Assembly (NCBI RefSeq): GCF_029227855.1 | Contig: NZ_CP074356.1 | Reading direction: 5' to 3' (one strand) | Source: Escherichia coli | GTDB taxonomy: Bacteria; Pseudomonadota; Gammaproteobacteria; Enterobacterales; Enterobacteriaceae | Length of the DNA: 64,000 nt | Part shown: one piece after another, positions 1-64,000 of the stretch | Position numbering within the stretch: the first letter of the stretch is position 1 | Layout: every line of letters begins with the position of its first letter | The notes under the pieces: generated by a model | Told to the model about the DNA's origin: nothing | Database searches by the model: none | The model's input: the letters and a program-made list of their open reading frames with translations, nothing else | Translations under genes and position numbers: made by a program

Positions 1-1520
1 AATACGGGTATTACATTCGTTTTCTTATTTATTACCCACGGTGGAGCGACAAATAGCTCCGGCAACATATCCGCAGTGGCGTATTCACATTCTTCAGCGA
101 CTAACTGAGTACGACATTCAGATAAGATGCCTGCCGCTTTAGCATTAACCCAGGGAATGACGTCAGTGACTAAATCTGGCGTGGCGGTAATCAGTTTGAC
201 AAGCGCTTTACGCCACTGTGCATCTTCATGTATTGCCAGTAAAGTTGCATAAGCGGCAAGAGCCGCAGCGGGATGTTTTTGACAGGCTTTGCTTAAGTAT
301 TCCAGGTGCTTTTTCTTGCCAATTACACCGAGGATCAGAATTTGAATCGCATCCGGGTGATTCGTTTTCCATAGCCATTTGACAAGATCTTCAGTCTCGC
401 TGATGCGCTCGAAGAGATAAGTGGGATTGTCAGAATGCTCTTCCGTAAACTCAAGAAGTATCCGGCTTACACCGCGCACCCCATTATTTGCCAGCAACAT
501 TGCCAGATAAGCGCGAAAATCATGATACAACGGTGGGAAGTCGTATTTTTCTGCTGTAGTCAGAGCGGCGTCATCGGTTACCACCAGTCTTAACCAGGTC
601 ATCGCCGGAACGTTTTGATCTGCATAACGTAGCGCCATAGCATTGGCAATATCCGGGCGTTCAGGGAGCAGTAACGCCGCAAAAGGTTGCCGTGCTGGGG
701 ATAGCGAGGGAATAGCAGCGAGAACTTTATCTACACAGCGTTGCCACTCATCTTCTGAAGCGAGTGAAAGATGATGACATAGACGTTGATGCCAGTTCGG
801 TAGTGATTCTGCTTTGAGATCAGGGGGAATAATGGTGGTGACGTCGGCTTTTACTGGTTTATATTTGAGTTGAAGAGCGAGAAGGGCGATTTCAACGGTA
901 GTTTCCAGACCACAGCGAATGACTAAGTCATCGACCAGTTCATCTGTAGAGTAAGAGTTCCATAAATTCCAGAGCAATGCCGCATCAGATTGTATACTTC
1001 CTGTTTGTTGATTATTCAGAATTCGCCTTTGTAACTCGGCAAACGCCAGCTGCCAGTTTTCAGGATAAGAGCGGTAATTATTGTCGGGGTCATATGCCCT
1101 GGTGTTATTCGCGATGCGCTTCCATATTTGGCCATCTTTGTACAGATAATTGATCTCTCTGGGGCGAGAGCGATGAGGAAAAGCAAATCGATTAATATCG
1201 CCAGTTACCGGAATGACTGCATCATCAGCCACCCATGGGCGTTTGTTTTTACTCTCAGGGGAGGTTTCAACTTCAGGAGTGGCTTTGGTGATGGGGGGGA
1301 TATGCACGTTTGCTAAAGCATTTTCCACATAGCCTTTTTTCGTTTTCTCTGCGATCAGCTTAAGCTCCGCTTTTGCCGCTGCCGCAGCATCCGCAAAACT
1401 TTTTACCTGGTTTTGCCCTTTGGTGCCAACTTTTCCCCAACAGATATGCAACTCGTTTCCCTGTTGCTCCACCGCCCAGAATTTATGTGATTTTTCGTCC
1501 TGAAAGATAAAGTGCCTCAT
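1..1520 (-). CDS. molR: MolR-like protein, N-terminal part with WGR-type domain; gene runs off the window start
   Basis: Manual minus-strand translation from the ATG at 1518-1520 gives MRHFIFQDEKSHKFWAVEQQGNELHICWGKVGTKGQ (WGR-like); the same frame is still open at positions 3-59 (..ELFVAPPWVINKKTNVIPV). Not in the ORF track because no stop lies inside the window. Internal frame continuity was not checked codon by codon. Confidence 0.55.
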   Translation of the reverse strand, partial: MRHFIFQDEKSHKFWAVEQQGNELHICWGKVGTKGQNQVKSFADAAAAAKAELKLIAEKTKKGYVENALANVHIPPITKATPEVETSPESKNKRPWVADDAVIPVTGDINRFAFPHRSRPREINYLYKDGQIWKRIANNTRAYDPDNNYRSYPENWQLAFAELQRRILNNQQTGSIQSDAALLWNLWNSYSTDELVDDLVIRCGLETTVEIALLALQLKYKPVKADVTTIIPPDLKAESLPNWHQRLCHHLSLASEDEWQRCVDKVLAAIPSLSPARQPFAALLLPERPDIANAMALRYADQNVPAMTWLRLVVTDDAALTTAEKYDFPPLYHDFRAYLAMLLANNGVRGVSRILLEFTEEHSDNPTYLFERISETEDLVKWLWKTNHPDAIQILILGVIGKKKHLEYLSKACQKHPAAALAAYATLLAIHEDAQWRKALVKLITATPDLVTDVIPWVNAKAAGILSECRTQLVAEECEYATADMLPELFVAPPWVINKKTNVIPV

Positions 1521-1619
1521 TCTGCATCCCTGTAATTTTATCCAGTTGAATGCTGATGCTACCAGTATTTATGCGGGTTAGAGAGAGACAAAATCGCAAG
1601 AAAACAACTTTAGGAATTT

Positions 1620-2330
1620 ATAAATAAATATCCTCCGGCATAGCCGGAGGTTTTTCAAATGCGCCTATAAGGCTCTCTTACCAGCCGCGCCCTAACAGGC
1701 GCACACGATCTGACATTTGCATCCAACTTCGTTACTTACGGCCCGTAAACGGGCTGCCCGGATAGGGAATCGATAACTGCTCTCCCATTTTATCCTCTTC
1801 AAGCTGGTGCTTTATGTAATCCTGTATCTTCGCCGTGTTCTTACCCACCGTATCGACGTAATACCCTCTGCACCAGAACTCCCTGTTCCTGTATTTGAAT
1901 TTCAAATCACCAAACTGCTCGTAAAGCATCAGACTGCTTTTCCCTTTCAGATATCCCATAAAGCCTGATACGCTCATTTTGGGCGGGATCTCCACAAGCA
2001 TATGGATATGATCTGCACAGCATTCAGCTTCCAGAATCCGTACACTTTTCCACTCACACAGCTTTCTCAAAATACAGCCTATTGCTCTACGCTTCTCTCT
2101 GTAGAACACCTGTCTTCGGTATTTTGGCGCAAATACTATGTGATATTTACAGTTCCATCGGGTGTGCGCTAAGCTCTTTTCGTTCCCCATTGGGACCCCC
2201 TTTTGATTTCTTGTTTGACACTTGCAGTTGCCAGACCGCAAGGTGTTTTAACAAATCAAAAGGGGTTTTAATAACTGGCTCAAAGCTGAAAGCTTTCCGG
2301 AACCCCCAGCCTAGCTGGGGGTTTTCTGTG
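1620..2330 (-). mobile_element. IS200 insertion sequence (IS200/IS605 family), ends approximate
   Basis: Carries a 152-aa HuH Y1 transposase gene; perfect palindrome aacccccagcctagctgggggtt at 2301-2323 plus a downstream aaaacccctttt / aaaaggggg pairing upstream of tnpA match the IS200 left-end structures; hairpin cctccggcatagccggagg at 1632-1650 near the other end. Boundaries inferred from the expected ~0.7 kb element size, not from alignment. Confidence 0.7.
1732..2190 (-). CDS. tnpA: IS200 transposase TnpA (HuH single-strand DNA transposase)
   Basis: ORF 1732..2241; start placed at the internal Met (MGNEKSLAHTRWNCKYHIVFAPKYRR..), giving 152 aa; HuH motif HIHMLVEIPP and conserved Tyr-containing C-terminal region. 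Confidence 0.85.
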   Translation of the reverse strand: MGNEKSLAHTRWNCKYHIVFAPKYRRQVFYREKRRAIGCILRKLCEWKSVRILEAECCADHIHMLVEIPPKMSVSGFMGYLKGKSSLMLYEQFGDLKFKYRNREFWCRGYYVDTVGKNTAKIQDYIKHQLEEDKMGEQLSIPYPGSPFTGRK

Positions 2331-2360
2331 CACAAGAAAAGGCGCTGTCGATACAGCGCC
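2331..2360 (-). terminator. Probable rho-independent terminator of metG
   Basis: Stem ggcgctgt/acagcgcc (2341-2360) followed on the minus strand by a T-rich run (complement of cacaagaaaa at 2331-2340), just downstream of the metG stop. Confidence 0.5.
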
Positions 2361-2371
2361 TTGAAAGGAGA

Positions 2372-4405
2372 TTATTTCACCTGATGACCCGGTTTAGCAC
2401 CGGCATCCGGGCTTAGCAGGAAAATATCTTTCCCGCCAGGACCGGCAGCCATCACCATGCCTTCGGAGATACCGAAGCGCATTTTACGTGGTGCCAGGTT
2501 AGCCACCATAATGGTGTGACGACCAATCAGTGCCTGCGGATCCGGGTAAGCAGAACGAATGCCGGAGAAGACATTGCGTTTTTCACCGCCGAGATCCAGC
2601 GTCAGGCGCAGCAGTTTGTCGGAACCTTCAACAAACTCTGCGTTTTCAATCAACGCCACGCGCAGGTCAACTTTGGCGAAGTCGTCAAAGGTGATGGTTT
2701 CCTGAATCGGATCATCTGCCAGTGGGCCAGTTACTGGCGCGGCAGTGGCTTTCACTTCTTCTTTAGAGGCTTCCACCAGTGCTTCAACCTGCTTCATGTC
2801 GATGCGGTTATACAGCGCTTTGAACGGATTCACTTTATGGCCCAACAGCGGTTGCTGGATACCATCCCAGGTCAGTTCCGTATTAAGGAATGCTTCTGCA
2901 CGCTCGGTCAGTTTCGGCAGTACCGGCTTCAGGTAAGTCATCAGCACGCGGAACAGGTTTATGCCCATCGAGCAAATTGCCTGCAGGTCGGCATCGCGGC
3001 CTTCCTGTTTTGCGACTACCCACGGAGCCTGTTCATCGACATAACGGTTAGCAAGATCAGCCAGCGCCATGATTTCGCGGATCGCTTTACCAAATTCGCG
3101 GCTTTCCCACGCTTCACCAATCACTTCAGCGGCATCAGTGAAGGTTTTGTACAGTTGCGGGTCAGCCAGTTCGCTTGCCAGCACACCGTCAAAACGCTTG
3201 TTGATAAAGCCCGCGTTACGGGAGGCCAGGTTAACCACTTTATTCACGATATCGGCATTCACACGCTGAACGAAATCTTCCAGGTTGAGATCGATATCAT
3301 CAATGCGCGAAGAGAGTTTCGCAGTGTAGTAGTAACGCAGGCTGTCGGCGTCAAAATGATTCAGCCAGGTGCTGGCCTTAATAAAGGTACCGCGAGACTT
3401 AGACATCTTCGCGCCGTTCACCGTCACATAGCCATGAACAAACAGGTTAGTCGGCTTGCGGAAGTTGCTGCCTTCCAGCATTGCTGGCCAGAACAGGCTG
3501 TGGAAGTAAACAATATCTTTGCCGATGAAGTGATACAGCTCGGCGGTGGAATCTTTCTTCCAGTATTCATCGAAGCTGGTGGTGTCGCCGCGTTTGTCGC
3601 ACAGATTCTTGAAGGAACCCATGTAGCCAATCGGCGCATCCAGCCAGACGTAGAAATATTTGCCCGGTGCGTTCGGAATTTCAAAACCGAAGTATGGCGC
3701 ATCGCGGGAGATATCCCACTGTTGCAGGCCAGATTCAAACCACTCCTGCATTTTGTTTGCCACTTGCTCCTGCAACGCGCCGCTGCGGGTCCATGCCTGC
3801 AACATTTCGCTGAAAGAGGGCAGATCAAAGAAGAAGTGTTCAGAATCACGCATTACCGGCGTAGCACCAGAAACCACCGATTTAGGCTCGATCAGCTCAG
3901 TCGGGCTGTAGGTCGCGCCACAAACTTCACAGTTATCGCCGTATTGATCCGGGGATTTACATTTCGGGCAGGTGCCTTTTACAAAACGGTCCGGCAGGAA
4001 CATGCCTTTTTCCGGATCGTACAGCTGAGAGATAGTGCGGTTTTTAATAAAACCGTTCTCTTTCAGGCGAGAATAAATAAGTTCTGACAACTGGCGGTTC
4101 TCTTCGCTGTGCGTCGAGTGATAGTTGTCATAGCTGATGTTAAAGCCTGCGAAATCAGTCTGATGCTCCTGACTCATTTCGCCAATCATCTGCTCCGGGG
4201 TGATACCAAGCTGCTGAGCTTTCAGCATGATCGGTGTGCCGTGGGCATCGTCGGCGCAAATGAAGTTGACCTCGTGGCCGCGCATTCGCTGGTAACGGAC
4301 CCAGACATCAGCCTGGATGTGCTCCAGCATATGGCCGAGGTGGATTGAGCCGTTAGCGTACGGCAGTGCGCACGTCACCAGAATTTTCTTCGCGACTTGA
4401 GTCAT
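2372..4405 (-). CDS. metG: Methionine--tRNA ligase
   Basis: 680-aa ORF with class I HLGH (HIGH) and KMSKS motifs; start placed at [12 protein letters not shown] to give 677 aa. Confidence 0.95.
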
Positions 4406-4536
4406 AGTAGGCATTACTTCTTAATAGTGAAAAGGGGTTAGATAGTACCAAATGGGAAAATGTTAAGTAAGTACTTCTCTATATTCTTCAGGTAAACTAT
4501 CAGCTGATGGTTTATCTATACAAAAAAGGAGTCGGG

Positions 4537-5646
4537 ATGAACGAACAATCCCAGGCCAAATCACCAGAAGCCTTGCGCGCAATGGTCGCCGGGACACTGG
4601 CCAATTTTCAGCACCCAACCCTGAAGCATAACCTCACCACGCTGAAAGCGTTGCACCATGTCGCCTGGATGGACGACACGTTGCATGTGGAACTGGTTAT
4701 GCCATTCGTCTGGCATAGCGCGTTCGAAGAGTTAAAAGAGCAATGTAGCGCCGAACTGCTGCGCATCACCGGGGCGAAAGCTATCGACTGGAAACTGTCG
4801 CACAATATCGCCACCTTAAAACGCGTGAAGAATCAGCCGGGAATTAACGGCGTGAAGAACATCATTGCGGTCAGCTCCGGTAAAGGCGGCGTGGGTAAAT
4901 CTTCCACGGCGGTAAACCTGGCGTTGGCACTCGCGGCGGAAGGGGCGAAAGTCGGCATTCTGGACGCCGATATCTACGGCCCATCAATCCCCACCATGCT
5001 GGGCGCAGAAAATCAGCGTCCAACTTCGCCGGACGGTACCCATATGGCACCGATTATGTCTCATGGACTGGCAACCAATTCAATTGGTTATCTGGTCACT
5101 GACGACAATGCGATGGTGTGGCGTGGTCCGATGGCGAGCAAGGCGTTAATGCAGATGTTGCAGGAAACCTTGTGGCCGGATCTCGACTATCTGGTGCTTG
5201 ATATGCCGCCAGGCACCGGTGACATTCAATTGACACTGGCACAAAACATTCCAGTAACTGGCGCGGTAGTGGTCACCACCCCGCAGGACATTGCGTTGAT
5301 CGATGCGAAAAAAGGCATTGTGATGTTCGAGAAAGTCGAGGTTCCGGTGCTCGGTATTGTCGAGAACATGAGTGTGCATATTTGCAGTAACTGTGGTCAC
5401 CATGAACCGATTTTCGGTACCGGTGGTGCTGAGAAACTGGCTGAAAAATACCACACACAGCTGCTGGGGCAGATGCCGTTACACATCTCCTTACGTGAGG
5501 ATCTCGATAAAGGCACGCCAACGGTTATCAGCCGTCCGGAGAGCGAATTTACCGCTATCTACCGCCAGCTGGCTGACCGCGTTGCAGCTCAGCTCTACTG
5601 GCAGGGTGAAGTCATTCCAGGCGAGATTTCCTTCCGCGCGGTCTAA
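4537..5646 (+). CDS. apbC: Fe-S cluster carrier ATPase Mrp/ApbC
   Basis: ORF 4507..5646; start placed at MNEQSQAK (369 aa); Walker A GKGGVGKSST and ParA/MinD-like fold motifs. Confidence 0.9.
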   Translation: MNEQSQAKSPEALRAMVAGTLANFQHPTLKHNLTTLKALHHVAWMDDTLHVELVMPFVWHSAFEELKEQCSAELLRITGAKAIDWKLSHNIATLKRVKNQPGINGVKNIIAVSSGKGGVGKSSTAVNLALALAAEGAKVGILDADIYGPSIPTMLGAENQRPTSPDGTHMAPIMSHGLATNSIGYLVTDDNAMVWRGPMASKALMQMLQETLWPDLDYLVLDMPPGTGDIQLTLAQNIPVTGAVVVTTPQDIALIDAKKGIVMFEKVEVPVLGIVENMSVHICSNCGHHEPIFGTGGAEKLAEKYHTQLLGQMPLHISLREDLDKGTPTVISRPESEFTAIYRQLADRVAAQLYWQGEVIPGEISFRAV

Positions 5647-5675
5647 CGCCTATTAACCATTCTGGTTATTCTTCA

Positions 5676-5717
5676 TACACCGCAGAGATGTTACATTGAT
5701 GCGGTGTATTTGTTTTT
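5676..5717 (+). terminator. Rho-independent terminator after apbC
   Basis: Inverted repeat tacaccgca (5676-5684) / tgcggtgta (5700-5708) followed by tttgttttt. Confidence 0.5.
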
Positions 5718-5908
5718 GCCGCATTAATGAACACTTATTTAATACTGCGAATATTCTGCGGACCTTCGTCCGAAACTCTACAAAGTCGATTGATCGTACA
5801 GGCAATGCTTCATTATCATCCTTCGTGGCTGTGTAGTGGATGTACAGCTATAGTTTGTTATGCACTCATTCTATCCAGGCATAACCTTTACTACAGGGAT
5901 AACGTTCA

Positions 5909-6190
5909 ATGAATAAGTATTGGCTGTCAGGAATTATTTTTCTTGCCTATGGATTGGCTTCTCCCGCATTCTCTTCAGAGACTGCCACATTAGCGATTAA
6001 TGGCAGGATCAGTCCCCCAACATGCAGTATGGCTATGGTTAATGGTCAACCTCAACAGCATTGTGGTCAGTTAACGTATGATGTTGATACCCGTCATCAG
6101 GTTTCTTCGCCAGTCAAAGGTGTAACGACAGAAGTGGTTGTTGCAGGTAGCGATAGCAAACGTCGAATCGTGTTAAATCGCTACGATTAA
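5909..6190 (+). CDS. yehE: Small secreted protein YehE (DUF2574-like)
   Basis: 93-aa ORF with N-terminal signal peptide (..AYGLASPAFSSE), located upstream of the yeh fimbrial operon. Confidence 0.6.
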   Translation: MNKYWLSGIIFLAYGLASPAFSSETATLAINGRISPPTCSMAMVNGQPQQHCGQLTYDVDTRHQVSSPVKGVTTEVVVAGSDSKRRIVLNRYD

Positions 6191-6486
6191 TTTGCCACCC
6201 TGGTTTTTTAATCGAATTTAGAAAGCTGAAATCATCCGTGTGAATGATTTCAGCTTTTTTATTGATATCAATAATACCATTTACAAAAATCTGCATTAAT
6301 TAATAGATGTGATAAATATTTAATATGCTTAAGTATTTGTTGTATTTATATTGCAATAGTTAATTTGTTTTAAATCAATAAAACAATATGTTTACATTGC
6401 TGCAACTTTTTTTTGATGTGAGAAATTTGTTTCCAAGAGATACAGACTCTTAACAACCAAAAATAAATTTTATTAAGGAACATATT

Positions 6487-7029
6487 ATGAAACGTTCAAT
6501 TATTGCTGCCGCTGTCTTTTCTTCTTTTTTTATGAGCGCTGGGGTATTTGCCGCAGACGTTGATACCGGAACATTAACCATTAAAGGGAATATTGCAGAA
6601 TCTCCGTGTAAATTCGAAGCGGGTGGCGATTCAGTAAGTATTAATATGCCAACTGTACCAACCACTGTCTTTGAAGGTAAAGCTAAATACTCGACCTATG
6701 ATGATGCAGTCGGTGTAACCAGCAGCATGTTAAAAATTAGCTGTCCGAAAGAAGTTGCTGGTGTAAAACTCTCGTTGATTACCAACGATAAAATAACCGG
6801 AAACGATAAGGCGATAGCCAGTAGCAACGATACCGTGGGGTACTATCTCTATTTAGGTGATAACAGCGATGTCCTGGATGTTTCTGCACCTTTTAACATT
6901 GAGAGTTATAAAACAGCGGAAGGTCAATATGCTATTCCGTTTAAAGCAAAATACCTGAAGCTGACAGATAATTCAGTGCAATCAGGTGATGTGTTATCTT
7001 CTCTGGTTATGCGTGTGGCGCAGGATTAA
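6487..7029 (+). CDS. yehD: Fimbrial major subunit (chaperone-usher pathway)
   Basis: 180-aa ORF, signal peptide (..SAGVFAADV), conserved Cys pair and size typical of type 1-like pilins; first gene of a subunit-chaperone-usher-adhesin array. Confidence 0.8.
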   Translation: MKRSIIAAAVFSSFFMSAGVFAADVDTGTLTIKGNIAESPCKFEAGGDSVSINMPTVPTTVFEGKAKYSTYDDAVGVTSSMLKISCPKEVAGVKLSLITNDKITGNDKAIASSNDTVGYYLYLGDNSDVLDVSAPFNIESYKTAEGQYAIPFKAKYLKLTDNSVQSGDVLSSLVMRVAQD

Positions 7030-7109
7030 TAAATAAAATTTCAAGTTTCTCCAGGTAATAAACATGGCCGCTATCCCCATGGCGGCCTTTTAATTTAAGA
7101 GGCATTAAG

Positions 7110-7784
7110 ATGAAAGGATTATTTGCTTTACTCATTTCTTCTATGGTCCTTCCTGCACATGCCGGTATTGTTATCTACGGGACGCGTATTATTTACCCGG
7201 CAGAAAATAAAGAAGTGATGGTGCAGTTGATGAATCAGGGAAACCGTTCTTCGCTGCTGCAGGCGTGGATTGATGATGGTGATACGTCGTTACCACCAGA
7301 AAAAATTCAGGTTCCTTTCATGTTAACGCCACCAGTGGAAAAAATAGGGGCAAATTCCGGGCAGCAAGTAAAAATCAAAATTATGCCGAATAAACTGCCC
7401 ACTAATAAAGAGAGCATTTTTTATCTAAATGTTCTGGATATTCCACCAAATAGTCCAGAGCAAGAGGGCAAGAATGCACTGAAATTTGCAATGCAAAACA
7501 GAATCAAATTGTTTTACCGGCCTGCGGGTATTGCACCGGTAAATAAAGCGACATTTAAAAAGTTACTGGTAAATCGCAGTGGCAATGGATTGGTGATAAA
7601 AAATGACTCAGCAAATTGGGTAACGATTTCGGATGTCAAAGCTAATAATGTCAAAGTCAATTATGAAACTATTATGCTTGCCCCCTTAGAAAGTCAGAGT
7701 ATTAATGTCAAAAGTAATAATGCGAATAACTGGTATCTGACCATTATCGATGACCATGGCAACTATATTAGTGACAAAATTTAA
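7110..7784 (+). CDS. yehC: Periplasmic fimbrial chaperone (PapD-like)
   Basis: 224-aa ORF with signal peptide and PapD-like sequence pattern (..GTRIIYPAENKEVMVQLMNQG..). Confidence 0.85.
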   Translation: MKGLFALLISSMVLPAHAGIVIYGTRIIYPAENKEVMVQLMNQGNRSSLLQAWIDDGDTSLPPEKIQVPFMLTPPVEKIGANSGQQVKIKIMPNKLPTNKESIFYLNVLDIPPNSPEQEGKNALKFAMQNRIKLFYRPAGIAPVNKATFKKLLVNRSGNGLVIKNDSANWVTISDVKANNVKVNYETIMLAPLESQSINVKSNNANNWYLTIIDDHGNYISDKI

Positions 7785-7799
7785 TTGCAGGAGCTGCCT

Positions 7800-10280
7800 A
7801 TGTTGAGAATGACCCCACTTGCATCAGCAATCGTAGCGTTATTGCTCGGCATTGAAGCTTATGCAGCTGAAGAAACCTTTGATACCCATTTTATGATAGG
7901 TGGAATGAAAGACCAGCAGGTTGCAAATATTCGTCTTGATGATAATCAACCCTTGCCGGGGCAGTATGACATCGATATTTATGTCAATAAGCAATGGCGC
8001 GGGAAATATGAGATTATTGTTAAAGACAACCCGCAAGAAACATGTATATCAAGGGAAATTATCAAGCGGTTAGGCATTAATACCGATAACTTTGCCAGCG
8101 GTAAGCAATGTTTAACATTTGAGCAACTTGTTCAGGGTGGGAGCTATACCTGGGATATCGGGGTTTTTCGTCTCGATTTCAGTGTACCGCAGGCGTGGGT
8201 GGAAGAACTGGAAAGTGGCTATCTTCCACCGGAAAACTGGGAGCGGGGTATTAATGCGTTTTATACCTCTTATTATGTGAGTCAGTATTACAGCGACTAT
8301 AAAGCGTCGGGTAATAGCAAGAGTACATATGTACGTTTTAACAGCGGGTTAAACTTACTGGGGTGGCAACTGCATTCTGATGCCAGTTTCAGTAAAACAA
8401 ATAACAATCCAGGGGTGTGGAAAAGCAATACCCTGTATCTGGAACGTGGATTTGCCCAACTTCTCGGCACGCTTCGCGTGGGTGATATGTACACATCAAG
8501 CGATATTTTTGATTCTGTTCGCTTCAGCGGTGTGCGGTTGTTTCGTGATATGCAGATGTTGCCTAACTCGAAACAGAATTTTACTCCACGGGTGCAGGGG
8601 ATTGCTCAGAGTAACGCGCTGGTAACTATTGAACAGAACGGTTTTGTGGTTTATCAGAAAGAGGTTCCTCCTGGCCCGTTTGCGATTACAGATTTGCAGT
8701 TGGCCGGTGGTGGAGCAGATCTTGATGTCAGCGTGAAAGAGGCGGACGGTTCGGTAACCACCTATCTGGTGCCTTATGCAGCGGTGCCGAATATGCTGCA
8801 ACCTGGCGTGTCGAAATATGATTTTGCGGCGGGTCGTAGCCATATTGAAGGGGCGAGCAAACAAAGTGATTTTGTCCAGGCGGGTTATCAGTATGGTTTT
8901 AATAACTTATTGACGCTGTATGGCGGATCGATGGTCGCGAATAATTATTACGCGTTCACTTTGGGGACTAGCTGGAATACACGCATTGGTGCCATTTCCG
9001 TCGATGCCACGAAGTCGCATAGTAAACAAGACAACGGCGATGTGTTTGACGGGCAAAGTTATCAAATTGCCTACAACAAATTTGTGAGCCAAACGTCGAC
9101 GCGTTTTGGTCTGGCGGCCTGGCGTTATTCGTCGCGTGATTACCGGACATTTAACGATCACGTTTGGGCAAACAATAAAGATAATTATCGCCGTGATGAA
9201 AACGATATCTATGACATTGCCGATTATTACCAGAACGATTTTGGCCGTAAAAATAGCTTTTCTGCCAATATGAGCCAGTCATTGCCAGAAGGCTGGGGTT
9301 CTGTGTCCTTAAGTACGTTATGGCGAGATTACTGGGGGCGTAGCGGCAGCAGTAAGGATTATCAGTTGAGTTATTCCAACAACCTGCGACGGATAAGCTA
9401 TACCCTCGCGGCAAGCCAGGCTTATGACGAGAATCATCATGAAGAGAAACGTTTTAATATTTTTATATCGATTTCCTTTGATTGGGGTGATGACGTTACG
9501 ACGCCTCGTCGGCAAATATATATGTCTAACTCAACGACGTTTGATGATCAGGGTTTTGCCTCAAATAATACGGGATTATCGGGAACCGTTGGAAACCGGG
9601 ATCAATTTAACTATGGGGTCAACCTGAGTCATCAGCATCAGGGAAATGAAACAACAGCTGGAGCGAATTTAACCTGGAACGCGCCGGTGGCAACGGTGAA
9701 TGGCAGTTATAGTCAGTCGAGTACTTATCGACAGGCTGGAGCCAGTGTTTCAGGGGGCATTGTCGCCTGGTCGGGTGGCGTTAATCTGGCGAACCGTCTT
9801 TCCGAAACGTTTGCAGTGATGAATGCGCCAGGAATTAAAGATGCTTATGTCAATGGGCAAAAATATCGCACAACAAACCGTAATGGAGTGGTGGTATACG
9901 ACGGAATGACACCTTATCGGGAAAATCACCTGATGCTGGATGTGTCGCAAAGCGATAGCGAAGCAGAATTGCGCGGTAACCGGAAAATTGCCGCACCTTA
10001 TCGCGGCGCGGTTGTACTGGTTAATTTTGATACCGATCAGCGCAAGCCCTGGTTTATAAAAGCGTTAAGAACGGATGGGCAACCATTAACGTTTGGTTAT
10101 GAAGTCAATGATATCCATGGTCATAATATTGGCGTTGTCGGCCAGGGAAGCCAGTTATTTATTCGCACCAATGAAGTTCCGCCATCGGTTAATGTAGCAA
10201 TTGATAAGCAACAAGGACTTTCATGCACAATCACCTTCGGTAAAGAGATTGATGAAAGTAGAAATTATATTTGCCAGTAA
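7800..10280 (+). CDS. yehB: Outer-membrane fimbrial usher
   Basis: ORF 7785..10280; start placed at MLRMTPLASAIVA (826 aa); size and signal peptide typical of FimD/PapC ushers. Confidence 0.85.
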   Translation: MLRMTPLASAIVALLLGIEAYAAEETFDTHFMIGGMKDQQVANIRLDDNQPLPGQYDIDIYVNKQWRGKYEIIVKDNPQETCISREIIKRLGINTDNFASGKQCLTFEQLVQGGSYTWDIGVFRLDFSVPQAWVEELESGYLPPENWERGINAFYTSYYVSQYYSDYKASGNSKSTYVRFNSGLNLLGWQLHSDASFSKTNNNPGVWKSNTLYLERGFAQLLGTLRVGDMYTSSDIFDSVRFSGVRLFRDMQMLPNSKQNFTPRVQGIAQSNALVTIEQNGFVVYQKEVPPGPFAITDLQLAGGGADLDVSVKEADGSVTTYLVPYAAVPNMLQPGVSKYDFAAGRSHIEGASKQSDFVQAGYQYGFNNLLTLYGGSMVANNYYAFTLGTSWNTRIGAISVDATKSHSKQDNGDVFDGQSYQIAYNKFVSQTSTRFGLAAWRYSSRDYRTFNDHVWANNKDNYRRDENDIYDIADYYQNDFGRKNSFSANMSQSLPEGWGSVSLSTLWRDYWGRSGSSKDYQLSYSNNLRRISYTLAASQAYDENHHEEKRFNIFISISFDWGDDVTTPRRQIYMSNSTTFDDQGFASNNTGLSGTVGNRDQFNYGVNLSHQHQGNETTAGANLTWNAPVATVNGSYSQSSTYRQAGASVSGGIVAWSGGVNLANRLSETFAVMNAPGIKDAYVNGQKYRTTNRNGVVVYDGMTPYRENHLMLDVSQSDSEAELRGNRKIAAPYRGAVVLVNFDTDQRKPWFIKALRTDGQPLTFGYEVNDIHGHNIGVVGQGSQLFIRTNEVPPSVNVAIDKQQGLSCTITFGKEIDESRNYICQ

Positions 10281-10295
10281 TAGTCAGGTGGTTCT

Positions 10296-11330
10296 ATGAA
10301 AATTCGCATAATGCTATTTATATTAATGATGATGGTTATGCCAGTGAGCTATGCAGCATGTTATAGTGAGTTATCTGTTCAGCACAATTTGGTTGTTCAG
10401 GGGGATTTTGCACTTAGTCAAACACAAATAGCGACATATGAGCATAATTTTAATGATTCGTCATGCGTGAGTACAAATACTATCACCCCTATGAGCCCGT
10501 CGGATATTATTGTTGGACTTTATAACGATACCATTAAATTAAATTTACATTTTGAATGGACCAATAAAAACAAAATCACGTTGTCAAATAATCAGACCAG
10601 TTTCACCAGTGGTTATTCGGTAACGGTGACACCTGCGGCCAGTAATGCAAAAGTGAATGTTTCTGCGGGGGGCGGCGGTTCAGTAATGATTAATGGTGTT
10701 GCAACATTATCCAGTGCTTCATCATCGACACGCGGGAGTGCTGCAGTACAATTTTTACTGTGTTTATTCGGTGGCAAGTCATGGGATGCATGTGTAAATA
10801 GCTACAGAAATGCATTGGCACAAAATGCAGGTGTCTATTCCTTTAATCTGACATTGTCATACAACCCGATAACCACAACCTGCAAACCGGACGATTTATT
10901 AATTACTTTAGAGAGTATTCCCGTTTCACAATTACCAGCCAAAGGTAACAAAGCAACAATAAATAGTAACAAAGGGGATATTGTTCTGCGTTGTAAAAAC
11001 TTATTAGGTCAACAAAATCAAACATCACGGAAAATGCAGGTGTATTTATCAAGTTCTGACTTGTGGGGCAGTAGTAACACGATCCTGAAAGGTGCGGAAG
11101 ATAATGGCGTAGGATTTATTCTTGAAAGTAATGGTTCGCCAGTCACACTTTTAAATATCACTAACAGCAGTAAAGGATATACAAATTTAAAGGAAGTTGC
11201 TGCGAAGTCAAAACTTACAGATACAACGGTTTCAATTCCGATAACTGCCAGTTACTACGTCTACGATACAAACAAAGTTAAATCTGGCGCACTGGAGGCA
11301 ACCGCATTAATCAACGTGAAATACGACTAA
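10296..11330 (+). CDS. yehA: Fimbrial adhesin-like subunit
   Basis: 344-aa ORF with signal peptide; terminal gene of the chaperone-usher operon. Confidence 0.75.
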   Translation: MKIRIMLFILMMMVMPVSYAACYSELSVQHNLVVQGDFALSQTQIATYEHNFNDSSCVSTNTITPMSPSDIIVGLYNDTIKLNLHFEWTNKNKITLSNNQTSFTSGYSVTVTPAASNAKVNVSAGGGGSVMINGVATLSSASSSTRGSAAVQFLLCLFGGKSWDACVNSYRNALAQNAGVYSFNLTLSYNPITTTCKPDDLLITLESIPVSQLPAKGNKATINSNKGDIVLRCKNLLGQQNQTSRKMQVYLSSSDLWGSSNTILKGAEDNGVGFILESNGSPVTLLNITNSSKGYTNLKEVAAKSKLTDTTVSIPITASYYVYDTNKVKSGALEATALINVKYD

Positions 11331-11385
11331 TAACAAGCAAGACGAGCAAGTGGCTAATAATAAAAATAATAAGGTGTCTGCATTT

Positions 11386-11413
11386 CCCCCTCTCTTCGAG
11401 GGGGCTTTTTTTT
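11386..11413. terminator. Bidirectional rho-independent terminator between yehA and rcnB
   Basis: Stem ccccctc / gaggggg (11386-11404) flanked by an A-run upstream and a T-run downstream. Confidence 0.5.
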
Positions 11414-11750
11414 AGCGATGATAAAAAATCTCACCGTCGTAGGCTTTAATGATTTTACCGTCGGTGTCGCTGATCAACACGTACGCGCCACCCATATAGG
11501 TCCAGTGTGTCCCGGCATCAGGCGCGGGCAGGTTACGTAACTGCCACTGCTTAATGTTGTACTCATCGGTGCGGTACATCTCTGGGACGGTATCGCCTGG
11601 TTTGAAATGCTTAAAGTCAGCAATGAAACTGCTTAACTCATACTTAGAAATTCCCGAGGTATTGGTCGAACCCGCGGTGGCTGGTGCGGCCCAGGCGGCA
11701 CTGGTAACCAGCAAAAGCACACCCAGCAACATCTTATTTTTAATGGTCAT
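11412..11750 (-). CDS. rcnB: Periplasmic nickel/cobalt homeostasis protein RcnB
   Basis: ORF 11412..11930; start placed at MTIKNKMLLGVLLLVTSAAWA (112 aa, signal peptide); immediately downstream of rcnA. Confidence 0.85.
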   Translation of the reverse strand: MTIKNKMLLGVLLLVTSAAWAAPATAGSTNTSGISKYELSSFIADFKHFKPGDTVPEMYRTDEYNIKQWQLRNLPAPDAGTHWTYMGGAYVLISDTDGKIIKAYDGEIFYHR

Positions 11751-11968
11751 AAACTCTCCACTTTGGGGATCTGTAATATCAGTCGCATATCTTTCCTGCC
11801 ATACAATATAACTGACAAGCGATATTTTGTTAGTGATCCCATGATTTCGTAAAAAGTGTAAATGAAAGGATGCCCTAAAAGCATCCTTAGCGAGCAGAGA
11901 GTCAGCGGAAATAGCTGATTTAAGAATCATCCTGGGCTGAAGATAACATGCAAGCCTAAAGGATTGAG

Positions 11969-12793
11969 TTATCGCATTATGCCCATGAAGCCATGTACGC
12001 CCATATACACACCAACTAAGCCAATCAACAGACTGGAAAAATAGGGAGCGCGTTTAGCGAGAGTGTTAAATCCGCTCCAGCGTTTTGCGACCTGCTGAAC
12101 GCTGATTGCTGCGCCAACGCCTACGGTGACAAGCGTTAACGCCAGGCCGAGGCTGAAACTGACGACCAGTGTTGCGCCCAGTGTCAGGGCTTTCAACTGA
12201 ATGCAAATCAACAGCACGGTAATTGCTGCCGGGCAGGGGATAAGGCCACCGGTTAAGCCAAATAGCAAAATTTGCCAGTTGGTGACCTCTCTACCATCAA
12301 AGCGTCGTTTAATGTCATTGGCATGGGCTCGTGCATGGGCATCCTGATACTCGCCATGTTCGTGATGGTGATGATGTCCATGGTCGTGGTGATCTTCGTG
12401 ATCGTGGTGATGATGCTCATGATCATGCTCGTGCATATTCTCCAGCCAGTTGCGTTCGCCGCGCCAGGTACGCCAGAACATCCAGAACGCGGTGCTAATA
12501 ATGATCACTGCGGAAATCAACTGGAGCCACGGTTCTGCTGATTGAGCAGTAAAGCGTTTGCTGATCACCATCCCGCCAAAGGCAATTAACCAGACCACTG
12601 CGGTATGCGAAATAGTTGCTGCCAGTCCAAGCATCACCGCCTGTTTAATGGTGCCTTTGATGGCGATGATAAACGCCGCCATCATCGTTTTTGAGTGCCC
12701 CGGTTCCAGGCCATGAAGCGCACCAAGTAAGATGGCGCTGGGGATGAAGAACCAGGCGTTTCCTTGCTGAAGAAGTGTTGTAAATTCGGTCAT
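11969..12793 (-). CDS. rcnA: Nickel/cobalt efflux transporter RcnA
   Basis: 274-aa membrane protein with an extremely His-rich loop (HEHDHEHHHHDHEDHHDHGHHHHHEHGE). Confidence 0.9.
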   Translation of the reverse strand: MTEFTTLLQQGNAWFFIPSAILLGALHGLEPGHSKTMMAAFIIAIKGTIKQAVMLGLAATISHTAVVWLIAFGGMVISKRFTAQSAEPWLQLISAVIIISTAFWMFWRTWRGERNWLENMHEHDHEHHHHDHEDHHDHGHHHHHEHGEYQDAHARAHANDIKRRFDGREVTNWQILLFGLTGGLIPCPAAITVLLICIQLKALTLGATLVVSFSLGLALTLVTVGVGAAISVQQVAKRWSGFNTLAKRAPYFSSLLIGLVGVYMGVHGFMGIMR

Positions 12794-12830
12794 GATAATA
12801 ATTCTTAGTATTAATTCGGCAATCTGATTC

Positions 12831-12865
12831 TACTCCCCCCCAGTACCTGATACTACCCCCCAGTA
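12831..12865. promoter_or_regulatory. Tandem RcnR operator motifs (TACT-C/G tract-AGTA) in the rcnA-rcnR divergent promoter region
   Basis: tactcccccccagta at 12831-12845 and tactaccccccagta at 12851-12865; matches the G/C-tract inverted repeat recognised by RcnR. Confidence 0.6.
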
Positions 12866-12913
12866 GATTAATAGTGCTATGATTTTTCATATTCTTGTTA
12901 ACCAGGTGTTGCC

Positions 12914-13186
12914 ATGTCTCATACAATCCGTGATAAACAGAAACTGAAAGCGCGTGCCAGTAAGATTCAGGGCCAGGTCGTGGCGCTCAAGAAAATGCTC
13001 GACGAACCGCATGAATGCGCTGCAGTATTACAACAGATTGCTGCTATCCGTGGCGCGGTAAACGGTCTGATGCGGGAAGTGATTAAAGGCCATCTGACGG
13101 AACACATCGTTCACCAGGGGGATGAGCTAAAACGTGAAGAAGATCTGGATGTCGTTCTGAAGGTGCTGGATTCTTATATCAAATAA
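12914..13186 (+). CDS. rcnR: Ni/Co-responsive transcriptional repressor RcnR (CsoR/RcnR family)
   Basis: 90-aa [24 protein letters not shown]..; divergent from rcnA. Confidence 0.9.
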
Positions 13187-13274
13187 TTTCACAACGTTAT
13201 TGTAATACCGCCGTTTTTCCCCGTTTACAACGCGTGCGCTGGACATTACCATCCTCCTCTGCGATTTATTATCG

Positions 13275-13400
13275 CAACCAAACGACTCGGGGTGCCCTTC
13301 TTTGTGAAGGCTGAGAAATACCCGTATCACCTGATCTGGATAATGCCAGCGTAGGGAAGTCACGGACCACCAGGTCATTGCTTCTTCACGTTATGGCAGG
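13275..13400 (+). promoter_or_regulatory. TPP riboswitch (THI element) in the thiM leader
   Basis: Conserved thi-box core ..ggggtgcccttc..gtgaaggctgagaaatacccgtatcacctgatctggataatgccagcgtagggaagtc.. immediately upstream of the thiM start; ends approximate. Confidence 0.8.
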
Positions 13401-13408
13401 AGCAAACT

Positions 13409-14197
13409 ATGCAAGTCGACCTGCTGAGTTCAGCGCAATCTGCGCACGCGTTACACCTTTTTCACCAACATTCCCCTCTTGTGCACTGCATGACCAACGA
13501 TGTGGTGCAAACTTTTACTGCCAATACCTTGCTGGCGCTCGGCGCATCGCCAGCGATGGTTATCGAAACCGAAGAGGCCAGTCAGTTTGCGGCTATCGCC
13601 AGTGCCTTGTTGATTAACGTTGGCACGCTGACGCAGCCACGAGCGCAAGCGATGAGTGCTGCCGTTGAGCAAGCAACACGATCACAAACGCCCTGGACGC
13701 TTGATCCGGTTGCGGTTGGTGCGCTCGATTATCGCCGCCGTTTTTGTCTGGAACTTCTGTCCCATAAGCCAACCGCCATACGTGGTAATGCTTCGGAAAT
13801 CATGGCATTAGCTGGCGTTGCTAATGGTGGACGGGGAGTGGATACCACTGATGCCGCAGCTAACGCGATACCTGCTGCACAAACACTGGCACGGGAAACT
13901 GGCGCAATCGTCGTGGTCACAGGCGAGGTGGATTATGTTACCGATGGTCATTGCACCGTTGGCATTCACGGTGGCGATCCGCTAATGACCAAAGTGGTAG
14001 GAACTGGCTGTGCATTATCGGCAGTTGTCGCTGCCTGTTGTGCGTTACCAGGCGATATGCTGGAAAATGTCGCATCTGCCTGTCACTGGATGAAACAAGC
14101 CGGAGAACGCGCAGTCGCCAGAAGCGAGGGGCCAGGCAGTTTTGTTCCACATTTCCTTGATGCGCTCTGGCAATTGACGCCGGAGGTGCAGGCATGA
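13409..14197 (+). CDS. thiM: Hydroxyethylthiazole kinase
   Basis: 262-aa ORF downstream of the TPP riboswitch; ThiM-like sequence. Confidence 0.9.
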
Positions 14198-14994
14198 AAC
14201 GAATTAACGCTCTGACGATTGCTGGTACTGATCCGAGTGGTGGTGCGGGGATTCAGGCCGATCTTAAAACCTTCTCGGCACTTGGCGCTTATGGTTGCTC
14301 AGTGATTACTGCACTGGTGGCGCAAAATACCCGTGGCGTACAGTCGGTGTATCGCATTGAGCCTGATTTTGTCGCCGCCCAGCTCGATTCGGTGTTCAGC
14401 GATGTGCGAATCGACACCACTAAAATCGGTATGTTGGCGGAAACCGATATTGTTGAAGCGGTGGCAGAACGGTTGCAACGTTATCAGATCCAAAACGTGG
14501 TACTCGACACCGTTATGCTGGCAAAAAGCGGCGACCCACTGCTTTCACCTTCGGCAGTTGCCACGCTACGCAGTCGATTATTGCCACAGGTTTCATTAAT
14601 AACGCCAAACTTGCCCGAAGCTGCCGCCTTGCTCGACGCGCCACACGCGCGCACCGAACAGGAAATGCTGGAACAAGGGCGATCGCTGTTGGCGATGGGC
14701 TGTGGCGCAGTGCTAATGAAAGGTGGTCATCTGGATGATGAGCAAAGCCCGGACTGGCTGTTTACTCGCGAGGGAGAACAACGATTTACTGCACCGCGCA
14801 TTATGACCAAAAACACCCACGGCACTGGTTGTACGCTCTCTGCGGCGTTGGCTGCACTACGCCCGCGCCATACAAACTGGGCTGACACCGTACAGGAGGC
14901 AAAAAGCTGGCTTTCATCGGCGTTAGCCCAGGCCGACACGCTGGAAGTTGGTCACGGTATTGGTCCGGTTCACCACTTCCACGCCTGGTGGTGA
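14194..14994 (+). CDS. thiD: Hydroxymethylpyrimidine / phosphomethylpyrimidine kinase
   Basis: 266-aa ORF, start overlaps the thiM stop (ATGA); PfkB-like ribokinase fold motifs. Confidence 0.9.
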
Positions 14995-15058
14995 GCACCG
15001 TACTATAGCTGCTTTGGTTATTGTCAGCCTTTGGCACTGACATTCAGGGATGAAACCA

Positions 15059-15877
15059 ATGCAGCTAAGAATCACCAGTCGAAAAAAACTCACCGCTTTA
15101 TTATGCGCTCTTAGGCTAATTTCCATCGTTGCGATTCATCCGCGTCAGACGGTGAATTTTTTCTATTCGACAGCAATTCAGATTAAAGACTACATCCACT
15201 TCTACGGTTATCGCCCGGTTAAATCTTTCGCTATTCGCATTCCTGCCAGTTACACCATTCACGGAATAGATGTTTCGCGCTGGCAGGAGCGAATCGACTG
15301 GCAGCGGGTGGCAAAAATGCGCGATAACGGTATTCGCTTGCAATTTGCCTTTATCAAGGCGACGGAAGGCGAAAAGCTGGTGGACCCCTATTTTTCGCGT
15401 AACTGGCAACTAAGCCGCGAAAATGGCCTGCTGCGCGGGGCGTATCATTATTTTTCCCCGTCGGTATCCGCTTCAGTTCAGGCGAGATTATTTCTGCAAA
15501 CGGTGGATTTCTCACAAGGCGATTTCCCTGCCGTGCTGGACGTAGAAGAACGGGGAAAATTATCGGCAAAAGAATTACGCAAGCGGGTAAGTCAGTGGCT
15601 AAAAATGGTCGAAAAAAGTACGGGGAAAAAGCCGATTATTTACTCAGGAGCCGTTTTTTATCACACGAATCTGGCGGGCTTTTTCAATGAATATCCGTGG
15701 TGGGTGGCTCATTACTATCAACGTCGTCCGGACAATGACGGCATGGCCTGGCGCTTCTGGCAGCATTCCGACCGTGGACAGGTAGATGGCATCAATGGTC
15801 CGGTGGATTTTAATGTGTTTAATGGCACGGTGGAGGAGTTGCAGACATTCGTTAATGGGATTAAAGAAACTCCTTAA
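15059..15877 (+). CDS. yegX: Glycoside hydrolase family 25 (lysozyme-like) protein
   Basis: ORF 15050..15877; start placed at MQLRITSRKK (272 aa); GH25-like pattern (..IHGIDVSRWQ..FAFIKATEG..). Confidence 0.7.
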   Translation: MQLRITSRKKLTALLCALRLISIVAIHPRQTVNFFYSTAIQIKDYIHFYGYRPVKSFAIRIPASYTIHGIDVSRWQERIDWQRVAKMRDNGIRLQFAFIKATEGEKLVDPYFSRNWQLSRENGLLRGAYHYFSPSVSASVQARLFLQTVDFSQGDFPAVLDVEERGKLSAKELRKRVSQWLKMVEKSTGKKPIIYSGAVFYHTNLAGFFNEYPWWVAHYYQRRPDNDGMAWRFWQHSDRGQVDGINGPVDFNVFNGTVEELQTFVNGIKETP

Positions 15878-15928
15878 ATAAGAAGCAGTGATATACTCCC
15901 ACCAGACTCCCTGGCAGGAAAAAGACAA

Positions 15929-16675
15929 ATGGAACAAGCGCATACCCAGCTGATTGCCCAACTGAACGAACGTATTTTAGCGGCGGATAACACGCCGCTT
16001 TATATTAAGTTTGCCGAAACGGTAAAAAATGCCGTGCGCAGCGGGGTGCTGGAGCATGGCAATATTTTGCCCGGTGAGCGTGATTTAAGTCAGTTAACCG
16101 GCGTTTCGCGCATTACGGTGCGCAAGGCGATGCAGGCGCTGGAAGAAGAGGGCGTGGTGACGCGTTCGCGTGGTTACGGTACGCAGATCAACAACATCTT
16201 CGAATACTCGTTGAAAGAAGCGCGAGGTTTTTCTCAGCAGGTGGTATTGCGCGGGAAAAAGCCCGATACACTATGGGTTAACAAGCGTGTCGTGAAATGT
16301 CCCGAAGAAGTCGCGCAGCAGCTAGCGGTCGAAGCAGGAAGTAATGTCTTTTTGCTTAAGCGTATTCGCTATGTCGATGAAGAAGCGGTATCAATTGAGG
16401 AATCGTGGGTTCCTGCGCATTTAATTCATGATGTTGATGCCATCGGAATTTCTCTTTATGACTACTTCCGCAGCCAGCACATTTACCCACAACGTACGCG
16501 TTCCCGCGTTAGCGCCCGGATGCCGGATGCCGAGTTTCAGTCACATATTCAGTTAGATAGCAAAATACCGGTGCTGGTGATCAAGCAAGTGGCGCTTGAC
16601 CAACAGCAACAGCCTATTGAGTACAGCATCAGCCACTGTCGCAGCGATCTATACGTTTTTGTGTGCGAGGAGTAG
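15929..16675 (+). CDS. yegW: GntR-family transcriptional regulator (HTH plus UTRA-type effector domain)
   Basis: 248-aa ORF; N-terminal GntR HTH (..LPGERDLSQLTGVSRITVRKAMQAL..). Confidence 0.8.
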   Translation: MEQAHTQLIAQLNERILAADNTPLYIKFAETVKNAVRSGVLEHGNILPGERDLSQLTGVSRITVRKAMQALEEEGVVTRSRGYGTQINNIFEYSLKEARGFSQQVVLRGKKPDTLWVNKRVVKCPEEVAQQLAVEAGSNVFLLKRIRYVDEEAVSIEESWVPAHLIHDVDAIGISLYDYFRSQHIYPQRTRSRVSARMPDAEFQSHIQLDSKIPVLVIKQVALDQQQQPIEYSISHCRSDLYVFVCEE

Positions 16676-17614
16676 TTCCTCGCGCGTTGGCGCACAATCA
16701 CCGCCCCGATGCCCGACAACCCACGACGCCACTGCATTGCCCAGTAATACGGCATCCGCCAGTGGCAGACCAGAGGCTAGCCCGGCAAGTACGCCACCTG
16801 CATGACTGTCGCCCGCCCCAATGGTGTCTACTACTTGCGTTGGAAATGCCGGAATGCAGCCAGAAGCGTCGTTGCTGAAATACCATGCGCCCTCTTTATC
16901 GAGACGAATGATCAACGGCGCGGCAAATTTCTCCTGCCATTGCTTGCCAAGTGTTGTTATCTCTGCGGATAAAGCAAAACGTTCGGCGGCAATCTCAGCC
17001 TCCTGACGATTGAGTGACACTAAAGGTCGACAGGCCATGATCCGCGCCAGCAATGCATCCGGGATATCGCCAATACGTGGGCCAAAATCGATAAACGGCG
17101 TCACGTCTTGCAGCTTTTCCAGCCATTCCACTAATAATTCGCCGCAGGGCGAGGCCAGTTGATAACCGGAAAAATAGAGCAGGCTGCCAGGCGCAACGGT
17201 TAATCGCGCCAGCCACTGGCGATTCCACTGATTTTCCACACCGCTGAATGACATAAAAGTGCGTTCGCCATCCGGCTCAACCAGCGCCAGACACCAGCCG
17301 TTATCACCTTCGGCGTTATCGATCAGGCTGATTAAGCCCTCTTTTGCCATCCGGTTGCGAATAATCTCCGCCCACACGCCCTGACCGAGCGGCAAGGCGT
17401 TACCCGCTTCGATGCCGAGGCGCTTTAACGCCACGGCAATATTCAGTGCGCAGCCGCCAACGTTAACGCTCTGCTGTTTCAGTTCGATATCGCACCCACG
17501 CCAGGGGAGGGCATAAGCGTCGGCGATCACATCAATGACCGCCGCGCCGACGACCATCACCGGCTGACGCGTGGCTAATTCAGGCAGCAGCGTGTGTAAT
17601 CGAGCGCCGCTCAT
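16649..17614 (-). CDS. yegV: PfkB-family carbohydrate/nucleoside kinase
   Basis: 321-aa ORF with the PfkB signature GAGDSHAGGVLAGL; 3' end overlaps the convergent yegW 3' end. Confidence 0.8.
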   Translation of the reverse strand: MSGARLHTLLPELATRQPVMVVGAAVIDVIADAYALPWRGCDIELKQQSVNVGGCALNIAVALKRLGIEAGNALPLGQGVWAEIIRNRMAKEGLISLIDNAEGDNGWCLALVEPDGERTFMSFSGVENQWNRQWLARLTVAPGSLLYFSGYQLASPCGELLVEWLEKLQDVTPFIDFGPRIGDIPDALLARIMACRPLVSLNRQEAEIAAERFALSAEITTLGKQWQEKFAAPLIIRLDKEGAWYFSNDASGCIPAFPTQVVDTIGAGDSHAGGVLAGLASGLPLADAVLLGNAVASWVVGHRGGDCAPTREELLLAHKNV

Positions 17615-18615
17615 ATCGCCTCCCGTTGTTGGCGATACTTCGCCAGCGCCGTGGCATAGCGGTTGAAATCAAGCTGATTTACCGCATCCAGTTCCGCCTT
17701 TAACGCAGGAACGATAGCGTTAATGCCATGCAACGCGCCGCAGATTGCCGTCGCCATAGCACCGATGGTGTCTGTATCGCCGCCAAGGTTAGCGCAGAGG
17801 ACGGCGCAACGGTTCGGATCGGTTTGTGCCAGTTCAACCAGCGCAATGGCGCACGGAACGGACTCAATAGTGCTGGTACCTGCGCCAACGACCTGGTAAA
17901 GCTGTTCGCTGGCGGATTCGGTGCCGTCGGCATTGCGCACAATTTTCAGCGCAATCTCCAGGCGCGCCGCCAGTGAGGCGCTGAAGGTAGTGATGCGTTT
18001 TTGTTGAGCATGTCGCGCAATTGAAGGCAGTGAATCAACAATTGCTGACCAGCTTTCTCCGTCAATGGCACGAGAAATCGCCCATGCGATGACTACCGCC
18101 CCCGCAACCGCCAGATCGGATTTATGTGTCGGGCTGGAGGCCAGCGCCACATCATCAATAAAGGAATCAACATCACGCGCCGGAAGCAAACAACCTAATG
18201 GCGAGACGCGCATCGCTGCGCCGTTGGTCACGCCGTTATTTTCCAGTTCAGCAACGGGTTTACCGTCGCGAATGGCGTTAAGCGCAATCTTCGAGGTCGG
18301 ACCTAGTACGTTTTTGTTAAAGGCGTCGAAACGCAGCGCCCAGTCGAGAATATTACGCCCAATCAGATCCGGATCGATCTTGCCTTTACGTTCCAGTAAC
18401 GCATCCGCCAGACACAGCGCCATCGAGGTATCGTCGGTGAATTCGGCGCGGTTAAAATAACAGGCCGCGTTATTCTCCTTTGGTCCAGGCAGAAAACGGT
18501 CAATCCAGCCAAAGTGTGCTTTAACGCGGCTGCGTGGCCAAAGCTCGGAGGGCATCCCCATCGCATCCCCTAACGCCTGCCCATAAAGAGCACCGAGAAT
18601 ACGTTCTGTTTTCAT
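17611..18615 (-). CDS. yegU: ADP-ribosylglycohydrolase-family protein
   Basis: 334-aa ORF; DraG/ARH-like motifs (..GALYGQALGDAMGMP.., ..GGDTDTIGAMATAI..). Confidence 0.8.
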   Translation of the reverse strand: MKTERILGALYGQALGDAMGMPSELWPRSRVKAHFGWIDRFLPGPKENNAACYFNRAEFTDDTSMALCLADALLERKGKIDPDLIGRNILDWALRFDAFNKNVLGPTSKIALNAIRDGKPVAELENNGVTNGAAMRVSPLGCLLPARDVDSFIDDVALASSPTHKSDLAVAGAVVIAWAISRAIDGESWSAIVDSLPSIARHAQQKRITTFSASLAARLEIALKIVRNADGTESASEQLYQVVGAGTSTIESVPCAIALVELAQTDPNRCAVLCANLGGDTDTIGAMATAICGALHGINAIVPALKAELDAVNQLDFNRYATALAKYRQQREAI

Positions 18616-19889
18616 TTAACTTCCCCTTGTGTCAACGCAATATCGCGATCATCGACCTTGATAGCCGTAATTTCGTTGTCGGATTCGCGGAAAAAAATCA
18701 TGAACAGCACGGCGATAATGGCAATCATCACCGCGCCAAAAGTCCACATCCCGGACCAGTTGAAAGTCAGTCCGTTTACCGGTTCCTGATAAGCGAACAT
18801 CTTTTCCATCATCACACCGCCAAGACGATAGCCGAGCAAACTGCCGAAGCCCTGGCAGCAGAGTGTGATCAGCCCCTGCGCGGCGGTACGCATATGCACG
18901 GGGGCTTTTTTATCGACATAGATGTAAGCGGTAACGTAGTAAAAATCGTAACTTACGCCGTGCAGCAAAATGCCGAGGAACAGTAACGCGTAGGTGAAAT
19001 ATTCATCCGCACTACCGTAAATAAAGAAGCCATAGCGGATCGCAGCGGTGACCAGACCAAGTAATAATACCTTTTTGATACCAAAGCGTTTGGTGAAAAA
19101 CGGCAATGCCAGCATAAAGAAGATTTCAGAGAACTGGCCGAGCGTCATCCAGCCAGTGGCGTTTTTCATACCGACTTCGGTCAGATAACCGTTGGCAAAG
19201 ATGTAATAGAACGCCAGTGGCATCGCAAACAGGAATGAACAGAAGAAAAAGACGAGGAAGTTTTTATCGCGCAGCAGGATCAGCGCATCCAGGCCGAGCA
19301 TGACTTTAATGTCCATTTTGCCGGTGCTTTTTGGCGGCGTGTCGGGCAGGAAAAACGCAAACACACCGAGCAGAGCAGAACTTCCGGCGGTAATCAGCAG
19401 CGGGATGTTAGTCGGAGAGATATCGGCATAACCCAGCATTTGCGGCAAAAATCCACATGCAAGACCGGAGGCAATCCAGCCGATAGTGCCCATCACACGA
19501 ATGCGTGGGAAATCACGCTCCACATCCGGCACGTTGGCAAAAGCGATACTGTTAGTCAGCGCAATGGTCGGCATATAGGTTAGCGAGTAGGCCAGCAGTA
19601 ACGGGAAGAACCCGGCAAAAGTGGTCTGTTGCGCAGCGAAATACATCAGCGCCGCACCAGCGAACATCAATACCGCCAGCACTTTCTGCGCCGAGAAAAA
19701 GCGGTCAGTGATGGAGCCAACCAGAATTGGCGACAGGATCGCCGCAATGGCGGTACAGGCATACGACCAGCCAATTTCTCCGGCACTAAAACCGCTTTTA
19801 CTTAACCACAACCACAATGGCACAAACCACGCGCCCCAGATAAACCATTCAACAAACATCATGAACGACAGCTTTGCTGTTGTTTTCAT
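18612..19889 (-). CDS. yegT: Nucleoside:H+ symporter-family MFS transporter
   Basis: 425-aa polytopic membrane protein; start of yegU overlaps its stop. Confidence 0.8.
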   Translation of the reverse strand: MKTTAKLSFMMFVEWFIWGAWFVPLWLWLSKSGFSAGEIGWSYACTAIAAILSPILVGSITDRFFSAQKVLAVLMFAGAALMYFAAQQTTFAGFFPLLLAYSLTYMPTIALTNSIAFANVPDVERDFPRIRVMGTIGWIASGLACGFLPQMLGYADISPTNIPLLITAGSSALLGVFAFFLPDTPPKSTGKMDIKVMLGLDALILLRDKNFLVFFFCSFLFAMPLAFYYIFANGYLTEVGMKNATGWMTLGQFSEIFFMLALPFFTKRFGIKKVLLLGLVTAAIRYGFFIYGSADEYFTYALLFLGILLHGVSYDFYYVTAYIYVDKKAPVHMRTAAQGLITLCCQGFGSLLGYRLGGVMMEKMFAYQEPVNGLTFNWSGMWTFGAVMIAIIAVLFMIFFRESDNEITAIKVDDRDIALTQGEVK

Positions 19890-20145
19890 CTTTTAATTCC
19901 TTCATGACAGGTAATGTAAGGTACGCGATGACAATACCATTTAATAATACCTTTTAAATACCTTTGCGGTGAAAACTTGACCGCGGTAACATTTTTTCTG
20001 ATGAATCGAGCCAACAGAAAACGCTGAAAAAACATCCAAAAGATGGAAAAACTCGCCTGTAACGATCAGGATTATGATTGCCCGCAAAAGGCGGGCCAGG
20101 ACAATCCATAGCCGATATCCAATCGGAATTTACGGGAGCATAGTA

Positions 20146-21198
20146 ATGACAGATATTGCGCAGTTGCTTGGCAAAGACGCCGACAACCTTTTACAGCACC
20201 GTTGTATGACTATTCCTTCTGACCAGCTTTATCTCCCCGGACATGACTACGTAGACCGCGTGATGATTGACAATAATCGCCCGCCAGCGGTGTTACGTAA
20301 TATGCAGACGTTGTACAACACTGGGCGTCTGGCTGGCACAGGATATCTTTCTATTCTGCCCGTTGACCAGGGCGTTGAGCACTCTGCCGGAGCTTCATTT
20401 GCCGCTAACCCGCTCTACTTTGACCCGAAAAACATTGTTGAACTGGCGATCGAAGCGGGCTGTAACTGTGTGGCGTCAACTTACGGCGTGCTGGCGTCGG
20501 TATCGCGGCGTTACGCGCATCGCATTCCATTCCTCGTCAAACTTAATCACAACGAGACGCTAAGTTACCCGAATACATACGATCAAACGCTGTATGCCAG
20601 CGTGGAGCAGGCGTTCAACATGGGCGCGGTGGCGGTTGGTGCGACTATCTATTTTGGCTCGGAAGAGTCACGTCGCCAGATTGAAGAAATTTCTGCGGCT
20701 TTTGAACGTGCGCACGAGCTGGGCATGGTGACAGTGCTGTGGGCCTATTTGCGTAACTCCGCCTTTAAGAAAGATGGCGTTGATTACCATGTTTCCGCCG
20801 ACCTGACTGGTCAGGCGAACCATCTGGCGGCAACCATAGGTGCAGATATCGTCAAACAAAAAATGGCTGAAAATAACGGCGGCTATAAAGCGATTAATTA
20901 CGGTTATACCGACGATCGCGTGTACAGCAAGTTGACCAGCGAAAACCCGATTGATCTGGTGCGTTATCAGTTAGCTAACTGCTATATGGGCCGCGCAGGG
21001 TTGATAAACTCCGGCGGTGCTGCAGGCGGTGAAACTGACCTCAGCGATGCAGTGCGTACTGCGGTTATCAACAAACGCGCTGGCGGAATGGGGCTGATTC
21101 TTGGACGTAAGGCGTTCAAGAAATCGATGGCTGACGGCGTGAAACTGATTAACGCCGTGCAGGACGTTTATCTCGATAGCAAAATTACTATCGCCTGA
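20146..21198 (+). CDS. fbaB: Fructose-bisphosphate aldolase class I
   Basis: ORF 20074..21198; start placed at [14 protein letters not shown] (350 aa). Confidence 0.9.
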
Positions 21199-21282
21199 TA
21201 CGCCTTATACGAACAGCACTACCCCGTATGACGGAAAAGGCGTTTACGTCGCATCCGGCATAAAAACACGCGCACTTTGCTA

Positions 21283-21312
21283 CGGCTTCCCTATCGGGAG
21301 GCCGTTTTTTTG
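21283..21312 (+). terminator. Probable terminator after fbaB
   Basis: Imperfect hairpin cggcttccc / gggaggccg followed by ttttttt. Confidence 0.4.
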
Positions 21313-21371
21313 CCTGTCATTCTGATTAATTTTCGAATTGTCGTTTTTGTGATCGTTATCTCGACATTTAA

Positions 21372-23571
<2,200 letters not shown>

Positions 23572-23580
23572 GGACGGTAT

Positions 23581-24033
23581 ATGACTAACCTGTTTGTTCG
23601 TAGCGGAATTTCTTTTGTCGATCGTAGCGAAGTTTTAACCCATATCGGTAATGAGATGCTCGCGAAAGGTGTGGTTCATGATACCTGGCCACAGGCATTA
23701 ATTGCCAGAGAAGCAGAATTCCCTACCGGGATAATGCTTGAGCAGCACGCCATTGCAATACCGCATTGTGAGGCGATTCATGCTAAGTCGTCAGCCATTT
23801 ATCTGTTAAGGCCAACAAATAAAGTTCATTTTCAGCAAGCGGATGATGATAACGACGTGGCGGTATCGTTGGTTATTGCGTTAATTGTGGAAAATCCGCA
23901 GCAGCAATTGAAACTTTTACGCTGTTTATTTGGCAAGTTACAACAGCCCGAGATCGTCGAGACACTAATCACTCTTCATGAAACCCAGTTAAAGGAATAC
24001 TTCACAAAGTATGTTTTAGATTCAGACGAATAA
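23581..24033 (+). CDS. gatA: PTS galactitol-specific EIIA component
   Basis: 150-aa ORF in the gat operon. Confidence 0.9.
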   Translation: MTNLFVRSGISFVDRSEVLTHIGNEMLAKGVVHDTWPQALIAREAEFPTGIMLEQHAIAIPHCEAIHAKSSAIYLLRPTNKVHFQQADDDNDVAVSLVIALIVENPQQQLKLLRCLFGKLQQPEIVETLITLHETQLKEYFTKYVLDSDE

Positions 24034-24063
24034 ATCCCTCTGTAACAATAAAAAGGACTATTT

Positions 24064-24348
24064 ATGAAACGCAAGATTATTGTCGCTTGCGGAGGCGCGG
24101 TTGCGACCTCTACGATGGCGGCGGAAGAAATTAAAGAGTTGTGTCAGAGTCATAATATTCCTGTTGAATTAATCCAGTGTCGGGTTAATGAAATAGAGAC
24201 CTATATGGATGGTGTGCATTTGATATGTACTACCGCCAAAGTTGACCGTAGTTTTGGCGATATTCCGTTAGTTCACGGCATGCCTTTTGTTTCTGGTGTC
24301 GGTATCGAAGCATTACAAAATAAAATTCTGACTATCTTACAGGGGTGA
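24064..24348 (+). CDS. gatB: PTS galactitol-specific EIIB component
   Basis: 94-aa ORF with N-terminal active-site Cys ([16 protein letters not shown]). Confidence 0.9.
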
Positions 24349-24351
24349 CCT

Positions 24352-25707
24352 ATGTTTTCAGAAGTCATGCGTTATATTCTCGACCTCGGCCCTACGGTGA
24401 TGCTGCCGATTGTCATCATTATTTTTTCTAAAATATTAGGCATGAAGGCAGGCGATTGCTTTAAAGCAGGTCTGCATATCGGGATTGGCTTTGTTGGCAT
24501 TGGCCTTGTGATTGGCTTAATGCTGGATTCCATTGGTCCGGCGGCGAAAGCGATGGCGGAAAATTTCGACCTGAATCTGCATGTGGTCGATGTCGGCTGG
24601 CCGGGCTCTTCACCAATGACCTGGGCGTCGCAAATTGCGCTGGTGGCGATTCCGATTGCGATTCTGGTTAACGTGGCGATGTTACTGACCCGTATGACGC
24701 GGGTGGTAAATGTTGATATCTGGAATATCTGGCATATGACCTTCACCGGCGCGTTGCTGCATCTGGCAACCGGTTCATGGATGATAGGGATGGCGGGTGT
24801 GGTAATTCACGCGGCGTTTGTTTATAAGCTCGGCGACTGGTTTGCCCGCGATACCCGAAATTTCTTTGAGCTGGAAGGCATTGCTATTCCGCACGGTACG
24901 TCGGCGTATCTGGGGCCAATTGCGGTGCTGGTCGATGCTATCATCGAGAAAATCCCAGGCGTTAACCGAATTAAATTTAGTGCCGATGATATTCAGCGCA
25001 AGTTTGGCCCATTTGGCGAACCTGTCACCGTGGGTTTTGTGATGGGGCTGATTATCGGCATCCTCGCGGGTTACGATGTCAAAGGTGTATTGCAGCTGGC
25101 GGTAAAGACGGCGGCAGTTATGCTGCTGATGCCGCGGGTGATTAAACCCATCATGGATGGTTTAACGCCCATCGCTAAGCAGGCCCGTAGTCGTTTACAG
25201 GCGAAGTTCGGCGGTCAGGAGTTCCTGATTTGCCTTGATCCGGCGTTGCTGCTGGGGCATACGGCGGTGGTATCGGCAAGCCTGATTTTTATCCCTCTCA
25301 CCATTTTAATTGCTGTTTGTGTTCCGGGTAATCAGGTGCTGCCGTTTGGCGATCTTGCAACTATCGGCTTCTTCGTGGCGATGGCGGTCGCGGTGCATCG
25401 TGGAAATCTGTTCCGCACCTTAATCTCGGGTGTCATCATTATGAGCATCACCCTGTGGATCGCGACGCAAACTATTGTTTTGCACACCCAACTGGCGGCT
25501 AATGCTGGGGCGTTAAAAGCCGGGGGTATGGTGGCTTCAATGGATCAGGGCGGTTCTCCCATTACCTGGTTACTGATTCAGGTTTTCTCCCCGCAAAATA
25601 TTCCCGGTTTCATTATTATCGGTGCCATTTATCTTACCGGTATTTTCATGACCTGGCGTAGAGCGCGCGGCTTTATTAAACAAGAGAAAGCCGTTCTCGC
25701 AGAATAA
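24352..25707 (+). CDS. gatC: PTS galactitol-specific EIIC permease
   Basis: 451-aa polytopic membrane protein. Confidence 0.9.
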   Translation: MFSEVMRYILDLGPTVMLPIVIIIFSKILGMKAGDCFKAGLHIGIGFVGIGLVIGLMLDSIGPAAKAMAENFDLNLHVVDVGWPGSSPMTWASQIALVAIPIAILVNVAMLLTRMTRVVNVDIWNIWHMTFTGALLHLATGSWMIGMAGVVIHAAFVYKLGDWFARDTRNFFELEGIAIPHGTSAYLGPIAVLVDAIIEKIPGVNRIKFSADDIQRKFGPFGEPVTVGFVMGLIIGILAGYDVKGVLQLAVKTAAVMLLMPRVIKPIMDGLTPIAKQARSRLQAKFGGQEFLICLDPALLLGHTAVVSASLIFIPLTILIAVCVPGNQVLPFGDLATIGFFVAMAVAVHRGNLFRTLISGVIIMSITLWIATQTIVLHTQLAANAGALKAGGMVASMDQGGSPITWLLIQVFSPQNIPGFIIIGAIYLTGIFMTWRRARGFIKQEKAVLAE

Positions 25708-25754
25708 TTTTTACCTGAGGGGGAGGTTATCCCCCTTAATAATCAGGAGTTTTT

Positions 25755-26795
25755 ATGAAATCAGTGGTGAATGATACTGATGGTATCGTGCGCGTTGCAG
25801 AAAGCGTCATTCCTGAAATTAAACATCAGGATGAGGTGCGGGTAAAAATTGCCAGCTCGGGATTATGTGGTTCCGATTTACCCAGGATATTTAAAAATGG
25901 TGCACATTATTATCCAATAACGTTAGGCCATGAATTTAGCGGCTATATTGATGCGGTGGGATCCGGTGTTGATGATTTACACCCTGGCGATGCGGTTGCC
26001 TGTGTGCCGTTATTACCCTGTTTTACTTGTCCAGAGTGTCTAAAAGGGTTTTATTCCCAGTGCGCAAAATATGATTTTATTGGCTCGCGGCGTGATGGTG
26101 GATTTGCTGAATATATTGTCGTTAAGCGAAAAAATGTCTTTGCTCTACCCACGGATATGTCTATTGAGGATGGGGCTTTTATTGAGCCGATTACCGTTGG
26201 CCTGCATGCTTTTCATTTAGCGCAAGGTTGTGAGAATAAAAACGTTATTATTATTGGTGCCGGAACCATTGGCCTGCTGGCAATTCAGTGCGCTGTCGCG
26301 CTGGGAGCAAAGAGTGTGACGGCTATCGACATTAGCTCAGAAAAACTGGCACTGGCAAAATCTTTCGGTGCGATGCAAACATTTAACAGCCTTGAAATGA
26401 GCGCGCCGCAAATGCAGGGCGTTTTACGCGAGCTGCGCTTTAATCAGCTTATCCTCGAGACGGCTGGTGTCCCGCAAACCGTCGAACTGGCGGTAGAGAT
26501 TGCCGGGCCTCATGCCCAGCTGGCGCTGGTGGGCACGTTGCATCAGGATCTGCATTTAACATCGACAACGTTTGGCAAAATATTACGTAAAGAGCTGACG
26601 GTTATCGGCAGCTGGATGAACTACTCCAGCCCTTGGCCGGGGCAGGAGTGGGAAACGGCGAGCCGGTTGCTGACAGAACGTAAGTTAAGCCTGGAGCCAT
26701 TAATCGCTCACCGTGGAAGCTTTGAAAGCTTCACCCAGGCGGTGCGTGACATCGCTCGTAATGCTATGCCGGGCAAAGTGTTGCTCATTCCCTGA
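25755..26795 (+). CDS. gatD: Galactitol-1-phosphate 5-dehydrogenase (Zn-dependent MDR)
   Basis: 346-aa ORF; GHEFSG Zn-ADH motif and GAGTIGL Rossmann motif. Confidence 0.9.
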   Translation: MKSVVNDTDGIVRVAESVIPEIKHQDEVRVKIASSGLCGSDLPRIFKNGAHYYPITLGHEFSGYIDAVGSGVDDLHPGDAVACVPLLPCFTCPECLKGFYSQCAKYDFIGSRRDGGFAEYIVVKRKNVFALPTDMSIEDGAFIEPITVGLHAFHLAQGCENKNVIIIGAGTIGLLAIQCAVALGAKSVTAIDISSEKLALAKSFGAMQTFNSLEMSAPQMQGVLRELRFNQLILETAGVPQTVELAVEIAGPHAQLALVGTLHQDLHLTSTTFGKILRKELTVIGSWMNYSSPWPGQEWETASRLLTERKLSLEPLIAHRGSFESFTQAVRDIARNAMPGKVLLIP

Positions 26796-26900
26796 AACCG
26801 CGGGCCAGCGTGATGCTGGCCCGGTATTGTGCAAAACAGATCATTCACCAATGGTCCCCCTTCGTTTACACTAGCCACAATTGAATATGGGTAAATGACG

Positions 26901-27674
26901 ATGAATTCATTCGAGCGAAGGAATAAGATCATCCAATTAGTGAATGAACAGGGAACCGTGCTTGTTCAGGATCTGGCGGGAGTATTTGCTGCCTCGGAAG
27001 CGACAATCCGTGCCGATTTGCGCTTTCTCGAACAAAAAGGCGTGGTTACGCGCTTTCATGGCGGTGCGGCGAAAATAATGTCCGGTAATAGTGAAACCGA
27101 GACCCAGGAAGTCGGGTTTAAAGAGCGATTTCAGCTCGCCAGCGCGCCAAAAAACAGAATAGCGCAGGCGGCAGTCAAAATGATCCACGAAGGGATGACC
27201 GTTATTCTCGACAGCGGAAGTACGACAATGCTTATCGCCGAAGGATTAATGACCGCCAAAAATATCACGGTGATTACCAACAGTCTCCCGGCAGCATTTG
27301 CCCTTTCCGAAAATAAAGACATTACTCTGGTCGTCTGTGGTGGGACCGTCCGCCATAAAACACGCTCGATGCATGGTTCCATTGCCGAGCGTTCATTGCA
27401 GGATATTAATGCCGATTTAATGTTTGTCGGTGCTGATGGTATTGATGCGGTTAATGGTATTACGACCTTTAATGAAGGTTATTCGATTAGCGGGGCGATG
27501 GTTACAGCCGCAAATAAAGTGATTGCCGTTCTCGATTCATCGAAATTTAATCGTCGCGGTTTTAATCAGGTACTGCCAATCGAAAAAATTGACATTATTA
27601 TTACCGATGATGCCGTGTCAGAGGTGGATAAACTGGCATTGCAGAAGACACGGGTGAAATTAATTACGGTGTAG
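26901..27674 (+). CDS. gatR: DeoR-family repressor of the galactitol operon (uninterrupted)
   Basis: ORF 26895..27674; start placed at MNSFERRNKIIQL (alternative start two codons upstream); DeoR HTH plus sugar-binding domain; reading frame is continuous. Confidence 0.85.
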   Translation: MNSFERRNKIIQLVNEQGTVLVQDLAGVFAASEATIRADLRFLEQKGVVTRFHGGAAKIMSGNSETETQEVGFKERFQLASAPKNRIAQAAVKMIHEGMTVILDSGSTTMLIAEGLMTAKNITVITNSLPAAFALSENKDITLVVCGGTVRHKTRSMHGSIAERSLQDINADLMFVGADGIDAVNGITTFNEGYSISGAMVTAANKVIAVLDSSKFNRRGFNQVLPIEKIDIIITDDAVSEVDKLALQKTRVKLITV

Positions 27675-27685
27675 TATTGCTCTGT

Positions 27686-27719
27686 ATGCCGGATAAAGTT
27701 TTTACACCGCATCCGGCAT
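27686..27719. repeat. REP-like palindromic element / terminator
   Basis: atgccggat (27686-27694) ... atccggcat (27711-27719). Confidence 0.4.
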
Positions 27720-27755
27720 TACGGATTCTCCCTGGTTCAAGAGAGAATAGTGTGA

Positions 27756-28655
27756 TTAACGCAACAATGGGCAATCTGGTGGTAATCGACAACGCAACGC
27801 CGCCGGAAGTATTTCAATATGAAAGTTTTGTCCGCTCAACGGTTCGCCATCAAGATTAAAAGTGATTTCGTGTGGGGCTTGTATATCAAACCACGACGAA
27901 GCGCCTTCGATAATATTCGGGTTATCTTCGTCAGATTTTAATGTTGATACGAGAGCCGGAAGAATTTCATCGCCGGTAAAAATGCGCAGTTGCAGCAAGC
28001 CATCGTTAATTAACGCGTTCGGGCACAATTGCTGACCGCCACCGGCCTGACGCCCGTTACCAATACCAATGACCAGGGCGTCACCTTGCCAGTGAAAGTT
28101 TTCACCGCGGATCTCACAACGGTCCGGTTGCAGAGTATCCATGCGCATTAAGCCATGAATGATGTAAGAGACGCCACCCAGCGCGGCTTTTAATTTTTCC
28201 GGCGTTTCTGTGGTAATACGCGTCCCAAATCCGCCTGTCGCCATATTAATAAAACAGGTTTGTTTGTTGACCTGCGCCATATCTATCGCAATGGCGTCAC
28301 CGGCAATTGCCAGTTTCAGCGCCTTATCCAGTGCCTCAGGAATCCTTACACTGGTGGCAAAATCATTGGCGGTTCCTAATGGCAAAATTCCTAGCGCGGG
28401 TATGTCATCCCCCTCACACTGAATCAACGCCGTAGAAACTTCATTAATGGTGCCATCGCCACCACCGGCAATCACCGTTGCGACGCCCAACTTCCGGGCC
28501 TCCTCTACATATCGTGCGGCATCGCCTTTCTCCCAGGTGACCCGCACATGGATCGTCATTCCTTCCTCACGCAACAGCATAATTGCTTCGCGCAATGGTA
28601 AATTGTCAGTACTTTTGCCATTAAGAATCAGTAAGCTGGCGGGAAATTCTGCCAT
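27756..28655 (-). CDS. yegS: Lipid kinase YegS (diacylglycerol kinase catalytic domain family)
   Basis: 299-aa ORF with DAGK-type nucleotide-binding pattern (..[13 protein letters not shown]..). Confidence 0.85.
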
Positions 28656-29069
28656 GATCGTATGTGCCTTTATGATTGGTCTGTAGATAGTGTATAGCAG
28701 AAAAGAAAAGGTGGAGTCAGAACAGGATGAAAGTCGGAGGATAAAAAATCAGTTCAAGTATGGAGGATTCAGTGGTTACCACCAGGAGCTTGCAATGGGG
28801 ACAGTGAATGTTAACGGTAGCCACCGGTAAATTTCAAAAAAGAGCATATACCTAATATTCAACTAAACAGTGGCATCTTCAATATACTATTAAAAATATA
28901 TTAACCCCCCCATGGGGTTACCCGGAAGGGCCTCCGTGTATGTAATTCCTACTTATGTAGGAAATGTTGTACAGAACATTTATTATAATCCTATTCAATT
29001 ATAATAATCATGCCATTATTATATTTAAACACCAGAGCGTGTCGTTGGTATTTAATGGGGGAAGGTGAG

Positions 29070-29387
29070 ATGAAAAAGATAGCTGCTATATCATTAATTA
29101 GTATTTTTCTTATGTCTGGTTGTGCTGTGCATAATGATGAAACAAGTATCGGTAAATTTGGTCTTGCATATAAAAGTAATATTCAGCGTAAACTCGATAA
29201 CCAATACTACACCGAAGCCGAAGCTTCTTTAGCCAGGGGCAGAATTTCTGGTGCAGAAAATATAGTAAAAAATGATGCAGCTCATTTCTGTGTTACTCAG
29301 GGCAAAAAAATGCAGATAGTTGACCTGAAGACAGAAGGTGCAGGATTACATGGCGTCGCTCGTCTGACATTCAAATGTGGAGAGTGA
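29070..29387 (+). CDS. yegR: Small lipoprotein-like protein YegR
   Basis: ORF 29010..29387; start placed at MKKIAAISLISIFLMSGC (105 aa; lipobox LMSGC). Confidence 0.7.
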   Translation: MKKIAAISLISIFLMSGCAVHNDETSIGKFGLAYKSNIQRKLDNQYYTEAEASLARGRISGAENIVKNDAAHFCVTQGKKMQIVDLKTEGAGLHGVARLTFKCGE

Positions 29388-29557
29388 GAATATTTTTTGG
29401 TAAGCGTCAAACATGCGCGTTCTGATTGTGCGTAGCCGGAACCTGTACGAGCACGATGCCGTTAAGTGAAAGGCATCGTGCTATGAAGGGGGATTCTATC
29501 GATGTGGTCAATGGAAGACGGTCACCTGGGATCAATCCGTCTCTATGGTTTATGCAC

Positions 29558-29584
29558 AAAAAATAAGCCCGTGTAAGGGAGATT
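29558..29584. other. Phage P2-type attachment core (attB) overlapping the CyaR 3' end; appears unoccupied
   Basis: Sequence aaaaaataagcccgtgtaagggagatt equals the P2 att core as recalled from memory; no ogr/P2-like genes flank it here. Confidence 0.45.
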
Positions 29585-29644
29585 ACACAGGCTAAGGAGG
29601 TGGTTCCTGGTACAGCTAGCATTTTATGGGTTATGTTTTTCAGC
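29558..29644 (-). ncRNA. cyaR: CyaR (RyeE) Hfq-dependent small RNA
   Basis: Minus strand reads GCUGAAAAACAUAACCCAUAAAAUGCUAGCUGUACCAGGAACCACCUCCUUAGCCUGUGUAAUCUCCCUUACACGGGCUUAUUUUUU, matching the CyaR sequence as recalled, including the terminal hairpin and U-tail. Confidence 0.8.
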
Positions 29645-29728
29645 GAAACAGATGATAACCTTAATAAATGCAGCTGTATGTGATCGGTTTCTAAGAATTT
29701 TCCATCCGGGAAAAATAATCGAAATTAA

Positions 29729-31090
29729 TCACTTACCGTGGGGGTTACGCGTGGTTTCCCCGGAGAAATTACGCATCAGCAGCGCGTAATTTAGCTCAAG
29801 ATCCTGCGGCACCGGGATCCACACAGTATAACCATCGCCCGGTGCGACCGGCATTGCTTCGCCTTTGGCGTTTTCCATGTGCTCAAGGGTAAAGTTAATG
29901 TTCCCTTGCGGCGTCATCAGCTCAAGGCTGTCGCCAACGGAGAATTTATTTTTCACCGCTACCGCCGCGAGGTCGCCCTTGCGCTCACTGGTAAACTCAC
30001 CAACAAACTGCTGGCGGTCAGAAACTGAATAACCGTATTCGTAGTTCTGATAATCGTCGTGAGTATGACGACGCAGGAAACCTTCGGTATAGCCACGATG
30101 CGCCAGACCTTCCAGGGTTTCCAGCAGGCTGGTATCGAATGGTTTTCCCGCAGCTGCGTCATCGATAGCTTTACGGTAAACCTGCGCGGTGCGTGCGCAA
30201 TAGTAGAAAGATTTGGTACGGCCTTCGATTTTCAGCGAATGCACGCCCATTTTGGTCAGGCGTTCAACATGGGCGATGGCGCGCAGATCTTTCGAGTTCA
30301 TGATGTAAGTGCCGTGCTCATCTTCAAACGCGGTCATATACTCGCCCGGACGCTGGGCTTCTTCGATCATAAACACTTTGTCGGTTGGTGCGCCGATCCC
30401 CAGCGTCGGTTCAACGTTTTGCACCGGAATCGGTTCGTACTTGTGTACGATGTTGCCGACGTCATCTTCTTTCCCTTCCTGGACGTTATACTCCCAGCGG
30501 CAGGCGTTGGTGCAGGTGCCCTGGTTCGGGTCGCGCTTGTTGATATAGCCAGAGAGCAGGCAGCGACCGGAGTAGGCCATGCACAGCGCGCCGTGAACGA
30601 AGATTTCGATCTCCATATCTGGCACCTGATTGCGGATCTCTTCAATCTCTTCCAGTGACAGTTCGCGAGAGAGGATCACGCGGGTCAGACCCATTTGCTG
30701 CCAGAATTTCACCGTCGCCCAGTTCACGGCGTTAGCCTGTACTGAGAGATGGATCGGCATTTCAGGGAAGTGCTCGCGCACCAGCATAATCAGCCCTGGA
30801 TCAGACATAATCAGCGCATCCGGCCCCATTTCCACCACCGGTTTCAGGTCACGGATAAAGGTTTTCAGCTTGGCGTTGTGCGGTGCAATGTTGACCACGA
30901 CATAAAACTTTTTCCCCAGCGCGTGGGCTTCATTGATGCCGAGCTGAAGATTTTCGTGGTTGAATTCGTTGTTGCGCACACGCAGGGAGTAACGCGGCTG
31001 GCCCGCATAAACAGCATCTGCGCCATAAGCGAAAGCGTAACGCATATTTTTCAGCGTTCCCGCCGGGGAAAGGAGTTCCGGTTTAAACAT
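29729..31090 (-). CDS. yegQ: Peptidase U32-family protein (tRNA hydroxylation protein TrhP / YegQ)
   Basis: 453-aa ORF with U32-family conserved Cys-rich region. Confidence 0.85.
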   Translation of the reverse strand: MFKPELLSPAGTLKNMRYAFAYGADAVYAGQPRYSLRVRNNEFNHENLQLGINEAHALGKKFYVVVNIAPHNAKLKTFIRDLKPVVEMGPDALIMSDPGLIMLVREHFPEMPIHLSVQANAVNWATVKFWQQMGLTRVILSRELSLEEIEEIRNQVPDMEIEIFVHGALCMAYSGRCLLSGYINKRDPNQGTCTNACRWEYNVQEGKEDDVGNIVHKYEPIPVQNVEPTLGIGAPTDKVFMIEEAQRPGEYMTAFEDEHGTYIMNSKDLRAIAHVERLTKMGVHSLKIEGRTKSFYYCARTAQVYRKAIDDAAAGKPFDTSLLETLEGLAHRGYTEGFLRRHTHDDYQNYEYGYSVSDRQQFVGEFTSERKGDLAAVAVKNKFSVGDSLELMTPQGNINFTLEHMENAKGEAMPVAPGDGYTVWIPVPQDLELNYALLMRNFSGETTRNPHGK

Positions 31091-31291
31091 AATTCTCTCG
31101 TTCTGATGACAGGTCAGATCCGCTTCACCTGATGAAGCGGCCAGGGGAGTGCCCCCACTTTAAGGGCGGGCATTGTAGCGCAATCGTCGGGGTTGGCTCC
31201 AGTGTAATTGTGATGAGCTTTTCGATGCCTGGCGTACAATTGACATCAGAATTGAGTATATTTACGACCGTGAATGTTAAGGAGTTAAAAC

Positions 31292-31897
31292 ATGTGGATG
31301 TTAAAGAAGGGATTCACTCTGGCTCTGTTGGTTCTGTTTTCTCTGCCCGCTACTGCCGGTCTTTCGCTGGAGGAGACTGCTCGCAAGGTGATTATCGGCT
31401 TTCAGCAAGAAGATGCTCAATTAATCAACTCATTAATTGATAAAAAAACGGGGTTGTATGTTCTTTTCCACCGTGGCGCTTCGATGGATGTCGAAAATTT
31501 TAAGTCAATTGATTTTAAAACGCCTGTTCCCGAGTATTTGCTGTGGCCTTCGGCAGGGGAGCATATTCCGCGAGATGAAGAGTTTGATAAGAAAACTATC
31601 CCGGAATTTGACTGTGAACGTGGCTGGAATAAGCACGGATATTTTATTAGCAGCAGCGATACACACCATAAAGTCAGCCGTAATTTGGTCTTCACGCAGA
31701 TGTTTGGTTCACCGCGAAACACTATTTCTGATGCGCAGATTGCCGCAGCGCGTCGAATGGAGTACGGGGCCGTGCGTGTGGTCGCTGCGCCAGAAAAGGG
31801 TAGCGACGGACTGGTATTTTATTTAAGTCAACTTTACGGTTATGACACTGACTGGTATCTGACGGTGGTGGATCAGATTGGTGATTGTGGGGCGTGA
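31292..31897 (+). CDS. Hypothetical secreted protein (signal peptide), unknown function
   Basis: 201-aa ORF; N-terminus MWMLKKGFTLALLVLFSLPATAGLS resembles a Sec signal peptide; no family motif recognised. Lies in a segment I do not recall at this position in K-12. Confidence 0.55.
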   Translation: MWMLKKGFTLALLVLFSLPATAGLSLEETARKVIIGFQQEDAQLINSLIDKKTGLYVLFHRGASMDVENFKSIDFKTPVPEYLLWPSAGEHIPRDEEFDKKTIPEFDCERGWNKHGYFISSSDTHHKVSRNLVFTQMFGSPRNTISDAQIAAARRMEYGAVRVVAAPEKGSDGLVFYLSQLYGYDTDWYLTVVDQIGDCGA

Positions 31898-31927
31898 TAA
31901 AGATTTATCCGCCCGCAAGCAGTGATG

Positions 31928-33328
31928 TTATTTGAAGGGAATGTAACCCCATAATCTGTTGTGAAGTTCCGGATTGCGGGTAAAAAGCGCCTGAAGTTGC
32001 TGACGCTGGGGAGCATTCGGTTGAATGCCTGAAAGATTGAAATTGCGTTGCCATATTGCGAGCTGTTTATCTGCAAATTCTTCAGTTAGCTTGTGTTGCG
32101 ATTGCAGAAGAAGAATTAAACCGTCCCATTTGTTCAAGTTAGGATACAACCGACAATATGCGCAAGCATGTTTAACTGACGGTGCGTTTTCCAGCAACTG
32201 ACGTATTTCCTCGAACGTGAGCGGAACTCGACACCATACACAGATGTTAACCATAAATCGAAGCCCGGAGGCGTCCGGGTTAGCCAGTGTGGTCAGAATA
32301 ATCCCTTTGACACCACCATCAGGATTGGCTTTCGCAAGAATATACATAGCGGCTAATCGCAGTGGGAATACATCCTGTAATAATCCCCATTCTGCCAGTT
32401 TTAAAATATTGGCATCATGAATGGAGTCCAGCCCGTATAAAGCTGCCCGGCGCTGTGAGGGAGTATATTCAGTCGAGGTGACAACATGACGCCAGAATTG
32501 CGCAACATCCATGACGTCATTAAGCATGTTTTTAGCGCGTAGACGGATCAACATATTGTTATCCAGCAGTAATGCGCCGTACAACTCCGGAGGAATTTCT
32601 ATAGCTCGGTCAGTAAGGCTAAACAACGTTGCTTGTCGAATACGCGGCCAGCGGTCTTTTAACAGACGAGTTAATACCGCTTCGCTTAACGGTAATTGTT
32701 GACGCAGCCAGTGGGTGACCGCCAGCATTCGTAACCCTTCGTCGGGCTGCTTGAGTATTAAAAGCAGCGAAGATTCATCATTAAAGTAGCCATATTCAAT
32801 CAGCGTTTGTAATACTGCGCGGGAGAGTTTTTTATCAGGGCAAGTAAGCCAACACGTTAATTGTGGACGGCTATTTTCTGTCAATAAAAATCTAAGTATC
32901 TCGTCTACAAATGCACGGTGATCGTAACGCTGGCATTGGAGAAGGTTACGTATCATGGGAAGATTAACGGCAAATGCCGCTGCATTCTTACCCTTCTTTA
33001 AATGACGTAACGCTATGGTTGCAGCAAGGCGAACCTCTTTTACCCAGTCATTAGCTGCAAGTAATAATTCTTCTATAGCTGCAACATCCTCTTTTTGTCC
33101 CAGACATTGCACGGCCTTTTCTCGTATATATCCATTGTGGTGATAGGTAAGCTGGCAAAGAACCAGAGTATTGTTGAGATCACAATCATGCGCTATATAA
33201 TTGCCTGGATCGGCTATCATCGCCTGGAGTTGTTGCTGGATAAGAAATAATTCACAGTCAACAGAATTATTCATTTCGACGTTAAACAAAACCCTGCGTG
33301 TAAATAATGTACGCAATCCTTTGAGCAT
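31928..33328 (-). CDS. Hypothetical HEAT/ARM-like repeat protein, unknown function
   Basis: 466-aa ORF; alpha-helical repeats resembling PBS-lyase HEAT repeats (..REKAVQCLGQKEDVAAIEELLLAANDWVKEVRLAATIALRHL..); convergent with the 201-aa gene. Confidence 0.55.
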   Translation of the reverse strand: MLKGLRTLFTRRVLFNVEMNNSVDCELFLIQQQLQAMIADPGNYIAHDCDLNNTLVLCQLTYHHNGYIREKAVQCLGQKEDVAAIEELLLAANDWVKEVRLAATIALRHLKKGKNAAAFAVNLPMIRNLLQCQRYDHRAFVDEILRFLLTENSRPQLTCWLTCPDKKLSRAVLQTLIEYGYFNDESSLLLILKQPDEGLRMLAVTHWLRQQLPLSEAVLTRLLKDRWPRIRQATLFSLTDRAIEIPPELYGALLLDNNMLIRLRAKNMLNDVMDVAQFWRHVVTSTEYTPSQRRAALYGLDSIHDANILKLAEWGLLQDVFPLRLAAMYILAKANPDGGVKGIILTTLANPDASGLRFMVNICVWCRVPLTFEEIRQLLENAPSVKHACAYCRLYPNLNKWDGLILLLQSQHKLTEEFADKQLAIWQRNFNLSGIQPNAPQRQQLQALFTRNPELHNRLWGYIPFK

Positions 33329-33410
33329 AATTTTCCTTATCAGTTATGAGGAGAAAACTCATTTCATGATTAATAATTTCTTGAGGGATAGTAACTCTGT
33401 GATGAGAGAA

Positions 33411-33445
33411 AATAAAGCCGGACGCCAACAACACGCGCCCGGCAT
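33411..33445 (-). terminator. Probable rho-independent terminator of yegP
   Basis: Minus-strand hairpin gccgggcgc ... gcgtccggc followed by tttatttt. Confidence 0.4.
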
Positions 33446-33450
33446 CGTAA

Positions 33451-33783
33451 TTACGTATTGTCTTTTACCGTCTGGCTTGTGCCATTGGCTTTAACGGAGG
33501 CAATTCCGGTTTCACGAGATTGCGCGGTGGCGTACATTTGGCTGGAGCCGATAATTTGATGATTGGCGGCTTTCAGATTGAAATAGAATTTGCCGTTGCT
33601 TGCCGTTTTTTTCTCATAGCGTTCTTCTTGCGGGCTGTTGCTACGCACCGACGCGATACCCTTTTCCGCAGAGGCTTTTGAGGTATACAGCTCGCTGGTG
33701 AGGATAGTCTCACCATTGCCCGCTTTTAGCACAAACCGGAACTGATTATCACTGCTCTTACTGAGTTCAAACCAACCAGCCAT
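33451..33783 (-). CDS. yegP: UPF0339-family protein YegP (tandem DUF1508 repeats)
   Basis: ORF 33451..33822; start placed at MAGWFELSK (110 aa); two internal repeats (..FRFVLKAGNGETI.. / ..FYFNLKAANHQII..). Confidence 0.8.
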   Translation of the reverse strand: MAGWFELSKSSDNQFRFVLKAGNGETILTSELYTSKASAEKGIASVRSNSPQEERYEKKTASNGKFYFNLKAANHQIIGSSQMYATAQSRETGIASVKANGTSQTVKDNT

Positions 33784-33962
33784 AATGACTCCTTGATTGA
33801 AATTGCGTATCGAAAACAGCATCTAAAGGTACTGTTTGCCAATTAAAGTATGAGCGATTTTCTGGTGCCTGCCAGGGCGGAGAGATCATGTCAGTTTGCT
33901 GACCATGCGTGGGATAATGTTGCCGGATCTGGTCTGAAGGCCATCTCCGGCAGGTAAAAATG

Positions 33963-34685
33963 TTAAACGATGCGGCAGGCGTCGGCTTCCCAGCGGTAAC
34001 CGACGCCGTAAACGGCACGGATAAAGGACTGTTCGGCGTCGAGAGATTCCAGCTTGCGACGCAGGTTTTTAATGTGGCTGTCGATGGTGCGGTCGGTTAC
34101 TACGCGGTAGTCGTCATAAAGATGATTGAGCAATTGCTCGCGGGAGAACACTTTTCCTGGTTCATGAGAGAGCGTTTTCAGCAGACGAAATTCCGCAGGC
34201 GTCAGGTCAAGCATTTTTCCGCGCCATGAAGCCTGAAAACGACCTTCGTCGATAATCAACGGGCTTTCAGCATCCTGTTGCTGCAACTCACGCTGCGGTT
34301 TGCAACGGCGCAAAATGGTTTTGACGCGCGCTACCACTTCCCGTGGGCTGTACGGCTTGCAGATATAATCATCTGCGCCAATTTCCAGCCCCAGCAGGCG
34401 GTCGATCTCTTCGATTTTTGCTGTCACCATCACGATCGGAATGTCAGAAAAACGACGAATTTCCCGACACAGCGTCAGGCCATCGGTGCCAGGGAGCATC
34501 AGATCCAGCAGGATCAGATCCGGTGGTGTCTGGCGCACATACGGCAGTACCTGATCGCCGTGGCTAATCAACGTTGGCGCATAGCTCGCAGCACGCAGAT
34601 AATCAATGAGTAACTGCCCCAGCTTCGGTTCATCTTCCACGATCAAAATACGCGGTGTGTTTTCGTCGATTGGTAACTCGGTCAT
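33963..34685 (-). CDS. baeR: Envelope-stress response regulator BaeR (OmpR family)
   Basis: 240-aa ORF; receiver domain (..ILIVEDE.., ..[10 protein letters not shown]..) plus winged-helix output domain. Confidence 0.9.
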
Positions 34686-36085
34686 ACTTCTCTCTGTAAA
34701 TCCCGTTCCAGCGGTAACTCTACTGTAATGCTTACCCCGCCAAAAGGCGAATGGGCAGCAATAATGCGGCCATTATGGGCTTCAACAATGTTCAGGCAAA
34801 TCGCCAGCCCCAGCCCGGAACCGCCGCTGGCGCGGTTGCGGGAGCCTTCGGCGCGATAAAAACGTTCAAACAATTTTTGTAGCTGATCGTCACTGACGCC
34901 CGGCGCGCTGTCGGCAAAGGTCAGTCGCACCGTTTTGTCGTGCTGCTCGGCAGAGATTTTCAGGCTGCCGCCGCTGTCAGTGTAGCGCAGGCTGTTTTCA
35001 AGTAAGTTATTGAATAACTGCATTAAACGGTCGCGATCGCCAAATACGGTAATACTGTCTGGCAGGGAGAATTGCAGTTTCAGGCCACGGCTGGCAAATC
35101 GTTCGCGAAATGCGCCGCCCGCTACTTCCAGCAGTGGGATCAAATCTACCGGTGCTTTTTGATAGGCGAGAGCGCCTTCATCAGACATCGACAACTGATG
35201 GAGATCGTCAACCAGTTTGGTCAGTGTACCGACCTCCGCCTGTAAAGACGCCACCGTCTCCGGCGTGAATTTACGCACGCCATCCTGAATGGCTTCCAGT
35301 TCACCGCGCAGCACCGCTAATGGCGTACGCAGTTCGTGAGAAATATCGGCCATAAAATCGCGGCGCATTTGCTGGTTTTTCTCCAGCGTGCTGGCGAGCT
35401 GGTTGAAGTCCTGCGCCAGTTTGCCCAGTTCATCTTCACTGGTGGGCGTCACGCGGGTTGTGAAATCGCCCGCCGCCAGTTTGTGCGTGCCGTCCACCAG
35501 CCGTTTGACCGGGGCCAACAGACCACGCGCCAGCAGAAAGGTGGCGAGCGCCGCGAGTAACGTTGCCAGGGCGACAATCAGCCAGCTGGTTTGCCGCTGT
35601 TGTTTATCGAAATTGATATCAGTATTGCGGGTCAGTCGCTCAACAGGGGAGGCAATCACCGCACCCACTTCCGCACCGTTGACCAGAATGGGTCGCCGTG
35701 TACCGTCAGGTGGAATCGGCGCTCGCGGACCAACCAGCACCTTGTTGTTTTGATCAACCACCCAGAACTGAGTACGCCAGCCGTGCGGCGGCATACCCGG
35801 GCCGGGTTTATCTTCCGAATTATCGTGTTCAAATGAACGCAGGATCTGAAAGACAAAGCGATCGTTGTTGCGCAGGAAGCGCCAGTTACCATGCTGCGCA
35901 TACTGCTCGCCAAGCGCATCACTTAACAGCTGTAATCGCTGTTCATTGCCGTGTTTGATGTAATCAATAAAGCCACGCTCAAAACTGATACGCACCGCCC
36001 AGTGCATACTGATCAGCAAGACAATGCAGGTGGCGAAAATCGCCAGAAACAGTTTGCCGGTAATACCAGGTCGCCAGAACTTCAT
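34682..36085 (-). CDS. baeS: Sensor histidine kinase BaeS
   Basis: 467-aa ORF; HAMP domain, H-box ISHELRTPL and ATPase G-boxes; stop overlaps the baeR start. Confidence 0.9.
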
Positions 36086-37497
36086 TGCGCGCTCCTTTTT
36101 CGCCGCGAAATAGCTACATTTTGATGCGTATCGTTCGGCACTCTGGCAAAGATGAACGCCGGAAGGGCGATGATAAACGCCATGCTAAACCAGGTGTACA
36201 TAAAGACGGTTTGTGTGGTGCCGCTGTCGACGCTGACATGCTGCGAACCAAAAAGCCCCAGCAACAGCCCGGCGATGGTGACGCCGATACTCATCGACAA
36301 TTGCATAATCATCGACAGCAGGCTGTTTCCGCTGCTCGCCAGATTGTCCGGGAGATCTTTCAGCGTCAGGGTGTTCATGGAGGAGAAACGGGTCGAGTTG
36401 ACCATCCCTTGTAAAAACAGGACGAACGGCAAAACGTAGTACCAGCCCAGCAGAGCAGTGGTCATAAACAACAGGGTGACCAGCGACAGACCCAGCGTGG
36501 TCGCCACCAGTACCCGACGGTAGCCAAAGCGATTCACCACCTGTACCATAATTCGCTTCATTCCCATGCTGCCAAGCACCATCGGGATCATCATCAGTCC
36601 GGCATGAAACGGTGAGAAGCCAAGGCCAATTTGCAGGAAAACCGGTGTCATAAAGGGCAACATGCCACTGCCAATACGTCCGGCAAAGCTCCCCGCCAGG
36701 CCCAGCGAAAAGGTACGAGTGCGGAACAGTTTCAGACTGAACAGGGCGCGGTTGTTATTTCTGGCGTGCAGCAGATAAAGCACCAGTGCCACCACGCCAA
36801 CTGCGACCAGGCCAGCAATCGCCAGCGGCGATAAACCTGTACCTTTACTGCCGTCCAGTGCCAGGGTTAATACCGCCATGCCAACCGCCAGCAATAAAAA
36901 GCCGGAAAGATCAAAGCGCCGCGTCTGCATGGTGTAGTTCGGCATTAACATCAGTGTGGCGATCGCGCCAATAATCCCCACCGGAATGTTGATCAAAAAG
37001 ATCCAGTGCCACGACGCGTATTCCACCAGCAGACCGCCGAGCGCCGGACCGAGCAGCGGACCGACCTGACCGGGTAACGTGACAAAGGTCATCGCCGCCA
37101 TATATTGCTCGCGCGGTACGATTTTCATCACCGTCAACCTGCCGACCGGCACCATCATCGCGCCGCCAACGCCCTGTAACGCGCGTGCCAGCAACAGTTC
37201 GTTCAGCGTGCCGGAAAGCGCGCAAAACAGTGAACCGAGAGTAAACAGCACGATGGCGGTAAAGAAAATATTGCGCACGCCGACTTTGTCCGCCAGCCAG
37301 CCGCTGGCGGGCAGCATCACCGCCACGGTCAGTACATAAGAGACAATGACCATGTGCATATGCAACGGACTTTCCCCGAGGCTTTGCGCCATTGAGGGAA
37401 GCGCGGTGTTAACGATGGTGGTGTCCAGCGACTGCATAAAGAAGCCGAAAGCCACAATCCACAATTGCCAGCGGGTGCTGTCGGGAAGATCTGTCAT
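36082..37497 (-). CDS. mdtD: MFS efflux transporter MdtD (IceT)
   Basis: 471-aa 14-TMS-like MFS protein; coupled to baeS. Confidence 0.9.
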
Positions 37498-40400
37498 TTA
37501 CTCGGTTACCGTTTGTTTAGGTTTACGCGAAAAACGCAGCCGCAGACGGTCGAAAAAGAGATACACCACCGGCGTGGTATACAGCGTCAGAAGCTGGCTC
37601 ATTACCAGACCGCCGACAATGGTGATCCCCAGGGGTTGGCGCAGCTCCGAGCCGTCACCGCCCGACAATACCAGCGGCAGCGCGCCAAACAGCGCCGCCA
37701 GGGTAGTCATCATAATCGGGCGAAAACGCAGCAGACAGGCCTGGAAAATAGCTTCCTGCGGCGTCAGGTTACCGTGCCGTTGGGCTTCAAGCGCAAAATC
37801 GACCATCATAATGGCGTTTTTCTTCACGATGCCGATTAATAGCATGATCCCTATCAGGGCGATTAGGCTGAACGGGGCATTGAACAGCTCCAGCGCCAAC
37901 AGCGCTCCAACGCCCGCCGAGGGCAGGGTGGAGAGAATCGTCAGCGGATGTACGTAACTCTCGTAAAGGATACCCAGCACGATATACACCGTGGCGATGG
38001 CGGCGATAATCAGGATCACCTGCGAGTTCATCGTCTCCTGGAACACCTGCGCCGTGCCGGCAAAACTACCGCGCACCGTCGAAGGCACACCAAGCTGGGT
38101 CATTGCGCGATCGATCGCCGCACTGGCGTCCGAGAGCGATTTCCCGGTCGGCAGGTTAAACGAAATGGTCGAGGCCGCCGATAATCCCTGATGATTCACC
38201 GACAGCGGAGCATTCGCCGGTTGCCATTTAGCGAAATACGACAGCGGGATCGCTTTTCCTTCGTTATTGATAACGAACATTTTTTCCAGCGCGCTGATGT
38301 CCTGGGTATAGCGCGGATCCACTTCCATCACCACTTTGTACTGGTTCATCGGCTGGTAAATGGTCGAGATTTGCCGCTGACCGAAGGCGTTATTTAACAG
38401 GCTGTTGGCGGCCTGCACGTCGATTCCCAGCCGCGCCATGGTGTCGCGGTCGTAAACCAGATTCATCTCCGCGCCGTTATCCTGCTGATCGGAGTTCACG
38501 TCCGCCAGTTCCGGCAACGTTGCCAGTTTTTTGCGGATTTTCGGCTCCCATTCGCGCAGTGCCGCCAGGTCGTCGGATAACAACGTGTACTGGTAACTGG
38601 CGTTCGACTGACGTCCGCCAACGCGAATATCCTGTACCGCCATCAGGAACAGATTCGCCCCCGGTTCTTTCGCCAGTTTTACGCGCAGACGGTCGATAAT
38701 TTGCTGCGCCGTTTCGCTGCGTTCGTCGCGTGGCTTGAGGGTGATAAACATCATCCCACTGTTCACCCGCGAACCGCCGGTAAAGCCGGTGACATTATCC
38801 ACCGCCGGATCGTCACGGATAATTTTCATAAAATCCTGCAACTTACCGCGCATCGCCTGAAACGAAATACTCTGATCCGCCTGTATCCCGCCCATCAACA
38901 CGCCGGTGTCCTGCTCCGGGAAGAAGGTTTTCGGGATCGAGATATATAGCCAGATATTCAGCGCAATGGTGCCAAGCAGCACCACGCCCACCAGACGGGT
39001 ATGATTGAGCACCCATTTCAGCGACTTGCCATAGCCTTGTTGCAGGGCTACCAACATGCGACCAAAACCACGCAGTCGCTTTTGCTCGCGCGGCTTGCTG
39101 GCTTTTAGCATCCAGCCGCACATCATCGGCGTTAGCGTCAGGGAAACCAGCAACGAAATACCAATGGCGACAGAAAGCGTCACGGCAAACTCGCGTAACA
39201 GTCTGCCCGGCAATCCGCCCATCAACAGCAGCGGCAGAAACACCGCCACCAGTGACAGACTCATCGACAGCACCGTAAAACCGACTTCGCGAGTACCTTG
39301 CAGTGCGGCCTGTAGTGGTTTTATCCCCGCTTCCAGGTGACGGGCAATGTTTTCCAGCACCACGATGGCGTCATCCACCACGAAACCAGTAGCAATAGTG
39401 AGCGCCATTAACGACAGGTTATTGAGACTGAATCCGCACAGGTACATCGCCGCAAACGTACCAATCAGCGAAACCGGCACCGCAACGGCGGGAATAATAG
39501 TGGCGCGACCCGAGCGCAGGAATAAAAACACCACCAGAATCACCAGCGCCACCGAGATAATCAGCGTTTGCTCGACTTCTTCCAGCGAGGCGCGAATGGT
39601 GGGGGAGCGATCCTGGGCAATTTGCAGATCAATCGCCGCCGGAATGGTCTCCTGCAACTCCGGTAATTTTGCCCGGATGCTGTCAACCGTCTGGATTATA
39701 TTGGCTTCCGGCAGCTTGCGGATCATCAGCAAAATAGCCGGTTTGGCGTTGGTCATCCCGGCGTTACGTACATCTTGTACAGAGTCGGTCACCGTCGCCA
39801 CATCGCCCAGACGAACCGCGCCGCCGTTGTTGTAATGAATAATCAACGGCTGATATTCAGCGGCGGTTTTCAGTTCATCGTTAGTCTGGATCTGCCAGCG
39901 GTGAGTATCATCTTCCAGCGCCCCCTGCGGTTTACGCACGTTGGCATTGCTGATGGCGGTGCGCACATCGTCCAGCGACACGCCCTGATTAAACAGCGCC
40001 TGCGGATTCAGCCCGACGCGTACGGCGGGCAGCGAGCTGCCGCCAACATCGACATCACCGACACCGTCGATTTGCGAAATCGTCGGAGCCAACTGCGTCG
40101 AGGCGAAATCGTACAGTTCACCCTGCGAATAAGTATCGGACGTCAGCGTCAGGATCATTATTGGCGCATCCGACGGGTTCGCTTTGCGATAGGTCGGACG
40201 GCTGGGCATCCCGCTAGGCAGCAAACTTTGTGCGGCGTTGATCGCCGCTTGCACATCGCGCGCTGCGCCGTTGATATCGCGGTCAAAATCAAACTGCAAA
40301 ATAATGCGCGTGCTGCCGAGCGAACTGCTGGAGGTCATTTCACTGACCCCGGCAATGCGCCCAAGCGAACGTTCCAGCGGCGTGGCAACGGAAGACGCCA

Positions 40401-40575
40401 TTGTTTCTGGTGACGCACCGGGCAGCGAGGCGCTGACCATAATCACCGGAAAATCGACCTGCGGCAGTGGGGCGACCGGCAGCATACGGAAGCCCAGTAT
40501 GCCGCACAGGGTAATGGCGACCGACAGTAAAATCGTCGCCACCGGGCGGTAAATGAAGAGGGCAAAAAACTTCAC
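37498..40575 (-). CDS. mdtC: RND multidrug efflux permease MdtC
   Basis: 1025-aa AcrB-family ORF. Confidence 0.95.
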
Positions 40576-43500
40576 TTACGCCTCCTCTTCATGGCGAGCA
40601 AAGCGACTTTTGGTCCACAATGCCAGGCGGTCGAACAGCAGATAAATCACCGGCGTGGTGAACAGCGTCAGCACCTGGCTGACAATCAGACCGCCGACCA
40701 TGCCGATACCTAACGGACGACGCAGTTCCGCGCCGACCCCGGTACTCAACATCAGCGGCAGCGCGCCAAGCAGAGCCGCCAGAGTGGTCATCAGGATCGG
40801 ACGAAAACGTAACAGACAAGCCTGGTAGATTGCCTCGCGCGGCGACATGCCTTGCTCGCGCTCAGCAGCCAGCGCGAAGTCGATCATCATGATGGCGTTC
40901 TTCTTCACGATACCGATCAGCAAAATAATGCCGATAATCGCAATCACATCCAGCTCGCTACCGGCAATCAGTAACGCCAGCAGTGCGCCGACCCCTGCGG
41001 TGGGTAGCGTCGAGAGAATGGTGATCGGGTGAATAAAGCTCTCGTACAGAATGCCGAGCACGATATACATCGCCACCACCGCCGCGACAATCAGCCAGAC
41101 AGTGCTGCCCAACGCCGACTGGAAGGCGAGGGTGCTGCCCTGGAACTGCGTGGTGATATCCACCGGCAGATTCAGCGTCTTTTCGGTGTCCATAATCGCC
41201 TGCACCGCATCGCCCAGCGAATAGTTATCCGGCACGTTAAAGGAGATGGTCGTTACCGGGAACTGATCCAGATGGTTGATGGAAAGCGGCGCAAAACGCT
41301 GCTCAATTTTGGCAATTGAGCTTAACGGCACCACTCCACCGTCGCTGCTGGTCAGGCGAATGGTATCCAGCGCCGCGAGGCCTGGGGTATTTTCGGTGTT
41401 GTGTTCCAGCACCACGCGATACTGGTTAGCCTGAGTATAAATAGTGGAAATCAGCCGCTGACCAAACGCGTTGTACAGGGCGTTATCGACATCCGCCATG
41501 CTGATCCCCAGACGGCTGGCGCTGTCGCGATCAACATTGACATACGCCACCAGCCCTTTGTCCTGCCAGTCGCTGGAGACATCAGATAGCTGTGGCAGCT
41601 GCTGGAGTTTTTCCATCAACTGTGGCACCCAGGTACTGAGCGCATCCAGTGACGTGGCCTGCAAGGTAAACTGGTACTGGGTGCGGCTGACCTGAGTATC
41701 GATGGTCAGGTCCTGCGTTGGTTGCAGGAAGAGATCGACGCCCGGCACTTTATCCACCGCCGTTTGCAGACGGGCGATGACTTTTTGCACCCGATCATCA
41801 CGTTCATCCAGCGGTTTGAGGTTGATCTGCAAACGCGCACTGTTCAGCGACGGGTTAGTGCCATCAACGCCAACAAATGAGGTCAGACTTTGCACTGCCG
41901 GATCCTGCAAAATCACGTCCGCGACCTGGCGTTGCCGCTGGGCCATATTGGCAAAGGAGCTGGATTGCGGTGCCTGCAAAGTGCCCTGAATAATGCCGTT
42001 ATCCTGTACCGGGAAGAAACCTTTCGGAATGAACACCCACAACAGCACGCTAAGCAGCAGCGTGCTGAGTGCCACGCTTAAGGTCAGCCACGGATGATTC
42101 AGCACTTTCGCCAGTCCACGACCATAGGCGGCGATTATCCTGTCGAACATTTTCTCCGAGGCTCGGGAGAAGCGATTCTGTTTACGCAGCGACTCCTGGC
42201 TGAGCATCCGCGCGCACATCATCGGCGTCAGAGTCAGCGACACCACGGCTGAGATCAAAATTGCTACCGCCAGGGTAATGGCAAACTCGCGGAACAGTCG
42301 CCCGACGATATCGCCCATAAACAGTAGCGGGATCAGCACTGCAATCAGCGAGAAGGTCAGCGAGATAATGGTAAAACCGATTTCACCTGCGCCTTTGAGC
42401 GCCGCCGCCAGCGGTTTTTCGCCTTTTTCGATATAGCGCGAAATGTTCTCGATCACCACGATGGCGTCATCGACCACGAATCCGGTGGCGATAGTTAACG
42501 CCATCAGCGTCAGGTTATTGATCGAAAAATCGAGAAACACCATGACTGCGAAGGTGCCGATTAACGACAGCGGCACTGCGACGCCAGGAATAATGGTCGC
42601 CGGAATATTGCGCAAAAACAGGTAGATAATCATGACTACCAGCGCGATAGCCATCATCAGTTCAAACTGGGTATCGTCGACCGATGCGCGGATGTTGGTG
42701 GTGCGGTCAGAAAGCACCGTCACTTTTACCGATTTCGGCAAACTCTCGGTGAGTTGTGGCAGCATCTGCCGGATGCTGTCGGCGGTGGAGATAATGTTAG
42801 CACCGGGCTGGCGCTGAACATTCATCACAATGGCCTGTTCTTTGTTCGCCCACGCGCCGAGCCAGCTGTTTTCTGCTCCTTGCTCTACGGTTGCGACATC
42901 GCCCAGACGAATCGGCGCGCCGTTCTGGTAGGCGATGATCAGCTGGCGATACTCTTCGGCGGATTGCATCTGGTCGTTCGCGGAAAGTGTGACCGCACGG
43001 GAAGGGCCGTCGAGGCTACCTTTTGCCGAGTTAACGTTAGCGCCGGTAATAGCGGTGCGCACGGTTTCGCTGGTCAGGCCGAGGGCGGCAATCGCCTGGG
43101 CGTTAAGTTTGACGCGAACAGCCGGACGCTGGCCGCCGGAAAGCGTCACCAGGCCGACGCCGGAAATCTGCGAGATTTTTTGCGCGACGCGGGTTTCCAC
43201 CATATCTTCCACTTGCGTCATCGGCATGGCGGTTGAGGTGACAGCGAGCGTCATGATTGGCGGATCTGCCGGGTTCACTTTGCTGTAAACCGGCGGGTTA
43301 GGCAGATCGCTCGGTAGCAGGTTGGTCGCAGCGTTAATCGCGGCCTGCACTTCCTGCTCGGCGACATCCAGCGGTAATGTTAGCTGGAACTGCAAAGTGA
43401 TAACTGACGCACCGCCGGAACTTTGCGACGACATCTGTTTCAGGCCGGACATCTGCCCGAACTGGCGTTCGAGCGGCGCGGTAACGGCAGAGGTCATGAC

Positions 43501-43698
43501 ATCCGGGCTGGCACCTGGGTAGAGGGTGACCACCTGAATGGTTGGATAGTCCACTTCCGGCAGCGCCGAAACGGGCAGGGCACGATAACCGATAATCCCG
43601 GCGAGTAAGATCGCCACCATCAGCAGCGTGGTGGCGACAGGACGCATAATAAACAGGCGCGATGGGCCGCCTGTGCTGCTCGGGGGTAACACCTGCAT
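40576..43698 (-). CDS. mdtB: RND multidrug efflux permease MdtB
   Basis: 1040-aa AcrB-family ORF immediately upstream of mdtC. Confidence 0.95.
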
Positions 43699-44945
43699 CA
43701 GGAGCGTGCTCCTTTTTTCGCGTATTCGCGGCTGGTGGCTTTCTCTTCCGGAGTGGTGGCGCTCTGGGCTTCCACTACTTCCACTTTCGCCCCTTCGGTC
43801 AGGCGATCAATGCCGTCTGTCACTACGCGGTCGCCCGCAGAAATACCTGCGCGGATCACCACTTTCTGACTGTCCTGAATGCCCGGCGTCACCAGATGTT
43901 TGCTGACCTTGTTTTCGCTATTCAGCACCCAGACAAAATGGCCTTCATTGCCCATTTGCAGGGCGGCGGTGGGGATCACCACGGCGTTTTGTTCGGTGTC
44001 GACTAACATACGCGCGTTAACAAACTGATTGGGAAACAGTGCATCATCCTGATTATTAAAGCGTGCTTTCACTTTAATCGTACCGGTAGTGGCATCGATT
44101 TGGTTATCGAGGCTTAACAGCGTGCCTTCACTTAATTTCTTCGAGTTGGTGCGATCCCAGGCTTCAACAACCAGCGGTTTTCCGGCTTTTTGCGCCTGTA
44201 CTACGGTAGCGATATCGCTTTCCGGCAGGGTAAAGACTAAATCGATAGGGTGCGTCTGGGTGATCACCACAATCCCGGTGGTATCACCACTGGAGATTTG
44301 GTTACCAACATCAACCTGCTTGAGACCAACGCGACCATCGACTGGTGCGGTGATGCGGCTCCAGTCGAGTTGCAGCTGCGCGCTGGCGACGCTTGCTTCA
44401 TCAGCCTTAATGGTGCCTTCGGTTTCACTGACCAGCGCCTGTTGGGCATCCAGCTCCTGACGAGATACGAGATTGGTTTTTACCAGTTGTTGATAACGCG
44501 CCAGGTCACGGCGGGCGTTGGCAAGCGTGGCTTTATCTTTTGCCAGTTGGCCCTGGGCTTGTGCTAATGCAACTTTGAACTGGCTTGGGTCAATTTCTGC
44601 CAGTAAATCGCCTGCTTTGACCTGCTGGCCTTCCTGGAAATGTAACGCTATCAGTTGGCCGTCCACGCGGCTGCGCACCGTAACGGTATTAGCGGCGGTA
44701 ATGGTGCCAAGCCCGGTGAGGTAACGCGGAACTGCCTGTTCTACGGCGGTCGCCGCCTGAACCGGGGCTAATGGGCCGGAACGCATACCACGGCGACCAC
44801 CCGCTGGCGATTGCTGCGCTTGTTTCGTCGCCCCTGGGGCTGCACTCCGGGAGTCATTGCGGCCTTGCCAGAACCAGAATGCGGCGATGGCGGCGATAAC
44901 CACCACGATTACGATTACCCAACGGGATTTATAACTGCCTTTCAT
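43698..44945 (-). CDS. mdtA: RND efflux membrane fusion protein MdtA
   Basis: ORF 43698..45092; start placed at [16 protein letters not shown] (415 aa). Confidence 0.9.
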
Positions 44946-44998
44946 CGTTAAGAGTTTCTCTTCCTGAAACGTTTCGCGGAATGATACTAGTGTAGCCA

Positions 44999-45016
44999 GC
45001 CAATAAGGGAGAAAAA
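44999..45016 (-). promoter_or_regulatory. Putative BaeR binding box upstream of mdtA
   Basis: Minus strand reads tttttctcccttattggc, close to the BaeR box consensus as recalled (TTTTTCTCCATDATTGGC). Confidence 0.5.
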
Positions 45017-45169
45017 TGGAGGAATTATGAAACACTATCGGGAATCGTCTGAATGGCGGGCACATTTGCGAGCACGCATCCAGTAATAACACATGAAACT
45101 ATTTTATCTACGCGTTAGCGATAGACTACGTGCATGGCGAAAGGAGGTAAGCCGATGATTTCAGCGGGA

Positions 45170-45310
45170 CGCTGAAACGGGAAAGCCCCTCCCGAGGAAG
45201 GGGCCATAAATAAATAAGGAAAGGGTCATGATGAAGCTACTCATCATCGTGGTGCTCTTAGTCATTAGCTGGCCAGCTTACTAAGACTACCAGGGCGGGG
45301 GAAACCCCGC
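45170..45310 (-). ncRNA. sib: Sib-family antisense sRNA (antitoxin) covering ibs copy 1; ends approximate
   Basis: Sib antitoxins are encoded fully antisense to ibs; minus-strand hairpin gcccctc/gaggggc at 45184-45204 followed by a U-rich stretch could be the 3' end. Confidence 0.5.
45228..45284 (+). CDS. ibs: Ibs-family type I toxin (18 aa, MMKLLIIVVLLVISWPAY)
   Basis: Small hydrophobic ORF preceded by aaggaaagggtc SD; matches the Ibs toxin family pattern. Below the ORF-track length cutoff. Confidence 0.75.
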   Translation: MMKLLIIVVLLVISWPAY

Positions 45311-45497
45311 TCTACCCTCACTCCTGAAAGTATGCCTTCACGATAAGATTGTCAATCTGCAGGCTTTGCAGTCTGCGATCCTGCCAGCAAATATTCTTTG
45401 CGAGACGTTACGCAATAATCACACTGGAAACTATTTTATCCGCAAGTCAGCGATAGACTGCATACAGGGCGAAAGGAGGTAAGCCGACGATTTCAGC

Positions 45498-45638
45498 GGG
45501 ACGCTGAAACGGGAAAGCCCCTCCCGAGGAAGGGGCCTTAAATAAGGAAAGGGTCATGATGAAGATACTCATCATCGTGGTGCTCTTAGTGATTAGCTAC
45601 CCAGCATACTAAGACTACCAGGGCGGGGGAAACCCCGC
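45498..45638 (-). ncRNA. sib: Sib-family antisense sRNA covering ibs copy 2; ends approximate
   Basis: Position inferred by repeat periodicity relative to copy 1. Confidence 0.45.
45556..45612 (+). CDS. ibs: Ibs-family type I toxin (18 aa, MMKILIIVVLLVISYPAY)
   Basis: Second repeat unit; same SD and ORF architecture. Confidence 0.75.
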   Translation: MMKILIIVVLLVISYPAY

Positions 45639-45826
45639 TCTACCCTCACTCCTGAAATTATGCCTTCACGATAAGATTGTCAATCTGCAGGCTTTGCAGT
45701 CTGCGATCCTGCCAGCAAATATTCTTTGCGAGTCGTTACGCAATAATCACAGAGGAAACTATTTTGTTCACGCGTTAGCGATAGACTGCATTCAGGGCGA
45801 AAGGAGGTAAGCCGACGATTTCAGCG

Positions 45827-45967
45827 GGACGCTGAAACGGGAAACCCTCTCCCGGAGAAGAGGGCTTTTAATAAGGAAAGGGTTATGATGAAGCACGTCA
45901 TCATACTGGTGATACTCTTAGTGATTAGCTTCCAGGCTTACTAAGAACACCAGGGGGAGGTGGAAAC
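45827..45967 (-). ncRNA. sib: Sib-family antisense sRNA covering ibs copy 3; ends approximate
   Basis: Position inferred by repeat periodicity. Confidence 0.45.
45885..45944 (+). CDS. ibs: Ibs-family type I toxin (19 aa, MMKHVIILVILLVISFQAY)
   Basis: Third repeat unit; variant C-terminus (FQAY). Confidence 0.7.
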   Translation: MMKHVIILVILLVISFQAY

Positions 45968-46164
45968 CTCTCCCTAACCCTCACTCCTGAAATTATGTCA
46001 CTCCGCCCTTAGTGTCAATCGACGGCTCTCCGTTCTTGCGAGGCGAATAGCAAAATTTTCTGCGCCGCCGGGCCTAATTCTGAAAGTTTCTTCGTTTGCT
46101 CTTATTTCATTATTGCAGTCGGTATGATACCGGACCTCAATAATTCTCTAAGAAAGGATTTCTT

Positions 46165-46824
46165 ATGAGCGAACAAATCACGTTTGCCACCAGCGATTTT
46201 GCCAGTAACCCGGAACCACGTTGCCCCTGCATTTTGCTGTTGGATGTTTCTGGTTCGATGAGTGGTAGACCTATTAATGAACTTAACGCCGGATTGGTTA
46301 CCTTTCGCGATGAGCTGCTTGCCGATTCGCTGGCCTTAAAAAGAGTGGAACTCGGTATTGTGACGTTCGGCCCGGTGCATGTGGAACAACCCTTTACCAG
46401 CGCCGCTAATTTTTTCCCGCCCATCCTGTTTGCCCAAGGCGATACACCAATGGGGGCCGCCATTACCAAAGCCCTGGATATGGTTGAGGAGCGCAAACGT
46501 GAGTATCGCGCCAATGGTATTTCCTATTATCGTCCGTGGATTTTCCTGATCACTGATGGCGCACCAACCGATGAGTGGCAGGCTGCCGCCAACAAAGTGT
46601 TTCAGGGGGAAGAAGATAAGAAGTTTGCCTTCTTTTCCATCGGTGTTCAGGGGGCGGATATGAAGACTTTGGCACAAATCAGCGTTCGTCAGCCTTTGCC
46701 ACTGCAGGGATTACAATTCCGTGAACTGTTTAGCTGGTTATCCAGTTCGCTGCGTTCGGTTTCCCGCTCCACGCCGGGAACGGAAGTTGTGCTGGAAGCG
46801 CCAAAAGGCTGGACGTCAGTGTGA
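46165..46824 (+). CDS. yegL: von Willebrand factor A (vWA) domain protein
   Basis: 219-aa ORF with MIDAS motif [11 protein letters not shown]. Confidence 0.8.
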
Positions 46825-47582
46825 GCTGGCGTCTGGTCTATGCATCAACCGTTGGAACGTCGCACATCAGCGCGGACTTGCCTTGCCAGGATGCCTGCCA
46901 GATGCAGGTTGCCTGGTTAAATGACCAGCAGCCATTATTGTCGGTATTTGTCGCTGATGGCGCAGGCAGTGTCTCGCAGGGTGGCGAAGGCGCGATGCTC
47001 GCCGTCAATGAAGCGATGGCTTATATGTCGCAAAAAGTGCAGGGCGGGGAATTGGGGCTTAATGATGTCCTCGCCACGGATATTGTGCTGACCATTCGTC
47101 AACGACTTTTTGCCGAGGCGGAAGCCAAAGAATTAGCGGTTCGCGATTTTGCCTGCACATTTCTGGGACTGATTTCATCGCCTGACGGCACCTTGATTAT
47201 GCAGATTGGCGATGGCGGCGTGGTGGTAGATTTGGGTCACGGTCTGCAATTGCCTCTCACGCCGATGGTGGGTGAATATGCCAACATGACGCACTTCATT
47301 ACCGACGAAGATGCCGTTTCCAGACTGGAAACTTTCACCAGCACTGGGCGTGCGCATAAAGTTGCAGCATTTACGGATGGTATTCAGCGACTGGCGTTAA
47401 ATATGCTGGATAATTCTCCGCATGTGCCTTTCTTTACCCCGTTTTTCAATGGACTGGCGTCAGCAACGCAGGAACAACTCGATTTATTACCTGAATTGTT
47501 AAAGCAGTTTTTGTCCAGCCCGGCGGTAAACGAGCGTACCGATGATGATAAAACGTTGGCACTGGCGCTGTGGTTACCATGA
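46821..47582 (+). CDS. yegK: PP2C-family Ser/Thr protein phosphatase
   Basis: 253-aa ORF; PP2C-like motifs (..[10 protein letters not shown].., ..IGDGGVVV..); GTG start overlapping the yegL stop. Confidence 0.8.
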
Positions 47583-49519
47583 AACCCACTTTATATACTG
47601 CTACTGGTGAGTGCGTTACGCCAGGCCGTGAACTGGGCAAAGGTGGCGAAGGCGCGGTTTATGATATCGAGGAGTTTGTCGATAGCGTCGCTAAGATTTA
47701 TCACACGCCGCCACCCGCCTTAAAACAGGACAAACTTGCCTTTATGGCTGCGACAGCTGACGCGCAGTTGTTGAATTATGTCGCCTGGCCGCAGGCAACG
47801 CTTCACGGTGGACGAGGCGGAAAGGTTATCGGTTTTATGATGCCAAAAGTTTCTGGTAAAGAACCGATTCATATGATCTATAGCCCGGCACATCGTCGCC
47901 AGAGTTACCCTCATTGTGCGTGGGATTTTCTACTCTATGTTGCGCGCAATATTGCTTCATCTTTTGCTACGATTCACGAGCACGGGCACGTCGTGGGTGA
48001 CGTAAACCAGAATAGCTTTATGGTAGGTCGCGACAGCAAAGTGGTGTTGATTGATAGCGACTCCTTTCAGATTAACGCTAATGGCACGTTGCATTTATGC
48101 GAAGTTGGCGTGTCGCATTTTACGCCGCCAGAGCTACAAACCTTGTCGTCATTTGTCGGCTTTGAACGCACAGAAAATCACGATAATTTTGGCCTAGCGT
48201 TGCTGATTTTTCACGTCTTGTTTGGTGGGCGGCATCCTTATTCTGGTGTGCCGCTTATCTCTGATGCGGGGAATGCACTGGAGACGGATATTGCCCATTT
48301 CCGTTATGCCTACGCGTCAGATAATCAGCGACGTGGTTTAAAACCGCCGCCACGATCTATTCCGCTGTCGATGTTACCGGGCGATGTTGAAGCCATGTTT
48401 CAGCAGGCATTCACGGAAAGTGGCGTGGCAACCGGGCGTCCGACGGCAAAAGCGTGGGTAGCGGCACTTGATTCTCTACGCCAACAGTTAAAGAAATGTA
48501 CCGTTTCGGCAATGCATGTTTACCCCGGTCATTTGACTGACTGCCCGTGGTGTGCGCTGGATAATCAAGGCGTTATCTATTTTATTGATCTCGGCGAAGA
48601 GGTCATTACCACCGGCGGTGATTTTGTGCTGGCGAAAGTCTGGGCGATGGTGATGGCGTCAGTAGCACCGCCAGCATTGCAACTGCCATTACCCGATCAT
48701 TTTCAACCGACCGGCAGGCCGCTTCCTTTAGGCCTGTTACGGCGTGAATACATCATTCTGATTGAGATCGCACTGTCAGCGTTATCGCTGTTGCTTTGCG
48801 GCCTTCAGACAGAACCGCGTTATATTATTTTGGTTCCTGTGCTGGCGGCTATCTGGATTATTGGCAGCCTGACAAGCAAAGCGTACCAAGCAGAAATCCA
48901 GCAACGCCGTGAGGCGTTTAATCGTGCGAAAATGGACTATGACCATTTAGTCAGCCAGACCCAACGGTTGGGCGGGCTGGAAGGTTTTATAGCCAAACGG
49001 ACGATGCTCGAAAAAATGAAGGACGAAATTCTTGGGTTACCGGAAGAAGAAAAGCGCGATCTGGCAGCACTTCAGGACACCGCAAGGGAACGGCAGAAGC
49101 AGAAGTTTCTGGAGGGATTTTTTATTGATGTTGCCTCTATTCCCGGCGTTGGCCCTGTGCGTAAAGCGGCGTTACGGTCCTTTGGTATTGAAACGGCGGC
49201 AGACGTTACCCGACGGAGCGTTAAGCAAGTGAAAGGTTTTGGTGATCATCTGACCCAGGCGGTTATCGACTGGAAAGCGAGTTGCGAACGCCGTTTTGTT
49301 TTCAGGCCGAACGAAGCGGTAACGCCTGCAGACAGACAAGCGGTAATGGCAAAAATGGCCGCCAAACGACATCGGCTGGAATCGGCGCTGACTGTCGGCG
49401 CGACAGAGTTGCAGCGATTCCGCCTTCATGCTCCAGCACGGACCATGCCGTTGATGGAACCGTTACGTCAGGCGGCAGAAAAACTGGCTCAGGCGCAGGC
49501 AGATTTAAGCCGCTGCTGA
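47579..49519 (+). CDS. yegI: Eukaryotic-like (atypical) Ser/Thr protein kinase with C-terminal extension
   Basis: ORF 47570..49519; ATG at 47579 overlaps the yegK stop (ATGA); Gly-rich loop LGKGGEGAVY, catalytic-loop-like HGHVVGDVNQNSF and DSDSF; predicted TM segment and helix-hairpin-helix-like C-terminus. Confidence 0.8.
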   Translation: MKPTLYTATGECVTPGRELGKGGEGAVYDIEEFVDSVAKIYHTPPPALKQDKLAFMAATADAQLLNYVAWPQATLHGGRGGKVIGFMMPKVSGKEPIHMIYSPAHRRQSYPHCAWDFLLYVARNIASSFATIHEHGHVVGDVNQNSFMVGRDSKVVLIDSDSFQINANGTLHLCEVGVSHFTPPELQTLSSFVGFERTENHDNFGLALLIFHVLFGGRHPYSGVPLISDAGNALETDIAHFRYAYASDNQRRGLKPPPRSIPLSMLPGDVEAMFQQAFTESGVATGRPTAKAWVAALDSLRQQLKKCTVSAMHVYPGHLTDCPWCALDNQGVIYFIDLGEEVITTGGDFVLAKVWAMVMASVAPPALQLPLPDHFQPTGRPLPLGLLRREYIILIEIALSALSLLLCGLQTEPRYIILVPVLAAIWIIGSLTSKAYQAEIQQRREAFNRAKMDYDHLVSQTQRLGGLEGFIAKRTMLEKMKDEILGLPEEEKRDLAALQDTARERQKQKFLEGFFIDVASIPGVGPVRKAALRSFGIETAADVTRRSVKQVKGFGDHLTQAVIDWKASCERRFVFRPNEAVTPADRQAVMAKMAAKRHRLESALTVGATELQRFRLHAPARTMPLMEPLRQAAEKLAQAQADLSRC

Positions 49520-49531
49520 GCCATTTTTCAA

Positions 49532-50884
49532 TTAACGAAACACCACTTCCGCCCAGCGTGCCAGCCCGGCGGTGACGGAGCCAAAGTCATCGCCGCCTGC
49601 AATCGGAATGCCCGGCAACTGTTCTGCCAGCGCTTTTTTAATCAGCGGCGAACGGGCGCTACCGCCGGTCAGGTAGATGACATCCGGTTTTTCCTGGGCG
49701 TTATCCAGCGCCAGTTGCACCTGTTCCAGAATCCGCATCAGTGGCTGGTTGAGGGCGCTTTCCAGCCCTTGCTGGCTAATCAGCGTAGCCAGTTCATCGC
49801 TGATAAACGGCAGTGAGGCGCGGGTTTCCGCTACGCTTGAAAGCGCAATTTTGCTCTCTTCTGCGCTACGTACCAGGCGATAGCTTAAACGCTGACGCCA
49901 GACTTTCTGTAACAGGGCCACTTTTTCCGGTTCGCGGGCATCGCGTACCAGATCGTTAAGCAGACGACCGTTGGCACTACTGTAGAAATCACTTTGCGCA
50001 GGTACGTCGTTGATGGCAACCGCATTCCACCACGGCAGAATCGGCAGGGCGATGCCTTTTTCGGTTTCGCCACCCATGCCCAGTAACGGCATCAGGTTTT
50101 TAAACGCCAGTGCGATATCCAGATCGTTACCGCCAATACGGCAACCACTGTGACCCAGCAGGCTGGCTTCACGATCGAGACGCGAACGCCACTGCGGCCC
50201 CATCAGCAGCAATGAACAGTCAGTCGTACCACCGCCGATATCCACCACCAGCACCCGTTTTTCTTCCTGCAAGGTGGCTTCGTAATCCAGCCCAGCCGCG
50301 ACCGGCTCGTACTGGAATACCACATCCTTAAACCCGGCACGCTTCGCCGCGCGTTCCAGAATCCCCTGCGCCTGGGTGTTTGCTTCATCGCCGCCCAGCC
50401 CCTGGAAGTTGATAGGGCGACCAATCACCGCCTGAGTAATCGCTTCTGGCAGCTGTGCCTGCGCCTGCTGGCGAATGTGCAACATCATTGCGCAGACCAG
50501 ATCCTCAAACAGCGCTACCTGCTGCGGTTTTAAGCCGCTGGCACCGAGGAACGATTTTGGTGATTTCACAAACCACACTTCTTCTGGATCATCAATGTAC
50601 TGTGCCAGTGAGGAAAGACCGAACTGCACGCTTTTCGCCGTAACATCGATATCTTCTTCGCGGTTATAACGAATCGCCCGACGCAACAGCGCCTGCGTTT
50701 CATCGTCGTCTGCCGGAACATCATGATGGCGGTACAGCCATTCGCTTACCGCTTCACGCGTTGGCGCGCAAAGCATTGAAGGCAGCAGCGTGCTGTCGTT
50801 TTCCATTTTCAGTAATTGCGGCTTACCGTCGCGCATGACCGCCACTGAACAGTTTGCTGTACCGTAATCAAAACCAATAAACAC
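49532..50884 (-). CDS. yegD: Hsp70-family (actin-like ATPase) protein YegD
   Basis: ORF 49532..50947; start placed at the GTG giving (M)FIGFDYGTANCSVAV (450 aa); DnaK-like phosphate-1 motif. Confidence 0.85.
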   Translation of the reverse strand: MFIGFDYGTANCSVAVMRDGKPQLLKMENDSTLLPSMLCAPTREAVSEWLYRHHDVPADDDETQALLRRAIRYNREEDIDVTAKSVQFGLSSLAQYIDDPEEVWFVKSPKSFLGASGLKPQQVALFEDLVCAMMLHIRQQAQAQLPEAITQAVIGRPINFQGLGGDEANTQAQGILERAAKRAGFKDVVFQYEPVAAGLDYEATLQEEKRVLVVDIGGGTTDCSLLLMGPQWRSRLDREASLLGHSGCRIGGNDLDIALAFKNLMPLLGMGGETEKGIALPILPWWNAVAINDVPAQSDFYSSANGRLLNDLVRDAREPEKVALLQKVWRQRLSYRLVRSAEESKIALSSVAETRASLPFISDELATLISQQGLESALNQPLMRILEQVQLALDNAQEKPDVIYLTGGSARSPLIKKALAEQLPGIPIAGGDDFGSVTAGLARWAEVVFR

Positions 50885-51017
50885 GAAATAATCCCCATGC
50901 CGGTGAAGAAGGGGCGTGACTTTAGCGAAATGTTGCCGTCGCGACAACCGGAATATGAAAGCAAAGCGTAGCGTCTGAATAACGTTTATGCTGAAAGCGG
51001 ATTAACAAGGAGATGCG

Positions 51018-51875
51018 ATGTATACCTTGAACTGGCAGCCGCCGTATGACTGGTCGTGGATGTTGGGATTTCTCGCCGCCCGTGCGGTGAACGGTGTGGA
51101 AACGGTCGCTGACGATTATTATGCCCGTAGTCTGGCGGTGGGCGAATGTCGCGGCGTGGTGACTGCTATTCCGGATATAGCCAGCCATACTCTGCACATA
51201 AATTTAAGTGCAGGTTTAGAACCCGTTGCCGCAGAGTGTCTGGCGAAAATGAGCCGCCTGTTTGATCTGCAATGTAACCCGCAGATTGTTAACGGTGCGT
51301 TGGGCAAGTTAGGCGCGGCACGGCCCGGATTGCGTTTACCCGGTTGTGTTGATGCTTTTGAGCAGGGCGTGCGGGCGATTTTAGGCCAGCTGGTGAGCGT
51401 GGCGATGGCGGCAAAATTGACCGCCAGAGTGGCACAGCTTTATGGCGAACGGCTGGATGATTTTCCGGATTATGTCTGCTTCCCCACGCCTCAGCGGCTG
51501 GCAGCAGCCGACCCGCAGGCATTAAAAGCGTTAGGTATGCCGTTGAAACGGGCAGAGGCGCTGATTAATCTGGCAAATGCGGCGCTGGAGGGCACCTTAC
51601 CAATGACAATTCCGGGCGACGTAGAGCAAGCGATGAAAACGCTGCAAACTTTTCCGGGTATCGGGCGCTGGACGGCGAATTATTTCGCCTTACGTGGCTG
51701 GCAGGCGAAAGATGTTTTCCTGCCGGATGATTATCTGATTAAACAGCGATTTCCGGGAATGACACCGGCACAAATCCGCCGTTATGCCGAACGCTGGAAG
51801 CCCTGGCGTTCTTATGCGCTGTTGCATATCTGGTATACGGAAGGCTGGCAACCAGACGGAACGGACGAATTGTAG
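51018..51875 (+). CDS. alkA: DNA-3-methyladenine glycosylase II
   Basis: 285-aa ORF; HhH-GPD motif region (..TFPGIGRWTANYFALRG..). Confidence 0.9.
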   Translation: MYTLNWQPPYDWSWMLGFLAARAVNGVETVADDYYARSLAVGECRGVVTAIPDIASHTLHINLSAGLEPVAAECLAKMSRLFDLQCNPQIVNGALGKLGAARPGLRLPGCVDAFEQGVRAILGQLVSVAMAAKLTARVAQLYGERLDDFPDYVCFPTPQRLAAADPQALKALGMPLKRAEALINLANAALEGTLPMTIPGDVEQAMKTLQTFPGIGRWTANYFALRGWQAKDVFLPDDYLIKQRFPGMTPAQIRRYAERWKPWRSYALLHIWYTEGWQPDGTDEL

Positions 51876-51896
51876 GCCTGATACGCCGCATCAGGC
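51875..51896. repeat. REP-like palindrome
   Basis: gcctgatacgccgcatcaggc between the convergent alkA and dgcE. Confidence 0.4.
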
Positions 51897-51912
51897 GATG
51901 GGGAAGCTCGCC

Positions 51913-54900
51913 TCAGTTAATCGCGAAATAACTGCTATTCACCAGCAAATCCAGCGGTTGGGCATCGGCAATCACATCGCCATAAATCAGATCGACGCCG
52001 ATGCCAGAAAGCGTATCCATCACCAGGGGTAAAACTACTGGCCCGGCGATGGTCTTCATCCCGAGCCGCTGAGCGTGCCCCTGAATGATCGTAATCAGCA
52101 TCTCATCCATCAAATTTCCCTGCACGTTGGCGCATAACTCACCATCAAGTAGTAGGTAATCTGCCATATTTGCTTTCAGCGAGTTGAAGATTTGCAGATC
52201 GCGGCCCACCTGACTGAATACGATCCGACATCCCGCCAGCCGCAGTTTTTGCACGCTTTCTGCGTGATCTAAAATCGCTTCTGCCGGAATAATCAGATGT
52301 AATAACCGTGGTGGTAAAGGGCTGTTTTCCAGCTGTTCAAGCAGTTCATTTACCAGTGTGGCGCTACTCAAACCGGCAACAGAAAGGGGGAGGGCGATGC
52401 TTATGCCTTTACTGGCAATCGCTTTTGCGGCCTGCTGGAAAAAATCGTGGAATACCCGTCGGTCAAGAGCATGGCTAAGTGCCGGATCGCTGAAGCTACG
52501 ACGAAATGTTTGTTCATCAATAATCTCGCCTTCGCAACTCCAGAGCTTAAGTGAAATCAGCCACAAATTACGTGCTTCCGGGATCCGCGGCGAAGCGACA
52601 CCGTGGGCGATCATCATCAACTGATTCTCTTTAATCATCCGCCACTGTTCATCAAGCGACATCGCCGCCCGTTCGCTATGTGCGGTAGCTTGCTGCGGTT
52701 CGTAAATCGTCACCCGGCCCCGGCCACCATTTTTGGAGGCATAACAGGCGATATCAGCCTGCGACATCACTTCAGCCGCCTGATGATTGTTGTCATCAAT
52801 CAAGGTAATCCCGGCACTGGCACCTACCCGATGTACACGTCCTTCCCAGATAAAGTGATAGTCATTCACGGCGCTGATAATGCGTGTAGCGATAAAACGC
52901 GCACTTTCGACATTACAATCTGGCAGCAGCAGACCAAATTCATCGCCACCGAGTCGCGCCAGCACGTCGCTGGAGCGCAGCATACTCAGCATCAACGACG
53001 CCAGTTCGCGCAGTAAAGCGTCGCCAGCGGCGTGCCCGGCGCTGTCATTCACCGCTTTAAAGCGATCAAGATCGATAAACACCAGTGCATGTCGCTGATG
53101 TGTACTGTTTACCGTTTGCAGCAGGATGCGTAGTTGCTTCTCAAAACTGGCGCGATTGGCGAGATGCGTCAGTGCATCATGGGAGGCGCTGTAGCTCAGC
53201 TGGCGCAGCATTTTGCGCGATTCGGTGACGTCCTGAATCACCAGAACCGAGCCTATATTGCTGCCGTCCAGAGTACTTAACGGCGTAATACTATAATGCA
53301 CGTCGTAGCTGCCGCCGCTCCGACAGTGCAACACCACATCTTGTTCAATCGCGGAACGTGAGGTGTCGGCACTGTAAATGTTCTCCATTAATGGTCCGTT
53401 GTCGCCAAAAGTAATATGCAACACCGTTAGGAGCGGAACACCTAATGCTTCTTCCTGCGTCCAGCCGCTCATCTTCTCCGCCACCGGATTCATAAAGGTA
53501 ATTTTCATCGCCATATCAATACAGACCACGGCTTCACCGATGGAGTCCAGCGTAATGTGCAGGCGCTCTTTTTCCTGAAACAATGCCTCGTTAAGCTGTT
53601 TCACTTCGGTCATATCCATATTAATGCCGAGCAGGCGTTCGACTTCGCCTTCTTTATTCAGTACCCGGTTAGCGAGGGCGCGGATATGGCGAATGCCGTC
53701 TTTCACGGTAATGCGAAATTCCAGTTTAAAGGGAGAGCGTGATTGCAATGAATCGCGAATCACTTTTTCGGCGTGCTGGCGATCTTCCGGCAGCACGCAC
53801 TCGTACCACACCTGCCAGTTCGGTTTGATATGCGGAGGAATTTCATACAGCTCGAACATCCGCTTATCCCAGCTAAAAATATTCGGCTTTAGCTCCCACT
53901 CCCAGATGCCAATCCCGCCCGCTTCGTTAGCCAGCGTGATGCGCTCCATCAGTTGCTGATTCACCTGTTCGGTGCGTTTTAGCTCGTTAATGTCTTCAAT
54001 CTGAGCGATAAAATAGAGCGGCGTGCCATCCGTGTGGCGTACCAGTGAGACGGCAAGCAACGCCCAGACAACATCGCCATTGCGGTTGTAGTAGCGTTTT
54101 TCCATTGAATAGGTGTTTATTTCACCGCTGATCAGCTTTTCAACCTGTTGCAGATCTTTATTGAGATCCTCCGGCCAGGTCAGTTGCTGAAAGGTGAGTC
54201 CGCGCAGTTCTTCCTGACTGTAACCGAGAAACTGGCAGAGTGCTTTGTTGGATTGCAGCCATTGCCCTTCGGTGCCCACTAATGCCATGCCGATGGCGGA
54301 ATATTCCATCGCGTTACGAAAACGGGTTTCGCTTTCGGAAATGTGTTTGCGTTCCGCACGAAAGGCATACATCACCATGGTCATGATGTTGGCGGGCAGC
54401 AGGATCAGCAAAAACGGTAGCCACGGCATATGGCTCATCAGGTATGTACGCGGCGTAGCAAGCAGGGAGGGATCAGCGGCCATCATCAGTGACACCATCA
54501 TCACCGTGGTAAGGAAGATCAAAAAGGCTTCCATTCGTGGCAGGCGCACGGCGCTCCACATCAACAGCACAATAATGAAAGTAAAAGGCCACGGCAGATA
54601 CAGCATCGAAAGCCAGCTTAACGTCAGTGTGATGGCTAACGTGAGCAGCGACTCAAAAAGCAACCGTGGGTTGCGATGGCGCAGCAGATAGTGTGGTTTA
54701 AATAACAACCCCAGCGGCACCAGTGCCAGTGCGCCGATGGATTCTGAAAGTACCCATATCAAAAATGCCCTGAGAGGATCGTCTCCGGGCGTCAGCAGGA
54801 CAACCAGAACACCCCCCAACAGAGGCGGAACAATGGCGCTGCCGAGTGCCAGACGCAGCCAGTCAGCCAGATTTTGCAATGGGTTATACCACGGCAGCAA

Positions 54901-55230
54901 TTTACGCAGTAGCACTGCCCCGACCACGGCTTCAACAATATTGATGGTCGTCCAGGTCATGTTCAGCGAGCTGGTGGAAAAAAGCAGGATGGATGCGGCG
55001 ATATTTCCCAGCGAGCAGCTCAGCGCAATCCCCGGCCACATGCGCCCGGCATGGCGATAAAACGCCACCATCATGATGGACGTCGGGAACCACAATGGGG
55101 CGAGTTGGGTGCCAAACTGCGAAAGCTCAAGCGAGAAAAGGGTAAAGATAAACGAGACTAAACCTAAACTGACCAGGTGAAGCAGCGGGTGGGGCAGGGC
55201 AATTAATACATGCTGTGATTGTTTGCTCAT
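51913..55230 (-). CDS. dgcE: Multidomain diguanylate cyclase DgcE (MASE1-PAS-GGDEF-EAL)
   Basis: 1105-aa ORF; N-terminal membrane MASE1-like region, PAS repeats, GGDEF motif (RLGGDEFGLLL) and a C-terminal EAL-like domain. Confidence 0.9.
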   Translation of the reverse strand: MSKQSQHVLIALPHPLLHLVSLGLVSFIFTLFSLELSQFGTQLAPLWFPTSIMMVAFYRHAGRMWPGIALSCSLGNIAASILLFSTSSLNMTWTTINIVEAVVGAVLLRKLLPWYNPLQNLADWLRLALGSAIVPPLLGGVLVVLLTPGDDPLRAFLIWVLSESIGALALVPLGLLFKPHYLLRHRNPRLLFESLLTLAITLTLSWLSMLYLPWPFTFIIVLLMWSAVRLPRMEAFLIFLTTVMMVSLMMAADPSLLATPRTYLMSHMPWLPFLLILLPANIMTMVMYAFRAERKHISESETRFRNAMEYSAIGMALVGTEGQWLQSNKALCQFLGYSQEELRGLTFQQLTWPEDLNKDLQQVEKLISGEINTYSMEKRYYNRNGDVVWALLAVSLVRHTDGTPLYFIAQIEDINELKRTEQVNQQLMERITLANEAGGIGIWEWELKPNIFSWDKRMFELYEIPPHIKPNWQVWYECVLPEDRQHAEKVIRDSLQSRSPFKLEFRITVKDGIRHIRALANRVLNKEGEVERLLGINMDMTEVKQLNEALFQEKERLHITLDSIGEAVVCIDMAMKITFMNPVAEKMSGWTQEEALGVPLLTVLHITFGDNGPLMENIYSADTSRSAIEQDVVLHCRSGGSYDVHYSITPLSTLDGSNIGSVLVIQDVTESRKMLRQLSYSASHDALTHLANRASFEKQLRILLQTVNSTHQRHALVFIDLDRFKAVNDSAGHAAGDALLRELASLMLSMLRSSDVLARLGGDEFGLLLPDCNVESARFIATRIISAVNDYHFIWEGRVHRVGASAGITLIDDNNHQAAEVMSQADIACYASKNGGRGRVTIYEPQQATAHSERAAMSLDEQWRMIKENQLMMIAHGVASPRIPEARNLWLISLKLWSCEGEIIDEQTFRRSFSDPALSHALDRRVFHDFFQQAAKAIASKGISIALPLSVAGLSSATLVNELLEQLENSPLPPRLLHLIIPAEAILDHAESVQKLRLAGCRIVFSQVGRDLQIFNSLKANMADYLLLDGELCANVQGNLMDEMLITIIQGHAQRLGMKTIAGPVVLPLVMDTLSGIGVDLIYGDVIADAQPLDLLVNSSYFAIN

Positions 55231-55547
55231 TACCGCTTTATCCGCAAGACCAGGTCGCCAGTATTCGTTTCTGTGTTTATGCTAGTACAAAAGTTTTACA
55301 TTTTATATGCGAATTGCTCATAAAGTGACGTAAAGGCGGATAATTTGCGCAACTTCGTATAACAATTTTTACCTTGCATTAAAACTGAACAACGTAATTT
55401 GCCACCGGGAATTATTCGTCAACAATTACTCTGAGCGCGCGGCAACGCTATTCGACTGGTATCAGGCGGATGAAATCCCTATAATTGCCGCGTTTGGCGC
55501 TTCGTCGCCCCCTTCCTAACATCCAGGTTAATCAGGTCGCTAAATAT

Positions 55548-56189
55548 ATGACTGATCAGTCTCATCAGTGCGTCATTATCGGTATCGCTGGCGCATCGGC
55601 TTCCGGCAAGAGTCTTATTGCCAGTACCCTTTATCGTGAATTACGTGAGCAAGTCGGTGATGAACACATCGGCGTAATTCCCGAAGACTGCTATTACAAA
55701 GATCAAAGCCATCTGTCGATGGAAGAACGCGTTAAGACCAACTACGACCATCCCAGCGCGATGGATCACAGCCTGCTGCTTGAGCATTTACAAGCATTGA
55801 AACGCGGCTCGGCCATTGACCTGCCGGTTTACAGCTATGTTGAACATACGCGTATGAAAGAAACGGTGACGGTTGAGCCGAAGAAAGTCATCATTCTCGA
55901 AGGCATTTTGCTGCTGACGGATGCGCGTTTGCGTGATGAACTTAACTTCTCAATTTTCGTTGATACCCCGCTGGATATCTGCCTGATGCGCCGCATCAAG
56001 CGTGACGTTAACGAGCGTGGGCGTTCAATGGATTCAGTGATGGCGCAATATCAAAAAACCGTGCGCCCGATGTTCCTGCAATTCATTGAGCCTTCTAAAC
56101 AATATGCGGACATTATCGTGCCGCGCGGCGGGAAAAACCGCATCGCCATCGATATATTGAAAGCGAAAATAAGTCAGTTCTTTGAATAA
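55548..56189 (+). CDS. udk: Uridine/cytidine kinase
   Basis: ORF 55485..56189; start placed at [22 protein letters not shown] (213 aa; Walker A). Confidence 0.9.
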
Positions 56190-56280
56190 GCTTGATAAAT
56201 TGTGTACCGTTCAGTGATAACCTGGTATGCCCTTGACGTAATTGGCGTTAAGGGAGTGATGCGCGAAAGGAGAAAATGCC

Positions 56281-56862
56281 ATGCGTCTGTGTGACCGAGA
56301 TATTGAAGCCTGGCTTGATGAAGGCCGTTTGTCGATCAACCCACGTCCGCCAGTGGAGCGTATTAACGGCGCGACGGTGGATGTACGCCTGGGCAATAAA
56401 TTTCGTACCTTCCGTGGTCACACGGCAGCGTTTATCGATCTGAGCGGTCCCAAAGATGAAGTGAGCGCCGCGCTTGACCGCGTGATGAGCGATGAGATCG
56501 TTCTCGATGAAAGCGAGGCGTTCTATCTTCACCCAGGAGAGCTGGCGCTGGCGGTGACGCTGGAGTCGGTGACGCTGCCAGCCGATCTGGTGGGCTGGCT
56601 GGACGGGCGTTCCTCATTGGCGCGTCTGGGGCTGATGGTGCACGTCACCGCGCACCGCATCGATCCGGGCTGGTCTGGCTGCATTGTGCTGGAGTTCTAC
56701 AACTCCGGTAAGCTGCCGCTGGCGCTGCGTCCGGGCATGTTAATTGGTGCGCTGAGCTTTGAGCCGCTTTCCGGCCCGGCGGCGCGACCATACAACCGCC
56801 GCGAAGATGCGAAATATCGCAACCAGCAGGGCGCGGTAGCCAGCCGAATCGATAAAGACTAA
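56281..56862 (+). CDS. dcd: dCTP deaminase
   Basis: 193-aa [20 protein letters not shown].. Confidence 0.9.
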
Positions 56863-56883
56863 TTCAGGCCCATTGAGGATACC

Positions 56884-58737
56884 ATGAGACGATTTCTGAC
56901 GACGCTGATGATACTCCTGGTCGTGCTGGTGGCCGGGTTATCTGCGTTAGTGTTGCTGGTGAATCCGAATGATTTCCGCGACTATATGGTCAAGCAAGTT
57001 GCTGCACGTAGCGGTTATCAATTGCAGCTCGACGGGCCACTGCGTTGGCACGTCTGGCCGCAGCTTAGTATCCTCTCCGGGCGAATGTCTCTCACTGCCC
57101 AGGGCGCGAGCCAGCCACTGGTTCGCGCAGACAACATGCGTCTGGACGTGGCGCTTTTACCACTGCTGAGTCATCAACTGAGCGTTAAGCAGGTGATGCT
57201 AAAAGGGGCAGTGATTCAACTGACGCCGCAGACGGAAGCGGTGCGCAGTGAAGACGCTCCGGTTGCACCGCGCGACAATACCTTGCCGGATCTGTCAGAC
57301 GATCGCGGATGGTCGTTTGATATATCCAGTCTTAAGGTGGCGGACAGCGTGCTGGTGTTCCAGCATGAAGATGACGAGCAGGTGACAATCCGCAATATTC
57401 GCCTGCAAATGGAACAAGATCCCCAACATCGTGGTTCATTTGAGTTCTCCGGGCGGGTTAATCGCGATCAGCGCGATCTCACGATATCCCTTAACGGTAC
57501 GGTAGATGCTTCTGATTATCCGCATGATTTAACGGCGGCTATTGAACAAGTTAACTGGCAGTTGCAGGGTGCAGATTTACCAAAACAAGGTATTCAGGGG
57601 CAGGGGAGTTTCCAGGCCCAGTGGCAGGAGTCACATAAACGCCTTTCATTTAACCAAATTAGTTTGACCGCCAATGACAGTACGCTGAGCGGGCAAGCAC
57701 AGGTCACGCTGACAGAGCAACCGGAATGGCAGCTGAGACTGCAATTTCCGCAACTGAATCTTGACAACCTCATCCCGCTTAATGAAACAGCGAACGGTGA
57801 GAACGGTACCGCGCAGCAAGGGCAGAGCCAATCAACGTTGCCGCGCCCGGTCATTTCTTCGCGTATTGATGAACCGGCCTATCAGGGACTGCAAGGCTTT
57901 ACGGCTGATATTTTGTTGCAGGCCAGTAACGTGCGCTGGCGCGGAATGAATTTTACAGATGTTGCCACGCAAATGACCAACAAGTCGGGTTTGCTGGAAA
58001 TTACTCAACTGCAGGGCAAACTTAACGGTGGACAGGTTTCACTGCCGGGCACGCTGGACGCGACATCAATAAATCCGCGGATAAACTTCCAGCCACGGCT
58101 GGAAAACGTTGAGATTGGTACCATTCTGAAGGCGTTTAACTATCCGATTTCGTTGACCGGAAAGATGTCACTGGCTGGTGATTTCTCCGGTGCTGACATA
58201 GATGCCGACGCATTCCGCCATAACTGGCAAGGACAGGCACATGTCGAAATGACCGACACGCGCATGGAAGGGATGAACTTCCAGCAGATGATTCAGCAAG
58301 CGGTAGAACGTAATGGTGGTGATGTGAAGGCCGCTGAAAACTTCGATAACGTAACGCGTCTTGACCGCTTTACCACCGATTTGACGTTGAAGGATGGCGT
58401 CGTGACGTTAAACGACATGCAAGGTCAATCGCCCATGCTGGCGCTTTCCGGGGCTGGTACGTTGAATCTGGCGGAGCAAACCTGTGACACCCAGTTTGAT
58501 ATTCGGGTCGTGGGGGGCTGGAACGGGGAAAGTAAACTGATTGATTTCCTGAAAGAAACGCCAGTACCGCTGCGGGTTTATGGCAACTGGCAGCAACTCA
58601 ATTACAGCCTGCAAGTGGATCAGTTACTGCGCAAACATCTACAGGACGAAGCGAAACGTCGCCTGAATGACTGGGCCGAGCGGAATAAAGATTCCCGCAA
58701 TGGCAAAGATGTGAAGAAGTTGCTGGAGAAGATGTAG
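56884..58737 (+). CDS. asmA: Outer-membrane assembly protein AsmA
   Basis: 617-aa ORF with N-terminal membrane anchor. Confidence 0.85.
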   Translation: MRRFLTTLMILLVVLVAGLSALVLLVNPNDFRDYMVKQVAARSGYQLQLDGPLRWHVWPQLSILSGRMSLTAQGASQPLVRADNMRLDVALLPLLSHQLSVKQVMLKGAVIQLTPQTEAVRSEDAPVAPRDNTLPDLSDDRGWSFDISSLKVADSVLVFQHEDDEQVTIRNIRLQMEQDPQHRGSFEFSGRVNRDQRDLTISLNGTVDASDYPHDLTAAIEQVNWQLQGADLPKQGIQGQGSFQAQWQESHKRLSFNQISLTANDSTLSGQAQVTLTEQPEWQLRLQFPQLNLDNLIPLNETANGENGTAQQGQSQSTLPRPVISSRIDEPAYQGLQGFTADILLQASNVRWRGMNFTDVATQMTNKSGLLEITQLQGKLNGGQVSLPGTLDATSINPRINFQPRLENVEIGTILKAFNYPISLTGKMSLAGDFSGADIDADAFRHNWQGQAHVEMTDTRMEGMNFQQMIQQAVERNGGDVKAAENFDNVTRLDRFTTDLTLKDGVVTLNDMQGQSPMLALSGAGTLNLAEQTCDTQFDIRVVGGWNGESKLIDFLKETPVPLRVYGNWQQLNYSLQVDQLLRKHLQDEAKRRLNDWAERNKDSRNGKDVKKLLEKM

Positions 58738-58761
58738 GTTACCAGGTGACTTGTCCTGTAG

Positions 58762-58793
58762 GCCTGATAAGACGCCTGAAGCGTCGCATCAGG
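58762..58793. repeat. REP-like palindrome
   Basis: gcctgataagacgcctgaagcgtcgcatcaggc downstream of asmA. Confidence 0.4.
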
Positions 58794-59029
58794 CGTTCGT
58801 GGCGGCACCATTATATTCTGAATATGTAAGATCGAAGGCTGTTCCGTTCACTTGATGTTCCTCGTTACTATGTAACGCTCAAGCCGGTGAACGTGCCAGG
58901 GTGGCTCAATCTCCACCACCCTGGCAACCCGGGCCCACACCCCCGCTGTGATGTCCGTTTACCACAGACAACGCTTCATTGCTGAAGTTATAAGGCGTTA
59001 CGCAGCATCGGGTAAAATGACCGATACCA

Positions 59030-60613
59030 TCACACCTCGTACTCCATCTCGCCATCCTTATGCAGCGGAATAATCTGCACCTTCTGCACGCGATGGCTTT
59101 CCACCTGCAACGTTTTGAGCAAGTAATCCCCTACCTGAACTTCTTCGCCAGGTTTTGGAATACGCTGCAAATATTCCATCAGCAGCCCGGCAATGGTGTG
59201 ATATTCGCGTTTCTCATCCAGCGGTAGCGGCACATATTGCACCAGATCTTCCAGCGGCATATGACCATTCGCCGTCCAGGAACCGTCCGCATTTTTCTGA
59301 ATATCATGGCGGGCGTCGATCTCTTCCACTTCGTTCGGTAAGTTACCGGCAATGGTTTCTGTGACGTCACTTAATGTCACAATCCCTTCCACTGAACCAA
59401 ACTCATCCACCACAAAAGCAAAGTGCGTGCGGGCATTACGGAACTGCTCCAGGGCTGGTAACAACGGCAAGGTTTCCGGGAACACCAGCGGCTGGCGAAT
59501 CAACACCCGCAGGTTGAGCGGTTCGCCGCGCAGTGACTGTTGTAGCAGGTCGATAACGTGAACAACACCGAGCAAATCTTCTGCGTCATCACCGTCGGTA
59601 ACCACCAGCCGCGTATGCTGATTTCGCTCCAGCAACTGGCGGATCTCGTCTTCCGGCGCGTTGAGATCGATATGCTCAATATCGTGGCGCGACGTCATAA
59701 TGCTGCTGACGGTACGCTGATTAAGATTAAGGACCCGCTCAATCATCCGCCGTTCCTGCGGGTTAAAGATCTGCTGGTTACCATGATCCACCAGCATGGA
59801 CGCGGTTTCGGCGTCCAGTTCCGCATCTTCTTTTTGCCCGCTAAGCAGGCGCATTACCGCTTCGGTAGTCCGCTGGCGCAGCGTCTGGTTAGCGGAAAGA
59901 AAACGTCGCCGGTTAAAGATAGCCAACTGATTGAGCGCCTCGATCATCACCGAGAAACCAATGGCAGCGTACAGGTAGCCTTTCGGAATGACGAAGCCGA
60001 AACCTTCCGCCACCAGGCTAAAGCCAATCATCAACAGGAAACTTAAGCAGAGTATGACGATGGTCGGGTGGCTATTAACAAACTGAGTTAACGGCTTGCT
60101 GGCCATCAACATCAGGCTGATAGCGATAACGACGGCGGCCATCATGACCAGTAAATGGTCGACCATTCCGACGGCGGTAATCACCGAGTCGAGTGAGAAG
60201 ATGGCGTCCAGCACCACAATTTGCGTCACCACCCCCCAGAACTTCGCACCTTTGCGTTGCGTGGGGTTATTGCTGTCTTTCCCTTCCAGCCGTTCGTTCA
60301 ACTCCATCGTGGCTTTGAACAACAGGAAGAAACCACCAAACAGCATGATTAAGTCGCGGGCGCTAAAGGTAAACGAGCGGAAGCTGAACAGTGGTTGCGT
60401 CAGGGTGACCAGCCAGGAGATTGACGCCAGCAGTAACAGGCGCATTAACATTGCCAGCAGCAGCCCGGTAACTCGTGCGCGGTCACGCTGCTTCGGCGGT
60501 AGTTTTTCGGCGAGGATGGCAATAAAGACCAGGTTATCAATGCCGAGGACCAGTTCGATCACAATCAGCGTGATTAACCCGGCCCAGATAGACGGATCGG
60601 CAATCCATTCCAT
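59030..60613 (-). CDS. yegH: TerC-family membrane protein with CBS pair and CorC/HlyC domain
   Basis: ORF 59030..60652; start placed at [13 protein letters not shown] (527 aa). Confidence 0.8.
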
Positions 60614-61071
60614 AGTAAGTACAAAACCTATTCGTTGTATGACAAATGTCACAATTCGATCATGGATAAATCAGGGCAAAAATGCAATGTTACGGCACTA
60701 TTTATCTCACATTATTTGAGGATTATAACATCGCATTATCCCTGAATTAAAAGTGGTAATAATAAAATATTATTTAAGAAATATCGCATATAGATACGCC
60801 GTATTAAATATTGTCAACATAAAGAAACTCCTAAAAAATACCACACATGACACTTAATATAATTCTTAAAAATAGCCAATTGCCGATTTGTTACCTTGCC
60901 TGCAATTCCGTTAGCTGTAACACTTCCTCCTGCATTATTGTAGAGCTAATATTCAATTACCATAATGCCACCTTATATCTGGAAAATTAATATCCGGAAT
61001 AACGCTTTTTCATAAACGACTGCGTTAGAAAATCTAAGCTAAATCAGTGTATTGGTAGCTAAAAAGCCAGG

Positions 61072-61083
61072 GGCGGTAGCGTG
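61072..61083 (+). promoter_or_regulatory. ops element (RfaH recruitment site) within a JUMPstart-like leader upstream of wza
   Basis: Exact ggcggtagcgtg in the long AT-rich leader about 180 bp upstream of the wza start. Confidence 0.6.
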
Positions 61084-61261
61084 TCTGGATGCCTGAAAGA
61101 CCAGTCTGAATTATTCTTTCAATAGCCTGCGGATGAAATCAATTTTTTTAGGACTGATGCCAGTTAAATTTTTATTCAATTAACTGCAAGGTAAATGTGC
61201 ATGGCGACATTGCTATTAATAGTGCACAGGATAATTACTCTGCCAAAGTGATAAATAAACA

Positions 61262-62401
61262 ATGATGAAATCCAAAATGAAATTGATGCCATTATTGGTG
61301 TCAGTAACCTTGATAAGCGGTTGCACAGTACTTCCGGGCAGCAATATGTCTACGATGGGTAAAGACGTCATCAAACAGCAGGACGCTGATTTCGATCTCG
61401 ACAAAATGGTGAATGTTTATCCGTTGACCCCGCGCCTGATTGATCAATTACGCCCACGCCCCAACGTAGCGCGCCCCAATATGACGCTGGAAAGCGAGAT
61501 CGCGAATTACCAGTATCGCGTCGGGCCGGGGGACGTTCTTAATGTCACCGTCTGGGATCACCCGGAGCTCACCACGCCAGCCGGTCAGTACCGCAGCTCC
61601 AGCGACACCGGCAACTGGGTACAGCCTGACGGCACCATGTTCTACCCGTATATCGGCAAGGTTCACGTCGTGGGGAAAACGCTCGCTGAAATCCGCAGTG
61701 ATATTACCGGGCGCTTAGCGACGTACATCGCTGATCCGCAGGTGGACGTTAATATCGCCGCCTTCCGCTCACAAAAGGCCTATATCTCCGGTCAGGTGAA
61801 TAAATCCGGTCAACAGGCGATCACCAACGTGCCACTGACCATTCTCGATGCCATCAACGCCGCAGGTGGCCTGACCGACACCGCTGACTGGCGCAACGTG
61901 GTGCTAACACACAATGGTCGTGAAGAACGCATTTCTTTGCAGGCGCTGATGCAAAACGGCGACCTCAATCAGAACCGACTGCTTTATCCTGGCGATATTC
62001 TCTACGTGCCGCGTAATGATGATCTGAAAGTGTTTGTGATGGGTGAAGTGAAAAAACAGAGCACCCTGAAAATGGACTTTAGCGGCATGACCCTGACTGA
62101 AGCCCTGGGCAATGCTGAAGGCATCGACATGACCACCTCCAACGCCAGCGGCATCTTTGTCATTCGTCCGCTGAAAGGCGAGGGCGGGCGTAACGGCAAG
62201 ATTGCCAATATCTATCAGCTGGATATGTCCGATGCCACGTCGCTGGTGATGGCGACAGAATTCCGCCTGCAACCTTATGACGTGGTGTATGTCACCACCG
62301 CACCGGTTTCCCGCTGGAACCGTCTGATCAATCAGTTGCTGCCAACTATTAGCGGTGTCCGTTACATGACGGATACAGCCAGCGACATTCATAACTGGTA
62401 A
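61262..62401 (+). CDS. wza: Colanic acid / group 1 capsule export outer-membrane lipoprotein Wza
   Basis: 379-aa ORF with lipoprotein signal (..LISGCTVLP). Confidence 0.9.
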
Positions 62402-62406
62402 TCGTC

Positions 62407-62850
62407 ATGTTTAACAACATCTTAGTTGTCTGCGTCGGCAATATTTGCCGTTCCCCGACGGCGGAACGCTTACTGCAACGTTATCACCCGGAGCTAAAAG
62501 TGGAGTCCGCTGGACTCGGCGCGCTGGTCGGAAAGGGCGCTGATCCTACCGCTATCAGCGTCGCCGCAGAACATCAACTGTCTCTGGAAGGTCATTGCGC
62601 ACGGCAAATCAGCCGCCGTCTGTGTCGCAACTACGACCTGATTCTGACCATGGAAAAGCGCCATATCGAACGCTTATGCGAGATGGCACCGGAGATGCGC
62701 GGCAAAGTGATGCTGTTTGGTCACTGGGATAACGAATGTGAAATCCCCGATCCGTATCGCAAAAGCCGGGAAACGTTTGCAGCGGTGTACACATTACTTG
62801 AACGGTCTGCCCGCCAGTGGGCGCAGGCATTGAACGCAGAGCAGGTATAA
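62407..62850 (+). CDS. wzb: Low-molecular-weight protein-tyrosine phosphatase Wzb
   Basis: 147-aa ORF with the CX5R P-loop (VCVGNICRSP). Confidence 0.9.
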   Translation: MFNNILVVCVGNICRSPTAERLLQRYHPELKVESAGLGALVGKGADPTAISVAAEHQLSLEGHCARQISRRLCRNYDLILTMEKRHIERLCEMAPEMRGKVMLFGHWDNECEIPDPYRKSRETFAAVYTLLERSARQWAQALNAEQV

Positions 62851-62852
62851 GA

Positions 62853-64000
62853 ATGACAGAAAAAGTAAAACAACATGCCGCTCCGGTAACGGGCAGTGAT
62901 GAAATCGATATTGGTCGCCTGGTCGGCACCGTCATTGAAGCGCGCTGGTGGGTGATTGGCATCACCGCCGTATTTGCCCTCTGTGCCGTGGTTTACACCT
63001 TCTTCGCCACGCCGATTTATAGTGCCGACGCACTGGTACAAATCGAGCAAAACAGCGGCAATTCGTTAGTGCAGGACATTGGTTCGGCATTAGCCAACAA
63101 ACCGCCAGCATCGGACGCCGAGATCCAGTTGATTCGTTCGCGTCTGGTGCTTGGTAAAACGGTGGACGATCTCGACCTCGATATTGCAGTGAGCAAAAAC
63201 ACGTTCCCGATTTTCGGTGCGGGCTGGGATCGCCTGATGGGACGCCAGAACGAGACGGTAAAAGTGACCACCTTTAACCGCCCGAAAGAGATGGCGGATC
63301 AGGTGTTTACGCTTAATGTGCTGGACGATAAAAACTACACTCTGAGCAGCGATGGCGGCTTTAGCGCCCGTGGGCAAGCGGGCCAGATGCTGAAAAAAGA
63401 AGGCGTCACACTGATGGTTGAAGCCATTCACGCCAGCCCGGGCAGTGAGTTTACCGTCACCAAATACTCCACGCTGGGGATGATCAACCAACTGCAAAAC
63501 AGCCTGACGGTAATGGAGAACGGCAAAGACGCAGGCGTACTGAGCCTGACTTATACCGGTGAAGATCGCGAACAGATCCGCGACATTCTTAACAGCATCG
63601 CTCGTAACTATCAGGAACAAAATATTGAGCGCAAATCGGCGGAAGCGTCGAAAAGCCTCGCTTTCCTCGCGCAACAGTTACCGGAAGTACGTAGCCGCCT
63701 TGATGTTGCCGAAAACAAACTGAATGCCTTCCGTCAGGATAAAGATTCTGTTGATCTGCCGCTGGAAGCGAAAGCGGTGCTCGATTCGATGGTGAACATC
63801 GACGCGCAGTTGAACGAACTGACCTTTAAAGAGGCGGAAATCTCCAAGCTGTACACTAAAGTTCACCCGGCGTACCGCACGCTGCTGGAGAAACGGCAGG
63901 CGCTGGAAGACGAAAAAGCCAAACTGAACGGGCGTGTAACGGCGATGCCGAAAACCCAGCAGGAAATTGTCCGTCTGACCCGCGATGTCGAGTCTGGTCA
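62853..64000 (+). CDS. wzc: Tyrosine autokinase / co-polymerase Wzc, N-terminal part; gene runs off the window end
   Basis: ATG at 62853 opens a frame (MTEKVKQHAAPVTGSDEIDIGRLVGTVIEARWWVIGITAVFALCAV..) with no stop before the window end. Confidence 0.85.
   Translation, partial: MTEKVKQHAAPVTGSDEIDIGRLVGTVIEARWWVIGITAVFALCAVVYTFFATPIYSADALVQIEQNSGNSLVQDIGSALANKPPASDAEIQLIRSRLVLGKTVDDLDLDIAVSKNTFPIFGAGWDRLMGRQNETVKVTTFNRPKEMADQVFTLNVLDDKNYTLSSDGGFSARGQAGQMLKKEGVTLMVEAIHASPGSEFTVTKYSTLGMINQLQNSLTVMENGKDAGVLSLTYTGEDREQIRDILNSIARNYQEQNIERKSAEASKSLAFLAQQLPEVRSRLDVAENKLNAFRQDKDSVDLPLEAKAVLDSMVNIDAQLNELTFKEAEISKLYTKVHPAYRTLLEKRQALEDEKAKLNGRVTAMPKTQQEIVRLTRDVESG

Follow-up and report, generated by a model that had tools for sequence, protein, structure and literature searches.

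The gatR gene in this window, by which we mean the whole 64-kb stretch of Escherichia coli DNA that was analysed, is very probably an ordinary functional wild-type allele for the galactitol repressor, a DeoR-family protein that controls the PTS and catabolic operon gatYZABCD. It occupies a single open reading frame of 259 codons on the plus strand (26895..27674), in which the open reading frame list gives 257 codons from a second in-frame ATG at 26901, and the raw sequence across 26895..27674 contains neither internal stops nor frameshifts. The gene, its parts and its presumed target are as follows:

26901..27674, plus strand: gatR coding sequence, 257 aa plus stop; the alternative ATG at 26895 gives 259 aa
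26916..27074, plus strand: HTH_DeoR (PF08220), N-terminal DNA-binding domain; Pfam, aa 8-60 of the 259-aa form, E 1.3e-16
27147..27608, plus strand: DeoRC (PF00455), C-terminal sensor domain (effector-binding, oligomerisation); Pfam, aa 85-238 of the 259-aa form, E 2.5e-51
27197..27199, plus strand: GAC triplet, the IS3E target site in K-12, unoccupied here; annotation and junction alignment
26796..26900, plus strand: gatD-gatR spacer, 105 nt, 100% identical to K-12 and E300010
21426..26795, plus strand: gatYZABCD, presumed GatR target, all genes full length

A sequence-only reading of this DNA had described a DeoR-family gene at 26901-27674 as a single frame of 257-259 codons downstream of gatD, and both its coordinates and its description proved exact against the open reading frame list and Pfam, with the gene lying 105 nt after gatD (25755..26795) and careful re-translation, the check for a frameshift that it had proposed, finding none. 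The ATG at 26901 is the better-placed start because a GGG at 26889-26891 lies 9 nt ahead of it and only 3 nt ahead of the ATG at 26895, and PGAP likewise places the coding sequence at the match of 26901..27674 in E300010 and JNEC-KY178, whose gatR regions are identical to that of the window. Both the 257-aa and the 259-aa forms are public, each in at least 1000 contigs, under the name 'DeoR family galactitol utilization operon repressor'. The two Pfam domains score 60.5 bits against a cut-off of 21 (HTH_DeoR) and 174.2 bits against a cut-off of 31.8 (DeoRC), and their joint presence indicates that gatR is a real gene and no chance open reading frame.

With a DeoR-type winged helix-turn-helix, a DeoRC domain and a length of ~250 aa, GatR has the features of the DeoR/GlpR family. 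The top NCBIfam models over the full-length protein are AgaR (NF040755, 232.9 bits) and SrlR (NF007753, 226.3 bits), and assignment of GatR as an equivalog of either was rejected since these scores fall below the respective curated cut-offs of 260 and 350, making GatR a paralogue of both. AgaR, the repressor of the N-acetylgalactosamine/galactosamine operon, and SrlR, the glucitol repressor, have the same two-domain architecture as GatR. Among solved structures, the one relative by sequence is the C-domain of the deoxyribose operon repressor DeoR (7l6l, E 1.9e-11). By analogy with the family, GatR would come off DNA on binding a phosphorylated sugar or polyol as its effector.

The same gene is broken in K-12. 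In the MG1655 RefSeq record gatR (b4498) is annotated as a pseudogene in two fragments around IS3E (insE5/insF5), a 1258-bp element inserted behind gatR nt 299 (base 27199 in window coordinates), where it duplicated the 3-bp target GAC. In alignment, the K-12 fragments of 299 and 475 nt add up to 774 nt, equal to the window gene, in which this site is unoccupied, and the disrupted gene encodes 110 aa, comprising 100 GatR residues and 10 IS-derived residues, with the sensor domain gone. That gat expression is constitutive in K-12 through gatR disruption is stated in several publications (PMC5850726; bioRxiv 10.64898/2026.01.05.697630; PMC4072538; PMC9189660; PMC10878103), all of which trace it to Nobelmann and Lengeler 1996, and the statement in the sequence-only reading that an IS element splits K-12 gatR and leaves the operon constitutive is thus borne out by the MG1655 annotation, the junction alignment and the literature. 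Alignment with the K-12 fragments, the other check it had suggested, shows that the two are the same gene: once IS3E is excised in silico, the K-12 protein is 100% identical to that of the window, and all 15 nucleotide differences are synonymous.

Evidence that this protein is a working repressor comes from other strains. GatR of E. coli HS is 100% identical to the window protein over 257 aa (shared accession WP_001295426.1), and the HS or EC3132-type gene has the same position between gatD and yegS, the window gatR departing from that of HS by 15 synonymous nucleotide differences. Sousa et al. 2017 exchanged the pseudogene of MG1655 for HS gatR, amplified from yegS and gatD primers, and the operon became regulated again (PMC5850726); when the regulated MG1655 derivative was placed in mice, constitutive mutants re-evolved through new IS insertions in gatR (PMC5850726). 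CRISPRi of gatR gave a strong fitness signal in LF82 and CFT073 that was absent in MG1655 (bioRxiv 10.64898/2026.01.05.697630). Between the CFT073 and window genes 28 codons differ, 27 of them synonymously and one giving the single residue difference between the two proteins (I196V), a pattern that indicates purifying selection on gatR. Since the window protein is the HS allele that restored regulation, the repressor corresponds to a validated functional allele. This identity supports the earlier expectation that regulation should be intact here, and nothing suggests, at the level of sequence, altered gatR expression in the window strain; we consider it highly likely that the gat operon of this strain is repressible.

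Among E. coli strains an uninterrupted gatR is the usual condition, from which K-12 departs. The gatR region was found in 5109 of 5426 complete E. coli genomes and was in one piece in 4756 of these (~93%), while the exact K-12 IS3E::gatR junction occurred in 349 genomes, which accounts for essentially all of the ~353 split cases. Three junction genomes sampled from the listing (ER1709, RP437 and MG1655) all belong to K-12 or to laboratory lines derived from it. The contrast with K-12 drawn in the sequence-only reading therefore stands, but its framing was overstated, as it is the uninterrupted gene that is wild type.

The surrounding locus is conserved. The window carries yegT, fbaB, gatY, gatZ, gatA, gatB, gatC, gatD, gatR and yegS in the K-12 order but on the opposite strand, with yegS convergent and directly after gatR, and the synteny fbaB-gatYZABCD-gatR-yegS is kept in K-12, HS, CFT073, E300010 and JNEC-KY178. 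Position after gatD, together with identity to the K-12 fragments and to the tested HS allele, identifies the window gene as the GatR orthologue. The six structural genes contain no internal stops and encode proteins of the same lengths as in E. coli HS (GatY 284, GatZ 420, GatA 150, GatB 94, GatC 451 and GatD 346 aa), and the gat genes of JNEC-KY178 bear no PGAP pseudogene flags. As a separate observation, gatC (24352..25707) is intact in the window (451 aa), while MG1655 RefSeq has a gatC pseudogene besides gatR.

Over 1..48700 the window is 99.99% identical to E. coli JNEC-KY178 (NZ_AP045174.1; a clinical isolate from Japan), with 4 mismatches and 1 gap. Conservation is uneven along the locus: gatR by itself matches E300010 at 100% and 391 genomes at 99% or better, and the whole 8.8 kb of 19900..28700 reaches at least 99% identity in only 16 genomes. 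Over these 8.8 kb E300010 is 99.2% identical, with a differing gatY promoter region. The pattern is consistent with a mosaic gat region (19900..28700) and would fit recombination within the locus.

Several further features of the window lie outside the gat genes. Between trhP and yegP lie two inserted genes (31292..33328) that are absent from K-12, HS and E300010; one encodes a 201-aa protein without Pfam or PADLOC matches (31292..31897, plus strand) and the other a 466-aa HEAT-repeat protein (31928..33328, minus strand; Pfam HEAT_2 5e-8, weak PADLOC HEAT-ARM_XIII 8.7e-7). The insert at this spot in CFT073 is another one, of four genes (hypothetical, DUF4034, DUF1266 and PcfJ), which marks trhP-yegP as a variable hotspot. 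The CyaR sRNA (29561..29646, minus strand) lies directly next to yegR (region 29388..29728), a site at which K-12 holds the P2-remnant cryptic prophage PR-X (ogrK, yegZ), absent from the window. An IS200C transposase gene and STnc490 RNA (2200..2323, minus strand) adjoin metG at ~1733..2323, where HS is without an IS. A type I toxin-antitoxin array of three tandem SIB antitoxin RNAs and three ibs toxin genes occupies 45213..46018, the equivalent of which is annotated with two ibs genes in HS and CFT073. A JUMPstart RNA (Rfam RF01707, 57 bits) at 61045..61083, near the right end of the window, suggests the start of a polysaccharide cluster, probably colanic acid or O-antigen.

Upstream of the operon, a promoter scan and inspection of the sequence yielded the following predicted elements:

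21306..21425, plus strand: gatY regulatory region; promoter scan and sequence, elements predicted
21348-21363: CRP-like site TGTGA-N6-TCTCG, inferred from the sequence
21361-21366, plus strand: predicted -35 TCGACA, overlapping the CRP-like site; promoter scan
21385-21390, plus strand: predicted -10 CATTAT; promoter scan
21339-21346 (plus strand) and 21408-21415 (minus strand): candidate GatR half-sites TGTCGTTT, inverted octamers; inverted 8-mer search

No definition of GatR operators was found in the sources read, and the pair of TGTCGTTT octamers around the gatY promoter is the best operator lead, this and the CRP site being putative assignments. The octamer occurs five times in the 64-kb window against 2.6 expected, a count that 17 of 100 shuffles reach and that is therefore not significant; what is suggestive is that two of the copies flank the gatY promoter, a grouping noticed post hoc. 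The octamers are not wholly invariant among Escherichia species. Searching the window with WRMMTTTCRTTTYRTTTYNYTTKK, which we take to be the AgaR operator consensus, returned 0 matches at up to 3 mismatches, giving no support for an AgaR-like operator. A composite 17-mer operator pattern matched itself and one poor site only, and a contig scan with a degenerate GatY N-terminus pattern, which was too specific, recovered only three Escherichia loci, whose promoters are too alike to footprint. It is conceivable, although we think it unlikely, that the inverted octamers, which bracket the predicted CRP site, -35, -10 and gatY transcription start, are the GatR operators, that repression works by bridging or looping between them, and that a change at 21335-21336 then tunes repression strength in this lineage.

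That change is one of several in the promoter. Compared with K-12 and HS, the 120 nt upstream of gatY in the window lack 2 bp and carry several SNPs, the -35 reads TCGACA in place of TCGATA, and most of the differences from K-12, including the deletion and the -35 change, are common to CFT073. The T at 21407 is common to the window and E. whittamii. Only the two adjacent substitutions at 21335-21336 are specific to the allele group of the window among the Escherichia alleles compared: the window reads TTTTCGAATTG, where TTTTCATATTG or TTTTCACATTG is found in K-12, HS, E300010, CFT073, E. whittamii and Escherichia sp. E1V33, and E. coli E69 carries TTTTCATTTTG. In the window the substitutions create a TTCGAA palindrome beside the upstream TGTCGTTT octamer. 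The 227-nt fbaB-gatY spacer is a minority allele, present at 99% identity or more in 63 of 5426 genomes, and its exact sequence recurs in unrelated isolates. The fbaB-gatY spacer (21199..21305) also varies in length by strain, with the fbaB terminator hairpin at 21282..21305; K-12 and HS have a 77-nt REP-like block downstream of fbaB and CFT073 has IS200C in the spacer, whereas the window has neither.

This minority allele raises the question of whether an intact gatR could act on an operator or promoter of altered strength, leaving the operon leaky or super-repressed. The deletion, the SNPs and the -35 substitution within 120 nt of gatY would favour such an effect, as would the position of the group-specific 21335-21336 change 3 nt from a candidate half-site, but most of these differences are common to CFT073, where GatR clearly represses, the exact promoter allele is carried by dozens of unrelated natural isolates, and the candidate half-sites themselves are unchanged. 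We therefore regard altered regulation as improbable. Still less credible is an operon that is constitutive as in K-12 because gatR, its frame intact, is silent or its product inactive. What speaks for it lies in the 105-nt gatD-gatR spacer, where a consensus promoter and terminator scan flagged neither a gatR promoter nor a gatD terminator, and where a GC-rich hairpin lacking a T-run follows gatD (26801..26823; fold -21.1 kcal/mol, z = -2.1). This spacer is, however, identical to that of K-12, the protein is the HS allele whose yegS-gatD amplicon restored regulation, and the exclusively synonymous divergence points to selection on the gene, so that we give a silent or inactive gatR very little credence; the gatR promoter is presumably located elsewhere in the spacer, outside the hairpin.

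The sequence-only reading had itself named an intact K-12 gatR as the finding that would remove the contrast between the two strains. The two-piece MG1655 RefSeq pseudogene around IS3E, with its junction sequences verified, and the recurrence of the identical junction in 349 genomes leave this with virtually no chance of being right.

The reading that we prefer is thus a functional wild-type gatR, and from it we infer repression in the window strain, the operator positions and the identity of the inducer along the following lines. The N-terminal helix-turn-helix of GatR would most likely contact operators around the CRP-dependent promoter of gatY, and binding of a galactitol-derived inducer to the DeoRC domain would release GatR from DNA. 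By family analogy the inducer may be a sugar phosphate, galactitol-1-phosphate for example. Galactitol would accordingly switch on an operon that is otherwise off in the window strain, whereas in K-12, where the IS3E insertion cuts GatR at residue 100, expression is constitutive.

An intact gatR in wild-type E. coli is already known biology, and the main value of this analysis is a correct annotation: the window strain has a wild-type, presumably inducible galactitol system, and the constitutive gat expression of K-12 is a peculiarity of a laboratory lineage. This peculiarity shapes the outcomes of gut-colonisation evolution experiments, in which loss of gat was the first adaptive step of MG1655 (PMC5850726, PMC5094792). 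For gut or carbon-source work with the window strain or its relatives, HS or CFT073, and not K-12, should serve as the gat model.

Follow-up and report, generated by a model that had tools for sequence, protein, structure and literature searches.

What occupies the 414 bp that separate yegS from yegR in Escherichia coli, and does this DNA do anything? In the window analysed here (the whole 64-kb stretch of DNA), yegS lies on the minus strand (27756-28655), with its start codon ending at 28655, and yegR on the plus strand, with its ATG at 29070 and its stop at 29387. The initial annotation had described the space between them (28656-29069) as an AT-rich non-coding gap with a perfect palindrome, and had proposed that it is a scar of past integration, a regulatory region for yegR or an unannotated small RNA. 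Its coordinates and composition are right: the GC content of the gap is 37.9% versus 50.6% for the 64-kb window, and falls to 21.6% in a 74-bp trough at 28830-28903. We consider it highly probable that the gap is a mosaic divergent control region, composed of the yegS leader, a decayed P2 attL and foreign AT-rich DNA that carries an EvgA-activated promoter of yegR.

The statement that the gap holds no open reading frame of 60 codons or more is borne out on both strands, the internal frames being only 26-46 aa long. Two longer frames merely touch its edges, a 79-aa frame antisense to yegS (28447..28686) and a 125-aa, N-terminally extended frame of yegR that starts at 29010. In the divergent allele L008 a stop codon closes this extension; gene models that give yegR 125 aa with a start inside the gap are probably wrong. 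Six small frames within the gap were considered (46, 35, 34, 30, 28 and 26 aa) and all were rejected as genes. Among them, the 30-aa frame, which starts in the palindrome CCCCATGGGG, meets a stop in K-12, the 34-aa frame loses its ATG in L008, and the 46-aa frame straddles the junction between the ancestral leader and the att site.

The gap is conserved K-12 intergenic sequence, which is the outcome that the initial annotation had named as its refutation. It occurs as a single copy in 5423 of 5426 complete E. coli genomes, and is 100% identical to that of E. coli JNEC-KY178 and 93% identical to the 405-bp version of K-12. The differences from K-12 are concentrated in about 55 bp around the palindrome and include a 9-bp indel, and the sequence from 28942 to the yegR ATG is nearly unchanged. 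Two alleles are more distant: L008 has approximately 80% nucleotide identity across the islet, and the megablast match of N96 covers only 30% of the gap. The K-12 RefSeq record annotates no feature between yegR (b2085) and yegS (b2086), neither a non-coding RNA nor a small protein, and this same record does hold recently added small genes and sRNAs elsewhere, such as evgL. One paper that might seem pertinent (PMC3708739) concerns a yegS deletion and not the space between yegS and yegR.

A feature of the gap that does matter is an 18-bp inverted repeat, TTCCTACTTATGTAGGAA, at 28946-28963 on the plus strand, which we identified as an EvgA box by pattern match and conservation. We used TTCYTACA-N2-TGTARGAA (TTCYTACANNTGTARGAA), which we take to be the consensus of the EvgA box and which we then validated on K-12 target promoters, where the regions upstream of safA, ydeP, emrK/evgA, frc and yfdX each contain it with 0-2 mismatches and it is almost absent elsewhere in the 26 kb of K-12 target loci scanned. 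TTCCTACTTATGTAGGAA deviates from it by one mismatch, a T instead of an A at box position 8. When up to 3 mismatches are allowed, 28946-28963 is the single match in the 64-kb window (0.01 matches expected from a shuffle control at up to 2 mismatches), and in 516 kb of other loci, at no more than 2 mismatches, the pattern is confined to the DNA upstream of yegR and is present there in all loci that have the gene. All ten aligned alleles, the divergent L008 and N96 included, have identical half-sites (TTCCTAC and GTAGGAA), while the 4 bp at the centre of the box vary (TTAT to AAAC), as do the flanks; compared with the DNA around it, the site is subject to purifying selection across these ten alleles.

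The arrangement around the box resembles that of proven EvgA targets. The acid-resistance promoters activated by EvgA (safA-ydeO, ydeP, emrKY/evgAS, frc and yfdX) have the 18-bp box in common, with 0-2 mismatches, and in safA and ydeP, as in yegR, a block RTCYTATTY follows exactly 24 nt after the box. The distance to the start codon is also similar to that of safA, since the box ends 106 nt before the ATG of yegR and 111 nt before that of safA. Unlike safA and ydeP, yegR has a perfect TATAAT 20 nt after the box, and unlike the other EvgA targets it has a T at box position 8 and a promoter that lies in prophage-derived DNA, divergent to yegS. With a box, selection on this site and a geometry like that of proven targets, the promoter has the hallmarks of an EvgA-regulon member. 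This accords with published data: in a review, yegR figures among the promoters to which EvgA binds strongly (PMC8147483), and induction of yegR together with ydeO, yfdX, frc and emrK has been reported (PMC5811628). Of the proposals made in the initial annotation, a regulatory region for yegR is therefore upheld, by a unique and conserved EvgA box in a safA/ydeP-like architecture and by the reported binding of EvgA.

We place the putative core promoter of yegR at 28964..29004 on the plus strand, on the basis of conserved blocks and their spacing; its blocks TGTACAGAACA and TAATC.TATTCAATTATAA are retained in L008. As RTCYTATTY lies 24 nt after the box, the -10 element is expected at TATTCA (28992-28997) or TATAAT (28984-28989), and the choice between these candidates is uncertain because the perfect TATAAT of yegR is absent from safA and ydeP. 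Transcription would start at approximately 28996-29004, and the centre of the EvgA box would be near -49.5 or -41.5, depending on the -10 element.

On the minus strand, facing yegS, a promoter scan gives two divergent promoter-like sites at 29001..29045 (ACGACA-16-TATAAT and TTTAAA-17-TATTAT), the latter of which (29029..29001) is the same as the yegS promoter proposed in a genomic SELEX study (PMC3946193). This study, conducted with RpoD (Shimada 2014), assigned RpoD promoters in both directions to the spacer between yegR and yegS and flagged it as H-NS-bound. A further promoter-like site facing yegS (TTGAAA-18-TAACAT, 28837..28808) was found by the promoter scan in the AT-rich spacer of the islet (28799..28903), a segment with 21.6% GC at 28830-28903. 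At the yegS end, the segment 28656..28742 (41% GC) is nearly invariant across E. coli alleles and is the sole part of the gap common to species that lack yegR, in which it aligns directly downstream of cyaR (E. whittamii L009, L010, L011, E. albertii and Citrobacter). By this alignment it represents the ancestral 5' region of yegS on the minus strand, comprising the leader and probably the core promoter.

Between the AT-rich spacer and the EvgA box lies a GC-rich hypervariable patch (28904..28941, 66% GC), which contains the palindrome. The palindrome supplies the stem of a terminator-like hairpin on the minus strand (28920..28902), with 7 bp, TAACCCC/GGGGTTA, and the T-rich ATATATTTTT after it, and in having a GC-rich stem before a T-rich run on one strand this hairpin is like CyaR and intrinsic terminators. 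If the palindrome and the patch were the terminator of a divergent minus-strand transcript, about 100-120 nt long and initiated at 29045-29001, they would end an sRNA or act as an attenuator in a long 5' UTR of yegS. We regard this as improbable. The stem and T-rich run do lie downstream of two promoter-like sites on the minus strand, one of them the SELEX-proposed yegS promoter (PMC3946193), and in the O157 allele this patch folds into another hairpin (z = -2.6). However, K-12, O27 and O121 have a disrupted stem, L008 lacks the segment and N96 differs, no compensatory changes accompany these losses, and in K-12 and O157 the T-run has lost length to the 9-bp indel. The fold energy of the hairpin equals that of shuffled sequences (z = 0.1), and in the 1.4 kb scanned chance alone would give 1.2 terminator-like sites. 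An Rfam search of 27500-30500 at E values up to 1 recovered nothing in the gap, its matches being CyaR and a weak REP-like naRNA4 match outside the gap, and K-12 Term-seq places no 3' end between cyaR (2167199) and gatD (2171800); as noted above, K-12 RefSeq has no ncRNA or small protein there either. While CyaR reaches 100.7 bits and its 3' end is mapped by Term-seq to 2167199, the hairpin in the gap comes without conservation, covariation, an Rfam family or a mapped end. With no Rfam match, no K-12 annotation, no Term-seq 3' end and a hairpin that is not conserved, the proposal of an unannotated small RNA is not supported.

The palindrome itself fares no better as a functional element. The initial annotation was correct that CCCCATGGGG is present at 28908-28917, where it forms a perfect 10-bp dyad 29-38 bp upstream of the EvgA box; its standing as a special feature is not sustained, for it occurs at chance frequency and varies among strains. 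A perfect 10-bp dyad so close upstream of the EvgA box invites the reading that it is bound by a dimeric protein with a role in the control of yegR or yegS, for instance as the site of a regulator or as a target of restriction/modification, all the more as GC-rich dyads are conspicuous in AT-rich DNA. This we consider very unlikely, since the window contains 62 perfect 10-bp palindromes in 64 kb, 31% of its 414-bp tiles include such a palindrome, and at least one arises in 38% of shuffles of the gap (P = 0.38). Moreover, the dyad is perfect in only four of the ten aligned alleles, being broken in K-12 (where the sequence is CCCCATGGAG), O27, O121 and O157, replaced in N96 and deleted in L008. 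The 56 bp that surround it (28890-28945) are the most variable and least conserved part of the gap, matching at 99% identity or more in only 175 of 5426 genomes, with most of the matching genomes at 80-90%; the neighbouring EvgA box, by contrast, is invariant in its half-sites. Because it occurs at chance frequency and is not conserved, the palindrome is incidental, a strain-specific accident without a conserved role.

If the gap is a mosaic control region, where did its foreign portion come from? We searched species-representative genomes for YegS and compared the resulting 57 loci (E. fergusonii not being among them) by blastn. In most Enterobacteriaceae and in the Escherichia that lack yegR (E. 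whittamii, L009, as well as L010 and L011), the trhP-cyaR segment runs straight into the yegS leader, with yegS about 90 bp downstream of cyaR, such that positions corresponding to ~29558 and ~28750 of the window abut in these empty sites. cyaR (29561..29646, minus strand; Rfam RF00112, 100.7 bits, E 2.9e-20) is accordingly the ancestral neighbour of yegS. Because it is absent from these collinear empty sites of yegR-less relatives, the 815-bp segment 28743-29557 (39.8% GC) was, as judged by alignment, inserted into the terminator of cyaR, at the core of the P2 attachment site.

Both ends of this insertion bear the marks of P2-type attachment. At the cyaR side, a perfect 27-bp P2 att core, a still-active attB, lies at 29558-29584, where it forms part of the cyaR terminator and matches the attP core of AF063097.1 (24356-24382) at 27 of 27 positions; the gap does lie next to the P2 attachment hotspot, as the initial annotation had remarked. 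Adjoining this core, 29485..29557 is a remnant of the P2 P arm with its Int arm sites and IHF site, as part of an attR-type junction, and blastn aligns 29485-29584 to P2 24279-24382 (75% over 105 bp, E 1.6e-13). In the phage database, this attP region matches in P2 and five other Peduovirus genomes (10 records including duplicate accessions). At the yegS side, exactly where homology to the yegR-less genomes stops, 28743..28769 (AAAAAATCAGTTCAAGTATGGAGGATT) is a degenerate copy of the core in direct orientation, matching at 19 of 27 positions and second only to 29558 among P2-core matches in the 64-kb window; we take it to be the attL core. It is followed at 28770..28798 by what is left of the P2 P' side, where the Cox sites adjoin the core. 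The match of 28742-28798 to P2 core plus P' is weak (71% over 58 bp, blastn E 1.8e-4 in a small search space) and was not recovered in a later search with a cut-off of 1e-3. Given this match and a core of 19/27, the case for attL rests on the N96 and E. albertii alleles, which align to P2 core plus P' over 132 bp (74%, E 8.5e-20) and 96 bp (84%, E 5.6e-22), respectively. The N96 homology extends to the P' arm at the int 3' end, stopping about 24 nt into int, and compared with N96, 61 bp of the P' side are deleted from the common E. coli allele.

The two core copies have the same orientation and the arm types are as expected, with attL on the yegS side and attR on the cyaR side. Directly before the P arm remnant, a stem-loop on the plus strand (AGCACGATGCC...GGCATCGTGCT, 29450..29482) takes the position of the P2 ogr terminator but is without a U-tract. 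Neither blastn nor tblastx detected remnants of P2 D, ogr or int in the gap or in 28799-29484, and in the absence of int, ogr and D between the att sites we speak of an att-bounded scar and not of a prophage. The comparative alignment, in which the islet is missing from yegR-less Escherichia, and the position of 28743-29069 as part of an 815-bp insertion between P2-type attL and attR remnants support the earlier suspicion of a scar of past integration. That the gap is instead old, vertically inherited intergenic DNA, AT-rich on account of its promoters and with coincidental att-like matches, is extremely improbable, because its single-copy presence in 5423 of 5426 E. coli genomes and the lack of a phage gene inside it have to be set against empty sites in three other Escherichia lineages and many genera, att homology at both ends in the right relative orientation and arm type, other low-GC cargo at the same junction elsewhere, and modern P2-like prophages that still integrate at the adjacent core.

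The insertion that encloses yegR shares its site, the 27-bp core in the cyaR terminator, with the attL and attR of P2 and with the cryptic P2 remnant PR-X (ogrK-yegZ) of K-12, and its arms are arranged as in P2 att junctions: the cyaR end carries the P arm, the IHF site and the core, the yegS end a core plus P'. PR-X has ogrK and yegZ, which are absent from this window, whereas the yegR-enclosing remnant has a 19/27 attL core and no int, ogr or D; it is older than PR-X and lies inside the PR-X junction. The order in K-12 is cyaR core, P arm, ogrK, yegZ (D'), partial core, older P arm and yegR, and by this order PR-X is a second, younger layer at the site. The older remnant is absent from the K-12 annotation, in which PR-X covers only ogrK-yegZ, and from the literature searched, and it may not have been described before. 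Likewise, our literature search found no direct published statement on cyaR and the phage P2 attachment site.

The junction of cyaR and yegS has been used repeatedly and with varied cargo: cdtABC in E. albertii, SseK/NleB with CesT in Salmonella diarizonae, an addiction-module antidote protein (of a probable toxin-antitoxin pair) in Kluyvera and a WapI-like immunity protein in Citrobacter. Among such phage-delivered cargo islets ('morons'), a close parallel to the E. coli islet is the cdtABC islet of E. albertii, likewise a low-GC insert between the cyaR core and a second core beside yegS, the attL side of which is homologous to that of E. coli up to window position 28798. It differs in that its cargo is a toxin operon and not a 105-aa lipoprotein under EvgA control, and that its attL core matches at 23 of 27 positions compared to 19 of 27 in E. 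coli, where the attL side is also shortened by the 61-bp deletion. Modern phages use the same place. Among 80 yegR-containing P2-like prophage contigs in IMG/VR, 79 have a P2-type int ~270 bp downstream of yegR on the opposite strand, and 68 have the perfect 27-bp att core between yegR and int; an integrase also abuts yegR in an O121 strain and in the phage record vB_EcoM-720R8.

This leaves yegR itself, which encodes a 105-aa lipoprotein (29070..29387, plus strand) with a signal peptide and a lipobox ending in LMSGC, has a GC content of 38% and is named 'lipoprotein YegR' in RefSeq. The YegR family is narrow; the database carries the precomputed label PF27694 for it, and our search of YegR against Pfam profiles gave no significant match. 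Distant homologues are few and are located in an IS-rich part of an Enterobacter genome and at an unrelated site in the chromosome, and no EvgA box is found upstream of the YegR homologues in Enterobacter L065 and in L068. In the islet, yegR occupies the slot of P2 ogr and is transcribed in the same direction as ogr. Neither the phage database nor IMG/VR contains a phage that carries yegR internally: in all 80 IMG/VR contigs and in both phage-database records that contain yegR, the gene is present only as host flank. Our literature search found no paper that treats yegR as phage-derived. We lean towards the view that yegR and its EvgA-controlled promoter are domesticated cargo of an ancient P2-like phage, an origin that we infer from the position of the gene only.

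In the scenario that we propose for the mosaic control region, an ancient P2-like prophage would have entered the chromosome at the att core in the terminator of cyaR and then decayed to the ~690 bp that now lie between the att remnants, namely the AT-rich upstream region, yegR and the stem-loop. The segment 28799-29069 is foreign AT-rich DNA that carries the yegR promoter. At mildly acidic pH, EvgS would phosphorylate EvgA, and a dimer of EvgA would bind TTCCTAC-N4-GTAGGAA at 28946-28963, abutting or overlapping the -35 region, and activate transcription of yegR from ~28996-29004. EvgA probably overcomes silencing of this AT-rich DNA by H-NS. EvgA binding, the induction of yegR and the occupancy by H-NS are taken from the literature cited above, and the regulatory link of yegR and the P2 hotspot are each established knowledge. 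No new element is needed to explain the gap, and the palindrome can be dropped.

For the biology of E. coli, the locus offers an example of regulatory capture, in which a host two-component regulator, EvgA, controls a gene in phage-derived AT-rich DNA of the H-NS type. The cyaR terminator emerges as a long-lived, layered site at which successive P2-like phages left nested scars and varied cargo. This is useful for the delimitation of prophages, as 79 of the 80 yegR-containing P2-like contigs in IMG/VR include yegR as if it were phage DNA. With yegR as the sole content between the decayed attL and attR, the 'empty' preferred P2 site of E. coli would, if the cargo reading is true, be the attR of an older remnant and therefore not a naive attB, and the P-arm Int and IHF sites beside the core could affect the efficiency or orientation of new P2-like integration and excision.

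The cyaR sRNA gene (CyaR; Rfam match, 100.7 bits) lies on the minus strand of the window at 29561-29646, and its terminator contains a perfect 27-bp P2 att core (29558-29584). Since the ogrK/yegZ remnant present in K-12 is absent from the window, the cyaR site is here 'unoccupied' by the younger prophage layer. K-12 carries remnants nested one inside another: at about 3800-3990 of the K-12 locus (L001, alignment A3), yegZ (D') is followed by a partial att core, CTACACGGGCTTATTTTTTT, and then by older P-arm sequence, the same one that adjoins the core in the window. The older P arm behind the partial core after yegZ indicates that the annotated cryptic prophage PR-X (the ogrK-yegZ remnant) went into the older attR.

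The cyaR-yegS junction occupied by the yegR islet holds other cargo in other genera and species. The insert at this junction in E. albertii NBRC 107761 (L012), limited by att cores matching at 25/27 positions at 518 and 23/27 at 3887, retains a well-preserved P2 P' arm and carries a cdtA-cdtB-cdtC-like operon (1520-3662; 258, 269 and 181 aa; assigned by eye). The 2.8-kb, 38% GC insert of Salmonella enterica subsp. diarizonae (L026) holds genes for an SseK/NleB-family effector (E 2e-177) and a CesT-family chaperone at 1414-2933. The same junction encodes an addiction-module antidote protein in Kluyvera, which probably belongs to a toxin-antitoxin pair, and a WapI-like immunity protein in one Citrobacter genome. 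Of the 80 IMG/VR contigs with yegR (L076-L155), 79 are P2-like prophage predictions in which yegR is host flank, located at the extreme contig edge in most of them; the IMG/VR prophage limits are drawn too far, beyond attL.

Within E. coli and close relatives, a second, divergent allele spans the whole islet (3290-4000 in L008; 4000-4800 in L070, E. coli N96). The L008 islet has only ~80% nucleotide identity (YegR, 92% aa identity), whereas identity reaches 99% for the protein of the flanking trhP and 96% for YegS, and the L008 and N96 loci are unlike each other too. Such divergence between similar flanks suggests that the alleles are old and balanced, or else that recombination has replaced one with another.

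In many automatic gene calls yegR begins further upstream, with the ATG at window 29010, which yields a 125-aa YegR (29010-29387, plus strand; protein cluster P0001, 1366 members). The resulting extension, ahead of the signal peptide, begins at the inferred transcription start site or a few nt past it, and its frame is shut by a stop in L008; the 29010 start is probably mis-called. A perfect 11-bp stem, AGCACGATGCC/GGCATCGTGCT, lies 3' of yegR (29450-29482, plus strand) and is kept in K-12. It occupies the same position as the P2 ogr terminator but lacks a U-tract. On the other side of yegS, the window has an intact gatR (26895-27674, plus strand; 259 aa, DeoR family), unlike K-12 MG1655, where gatR is interrupted by IS3E. 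The short spacer between gatR and yegS holds a weak naRNA4/REP-like hairpin match (27687-27722, plus strand; 22.8 bits, E 0.42, below gathering), probably a REP element.

Among the clear homologues of YegR, the most distant, at 52% identity, is encoded in Enterobacter sp. BIDMC 29 (L065, 5001-5318), in IS-rich surroundings beside genes for an omptin and an MFS transporter, and the EvgA box, the 18-bp inverted repeat ahead of yegR in the window, was not found upstream of this homologue. On the basis of this IS-rich setting without an EvgA box, the YegR family appears to be mobile.

Follow-up and report, generated by a model that had tools for sequence, protein, structure and literature searches.

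The window, by which we mean the whole 64-kb stretch of DNA that was analysed, is a piece of E. coli chromosome: its positions 28700-29800 were 100% identical to E. coli strain E300010, and the same segment found a match in 5,423 of the 5,426 complete E. coli genomes. The genes of this region are arranged in the order gatYZABCD-gatR, yegS (minus strand), yegR (plus strand), cyaR, yegQ/trhP (minus strand), yegP, baeRS and mdtDCBA (Table 1). Positions 29388-29728 correspond to the whole intergenic interval between the stop codons of yegR and yegQ, in which 170 bp separate the end of yegR from an attachment core at the 3' end of cyaR. The gene for the small RNA CyaR, which the sequence-only reading had recognized on the minus strand, was confirmed by Rfam: RF00112 matched at 29561-29646 (minus strand) with 100.7 bits compared to a gathering score of 47 (E = 1.9e-19), the covariance model was covered over its full length (positions 1-85 of 85), and the 87-nt transcript has the same sequence as at the K-12-type locus (ER1709). 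Synteny of cyaR and yegQ was kept across about 116 species loci among the cyaR loci listed. Upstream of cyaR, a pattern match revealed a CRP-like site with two mismatches to TGTGA-N6-TCACA. Control of cyaR by CRP has been published, as is cited in PMC3333887, and in analogy to this regulation the site TTAGAAACCGATCACA is a candidate for the element through which CRP acts on cyaR in the window.

Several further features of the surroundings deserve mention. An open reading frame for 71 aa at 29407-29622 (minus strand), which overlaps cyaR, was rejected as spurious, because it crosses both the sRNA gene and the phage arm relic described below and is unannotated in the identical genome of E300010. 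The sequence-only reading had also placed an unassigned insert next to the site. No such insert was identified, as the whole window was collinear with annotated backbone genes, and the sole non-ancestral block near the site is the yegR block. In strains DETEC-S565, VTB96775v and isolateD, a RelE/ParE-ParD toxin-antitoxin pair is located downstream of yegQ, where yegP is found in the window and in most strains. At a larger distance from cyaR, at about 43011-43727, the annotation of E300010 places three tandem genes for type I toxins of the Ibs family between mdtA and yegL.

Table 1. Features of the yegS-yegR-cyaR-yegQ region, with positions numbered from the first nucleotide of the 64-kb window.
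Feature	Position	Strand	Basis or remark
yegS, lipid kinase	27756..28655	-	ancestral neighbour of cyaR
Degenerate second att core, 19/27	28743..28769	+	left edge of yegR block
yegR block, 0.81 kb	about 28749..29557	.	absent from yegR-less Escherichia and most other genera
P'-arm-like relic	28770..28835	+	similarity to P2 P' arm
yegR, 105-aa predicted lipoprotein	29070..29387	+	annotated in identical genome E300010; only gene in block
Perfect 11-bp hairpin downstream of yegR, no T-run	29450..29482	+	RNAfold, -20.1 kcal/mol
Putative decayed P2 P-arm relic (chromosomal 'B arm')	29499..29557	+	BLAST to P2
P2-type attB core (presumably locI type), 27 bp	29558..29584	.	CyaR nt 61-87
cyaR (ryeE) sRNA gene, 87 nt	29558..29644	-	Rfam RF00112
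CyaR intrinsic terminator hairpin, 11-bp stem followed by U-run	29566..29593	-	terminator scan, Rfam structure line, RNAfold
-10-like TATCAT of cyaR	29652..29657	-	sequence pattern
CRP-like site TTAGAAACCGATCACA	29679..29694	-	centre near -42 of cyaR
yegQ/trhP, neighbour upstream of cyaR	29729..31090	-	

The last 27 bp of cyaR, AAAAAATAAGCCCGTGTAAGGGAGATT, were identical at 27 of 27 positions to nucleotides 24356-24382 of the phage P2 genome (AF063097), which are annotated in that record as 'attP' and 'Int attP core' and are flanked by Int P arm, IHF, Cox and P' arm sites. The presence of the P2 att core at the 3' end of CyaR, which the sequence-only reading had proposed, is thus established, and the exact 27-mer together with the Rfam E-value is far beyond chance. 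Within the RNA, the core takes in only the loop, the 3' stem and the U-tail of the terminator, while the 5' stem (29585-29593) is made of chromosomal B' sequence. As the core lies inside a conserved RNA gene, the match might in principle reflect mere conservation of the cyaR terminator at a site that is not used by phages. This explanation is almost certainly wrong, since the P2 record annotates the very same 27-mer as attP and prophages in other genomes sit exactly at it, flanked on each side by a copy of the core. In the window, the 27-mer is present as a single copy even when up to seven mismatches are allowed, and none of the genes int, C, cox, D and ogr was found between the flanking genes, indicating that the site is unoccupied. 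Judged from these features, the site is empty and could probably be used by P2 as attB. We take it to represent the classical 'locI' type of P2 attachment site. locI is a P2 site of E. coli C, and K-12 uses secondary P2 sites.

To describe the state of the site in the species, a 1,001-bp segment with the core at its centre was compared to complete E. coli genomes. The site was contiguous within 1 kb in 4,564 of 5,423 genomes, a class that also includes K-12-type remnants (4 of 60 evenly spread rows), and was split exactly at the core in 859 genomes (15.8%), with query pieces 1-514, 488-1001 or 429-1001. The evenly spread sample contained ten split genomes, and all ten carried a P2-like prophage at the junction, recognizable by D and ogr adjoining cyaR or by int, in part together with C, adjoining yegR. 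The gap in JNE25-003 consists of a complete P2-like prophage with the core 27-mer at both ends, and the order of genes is yegR, integrase, C-like repressor, cox, structural genes, D, ogr and cyaR. The view that the locus is a live integration hotspot is well supported by these numbers. It is also in agreement with the literature, as 'cyaR RNA' is listed as an insertion site of large mobile elements, with the entries Wphi2 (P2) for strain W, ogr-D' for K-12, P2*B for strain B and no element for Crooks (PMC3032704, Table 2). Both the observation and the idea of a hotspot are therefore already known biology, and an empty cyaR site is the commonest and a documented state of the locus. Since the window has this common empty form, the strain can probably be lysogenized there with cyaR remaining unharmed.

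During integration, P2 Int, which is a tyrosine recombinase, and host IHF would recombine attP with attB by strand exchange at the 27-bp core that both have in common (PMC3448106, PMC3936717, annotation of AF063097). The terminator loop, 3' stem and U-tail of CyaR are contained in the phage core, and cyaR would therefore be rebuilt without any change at the attR junction (P-core-B'). A prophage located between yegR and cyaR would be oriented with int towards yegR and D-ogr towards cyaR. Excision by Int, IHF and Cox would be scarless (PMC3448106, PMC3936717), with the consequence that the sequence cannot tell an excised prophage from a site that was never occupied. It is conceivable that the empty state of the window goes back to a recent clean excision of a P2-like prophage by Int and Cox in this lineage, rather than to a lineage free of lysogeny since its split from K-12, which would be compatible with the older integrations that we propose below. 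The occupancy of 16% in the species implies frequent gain and loss, and the sequence fits a scarless event. However, we consider a recent excision unlikely, because the only identical genome, E300010, is likewise empty and because the B-arm allele of the window is a minority allele that was present in 146 of 5,426 genomes, whereas the B arms of three lysogen attL sites that were inspected (JNE25-003, vB_EcoM-720R8 and the K-12 type) all lacked it. Additionally, P2 lysogens are non-inducible and rarely excise, which also speaks against this explanation.

Between yegR and cyaR, the K-12-type locus (ER1709) carries ogrK and a pseudogene annotated as 'phage late control D'. Alignment with the window and with P2 showed that the left core of this remnant is cut after about 19 nt and fused to D', and that ogr with its terminator, an undamaged P arm and the complete core come next. 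The window is devoid of this K-12 segment of approximately 620 bp with D' and ogrK. In tblastx searches with 28656-29560 against a complete P2-like prophage, nothing was obtained below an E-value of 0.05, and tblastx and blastn of this segment against the prophage and P2 D-ogr-int did not reveal a coding remnant. The sequence-only reading was hence right in stating that ogrK and yegZ are missing and that yegR directly adjoins the site. It had offered two explanations for this, an ancestral empty site or a clean excision; the site is indeed empty relative to K-12, but it is not ancestral, because the comparison to lineages without yegR identifies the yegR block as derived.

In strain E69, E. 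whittamii and Escherichia sp. E1V33, whose YegS proteins share 93-95% identity with YegS of the window, BLAST alignments joined the equivalent of window position 28748 directly to that of 29558. A scan of species representatives with a cyaR pattern yielded at least 120 loci, about 116 of them with a genuine cyaR, in a sample that did not include E. fergusonii. The yegS start codon was at most 150 bp away from the core in 59 of the about 116 cyaR loci listed, and the genera with such a close yegS include Klebsiella, Enterobacter, Kosakonia, Cedecea, Atlantibacter and Raoultella. The direct connection of yegS to the core in lineages lacking yegR indicates that the approximately 0.81 kb present in the window are a derived insertion at the core. 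The GC content of the yegR block (0.33-0.39 at 28800-29400) differs from that of yegS and yegQ (0.50-0.57). Within the AT-rich spacer between yegS and yegR, which is part of the inserted block, a terminator-like hairpin TAACCCCATGGGGGGGTTA followed by a T-run is found at 28902-28920 on the minus strand, with no gene assigned.

Positions 28743-28769, at the left edge of the block, resemble the core more closely than any other sequence on either strand of the window except the core itself, and they are situated where Escherichia strains without yegR carry the real core. The left edge aligned to the core and P' arm of P2 with a moderate identity of 59% over 88 nt (z = 4.7), a score that was reached by 6 of 3000 shuffles (p about 0.002) and by 1 of 747 genomic control windows. 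The first 10 nt of this similarity are expected under any insertion into the core. At the same position, attL of E. albertii is 86% identical to P2, and the corresponding sequence of MOD1-EC7003 is 64% identical. The yegS-cyaR interval of Escherichia albertii NBRC 107761 is approximately 3.4 kb long (3440-6900, oriented) and has no yegR. Besides the attL with 86% identity to P2, it contains int-like remnants and a P-arm-like right end, and it represents an independent P2-like remnant.

For the right edge of the block, 29388-29590 was compared to phages by BLAST. Positions 29499-29584 aligned to nucleotides 24293-24382 of P2 with 78% identity (E = 2e-6), a segment in which P2 has its annotated Int P-arm sites, IHF site and core, and the score of the arm alone was reached by none of 2000 dinucleotide shuffles. 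The first Int arm-type repeat of the B arm, TCGATGTGGTCAATG, is intact and the same as in P2, whereas both the second repeat and the IHF region have degenerated. In the alignment, decay increases from the P arm of P2 over Escherichia sp. MOD1-EC7003 and the window to the common E. coli allele, from which another 13 bp are missing relative to the window. The longer allele of the window (29532-29557), which is also found in PCN033, for example, retains more IHF-region-like sequence than the common one. The P-arm relic is also present to the left of the K-12 remnant and in lysogen attL sites, indicating that it is older than those integrations and was no bar to them. Intact or decayed P arms adjoin cyaR in at least 13 other species loci among the loci listed. 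The statement that the interval between yegR and yegQ is free of phage gene remnants and of a second att copy thus holds for genes and for a second core, but the non-coding P-arm relic lies in this interval. The search for partial att duplications in 29388-29560 that had been proposed accordingly returned the P-arm relic and no second core at up to seven mismatches.

The hairpin downstream of yegR occupies the position that the ogr terminator has in alignments with P2, and it may be either a terminator of yegR or a relic. In 9 of 60 evenly spread rows (approximately 15%), including CFT073, about 169 bp of additional AT-rich sequence directly follow the yegR stop codon (at 29392/29393). This segment, which is absent from the window and from K-12, is possibly more of the decaying block. 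A variable flank at the 3' side of cyaR is also found in Salmonella enterica subsp. diarizonae, where approximately 2.9 kb separate yegS and cyaR and a degenerate P-arm-like motif is located at the core. The contig JAIJJM010000051.1, designated 'MAG: Collinsella sp.', has a cyaR of the E. coli type that is accompanied by an intact P2 P arm and an ogr terminator, and is probably mis-binned enterobacterial DNA.

These data can be used to judge whether the site is a pristine ancestral attB that was never occupied, in which case the similarity of the arms to P2 would be a coincidence or would be due to host sequence that phages copied by imprecise excision. The block is without phage genes, YegR was not found in phages and the similarity at the left edge is modest, all of which would fit a pristine site. 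Nevertheless, we regard it as very improbable. In yegR-less Escherichia and in most genera listed, yegS lies within about 80 bp of the core and the spacer is conserved. The similarity to the P arm is significant and spans annotated Int and IHF sites, and the arm is kept in P2-like prophages of Citrobacter and Buttiauxella, marking it as a phage feature. The chromosomal arm, in contrast, is a degenerate copy with a mutated second repeat and, in most alleles, a 13-bp deletion.

The origin of yegR is less evident from comparisons of the gene itself. Homologues of YegR are almost confined to E. coli and Shigella, and the few distant ones are located in an island rich in IS and Tn3 genes or at an unrelated chromosomal locus, none of them in P2 prophages. 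A search of 50,697 phage records with the YegR protein and with the DNA of 28735-29075 produced matches to ON470606 and AY639599 only, and neither is a genuine phage source of the gene. The annotation of ON470606.1 names the host genes gatR, yegS and yegR, identifying it as a prophage excerpt, and AY639599.1 spans the same host interval with yegR, the B arm and cyaR, which is unannotated there. Records with host flanks such as these two can give rise to false phage matches for chromosomal genes. A Pfam scan of YegR gave no family above threshold, and the precomputed family PF27694 'YegR' offers no clue to function.

The yegR block might have arrived by a route that does not involve P2, for example with another integrative element or by illegitimate recombination, and only the 59-bp P-arm relic would stem from a later P2-like prophage that was almost wholly deleted, in a process similar to that in K-12 but more advanced. 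This alternative agrees with the location of YegR homologues next to IS/Tn3 genes or alone at other chromosomal loci and with the weakness of the left relic. We nevertheless think it doubtful, because the left boundary of the block coincides with the position of the core and is followed by core-like and then P'-like sequence in the correct order and orientation, and because E. albertii and MOD1-EC7003 provide graded intermediates at this edge. The arrangement of a decayed core with a P'-like arm on the left and a decayed P arm abutting the functional core on the right suggests instead that the yegR block, from yegS to the core, is probably what one or several earlier P2-type integrations left behind at this core. 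The P-arm relic on the right and the relic on the left could derive from separate events. We infer that yegR itself may be of phage origin. The difference between the two cores can be explained by cyaR: the right-hand copy was kept perfect because it is part of the gene, whereas the left copy decayed because it was free of this constraint.

Taken together, we assign a probability of roughly 0.8 to the reading, derived from sequence comparisons, that the last 27 bp of cyaR double as an intact, single-copy and unoccupied attB for phages of the P2 family. That the adjacent yegR block is what is left of older P2-type elements is probable as well, though somewhat less certain. If this is correct, the 'empty' site of the textbooks is no untouched target but the end of a stack, in which the yegR block was followed by the ogr-D' remnant of K-12 on top. 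The 'attB' sequences used in work on P2 recombination may then contain phage-derived arm sequence, and the 3' ends of sRNA genes may act as long-lived landing pads that gather orphan genes. One could go further and view the 'empty' P2 attB of E. coli as an attR-like fossil, with yegR having been brought in by an ancient P2-type element and with TCGATGTGGTCAATG as a possible binding site for Int. P2 and all the aligned B-arm alleles of Escherichia have the repeat TCGATGTGGTCAATG in identical form. This extended version is speculative and in our opinion rather improbable, but if true, the B-arm TCGATGTGGTCAATG may help to make cyaR the preferred P2 site or may bias excision. In the searchable literature, we found no description of the layered relics or of a link between yegR and a prophage. 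The layered-relic detail is a small addition, and the rest of the biology of the cyaR site is already documented.

The closest known system is the primary P2 site of E. coli (locI type), which occupies the 3' end of cyaR/ryeE. The locus agrees with it in the identical 27-bp core, in the position between yegR and yegQ and in the orientation of the prophage, and the empty state of the window is the one listed for strain Crooks (PMC3032704). Nothing essential differs from this site, except that the window carries the minority allele of the B arm, which is 13 bp longer. With the cryptic P2 remnant of K-12 (ogrK and yegZ/D'), the window shares the locus, the yegR block, the P-arm-like B arm, the right-hand core and cyaR, whereas the additional 620 bp or so of K-12, in which the truncated left core is fused to the D fragment and followed by ogrK with its terminator and by an intact P arm, are missing from the window. 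More generally, cyaR resembles other small RNA and tRNA genes into whose 3' ends phages integrate, such as the rybB, ssrA and sdsR loci: the 3' end of the RNA gene is part of the phage att core and is restored upon integration. Such loci gather successive insertions and remnants, as is described for other sRNA loci in Table 2 of PMC3032704 and in PMC3333887. Compared to these loci, the layers at cyaR in the window are worn down to non-coding arm relics and a single orphan lipoprotein gene.

Follow-up and report, generated by a model that had tools for sequence, protein, structure and literature searches.

The window analysed here, 64,000 nucleotides of an Escherichia coli chromosome (contig NZ_CP074356.1) and 100% identical to E. 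coli JNEC-KY178, carries a variable segment of ~2.2 kb (31182–33416) between yegQ (trhP) and yegP. The segment is probably the remnant of an older accessory gene set that is being lost piecemeal in E. coli, and it holds two probably independent genes, one for a putative non-enzymatic binder and one for a putative scaffold. The accessory set would once have been larger, and its residence in the baeR–yegQ interval would predate the divergence of the enterobacterial genera. The empty site of K-12 would have arisen by deletion and would not be the original state.

The two genes are convergent, as an earlier note on this DNA had stated. ORF-A (201 aa) runs from 31292 to 31897 on the plus strand, and ORF-B (466 aa), the HEAT gene, occupies 31928–33328 on the minus strand. 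Their stop codons are separated by 30 nt. Both genes have good ribosome-binding sites, AAGGAG at 31279–31284 (plus strand), 7 nt 5′ of the ATG of ORF-A, and AAGGAA at 33333–33338 (minus strand), upstream of the ATG of ORF-B. A promoter search for both genes gives nothing above chance, and no BaeR/CpxR box is seen by eye upstream of ORF-A. The neighbours in the window are yegQ, yegP, and baeR, an envelope-stress regulator gene.

The segment is rare. At least 80% of it is present in 5 of 5,426 complete E. coli genomes, and the yegP–trhP gap of MG1655 (K-12) is 146 bp, in agreement with the statement in the earlier note that the K-12 gap is short and with its expectation that K-12 and the majority of E. 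coli lack the block. ORF-A is found in 302 of the 5,426 genomes. The allele in 296 of these is ~89.5% identical to that of the window, as in CFT073 and H22, and in these two strains, which were inspected, ORF-A is the last gene of a PcfJ–DUF1266–DUF4034 cassette. Any part of the HEAT gene is found in 96 of the 5,426 genomes, 39 of which have at least 80% of its full length. HEAT genes are often truncated, split, or interrupted by IS1, and the gene would be dispensable. The two genes occur together in 5 of the 5,426 genomes, that is, in 5 of the ~393 with either.

The yegQ–yegP spot has several alternative alleles. A ParDE allele is present in 1,845 genomes (34%), the CFT073-type cassette in ~296 (~5%), and HEAT variants in ~2%. 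We infer, rather than count directly, that the empty allele (K-12, KE51) makes up the E. coli majority. As in other chromosomal variable spots with alternative cargo, the flanks are the same and the contents (empty, ParDE, CFT073-type, HEAT) are mutually alternative. In contrast to such spots, no role in addiction, defence, or mobility can be recognised for the cargo of the window. The synteny of this cargo across genera is in keeping with retention and loss, not with repeated capture.

Comparison of the alleles places the left edge of the segment at ~31182 with respect to the empty allele and at 31212 with respect to the other occupied alleles, and the right edge at ~33411–33416. The intergenic DNA next to yegQ (31091–31181) is outside the variable segment. 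These 91 nt are matched in 5,423 of the 5,426 complete genomes, and strain KE51, which has the empty allele, is identical to the window over 30991–31181. The hairpin CCGCTTCA-CCTGA-TGAAGCGG at 31120–31140 is real but lies inside this conserved flank, so it is not the boundary of an insert for which it had been taken. On the other side, the conserved flank begins with a terminator-like hairpin of yegP (33417–33429, minus strand), which is common to all alleles. The sequence from 31182 to ~31211 is shared by all other occupied alleles (ParDE, HEAT-only, and CFT073-type). The K-12-type empty allele lacks ~25 nt that are common to every occupied allele and therefore looks like a deletion.

The segment could instead have been acquired horizontally, as a small island that was inserted at an empty site of the K-12 type in a few lineages of E. 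coli. Its rarity is consistent with such an origin, and so is its base composition. The GC content is 44.3%, as compared with 53–55% for the flanks (53.9% for yegQ and 53.4% for baeR) and 50.6% for the whole window, and computation thus confirms the AT-richness that had been judged by eye. The mosaic similarity, with ORF-A closest to that of Escherichia sp. MOD1-EC7003, and the alternative ParDE and CFT073-type cargo of the spot also point in this direction. However, there is no integrase or transposase, target duplication, or terminal repeat (repeats of 12–17 nt are at chance level), no phage match, and a single plasmid match of 312 nt. The proposed tie to a CyaR/P2 att hotspot is not supported either: CyaR (29561–29646) lies beyond yegQ, and nothing visible connects it with the variable segment, which shows no integrase, flanking repeats, or phage copies. 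A literature search on yegP/yegQ as a hotspot returned nothing relevant. The sequence common to all occupied alleles that the empty allele lacks also counts against an inserted island, and so do the orthologues that several genera have at this locus, whose divergence is far deeper than that within E. coli. We consider insertion of an island unlikely.

Orthologues with 38–59% identity are located in the baeR–yegQ interval of Yokenella, Klebsiella aerogenes, and other enterobacteria. A HEAT orthologue lies between baeR and yegQ in an enterobacterium from a metagenome (38% identity) and at the same locus in Yokenella (40%), and a third (59%) is part of the gene order baeR–TPR–HEAT–ParD–yegQ. An ORF-A orthologue lies between yegQ and baeR in Klebsiella aerogenes (56%), and a 6.3-Mb enterobacterial genome has an ORF-A orthologue (51%) together with a tandem paralogue and a TPR gene. 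In MOD1-EC7003, the order is yegQ, ORF-A, HEAT (split), TPR (split), baeR. In other genera, ORF-A and the HEAT gene each occur in the interval without the other. In two of these genera, the GC content of the HEAT orthologues equals that of the flanks, which points to long residence. Two neighbouring proteins were considered as further relatives and rejected. One, a 228-aa protein encoded upstream of HEAT in locus L005, is an exported TPR protein unrelated to ORF-A. The other, the product of a 445-aa ORF that converges on HEAT in Yokenella, is not a relative of HEAT. The ORF-A alignment, used in a profile scan of genome contigs, gave a single locus, the peptide patterns derived from it being narrow, and for several distant ORF-A relatives the contigs are not long enough for neighbours to be seen.

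In Escherichia, the GC content of both genes is 44–47%, as expected for a horizontally acquired segment, and this counts against old residence. The alleles have in fact moved. The dS of ORF-A with respect to CFT073 is 0.32, as compared with 0.09 for the flanking genes, and with respect to a cryptic-clade Escherichia, ORF-A is 98.4% identical and yegQ 95.2%. The dS excess and the mismatch in identity indicate that recombinational import of alleles clearly occurred, so the gene set cannot be ancestral in the sense of strictly vertical descent. The dN/dS is 0.28–0.29 for ORF-A and 0.24–0.51 for HEAT, as compared with 0.00–0.05 for yegQ, baeR, and yegP. Purifying selection on both genes is thus weak, though real, and their non-synonymous evolution is 5–20 times faster than that of the neighbours.

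The N-terminus of ORF-A has two lysines, then a hydrophobic core (at residue 8, the Kyte–Doolittle 11-residue mean is 2.65), and then A20-T21-A22 with G23 next to it, in accordance with the Sec-type signal peptide noticed earlier (residues 1–22, 31292–31357, plus strand). The AxA motif is kept in all ORF-A homologues. A cysteine after AxA (+2) is present in some alleles and is not conserved, so there is no conserved lipobox cysteine. Judged from sequence, ORF-A has the features of a Sec-exported soluble periplasmic protein, and signal peptidase I is predicted to cleave it after A22.

ORF-A is confidently predicted to fold into an NTF2-like cone with an insertion of ~45 residues (71–115). In the model, N-terminal helices pack into a curved antiparallel sheet, the alpha+beta cone that defines the NTF2-like superfamily. 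ORF-A is 4–15% identical to members of this superfamily (SnoaL/ketosteroid-isomerase-like/cystatin-like cones; PDB 3bb9, 3fsd, 3f40), but it matches no Pfam NTF2-like family. It also differs from the superfamily in being exported, in the conserved insertion, and in a conserved cysteine pair and an extreme C-terminal DC[SG]A. The cysteines C108 and C199 are conserved in the family, and its C-terminal motif is WYLT..D...DC[SG]A. A putative disulfide between C108, in the inserted loop, and C199, at the C-terminus, would staple the fold.

At 50% identity, the family falls into at least 209 clusters, from Enterobacterales, Bacteroidota, Acinetobacter, and others, and is carried by uropathogenic strains such as CFT073 and UTI89. 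ORF-A has no Pfam match even at E ≤ 10, and the family is an undescribed family of exported proteins with no Pfam entry. Many members either form the C-terminal domain of a larger secreted protein, the N-terminal region of which is LRR or lipocalin-like where Pfam matches it, or carry a lipoprotein annotation in AFDB. Frameshifted ORF-A variants exist. RecA matches to the family profile in a PDB sequence search were rejected as chance. A Salmonella motility-screen table entry could not be tied to ORF-A and was set aside.

ORF-B is all-helical, with ~28 helices (AF2 pLDDT 85), and matches Pfam HEAT_2 (E 4.4e-4), in line with the earlier description of an all-helical, HEAT-like protein. A tandem helix-turn-helix solenoid is thus accompanied by a HEAT profile match. 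The sequence contains 11 cysteines and no signal peptide, hydrophobic segment, or catalytic domain, and the protein is predicted to be a cytoplasmic HEAT/ARM-type alpha-solenoid. Its family is small, with 18 clusters limited to a few Enterobacteriaceae, and in a PDB sequence search the family profile matched alphaRep/HEAT repeats only. E. coli YibA has no established function to our knowledge. Among YibA and other PBS-lyase-type HEAT proteins (PDB 1oyz; alphaRep designs), YibA has 280 aa, as compared with 466 aa for ORF-B, and the two are 9% identical over ~164 aligned residues. The match of ORF-B to PADLOC HEAT-ARM_XIII (24.7 bits, 180 of 1,972 profile positions) is similarity at the level of the repeats and was not accepted as an assignment.

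As previously noted, no catalytic motif is recognisable in either protein. Characterised housekeeping homologues are also lacking for both. Searches for enzyme or toxin families in Pfam, NCBIfam, PADLOC, and PHROGs matched none for ORF-A or ORF-B, generic HEAT repeats being the only hits. NTF2-like proteins include enzymes, and the family-conserved residues D41, E157, and D194 of ORF-A could line a catalytic pocket. From predicted fold and localisation alone, ORF-A and HEAT are most likely non-enzymatic binding proteins. ORF-A would be exported through Sec and, in the periplasm, would bind or inhibit its target, either a small ligand or a protein that is incoming or belongs to the envelope. 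HEAT would be a cytoplasmic protein–protein scaffold, and in some relatives its gene may be transcribed downstream of that for the exported TPR protein.

The two genes would act independently. The earlier note had suggested a functional pair, either a secreted effector with cytoplasmic immunity or a sensor with an effector. The genes are indeed adjacent in the window, in four other complete genomes, and in MOD1-EC7003, and polymorphic toxin systems are on record as having immunity proteins with HEAT repeats and with NTF2 folds (PMC3482391). However, the genes are convergent, with stops 30 nt apart, and so do not share a transcript. Either gene is usually found without the other among the ~393 E. 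coli genomes (5 with both), and each is alone at the locus in other genera. In MOD1-EC7003, HEAT is split and ORF-A is intact. Neither protein has a toxin or enzyme domain, and the different compartments predicted from their sequences argue against a complex of ORF-A with HEAT. A paired module is therefore highly improbable. A search for anti-phage systems in PADLOC-DB 2.0 gave no system, no full-length component match, and no partner genes, and ORF-A has no match there at all.

The immunity folds also allow a reading in which the locus is a small conflict locus and each gene, acting on its own, serves there as an orphan gene for immunity or inhibition. The target of ORF-A would then be a toxin or lytic enzyme acting in the periplasm, neutralised via the conserved, putatively disulfide-stapled loop, and that of HEAT a toxin acting in the cytoplasm. 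In a broader version, the ORF-A family as a whole would form a new class of immunity or inhibitor proteins of the periplasm, and the baeR–yegQ interval would be a small locus of conflict genes, with orphan immunity genes (ORF-A, an Imm-HEAT-type HEAT, and ParDE) next to the envelope-stress regulator. We regard both the reading and this generalisation as improbable. The fast evolution relative to the flanks, the presence/absence polymorphism, the tandem ORF-A paralogues, the ParDE neighbour, and the binding folds without catalytic motifs are consistent with it, and Imm-NTF2, Imm-NTF2-2, and Imm-HEAT are precedents (PMC3482391). ORF-A resembles Imm-NTF2 and Imm-NTF2-2 (Zhang et al. 2012, PMC3482391) in its NTF2 fold, small size, and variable locus. 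In contrast to them, it has a signal peptide, and the Pfam Imm-NTF2 models match neither ORF-A nor any of 20 family members. The conserved residues of the Imm-NTF2 families (W,W,W and Y,W; PMC3482391) differ from the motif of the ORF-A family. No Tox-NucA or Tox-JAB-2 adjoins ORF-A or is present in the related loci inspected, and no toxin, Rhs, CDI, or T6SS gene lies beside any family member inspected. Moreover, the larger secreted proteins and lipoproteins in the family look more like an envelope module than like immunity proteins, and dN/dS remains below 1.

The preferred reading is that of a decaying accessory set with independently acting genes. The proteins of the CFT073-type cassette and the TPR protein gave nothing significant in PADLOC and NCBIfam. 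Literature searches on DUF4034/DUF1266 found nothing relevant, and those by CFT073 locus tags matched rRNA nucleotide numbers only.

The importance of the finding is modest. What appeared to be a mystery two-gene insert is best read as ordinary differential gene loss combined with allele exchange at one chromosomal interval, and the false lead of an effector/immunity module is removed. The yegQ–yegP/baeR interval is documented as a multi-allelic spot in E. coli, and the fairly widespread ORF-A-like family, with its NTF2 fold and cysteine pair, is a candidate for curation as a new family of domains.

The region under study is 100% identical to that of E. coli strain JNEC-KY178. In plus-strand order, it carries yegS (- strand), yegR (+ strand), CyaR (29561-29646, - strand; Rfam 100.7 bits), yegQ/trhP (29729-31090, - strand), ORF-A (31292-31897, + strand; 201 aa), ORF-B (31928-33328, - strand; 466 aa, hereafter HEAT), and yegP (33451-33783, - strand), beyond which lie baeR, baeS, and mdtD in that order. 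RefSeq annotates ORF-A as 'hypothetical protein' and ORF-B as 'HEAT repeat domain-containing protein', and good ribosome-binding sites precede both. The yegP–trhP gap of K-12 MG1655 is only 146 bp, and the GC content of the variable segment is 44.3%, compared with 53-55% in yegQ, baeR, and baeS. Therefore, the observation in the earlier note of an extra AT-rich two-gene block that is absent from K-12 is borne out. In the neighboring interval (window 29388-29728 compared with 3615-4490 of the K-12 locus L021), CyaR directly adjoins yegR in the window, and the P2-derived remnant of K-12 (ogrK, yegZ, cryptic prophage PR-X) is missing between them.

To describe occupancy of the yegQ–yegP spot, we use 5,426 complete E. 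coli genomes. At least 80% of the whole segment is present in five of them. ORF-A is found in 302, six with close alleles and 296 with an allele ~89.5% identical, whose carriers include strains CFT073 and H22 and derivatives of Nissle. In both carriers that were inspected, CFT073 (L012 2846-7561) and H22 (L010 14086-18801), ORF-A ends a co-directional four-gene cassette encoding PcfJ-domain, DUF1266, DUF4034, and ORF-A proteins. The stop and start of the PcfJ-domain and DUF1266 genes overlap or nearly abut. The three proteins upstream of ORF-A have no significant PADLOC or NCBIfam match, and we found no literature on the PcfJ/DUF1266/DUF4034 cassette proteins. Any part of the HEAT gene occurs in 96 genomes and at least 80% of it in just 39, the remainder being truncated, IS1-interrupted, or annotated in two pieces. 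In 1,845 genomes (34%), the spot is filled by a ParDE toxin–antitoxin pair, and four genomes encode an exported TPR protein of ~240 aa. Therefore, the spot is multi-allelic, and ORF-A and HEAT behave independently. ParD/ParE sequences lie at L009 2603-3197, L013 2826-2984, and L005 9531-9782. A truncated ParD remnant separates HEAT from yegQ in some E. coli strains, as does an 83-aa parD gene in L005, which is from another species. Therefore, ParDE and HEAT were once neighbors.

The same interval is occupied in other genera. Distant HEAT orthologues come from a 123-kb metagenome contig (38% identity; flanked by baeR and yegQ), Yokenella regensburgei (40%), and L005 (59%), where the order is baeR-TPR(228 aa)-HEAT-ParD-yegQ. 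Klebsiella aerogenes has ORF-A (56%) between yegQ and baeR and lacks HEAT. A 6.3-Mb enterobacterial genome (L016) has ORF-A (51%) with a tandem paralogue (6001-6600 and 6671-7285, 199 and 204 aa; hhalign probability 99.9) and the TPR protein. In Escherichia sp. MOD1-EC7003 (L022), the order is yegQ/ORF-A/HEAT/TPR/baeR, with HEAT and TPR each in two ORFs. YegQ and BaeR are 90-93% identical in these cross-genus comparisons, against 38-59% for ORF-A and HEAT in the same loci, which indicates that ORF-A and HEAT are old and very fast evolving residents. The GC content of HEAT equals that of its flanks in two genera.

The TPR gene (L015 4007-4726, - strand; L005 7310-7996; L016 7614-8336, - strand; L022 4438-5235, split) encodes a protein whose N-terminal half is TPR-like and whose C-terminal domain contains cysteine; identity between genera is 64-66%. 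It is immediately upstream of HEAT in several genera, with a gap of 4 nt in L005. In Yokenella regensburgei (L011 8364-9701, - strand), a 445-aa ORF (46.9% GC) convergent with HEAT takes the place of ORF-A; it has no Pfam match and no similarity to HEAT. yegP (DUF1508) is missing from the baeR–yegQ interval in six of six non-E. coli loci (L004, L005, L006, L011, L016, and L022), and may itself be a lineage-specific occupant.

In BLAST comparison with the empty allele of strain KE51, the left flank is kept to 31181 and the right flank resumes at 33417. On the right, the segment is bounded by the terminator-like hairpin of yegP (33417-33429), as the earlier note proposed. The hairpin proposed as the other edge (31120-31140) is real, but it is part of the DNA upstream of yegQ, inside 91 nt matched in 5,423 of the 5,426 genomes, and is not an insert boundary. 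A further 25-30 nt (to ~31211) is common to the window and all other occupied alleles compared (ParDE, HEAT-only, CFT073-type, and IS1-disrupted). The empty allele lacks it and has an unrelated 22-nt filler instead, which is what a cargo-removing deletion would leave, unlike a pristine insertion site. The segment edges have no direct or inverted repeats longer than chance length, the locus has no integrase or transposase, a phage database search with the segment gives no match, and plasmid matches amount to one 312-nt fragment on one record. The reading of the block as an insertion is thus unsupported.

Comparison of window positions 31292-33236 with L022 and L002 reveals mosaic ancestry. Against MOD1-EC7003, identity is 98.4% for ORF-A and 95.2% for yegQ. 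The 5' and 3' halves of HEAT are 99.1% and 97.1% identical to strain M160133, and the N-terminal-half codons only 89.9% identical to MOD1-EC7003, versus 99.1% to M160133. In addition, dS relative to CFT073 is higher for ORF-A (0.32) than for the flanks (0.09). Vertical descent has therefore been accompanied by the exchange of alleles, through homologous recombination in the conserved flanks. Within Escherichia, ORF-A has a dN/dS of 0.28-0.29 and HEAT one of 0.24-0.51 (0.14 against the 59% orthologue); the values for yegQ, baeR, and yegP are 0.00-0.056. Gene-wide dN/dS exceeds 1 for neither ORF-A nor HEAT. Both are real protein-coding genes on which purifying selection is weak. Four database versions of CFT073-type ORF-A (P0008, P0012, P0018, and P0020) are frameshifted, with identical N- and C-termini and middles out of frame, so ORF-A is pseudogenised or mis-sequenced in some strains. 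In the best-supported history, an old set of accessory genes in the baeR–yegQ interval, among them ORF-A, HEAT, ParDE, and the exported TPR protein, has undergone differential loss with some exchange of alleles, and K-12 carries a deletion.

Searches of Pfam, NCBIfam, and PADLOC give no match for ORF-A, and the only PHROG match is at chance level. A word-indexed search retrieves close enterobacterial relatives only, several of them frameshifted, and a full HMMER profile search retrieves 209 representative clusters (E<=1e-3). Family members are mostly stand-alone proteins of 190-230 aa with an N-terminal signal or lipoprotein sequence. Some instead form the C-terminal domain of a larger secreted protein, with an N-terminal part that matches LRR_4, a lipocalin-like DUF4923, or DUF7738. 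Foldseek matches in AFDB50 are uncharacterised proteins, 'lipoproteins', a Salmonella 'putative exported protein', a few SPOR-domain fusions, and one DUF4348 protein. The signal peptide is conserved (KK, hydrophobic core, AxA), as are G54, G62, C108, E157, F176, W188, D194, and C199 and a C-terminal WYLT..D...DC[SG]A motif. Both cysteines of the mature protein are kept family-wide, and we infer a disulfide between them, formed in the periplasm, that links an inserted loop to the C-terminus. ORF-A defines an uncurated exported NTF2-like family. In the inspected neighborhoods of distant members, toxin genes are absent and no partner recurs.

The ORF-B family comprises 18 clusters, all enterobacterial. 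Its only Pfam match is HEAT_2 (residues 57-108, E 4.4e-4), and its PDB profile matches are alphaRep designs that align over this same repeat. ORF-B has neither a signal peptide nor a hydrophobic segment and contains 11 cysteines, which fits a cytoplasmic location. A PADLOC HEAT-ARM_XIII match (24.7 bits, 180 of 1,972 profile positions) is repeat-level only, and the partner genes are absent.

The earlier note suggested a paired effector/immunity or sensor/effector module. The two genes, however, are convergent, their products have different predicted compartments, and they are seldom together, each occurring alone within E. coli as well as in other genera; the paired-module reading is not supported. 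Alternatively, each could be an orphan immunity gene, as immunity families with NTF2 and HEAT folds are on record (PMC3482391), but ORF-A matches no NTF2 immunity-family profile, and none of the inspected loci has a toxin association. Judged from fold and localization, both are most likely non-enzymatic binding proteins: ORF-A would be a periplasmic NTF2-like binder or inhibitor, and HEAT a dispensable cytoplasmic scaffold. ORF-A may instead be an enzyme, since some NTF2-like proteins are enzymes and the family conserves D41, E157, and D194. The yegQ–yegP spot is a variable accessory locus of an ordinary kind, here carrying two uncharacterised genes.

Follow-up and report, generated by a model that had tools for sequence, protein, structure and literature searches.

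The DNA analysed in this work is a stretch of 64,000 nucleotides from Escherichia coli (hereafter the window), in which mdtA, the gene for the membrane fusion protein of MdtABC-TolC, occupies positions 43698-44945 of the minus strand. The gene was identified as an open reading frame (ORF) that includes the 415-aa MdtA from an ATG at 44945, and by the annotation of K-12 and of a RefSeq genome identical to the window. In this RefSeq genome, which is 100% identical over the locus, the complete operon mdtA-mdtB-mdtC-mdtD-baeS-baeR lies downstream of the mdtA promoter, and three genes for Ibs-family toxins, followed by yegL and pphC, lie upstream. Positions with a minus sign are counted upstream from the A of the mdtA ATG, so that -1 corresponds to 44946.

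The promoter region comprises, in order of distance from the start codon, the mdtA leader with the ribosome-binding region (44946-44983, minus strand, -38 to -1), which is the same in the ten loci compared below; a -10-like hexamer, TAGTAT, read from the sequence (44984-44989, minus strand, -44 to -39); a gap of 9 nt with the bases TGGCTACAC (-53 to -45); a BaeR box on the same strand as mdtA (44999-45016, minus strand, -71 to -54); and a unique spacer of 48 bp, from the box to the repeat boundary (45017-45064), to which the polymorphisms of the promoter region are confined (at -92, -95, -111, -113 and -119). The Sib/Ibs type I toxin-antitoxin array beyond this spacer is a separate module upstream of the mdtA promoter.

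The Sib/Ibs array between mdtA and yegL

Three full matches to the Rfam SIB_RNA model were found on the minus strand, with scores of 140-149 bits at a gathering score of 56, and antisense to each Sib RNA runs a hydrophobic ibs ORF of 18-19 codons (MMKLLIIVVLLVISWPAY, MMKILIIVVLLVISYPAY and MMKHVIILVILLVISFQAY), each annotated as an Ibs toxin in the identical genome. The mdtA-side edge of repeat homology is at 45065, which leaves 48 bp between it and the box, as determined by a repeat search and by alignment of the units to each other. Unit 1, which is proximal to mdtA and was delimited by repeat families and the unit alignment, spans 332 bp (45065-45396) and carries its ibs toxin ORF on the plus strand at 45228-45284; the product of this ORF, MMKLLIIVVLLVISWPAY, has its own RefSeq accession, WP_100249772.1. 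Unit 2 spans 328 bp (45397-45724), with an ibs ORF at 45556-45612 on the plus strand and a Sib RNA match at 45541-45683 on the minus strand. Unit 3, the yegL-proximal IbsA/SibA unit (45725-46018), contains ibsA at 45885-45944 on the plus strand and a Sib RNA match at 45870-46018 on the minus strand. The array is a normal member of the Sib/Ibs (QUAD) repeats (Fozo et al. 2008; Han et al. 2010), arranged in tandem between mdtA and yegL like sibA and sibB of K-12.

Read in the direction of mdtA transcription, each unit presents the near-consensus Sib promoter, the Sib RNA, a terminator made up of a G+C-rich hairpin and an interrupted U tract, a second hairpin and the arm upstream of ibs. Sib is therefore co-directional with mdtA and ibs is divergent from it, and the ibs-mdtA intergenic region, 282 bp long, contains the box. 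The proximal Sib antitoxin RNA (SibB-like) was placed at 45180-45319 of the minus strand by transferring the ends of K-12 sibB (2153646-2153781) by alignment. Its promoter was located by a regular-expression search as TTGACA, 17 nt, TACTTT at 45327-45355 of the minus strand, with the first hexamer starting at -410; the start predicted from these hexamers, about -374, agrees with the transferred 5' end of K-12 sibB. Transcribed towards mdtA, the RNA ends in the terminal hairpin GGCCCCTTCCTCGGGAGGGGC, which is followed by TTTCCCGTTTC.

The proximal Rfam SIB_RNA match (45213-45355, minus strand, 140.2 bits) is offset by about 35 nt from the ends transferred from K-12: it extends from the -35 hexamer TTGACA and stops short of the terminator hairpin, and the model thus seems to follow the DNA repeat more than the transcript. 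A (TTAT)n tract in the same unit (45209-45220), between the ribosome-binding site of ibs and the Sib terminator and hence inside both the 3' part of the Sib RNA and the 5' leader of ibs, is variable in length: the window has TTATTTATTTAT, other strains TTATTTAT or TTATTTAA.

The possibility that the mdtA promoter is itself a piece of a degenerate Sib unit was considered and rejected, since the score of an alignment of 44946-45064 with the inter-unit spacer was matched by 10% of shuffles. Judged by this alignment, the 119-bp promoter segment is unique DNA and not repeat.

The BaeR box and the core promoter

The original prediction had placed a site close to the BaeR box consensus on the minus strand at 44999-45016, in an mdtA promoter abutting ibs/sib repeats whose first unit would begin less than 100 bp beyond the site. 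These coordinates are exact, and the region is the mdtA promoter with the Sib/Ibs tandem array as its immediate upstream neighbour. The distance holds for the start of repeat homology at 45065; it does not hold for the other landmarks of the first unit, namely the 3' end of the Sib RNA (45180) and the ibs start codon (45228), which lie further away.

Read directly from the minus strand, the box is TTTTTCTCCCTTATTGGC, and it agrees with the published consensus TTTTTCTCCATDATTGGC (Nishino et al. 2005, as quoted by PMC3799227 and PMC3915751) at 17 of 18 positions, the sole mismatch being C for A at position 10. When up to one mismatch was allowed, it was the single match in the 64-kb window, and none of 100 dinucleotide-preserving shuffles of the window contained a match; with up to three mismatches it was still the single match, at an expectation of 0.19. 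The site thus combines a match to the consensus with a sense orientation before a BaeR-controlled operon, as in promoters of the BaeR regulon. For the alternative BaeR motif TCTNCANAA (Yamamoto 2008), no exact match was found near mdtA, and the window as a whole contains fewer copies than chance would give. The CpxR consensus GTAAANNNNNGTAAA was searched for at up to two mismatches in 44946-45100, which takes in the spacer and the first repeat arm, and gave no match.

The motif was also searched for more widely, by scanning 100,044 species genomes with TTTTTCTCCNNNATTGGC. At least 120 stretches matched; almost all of the 80 matches listed were in unrelated, non-enterobacterial genomes, and tblastn of 120 of the at least 120 matched stretches found no mdtA. 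The only relevant locus among the matches listed was the spy promoter of E. albertii NBRC 107761 (L024, 385-402), where a perfect consensus BaeR box, TTTTTCTCCATAATTGGC, stands about 140 nt upstream of spy. The two promoters have the 18-bp motif in common and differ in its placement, about 140 nt before the ATG at spy versus 54-71 nt at mdtA, and in that no Sib/Ibs array is near the spy box. About 55 nt further upstream of the E. albertii box lies TCTGCAAAA, which fits the alternative consensus TCTNCANAA.

The sequence upstream of mdtA was compared with that of K-12 MG1655, a check that had been proposed together with the original prediction. Over the 88 bp of the alignment from the box to the ATG the two are 100% identical, and three substitutions (-92, -95 and -111) separate them in the spacer upstream of the box. 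The K-12 equivalent of the box, at NC_000913.3 2153945-2153962, is identical. The promoter is accordingly that of K-12 mdtABCD-baeSR (Baranova & Nikaido 2002; Nagakubo et al. 2002; Nishino et al. 2005) in its box-to-ATG sequence, in the offset of the box (-71 to -54), in the operon downstream and in the distance to the proximal Sib/Ibs neighbour. The two loci differ further upstream: the array has three units in the window and two in K-12, the proximal unit of the window has gained 4 nt (TTAT), and residue 15 of the proximal Ibs is W in the window and F in K-12 IbsB.

The match of the box, its position, its identity with K-12 and the invariant geometry described below are joined in the literature by BaeR occupancy in vivo and by baeR-dependent induction, both shown for the identical K-12 sequence. 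BaeR ChIP-exo in K-12 gave two peaks upstream of mdtA, at 2153931-2153967 and 2153972-2153998 (Choudhary et al. 2020, PMC7657598, Data Set S2), and these have the top signal-to-noise values of that BaeR set (PMC7657598). The first of them (peak_5) encloses the K-12 box. The second (peak_6), which corresponds to 44963-44989 of the window, starts exactly at TAGTAT and spans the predicted start-site region; in our reading, it may come from polymerase held by BaeR. In a baeR knockout under 5% ethanol stress, mdtA changed by a log2 value of -4.0, and it was unchanged without stress (PMC7657598). The mdt-bae operon is also among only four reported BaeR binding sites (Bury-Moné et al. 2009, PMC2731931). 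No CpxR ChIP-exo peak is reported at mdtA, and ibsA, ibsB and sibA are absent from all supplementary tables of the BaeR regulon study, in which short genes may not have been scored (PMC7657598).

Taken together, the feature is very probably the canonical BaeR-dependent promoter of mdtABCD-baeSR, unchanged from E. coli K-12, with binding in the source strain expected by virtue of its identity with the K-12 sequence. It is an already known feature and amounts to the prototype of promoters with a BaeR box.

In the core promoter, the position of TAGTAT suggests that this hexamer is the -10 of mdtA, and transcription would then start at about -32, near 44977. A -35 element would be expected 17 nt upstream of TAGTAT, but the six bases there, TCTCCC, are not usable as one. 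A simple sigma-70 scan did not call the mdtA promoter and gave it no positive support, a silence to be expected of an activator-dependent promoter. A sigma-70 site that the scan did report upstream of the box (TTCAGA, 18 nt, CATAAT; 45053-45024, minus strand) was set aside as not meaningful, one such site having been found where 1.8 were expected.

At pho-box promoters, the activator site replaces the -35, stands about 10 nt from the -10 region and recruits polymerase. With TAGTAT as its putative -10, the mdtA promoter would resemble these PhoB-activated promoters, in that its box lies 9 nt before TAGTAT and its -35 position reads TCTCCC. Its regulator and motif are different ones, and the mechanism proposed here for mdtA is a putative one. 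Envelope stress would activate the kinase BaeS, and phosphorylated BaeR would bind the 18-bp box at -71 to -54. Because the box stands 9 nt before TAGTAT and TCTCCC offers no usable -35, BaeR, a member of the OmpR/PhoB family, would be expected to draw in RNA polymerase while bound across the -35 position, in the manner of PhoB at pho boxes. Since the operon ends with baeSR, its activation would also raise the supply of the regulator, a positive feedback.

Promoter geometry and array size among E. coli genomes

Ten loci were read, of which five have two Sib/Ibs units (K-12; E. coli BS-04, locus L002; E. coli 203740, locus L005; and loci L007 and L008), two have three (the window and O157:H7, L006), two have four (B-DolR, an E. 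coli B derivative, L003; and L004) and one has five (L129). The box was at -71 in all ten, whatever the number of units, and there were zero indels in -120 to -1 and zero substitutions in -91 to -1. Further upstream, a hairpin directly follows the proximal Sib terminator; its start is at -232 in all loci but one. The exception, L002, has a 12-bp insertion, ACAATAAATAAA, at about -178 in the ibs upstream arm, which is unrelated to unit number. No other length change was seen in the ten loci from the box up to the proximal Sib terminator.

A 171-bp promoter query was found at one place per genome in 5416 of 5426 complete E. coli genomes, always at an identity of at least 95%, and the spans of its matches contained no net indels in 30 of 30 evenly sampled rows. 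In E. coli WWCOL-315 (L131), the IS66-family element ISCro1 is inserted at about -91, 20 bp upstream of the box; the box and the core promoter are retained, and the element sits between the box and the place where the Sib array is expected.

A small plus-strand ORF at 45028-45087 was also considered. It has 19 codons, with GGAGG 5 nt before its ATG, which lies 12 nt past the distal edge of the box. As a gene it was rejected, since the -111 substitution creates a TGA after 9 codons in K-12, L004, L005, L007 and L008, and it is probably not one.

Unit number was estimated across genomes with a 79-bp query for the junction between units, which was found at 8787 places in 5237 of the 5426 complete E. 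coli genomes, at 1 to 6 places per genome. These junction counts imply 2 to about 7 units, with a mean near 2.7, across complete E. coli genomes. In two evenly sampled rankings the rough proportions were ~40-57% for two units, 28-40% for three and about 12% for four. Three units, as in the window, were found in 16 of 40 and 11 of 40 evenly sampled genomes and are an ordinary E. coli state.

The units also differ in identity and order. From the mdtA side, the Ibs variants are LLII..SWPAY, ILII..SYPAY and IbsA in the window and ILII..SYPAY, WIII..SFPAY and IbsA in O157; L007 and L008 have no IbsA-type unit, and L129 has two identical adjacent units. To judge from the unit sequences, such differences among strains indicate that the units of the array often recombine or undergo gene conversion with one another. 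In L005, a transposase gene of IS421 (IS4-like) lies between the two Sib/Ibs units.

In repeat-controlled, phase-variable promoters, such as those of Haemophilus and Neisseria, the repeat number alters the spacing between the -35 and the -10 or between activator and promoter. The mdtA locus is like them in having a variable-number repeat near a promoter. It differs in that the unit here is ~330 bp long, is a functional gene pair and lies wholly upstream of the promoter elements. Repeat number does vary at the locus, but the tract does not separate any promoter elements, and their spacing stays the same as it varies; the mdtA promoter is not a repeat-controlled promoter of the contingency type.

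Possible connections between the array and the promoter

The original prediction had gone on to propose that, as repeats expand or contract, the upstream elements of the mdtA promoter could come to be spaced differently. This part fails on the identical geometry of the ten loci with 2-5 units: an unchanged promoter geometry at any repeat number, named beforehand as the outcome that would speak against the proposal, was looked for and found. The broader idea that Sib/Ibs unit number tunes mdtA expression through the spacing or phasing of upstream promoter elements draws on the variation in unit number among strains (2, 3, 4 and 5 verified) and on an array boundary only 48 bp from the box. We consider it highly improbable. 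No repeat lies between any pair of known promoter elements, the sequence from box to ATG is identical throughout, and the hairpin after the proximal terminator keeps its place in nine of ten loci. Neither a CpxR-type site in the spacer or first repeat arm nor a CpxR ChIP-exo peak at mdtA was found, and nothing located past the first unit, over 400 bp upstream, is known to act on the promoter. Gain or loss of units cannot alter the mdtA side of 45065, because unequal exchange changes only the interior of the array and the known promoter elements are outside it. As for the box itself, 18-mers can match at random, and the scan with TTTTTCTCCNNNATTGGC returned many unrelated matches; even so, the probability that the box is a functionless chance resemblance is vanishingly small. 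That reading was rejected on the result of the shuffles, on the place of the box upstream of a BaeR target, on its invariance in ten loci and on the BaeR ChIP-exo peak over the identical K-12 sequence.

Two further readings would connect the proximal unit alone with the BaeR-dependent promoter. Read-through from the strong, co-directional proximal Sib promoter could provide BaeR-independent basal transcription of mdtABCD-baeSR or occlude the mdtA promoter, possibly alongside BaeR; that promoter is near consensus and directed at mdtA, the U tract of the terminator is weak and interrupted (UUUCCCGUUUC), and only 163 bp separate the 3' end of the Sib RNA from the box. It nevertheless appears quite unlikely, as folding gives a stable 8-bp G+C-rich terminator stem followed immediately by a second, 9-bp hairpin, and as the equal unstressed mdtA levels of wild type and baeR knockout, with an induction that depends strongly on baeR, leave little room for a large contribution. 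With the proximal unit at an equal distance in every strain, any such effect would moreover be independent of unit number. Alternatively, BaeR bound at the box might also regulate the proximal ibs gene and so tie envelope stress to a type I toxin, an arrangement suggested by the divergence of ibs (plus strand) and mdtA (minus strand) with the box inside their 282-bp intergenic region. The promoters of ibsC and ibsD are reported to lie no more than about 230 bp before the ORF, and their mRNAs to be about 160 nt long (PMC2943612). By analogy with the ibsC mRNA, the start of the proximal ibs transcript would lie at ~45130-45170, at a distance from the box (over 110 bp) that a -35-overlapping contact could not span; the other two units have a matching ibs upstream arm that carries no BaeR box, and the BaeR regulon tables list no ibs or sib gene, though short genes may have gone unscored there. 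Regulation of ibs by BaeR is for these reasons very improbable.

A functional wiring of the proximal Sib/Ibs unit to the stress promoter by either route, Sib read-through or an effect of BaeR on the ibs promoter, is decidedly improbable; if true, a type I toxin that depolarises the membrane would be linked to envelope stress signalling. The unvarying distance from proximal unit to box in nine of ten loci is compatible with such wiring, and simple inheritance explains it equally well.

With the BaeR-dependent K-12 promoter as the preferred reading, Sib/Ibs copy number (2 to about 7) leaves the promoter untouched and should not be invoked where strains differ in mdtABC expression. What the check chiefly achieves is to remove a plausible but unsupported link between toxin-antitoxin copy number and the regulation of a multidrug-efflux operon. 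If mdtABC expression does differ by strain, the candidates are the spacer substitutions (-92 to -119) and rare IS insertions just upstream of the box. Substitutions in the ibs-mdtA intergenic region, which corresponds to 44946-45228 of the window, have been used as E. coli host-source markers in microbial source tracking (PMC11267920).

What the first reader, a model, noticed from the sequence alone, without database searches (positions are those of the whole stretch)
45100..46060. Three tandem ibs/sib type I toxin-antitoxin units
Three ~328-bp repeat units each encode an 18-19 aa hydrophobic Ibs-type peptide with a strong SD, at 45228, 45556 and 45885. The peptides differ near the C-terminus: ..ISWPAY, ..ISYPAY and ..ISFQAY. 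The FQAY variant replaces the Pro of the usual xPAY end. K-12 carries two units (ibsA/sibA, ibsB/sibB) at this locus as I recall, so the third is a copy-number expansion. Each toxin must be matched by its own antisense Sib RNA, so repeat divergence matters for cross-talk.
Basis: partly seen in the sequence, partly recalled or inferred. Interest (0 to 1): 0.5.

Follow-up and report, generated by a model that had tools for sequence, protein, structure and literature searches.

The report
Known three-copy ibs/sib toxin-antitoxin array
The region is the well-known E. coli mdtA–yegL intergenic array of tiny Ibs membrane toxins and their antisense Sib RNAs, here in a three-copy form that is about as common among E. 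coli genomes as the two-copy form of K-12 and is already annotated, so it is ordinary.

Summary
There are three tandem ~328-bp units, each with an 18–19-codon Ibs ORF at the stated coordinates. Each unit also has a full-length match to Rfam SIB_RNA on the opposite strand, scoring 140–149 bits, the same range as the five functional K-12 copies.

The window is 100% identical to E. coli JNEC-KY178, where RefSeq already annotates all three Ibs genes.
- **FQAY peptide.** The third ORF is exactly K-12 IbsA. It is the constant, yegL-proximal unit in strains with 1, 2, 3 or 4 copies. It is not a variant or a decaying extra copy.
- **Copy number.** What varies is the number (0–3) and order of IbsB-type units. 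In an even 60-row sample of 5,422 E. coli records, 24 had three copies, 24 had two, 1 had one, and about 10 had four or other arrangements.
- **Publication.** Extra Ibs copies beyond K-12's five were published in 2010.

The three Sib RNAs fold into the published architecture. Differences among B-type alleles cluster in the P5 loop (TRD1), the P6 loop and the distal J1/7 (TRD2). Sib1 and Sib2 share an identical 26-nt stretch across the TRD2 core, so cross-repression between units 1 and 2 is plausible.

Verdict: already known, low interest.

The parts
45084..45411 (+). Repeat unit 1 (IbsB-type, mdtA-proximal)
   Evidence: TRF period 328 and alignment A1. Its best matches are the first unit of the arrays in other strains.
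45412..45740 (+). Repeat unit 2 (IbsB-type)
   Evidence: TRF and alignment A1. 303/332 identical to unit 1. Its best matches are the last B-type unit of other strains.
45741..46018 (+). Repeat unit 3 (IbsA-type, yegL-proximal). Homology to the B-type units fades after about 45997.
   Evidence: TRF end at 45997. Alignment A1 shows it nearly identical to the K-12 ibsA unit.
45228..45284 (+). ibs ORF 1, 18 aa, MMKLLIIVVLLVISWPAY (F15W relative to K-12 IbsB)
   Evidence: Translation. Annotated as Ibs family toxin WP_100249772.1 in the identical record. The same allele is the third unit of strain EC29.
45556..45612 (+). ibs ORF 2, 18 aa, MMKILIIVVLLVISYPAY
   Evidence: Translation. WP_012767742.1. 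The same protein occurs in 3- and 4-copy strains at other array positions.
45885..45944 (+). ibsA, 19 aa, MMKHVIILVILLVISFQAY, identical to K-12 IbsA
   Evidence: Translation. WP_010723109.1 in the window's record and in K-12. NC_000913.3 names it 'toxic peptide IbsA'.
45180..45319 (-). Sib RNA 1 (SibB-type), 140 nt. 5' end at 45319, 3' end at 45180. A 4-nt insertion lengthens the single-stranded J1/7.
   Evidence: Ends placed by alignment to curated K-12 sibB. Rfam hit 45213-45355, 140.2 bits. Fold MFE -59 kcal/mol, z = -4.17.
45512..45647 (-). Sib RNA 2 (SibB-type), 136 nt
   Evidence: Alignment to K-12 sibB. Rfam hit 45541-45683, 142.2 bits. Fold z = -3.66.
45839..45982 (-). Sib RNA 3 = SibA, 144 nt, 99% identical to K-12 SibA
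   Evidence: Alignment. Rfam hit 45870-46018, 148.9 bits. Fold z = -5.55.
45327..45355 (-). Sib1 promoter: -35 TTGACA (45355->45350), 17-nt spacer, -10-like TACTTT (45332->45327), +1 G at 45319
   Evidence: Read from the sequence. Identical to the K-12 sibB upstream sequence in alignment A1. The consensus scan missed it because the -10 is weak.
45655..45683 (-). Sib2 promoter: -35 TTGACA (45683->45678), -10-like TAATTT, +1 at 45647
   Evidence: Read from the sequence and alignment A1.
45990..46018 (-). Sib3 (SibA) promoter: -35 TTGACA (46018->46013), -10-like TAATTT, +1 at 45982
   Evidence: Read from the sequence. Identical to the K-12 sibA upstream sequence in A1.
45256..45278 (-). TRD1 equivalent of Sib1 (P5 loop), opposite ibs codons 10-17. 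The equivalents are 45584-45606 in unit 2 and 45916-45938 in unit 3.
   Evidence: SibC +46..+68 (PMC2943612) mapped through the Sib alignment. It is the most variable block among 18 B-type units (7/23 columns).
45205..45228 (-). TRD2 equivalent of Sib1 (P1 3' arm plus single-stranded J1/7), opposite the ibs SD and start codon. The equivalents are 45537-45556 in unit 2 and 45866-45885 in unit 3.
   Evidence: SibC +99..+115 mapped. The core is identical between Sib1 and Sib2 (26-nt run).

Best explanation
This is the mdtA-yegL intergenic ibs/sib array of E. coli, made of three complete type I toxin-antitoxin modules.

On the + strand, each unit encodes an 18-19 aa hydrophobic Ibs peptide. When over-made, Ibs inserts in the inner membrane and depolarises it. 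On the - strand, each unit encodes a ~140-nt Sib RNA that is transcribed from its own TTGACA promoter. Sib covers the whole ibs ORF and ribosome-binding site.

Sib pairs with ibs mRNA through two contact regions. One is the P5 loop (TRD1, opposite the C-terminal codons). The other is the single-stranded J1/7 (TRD2, opposite the SD and start codon). Pairing blocks translation and triggers RNase III-dependent decay, which keeps the toxin off.

The three-unit form is a common allele of a copy-number-polymorphic array. It has a fixed IbsA unit next to yegL plus 0-3 IbsB-type units. The variation most likely arose by unequal homologous recombination between the 328-bp repeats.

Shown here: the repeat, the ORFs, Sib homology and fold, intact promoter and terminator sequences, and the population frequency. 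Inferred from K-12 work: transcription, toxicity, the repression mechanism and the recombination origin.
For: - Repeat array.
- Three full-length SIB_RNA matches at 140-149 bits, equal to the K-12 copies at 134-150 bits.
- Intact ORFs at the stated coordinates.
- The window is 100% identical to NZ_AP045174.1, where PGAP annotates two 'Ibs family toxin' genes plus ibsA there.
- Unit 3's protein is the same accession as K-12 IbsA.
- Curated K-12 sibA/sibB/ibsA/ibsB lie at the same mdtA-yegL locus.
- All three Sibs fold into the same P1 / three-hairpin / single-stranded J1/7 / terminator architecture, with z-scores of -3.7 to -5.6. This matches the SibC model of PMC2943612.
- The -35 TTGACA lies 36 nt upstream of each homology-mapped +1, and the sequences are identical to K-12.
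- Copy numbers 1, 2, 3 and 4 are all seen, always with IbsA last. In the even sample, three and two copies each took 24 of 60 rows.
- Published counts give 6-7 Ibs genes in O157:H7 and Shigella against 5 in K-12, evolving by lineage-specific duplication (PMC2887945).
- The mechanism comes from PMC4147584 and PMC2943612. Toxin properties come from PMC8309996.
Against: No expression data for this strain are available here, so transcription of each sib and ibs is inferred.

The ibs promoter of A/B-type units could not be defined. The consensus scan found nothing, and only a weak TTCAGG-N17-GAYGAT candidate can be read by homology to the ibsC start site.

Unit 1 carries a 4-nt insertion in J1/7 and an F15W change whose effects are untested.

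The copy-number fractions come from an evenly spaced 60-row sample of RefSeq complete genomes. That collection is itself a biased sample of the species.
Confidence: 0.93

Rival explanations
1. One unit (most plausibly unit 1, with the 4-nt insertion and the Trp substitution) is a decaying, non-functional duplicate kept only by linkage.
For: Unit 1 has a unique ATAA insertion just upstream of the ibs SD, inside the TRD2 region. The exact haplotype of the whole locus is rare: only 25 of 5,422 records are at least 99% identical.
Against: The ORF is intact. The Sib promoter, P1 stem and terminator are intact, and the covariance score of 140 bits is in the range of functional K-12 copies. The same Trp allele (WP_100249772.1) occurs in another strain at a different array position, so it is a circulating allele and not a private lesion. 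The insertion lies in a single-stranded linker and does not change the predicted fold.
Confidence: 0.05
2. The units are not three independent cognate pairs. Units 1 and 2 form a partly redundant set in which each Sib can also silence the other unit's ibs mRNA through TRD2. The extra unit would then add toxin dose and antitoxin buffering rather than a new specificity. This refines the best explanation and does not exclude it.
For: Sib1 and Sib2 share a perfect 26-nt stretch (CTTCATCATGACCCTTTCCTTATTTA, nt 84-109) covering the P1 3' arm and the J1/7 core. In SibC, either TRD alone suffices for repression. An engineered 25-bp TRD2 helix was enough to redirect SibC to ibsD (PMC2943612). The same paper reports that ibsA is repressed by non-cognate Sibs.
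Against: TRD1 differs at 4 of 23 positions, and the P6 loop, which TRD2 needs as an auxiliary contact, differs by one base (UAGC vs UAUC). K-12 SibD and SibE share a 36-nt run that reaches into TRD2, yet the paper reports discrimination between non-cognate pairs apart from ibsA/SibA. Contiguity alone is therefore not a reliable predictor.
Confidence: 0.4
3. The third copy is an assembly artefact of a repeated region.
For: Tandem 328-bp repeats can be mis-assembled from short reads.
Against: The window is identical to a complete genome. The three units differ from each other at 9-30% of positions, so they are individually resolvable. About 40% of sampled complete genomes from unrelated sources show the same three-unit layout.
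Confidence: 0.01

Closest known systems
E. coli K-12 ibsA/sibA and ibsB/sibB (QUAD1a/1b, RyeC/RyeD) between yegL and mdtA
   Same: Same locus, flanking genes and orientation. Unit 3 encodes the identical IbsA peptide, and its Sib is 99% identical to SibA. Units 1 and 2 are 94% and 93% identical to the K-12 ibsB/sibB unit. The Sib promoters and terminators match.
   Different: There is one more IbsB-type unit than in K-12. The B-type peptides carry F15W (unit 1) and L4I plus F15Y (unit 2). Unit 1 has a 4-nt insertion in the J1/7 linker.
Three- and four-copy mdtA-yegL arrays of other E. coli (e.g. O157:H7, EC93, elppa5, EC29, UID2309220031), already annotated in RefSeq
   Same: Same architecture: B-type units followed by a constant ibsA unit. 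The unit 2 peptide (WP_012767742.1) and the unit 1 peptide (WP_100249772.1) both recur in these strains.
   Different: Only the combination and order of B-type alleles differ. The exact haplotype (at least 99% identity) is found in 25 of 5,422 records.
ibsC/sibC, the experimentally dissected member (Han et al. 2010, PMC2943612)
   Same: Same fold (P1, P2, P5, P6, J1/7, P7 terminator). Same placement of TRD1 opposite the C-terminal codons and TRD2 opposite the SD and start codon.
   Different: 53-61% nucleotide identity to the window Sibs, with different TRD sequences, at a different chromosomal locus (fau-serA).

Membership tests
Ibs/Sib type I toxin-antitoxin (Rfam RF00113 SIB_RNA; NCBI 'Ibs family toxin') | An antisense RNA homologous to Sib, scoring above the curated Rfam gathering threshold | tested here: met
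   Three full-length matches (model 1-147) at 140.2, 142.2 and 148.9 bits against a gathering score of 56. K-12 controls score 133.8-149.5 bits.
Ibs/Sib type I toxin-antitoxin (Rfam RF00113 SIB_RNA; NCBI 'Ibs family toxin') | An 18-19 aa hydrophobic ORF with an MMK/MMR start and an aromatic C-terminal Tyr, lying wholly inside and antisense to the Sib RNA | tested here: met
   ORFs. Each lies within the homology-mapped Sib span. Unit 3 equals K-12 IbsA. The identical RefSeq record names all three as Ibs family toxins. The NCBIfam HMM could not be run directly because the tool needs at least 20 aa.
Ibs/Sib type I toxin-antitoxin (Rfam RF00113 SIB_RNA; NCBI 'Ibs family toxin') | The Sib secondary structure: closing P1 stem, internal hairpins with the TRD1 loop, single-stranded J1/7 (TRD2), and a terminator hairpin | tested here: met
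   All three fold into this architecture, with z-scores of -3.7 to -5.6 against shuffles. This agrees with the description in PMC2943612.
Ibs/Sib type I toxin-antitoxin (Rfam RF00113 SIB_RNA; NCBI 'Ibs family toxin') | Each Sib has its own promoter and terminator | tested here: met
   The -35 TTGACA lies 36 nt upstream of each +1, and a GC hairpin plus UUUCC sits at each 3' end. The sequences are identical to K-12 sibA/sibB. The generic consensus scan did not call the promoters because the -10 is weak.
Ibs/Sib type I toxin-antitoxin (Rfam RF00113 SIB_RNA; NCBI 'Ibs family toxin') | Conserved chromosomal position (the mdtA-yegL intergenic region for the A/B pair) | tested here: met
   mdtA ends at 44945 (-) and yegL starts at 46165 (+). 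The K-12 layout is the same.
Ibs/Sib type I toxin-antitoxin (Rfam RF00113 SIB_RNA; NCBI 'Ibs family toxin') | The Sib RNA is actually transcribed and represses its cognate ibs | not testable with these tools
   This needs RNA-seq or Northern blots and co-expression assays. It is shown only for K-12 paralogues in the literature.
Ibs/Sib type I toxin-antitoxin (Rfam RF00113 SIB_RNA; NCBI 'Ibs family toxin') | The peptide is toxic (membrane depolarisation) when over-produced | not testable with these tools
   IbsA is labelled 'toxic peptide' in NC_000913.3, and IbsC data are reviewed in PMC8309996. The WPAY and YPAY alleles are untested.

The most novel reading that the evidence does not exclude
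Among the IbsB-type alleles that circulate in E. coli, nucleotide differences inside the Sib/ibs overlap fall almost only in three places. These are the elements that make first contact with the mRNA: the P5 loop (TRD1), the P6 loop and the distal J1/7 (TRD2). The stems and the terminator are invariant.

The most novel reading not excluded is that tandem arrays are under diversifying selection for mutually orthogonal toxin-antitoxin pairs. Under this reading, the W/Y/F variation at Ibs residue 15 is a by-product of selection on the antisense RNA and not on the peptide. Unequal crossing-over would continually reshuffle units, creating cross-talk that selection must then resolve.

This extends an idea already stated for the five K-12 paralogues (PMC2943612). 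It would not be a new kind of system.
Probability: 0.25. Interest if true: 0.3.

Novelty: already known. Interest (0 to 1): 0.08.

Why it matters
It matters little as a discovery. The locus, the family, its mechanism and its copy-number variation between strains are all published, and the genes are annotated in the identical RefSeq record.

The practical value is as a correction. K-12 is not the reference state for this array, since three copies are as common as two. The FQAY peptide is canonical IbsA. Rfam SIB_RNA coordinates are shifted about 36 nt into the promoter relative to the mapped RNA ends.

The natural allele series of B-type units could serve as a ready-made test set for how antisense specificity evolves in duplicated type I systems.

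Tried and rejected
- **Cluster look-up.** I tried to count exact peptide alleles with the listing of cluster members. For the same reason NCBIfam, PHROGs and Pfam scans of the peptides were not possible.
- **Primary paper and review.** I tried to read Fozo et al. 2008 and the Fozo 2012 review for strain-level copy numbers. Neither is held. Fozo et al. 2010 and Han et al. 2010 were used instead.
- **Promoter and terminator scan.** The generic consensus scan did not recover the sib promoters or terminators. I read them directly and by identity to K-12.
- **Which unit is 'extra'.** I considered identifying the window unit that is extra relative to K-12 and rejected the question. K-12's B unit is 94.3% identical to unit 1 and 93.3% to unit 2. 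Unit 1 matches first-position units and unit 2 matches last-position units in other strains. So K-12's single unit is the positional equivalent of both.
- **Mini-ORF.** I considered that the SD-like AGGAGG plus ATG upstream of ibs in unit 1 is a leader ORF and rejected it. The ATG is ACG in units 2 and 3 and in K-12 ibsB. By homology to the ibsC start site it lies upstream of the transcript.
- **Run-length comparison.** The alignment-column comparison of Sib1 and Sib2 at TRD2 was distorted by placement of the 4-nt indel. I redid it by exact substring matching.

Full report
**What is there.** The interval lies between mdtA (minus strand, start codon at 44945) and yegL (plus strand, from 46165). 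Tandem Repeats Finder reports a single array at 45084-45997 with period 328, 2.8 copies and 89% matches.

They encode MMKLLIIVVLLVISWPAY, MMKILIIVVLLVISYPAY and MMKHVIILVILLVISFQAY. Each is preceded by TAAGGA 7 nt upstream of the first ATG.

On the opposite strand, Rfam SIB_RNA (RF00113) matches three times over its full length at 140-149 bits, against a gathering score of 56. The five curated K-12 Sib genes score 134-150 bits in the same test.

**Exact anatomy.** The Rfam coordinates (45213-45355, 45541-45683, 45870-46018) are not the RNA ends. In K-12 the Rfam hits begin 36 nt upstream of the curated sibA and sibB 5' ends and stop before the terminator. In the window each hit begins at the first base of a TTGACA -35 hexamer.

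Aligning to the curated K-12 RNAs places the three Sibs on the minus strand:
- Sib1 at 45319->45180 (140 nt)
- Sib2 at 45647->45512 (136 nt)
- Sib3 at 45982->45839 (144 nt)

Sib3 is 99% identical to K-12 SibA. The upstream promoter sequences are identical to those of K-12 sibB and sibA.

All three RNAs fold into the same shape, with z-scores of -3.7 to -5.6 against shuffled controls. The shape has a closing P1 stem, three internal hairpins, a single-stranded linker and a terminator hairpin. This is the architecture described for SibC (PMC2943612).

I mapped SibC's two target-recognition domains (+46..+68 and +99..+115) through the alignment. TRD1 falls opposite ibs codons 10-17, and TRD2 falls opposite the SD and start codon.

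**Comparison with other genomes.** The window is 100% identical to the chromosome of E. coli JNEC-KY178 (NZ_AP045174.1). There RefSeq already annotates two 'Ibs family toxin' genes and ibsA at these coordinates.

The third peptide has the same protein accession as K-12 IbsA (WP_010723109.1). K-12 IbsB is MMKLLIIVVLLVISFPAY. So FQAY is the canonical IbsA and not a variant.

In strains with one, two, three or four units, the yegL-proximal unit is always this identical IbsA. What varies is the number of IbsB-type units (0-3) and which alleles occupy which position. The window's Trp allele is the third unit of strain EC29. The window's unit 2 allele is the first unit in strain 133 and the third in four-copy strains. 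One strain has an IS4 inserted in the array.

I took an evenly spaced 60-row sample of the 5,422 matching E. coli records:

| Layout | Rows |
|---|---|
| Three-copy | 24 |
| Two-copy (the K-12 state) | 24 |
| One-copy | 1 |
| Four-copy or interrupted | about 10 |

An independent 40-row sample gave the same picture. The three-copy state is therefore a major allele of the species and not an oddity.

The literature already reported 6-7 Ibs genes in O157:H7, Shigella and E. fergusonii against five in K-12. It also proposed that type I loci evolve by lineage-specific tandem duplication (PMC2887945).

**How it most likely works.** This follows from K-12 work and was not tested here. Each Sib is made constitutively and pairs with its ibs mRNA through TRD1 and TRD2. 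Pairing blocks ribosome binding and promotes RNase III-dependent decay (PMC4147584 and PMC2943612). Unrepressed Ibs inserts in the inner membrane and depolarises it (PMC8309996). A Salmonella IbsA was recently reported to inhibit the Fo sector of ATP synthase (bioRxiv 10.1101/2025.05.26.656083).

The array's copy-number variation is best explained by unequal homologous recombination between 328-bp repeats. Unit 1 resembles first-position units and unit 2 resembles last-position units of other strains. K-12's single B unit is about equally close to both.

**Cross-talk.** Within 18 B-type units from 8 strains, variable columns inside the Sib/ibs overlap are confined to three blocks:
- TRD1 (7 of 23 columns)
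- Four bases at ibs codons 4-5, which form the P6 loop
- The distal edge of TRD2

The terminator is invariant (0 of 25 columns), and the 5' part of Sib has 2 variable columns of 41.

Sib1 and Sib2 differ at 4 TRD1 positions and at one P6-loop base. They are identical over 26 nt covering the TRD2 core. Either TRD suffices for SibC, and a 25-bp TRD2 helix was enough to retarget it. Cross-repression between units 1 and 2 is therefore plausible, at about 0.4.

There is a caution. K-12 SibD and SibE share an even longer run reaching into TRD2, yet they are reported to discriminate.

Sib3 shares only 14-16-nt runs with the other two.

**What remains unresolved.** The ibs promoter of A/B-type units was not identified with confidence. 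No expression or toxicity data exist for the WPAY and YPAY alleles. The frequency estimates rest on samples of a biased genome collection.

**Verdict.** The implied novelty is not there. The FQAY ORF is K-12 IbsA, the three-copy array is as common as the K-12 form, and it is already annotated and published. Novelty: already known. Interest: low.

Noticed in passing
window 45213-45355, 45541-45683, 45870-46018 (minus strand): Rfam RF00113 SIB_RNA matches start at the -35 TTGACA of each sib promoter and end before the terminator. They are shifted about 36 nt from the curated or mapped Sib RNA ends, and the same shift is seen for all five K-12 copies. Coordinates taken from Rfam hits would mis-place the RNA.
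   Followed up: yes
window 45142-45175 (+): In unit 1 only, a perfect AGGAGG followed 7 nt later by ATG opens a 6-codon ORF (MISAGR*). The ATG is ACG in units 2 and 3 and in the K-12 ibsB unit, but ATG in the K-12 ibsA unit. It probably lies in the ibs promoter (a -10-like GAYGAT) rather than in a transcript. If so, the T/C polymorphism might alter ibs promoter strength.
   Followed up: partly
window 31292-33328: Two genes sit between trhP (yegQ) and yegP: a 201-aa hypothetical protein (+) and a 466-aa HEAT-repeat protein (-). The HEAT-repeat protein gives a weak PADLOC match to HEAT-ARM_XIII (E 8.7e-7), and the other gives no match. From memory these are not at this position in K-12, so this may be a small strain-variable island.
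   Followed up: partly
window 1733-2323 (minus strand): An IS200C transposase gene (1733-2191) lies directly downstream of an Rfam STnc490 match (2200-2323, 146 bits). The sRNA match therefore probably represents the IS200 5' leader and not an independent gene.
   Followed up: no
window 13278-13374 (+), 29561-29646 (-), 61045-61083 (+): Other expected RNA elements of this chromosomal region are the TPP riboswitch upstream of thiM, CyaR next to trhP/yegQ, and a JUMPstart element about 15 kb beyond yegL. The JUMPstart element is presumably ahead of a polysaccharide operon.
   Followed up: no
L012:3453-4799 (E. coli EC6868, NZ_CP095083.1): An IS4 element is inserted between the last B-type unit and the ibsA unit of a four-copy array. 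This shows that the array tolerates interruption.
   Followed up: no
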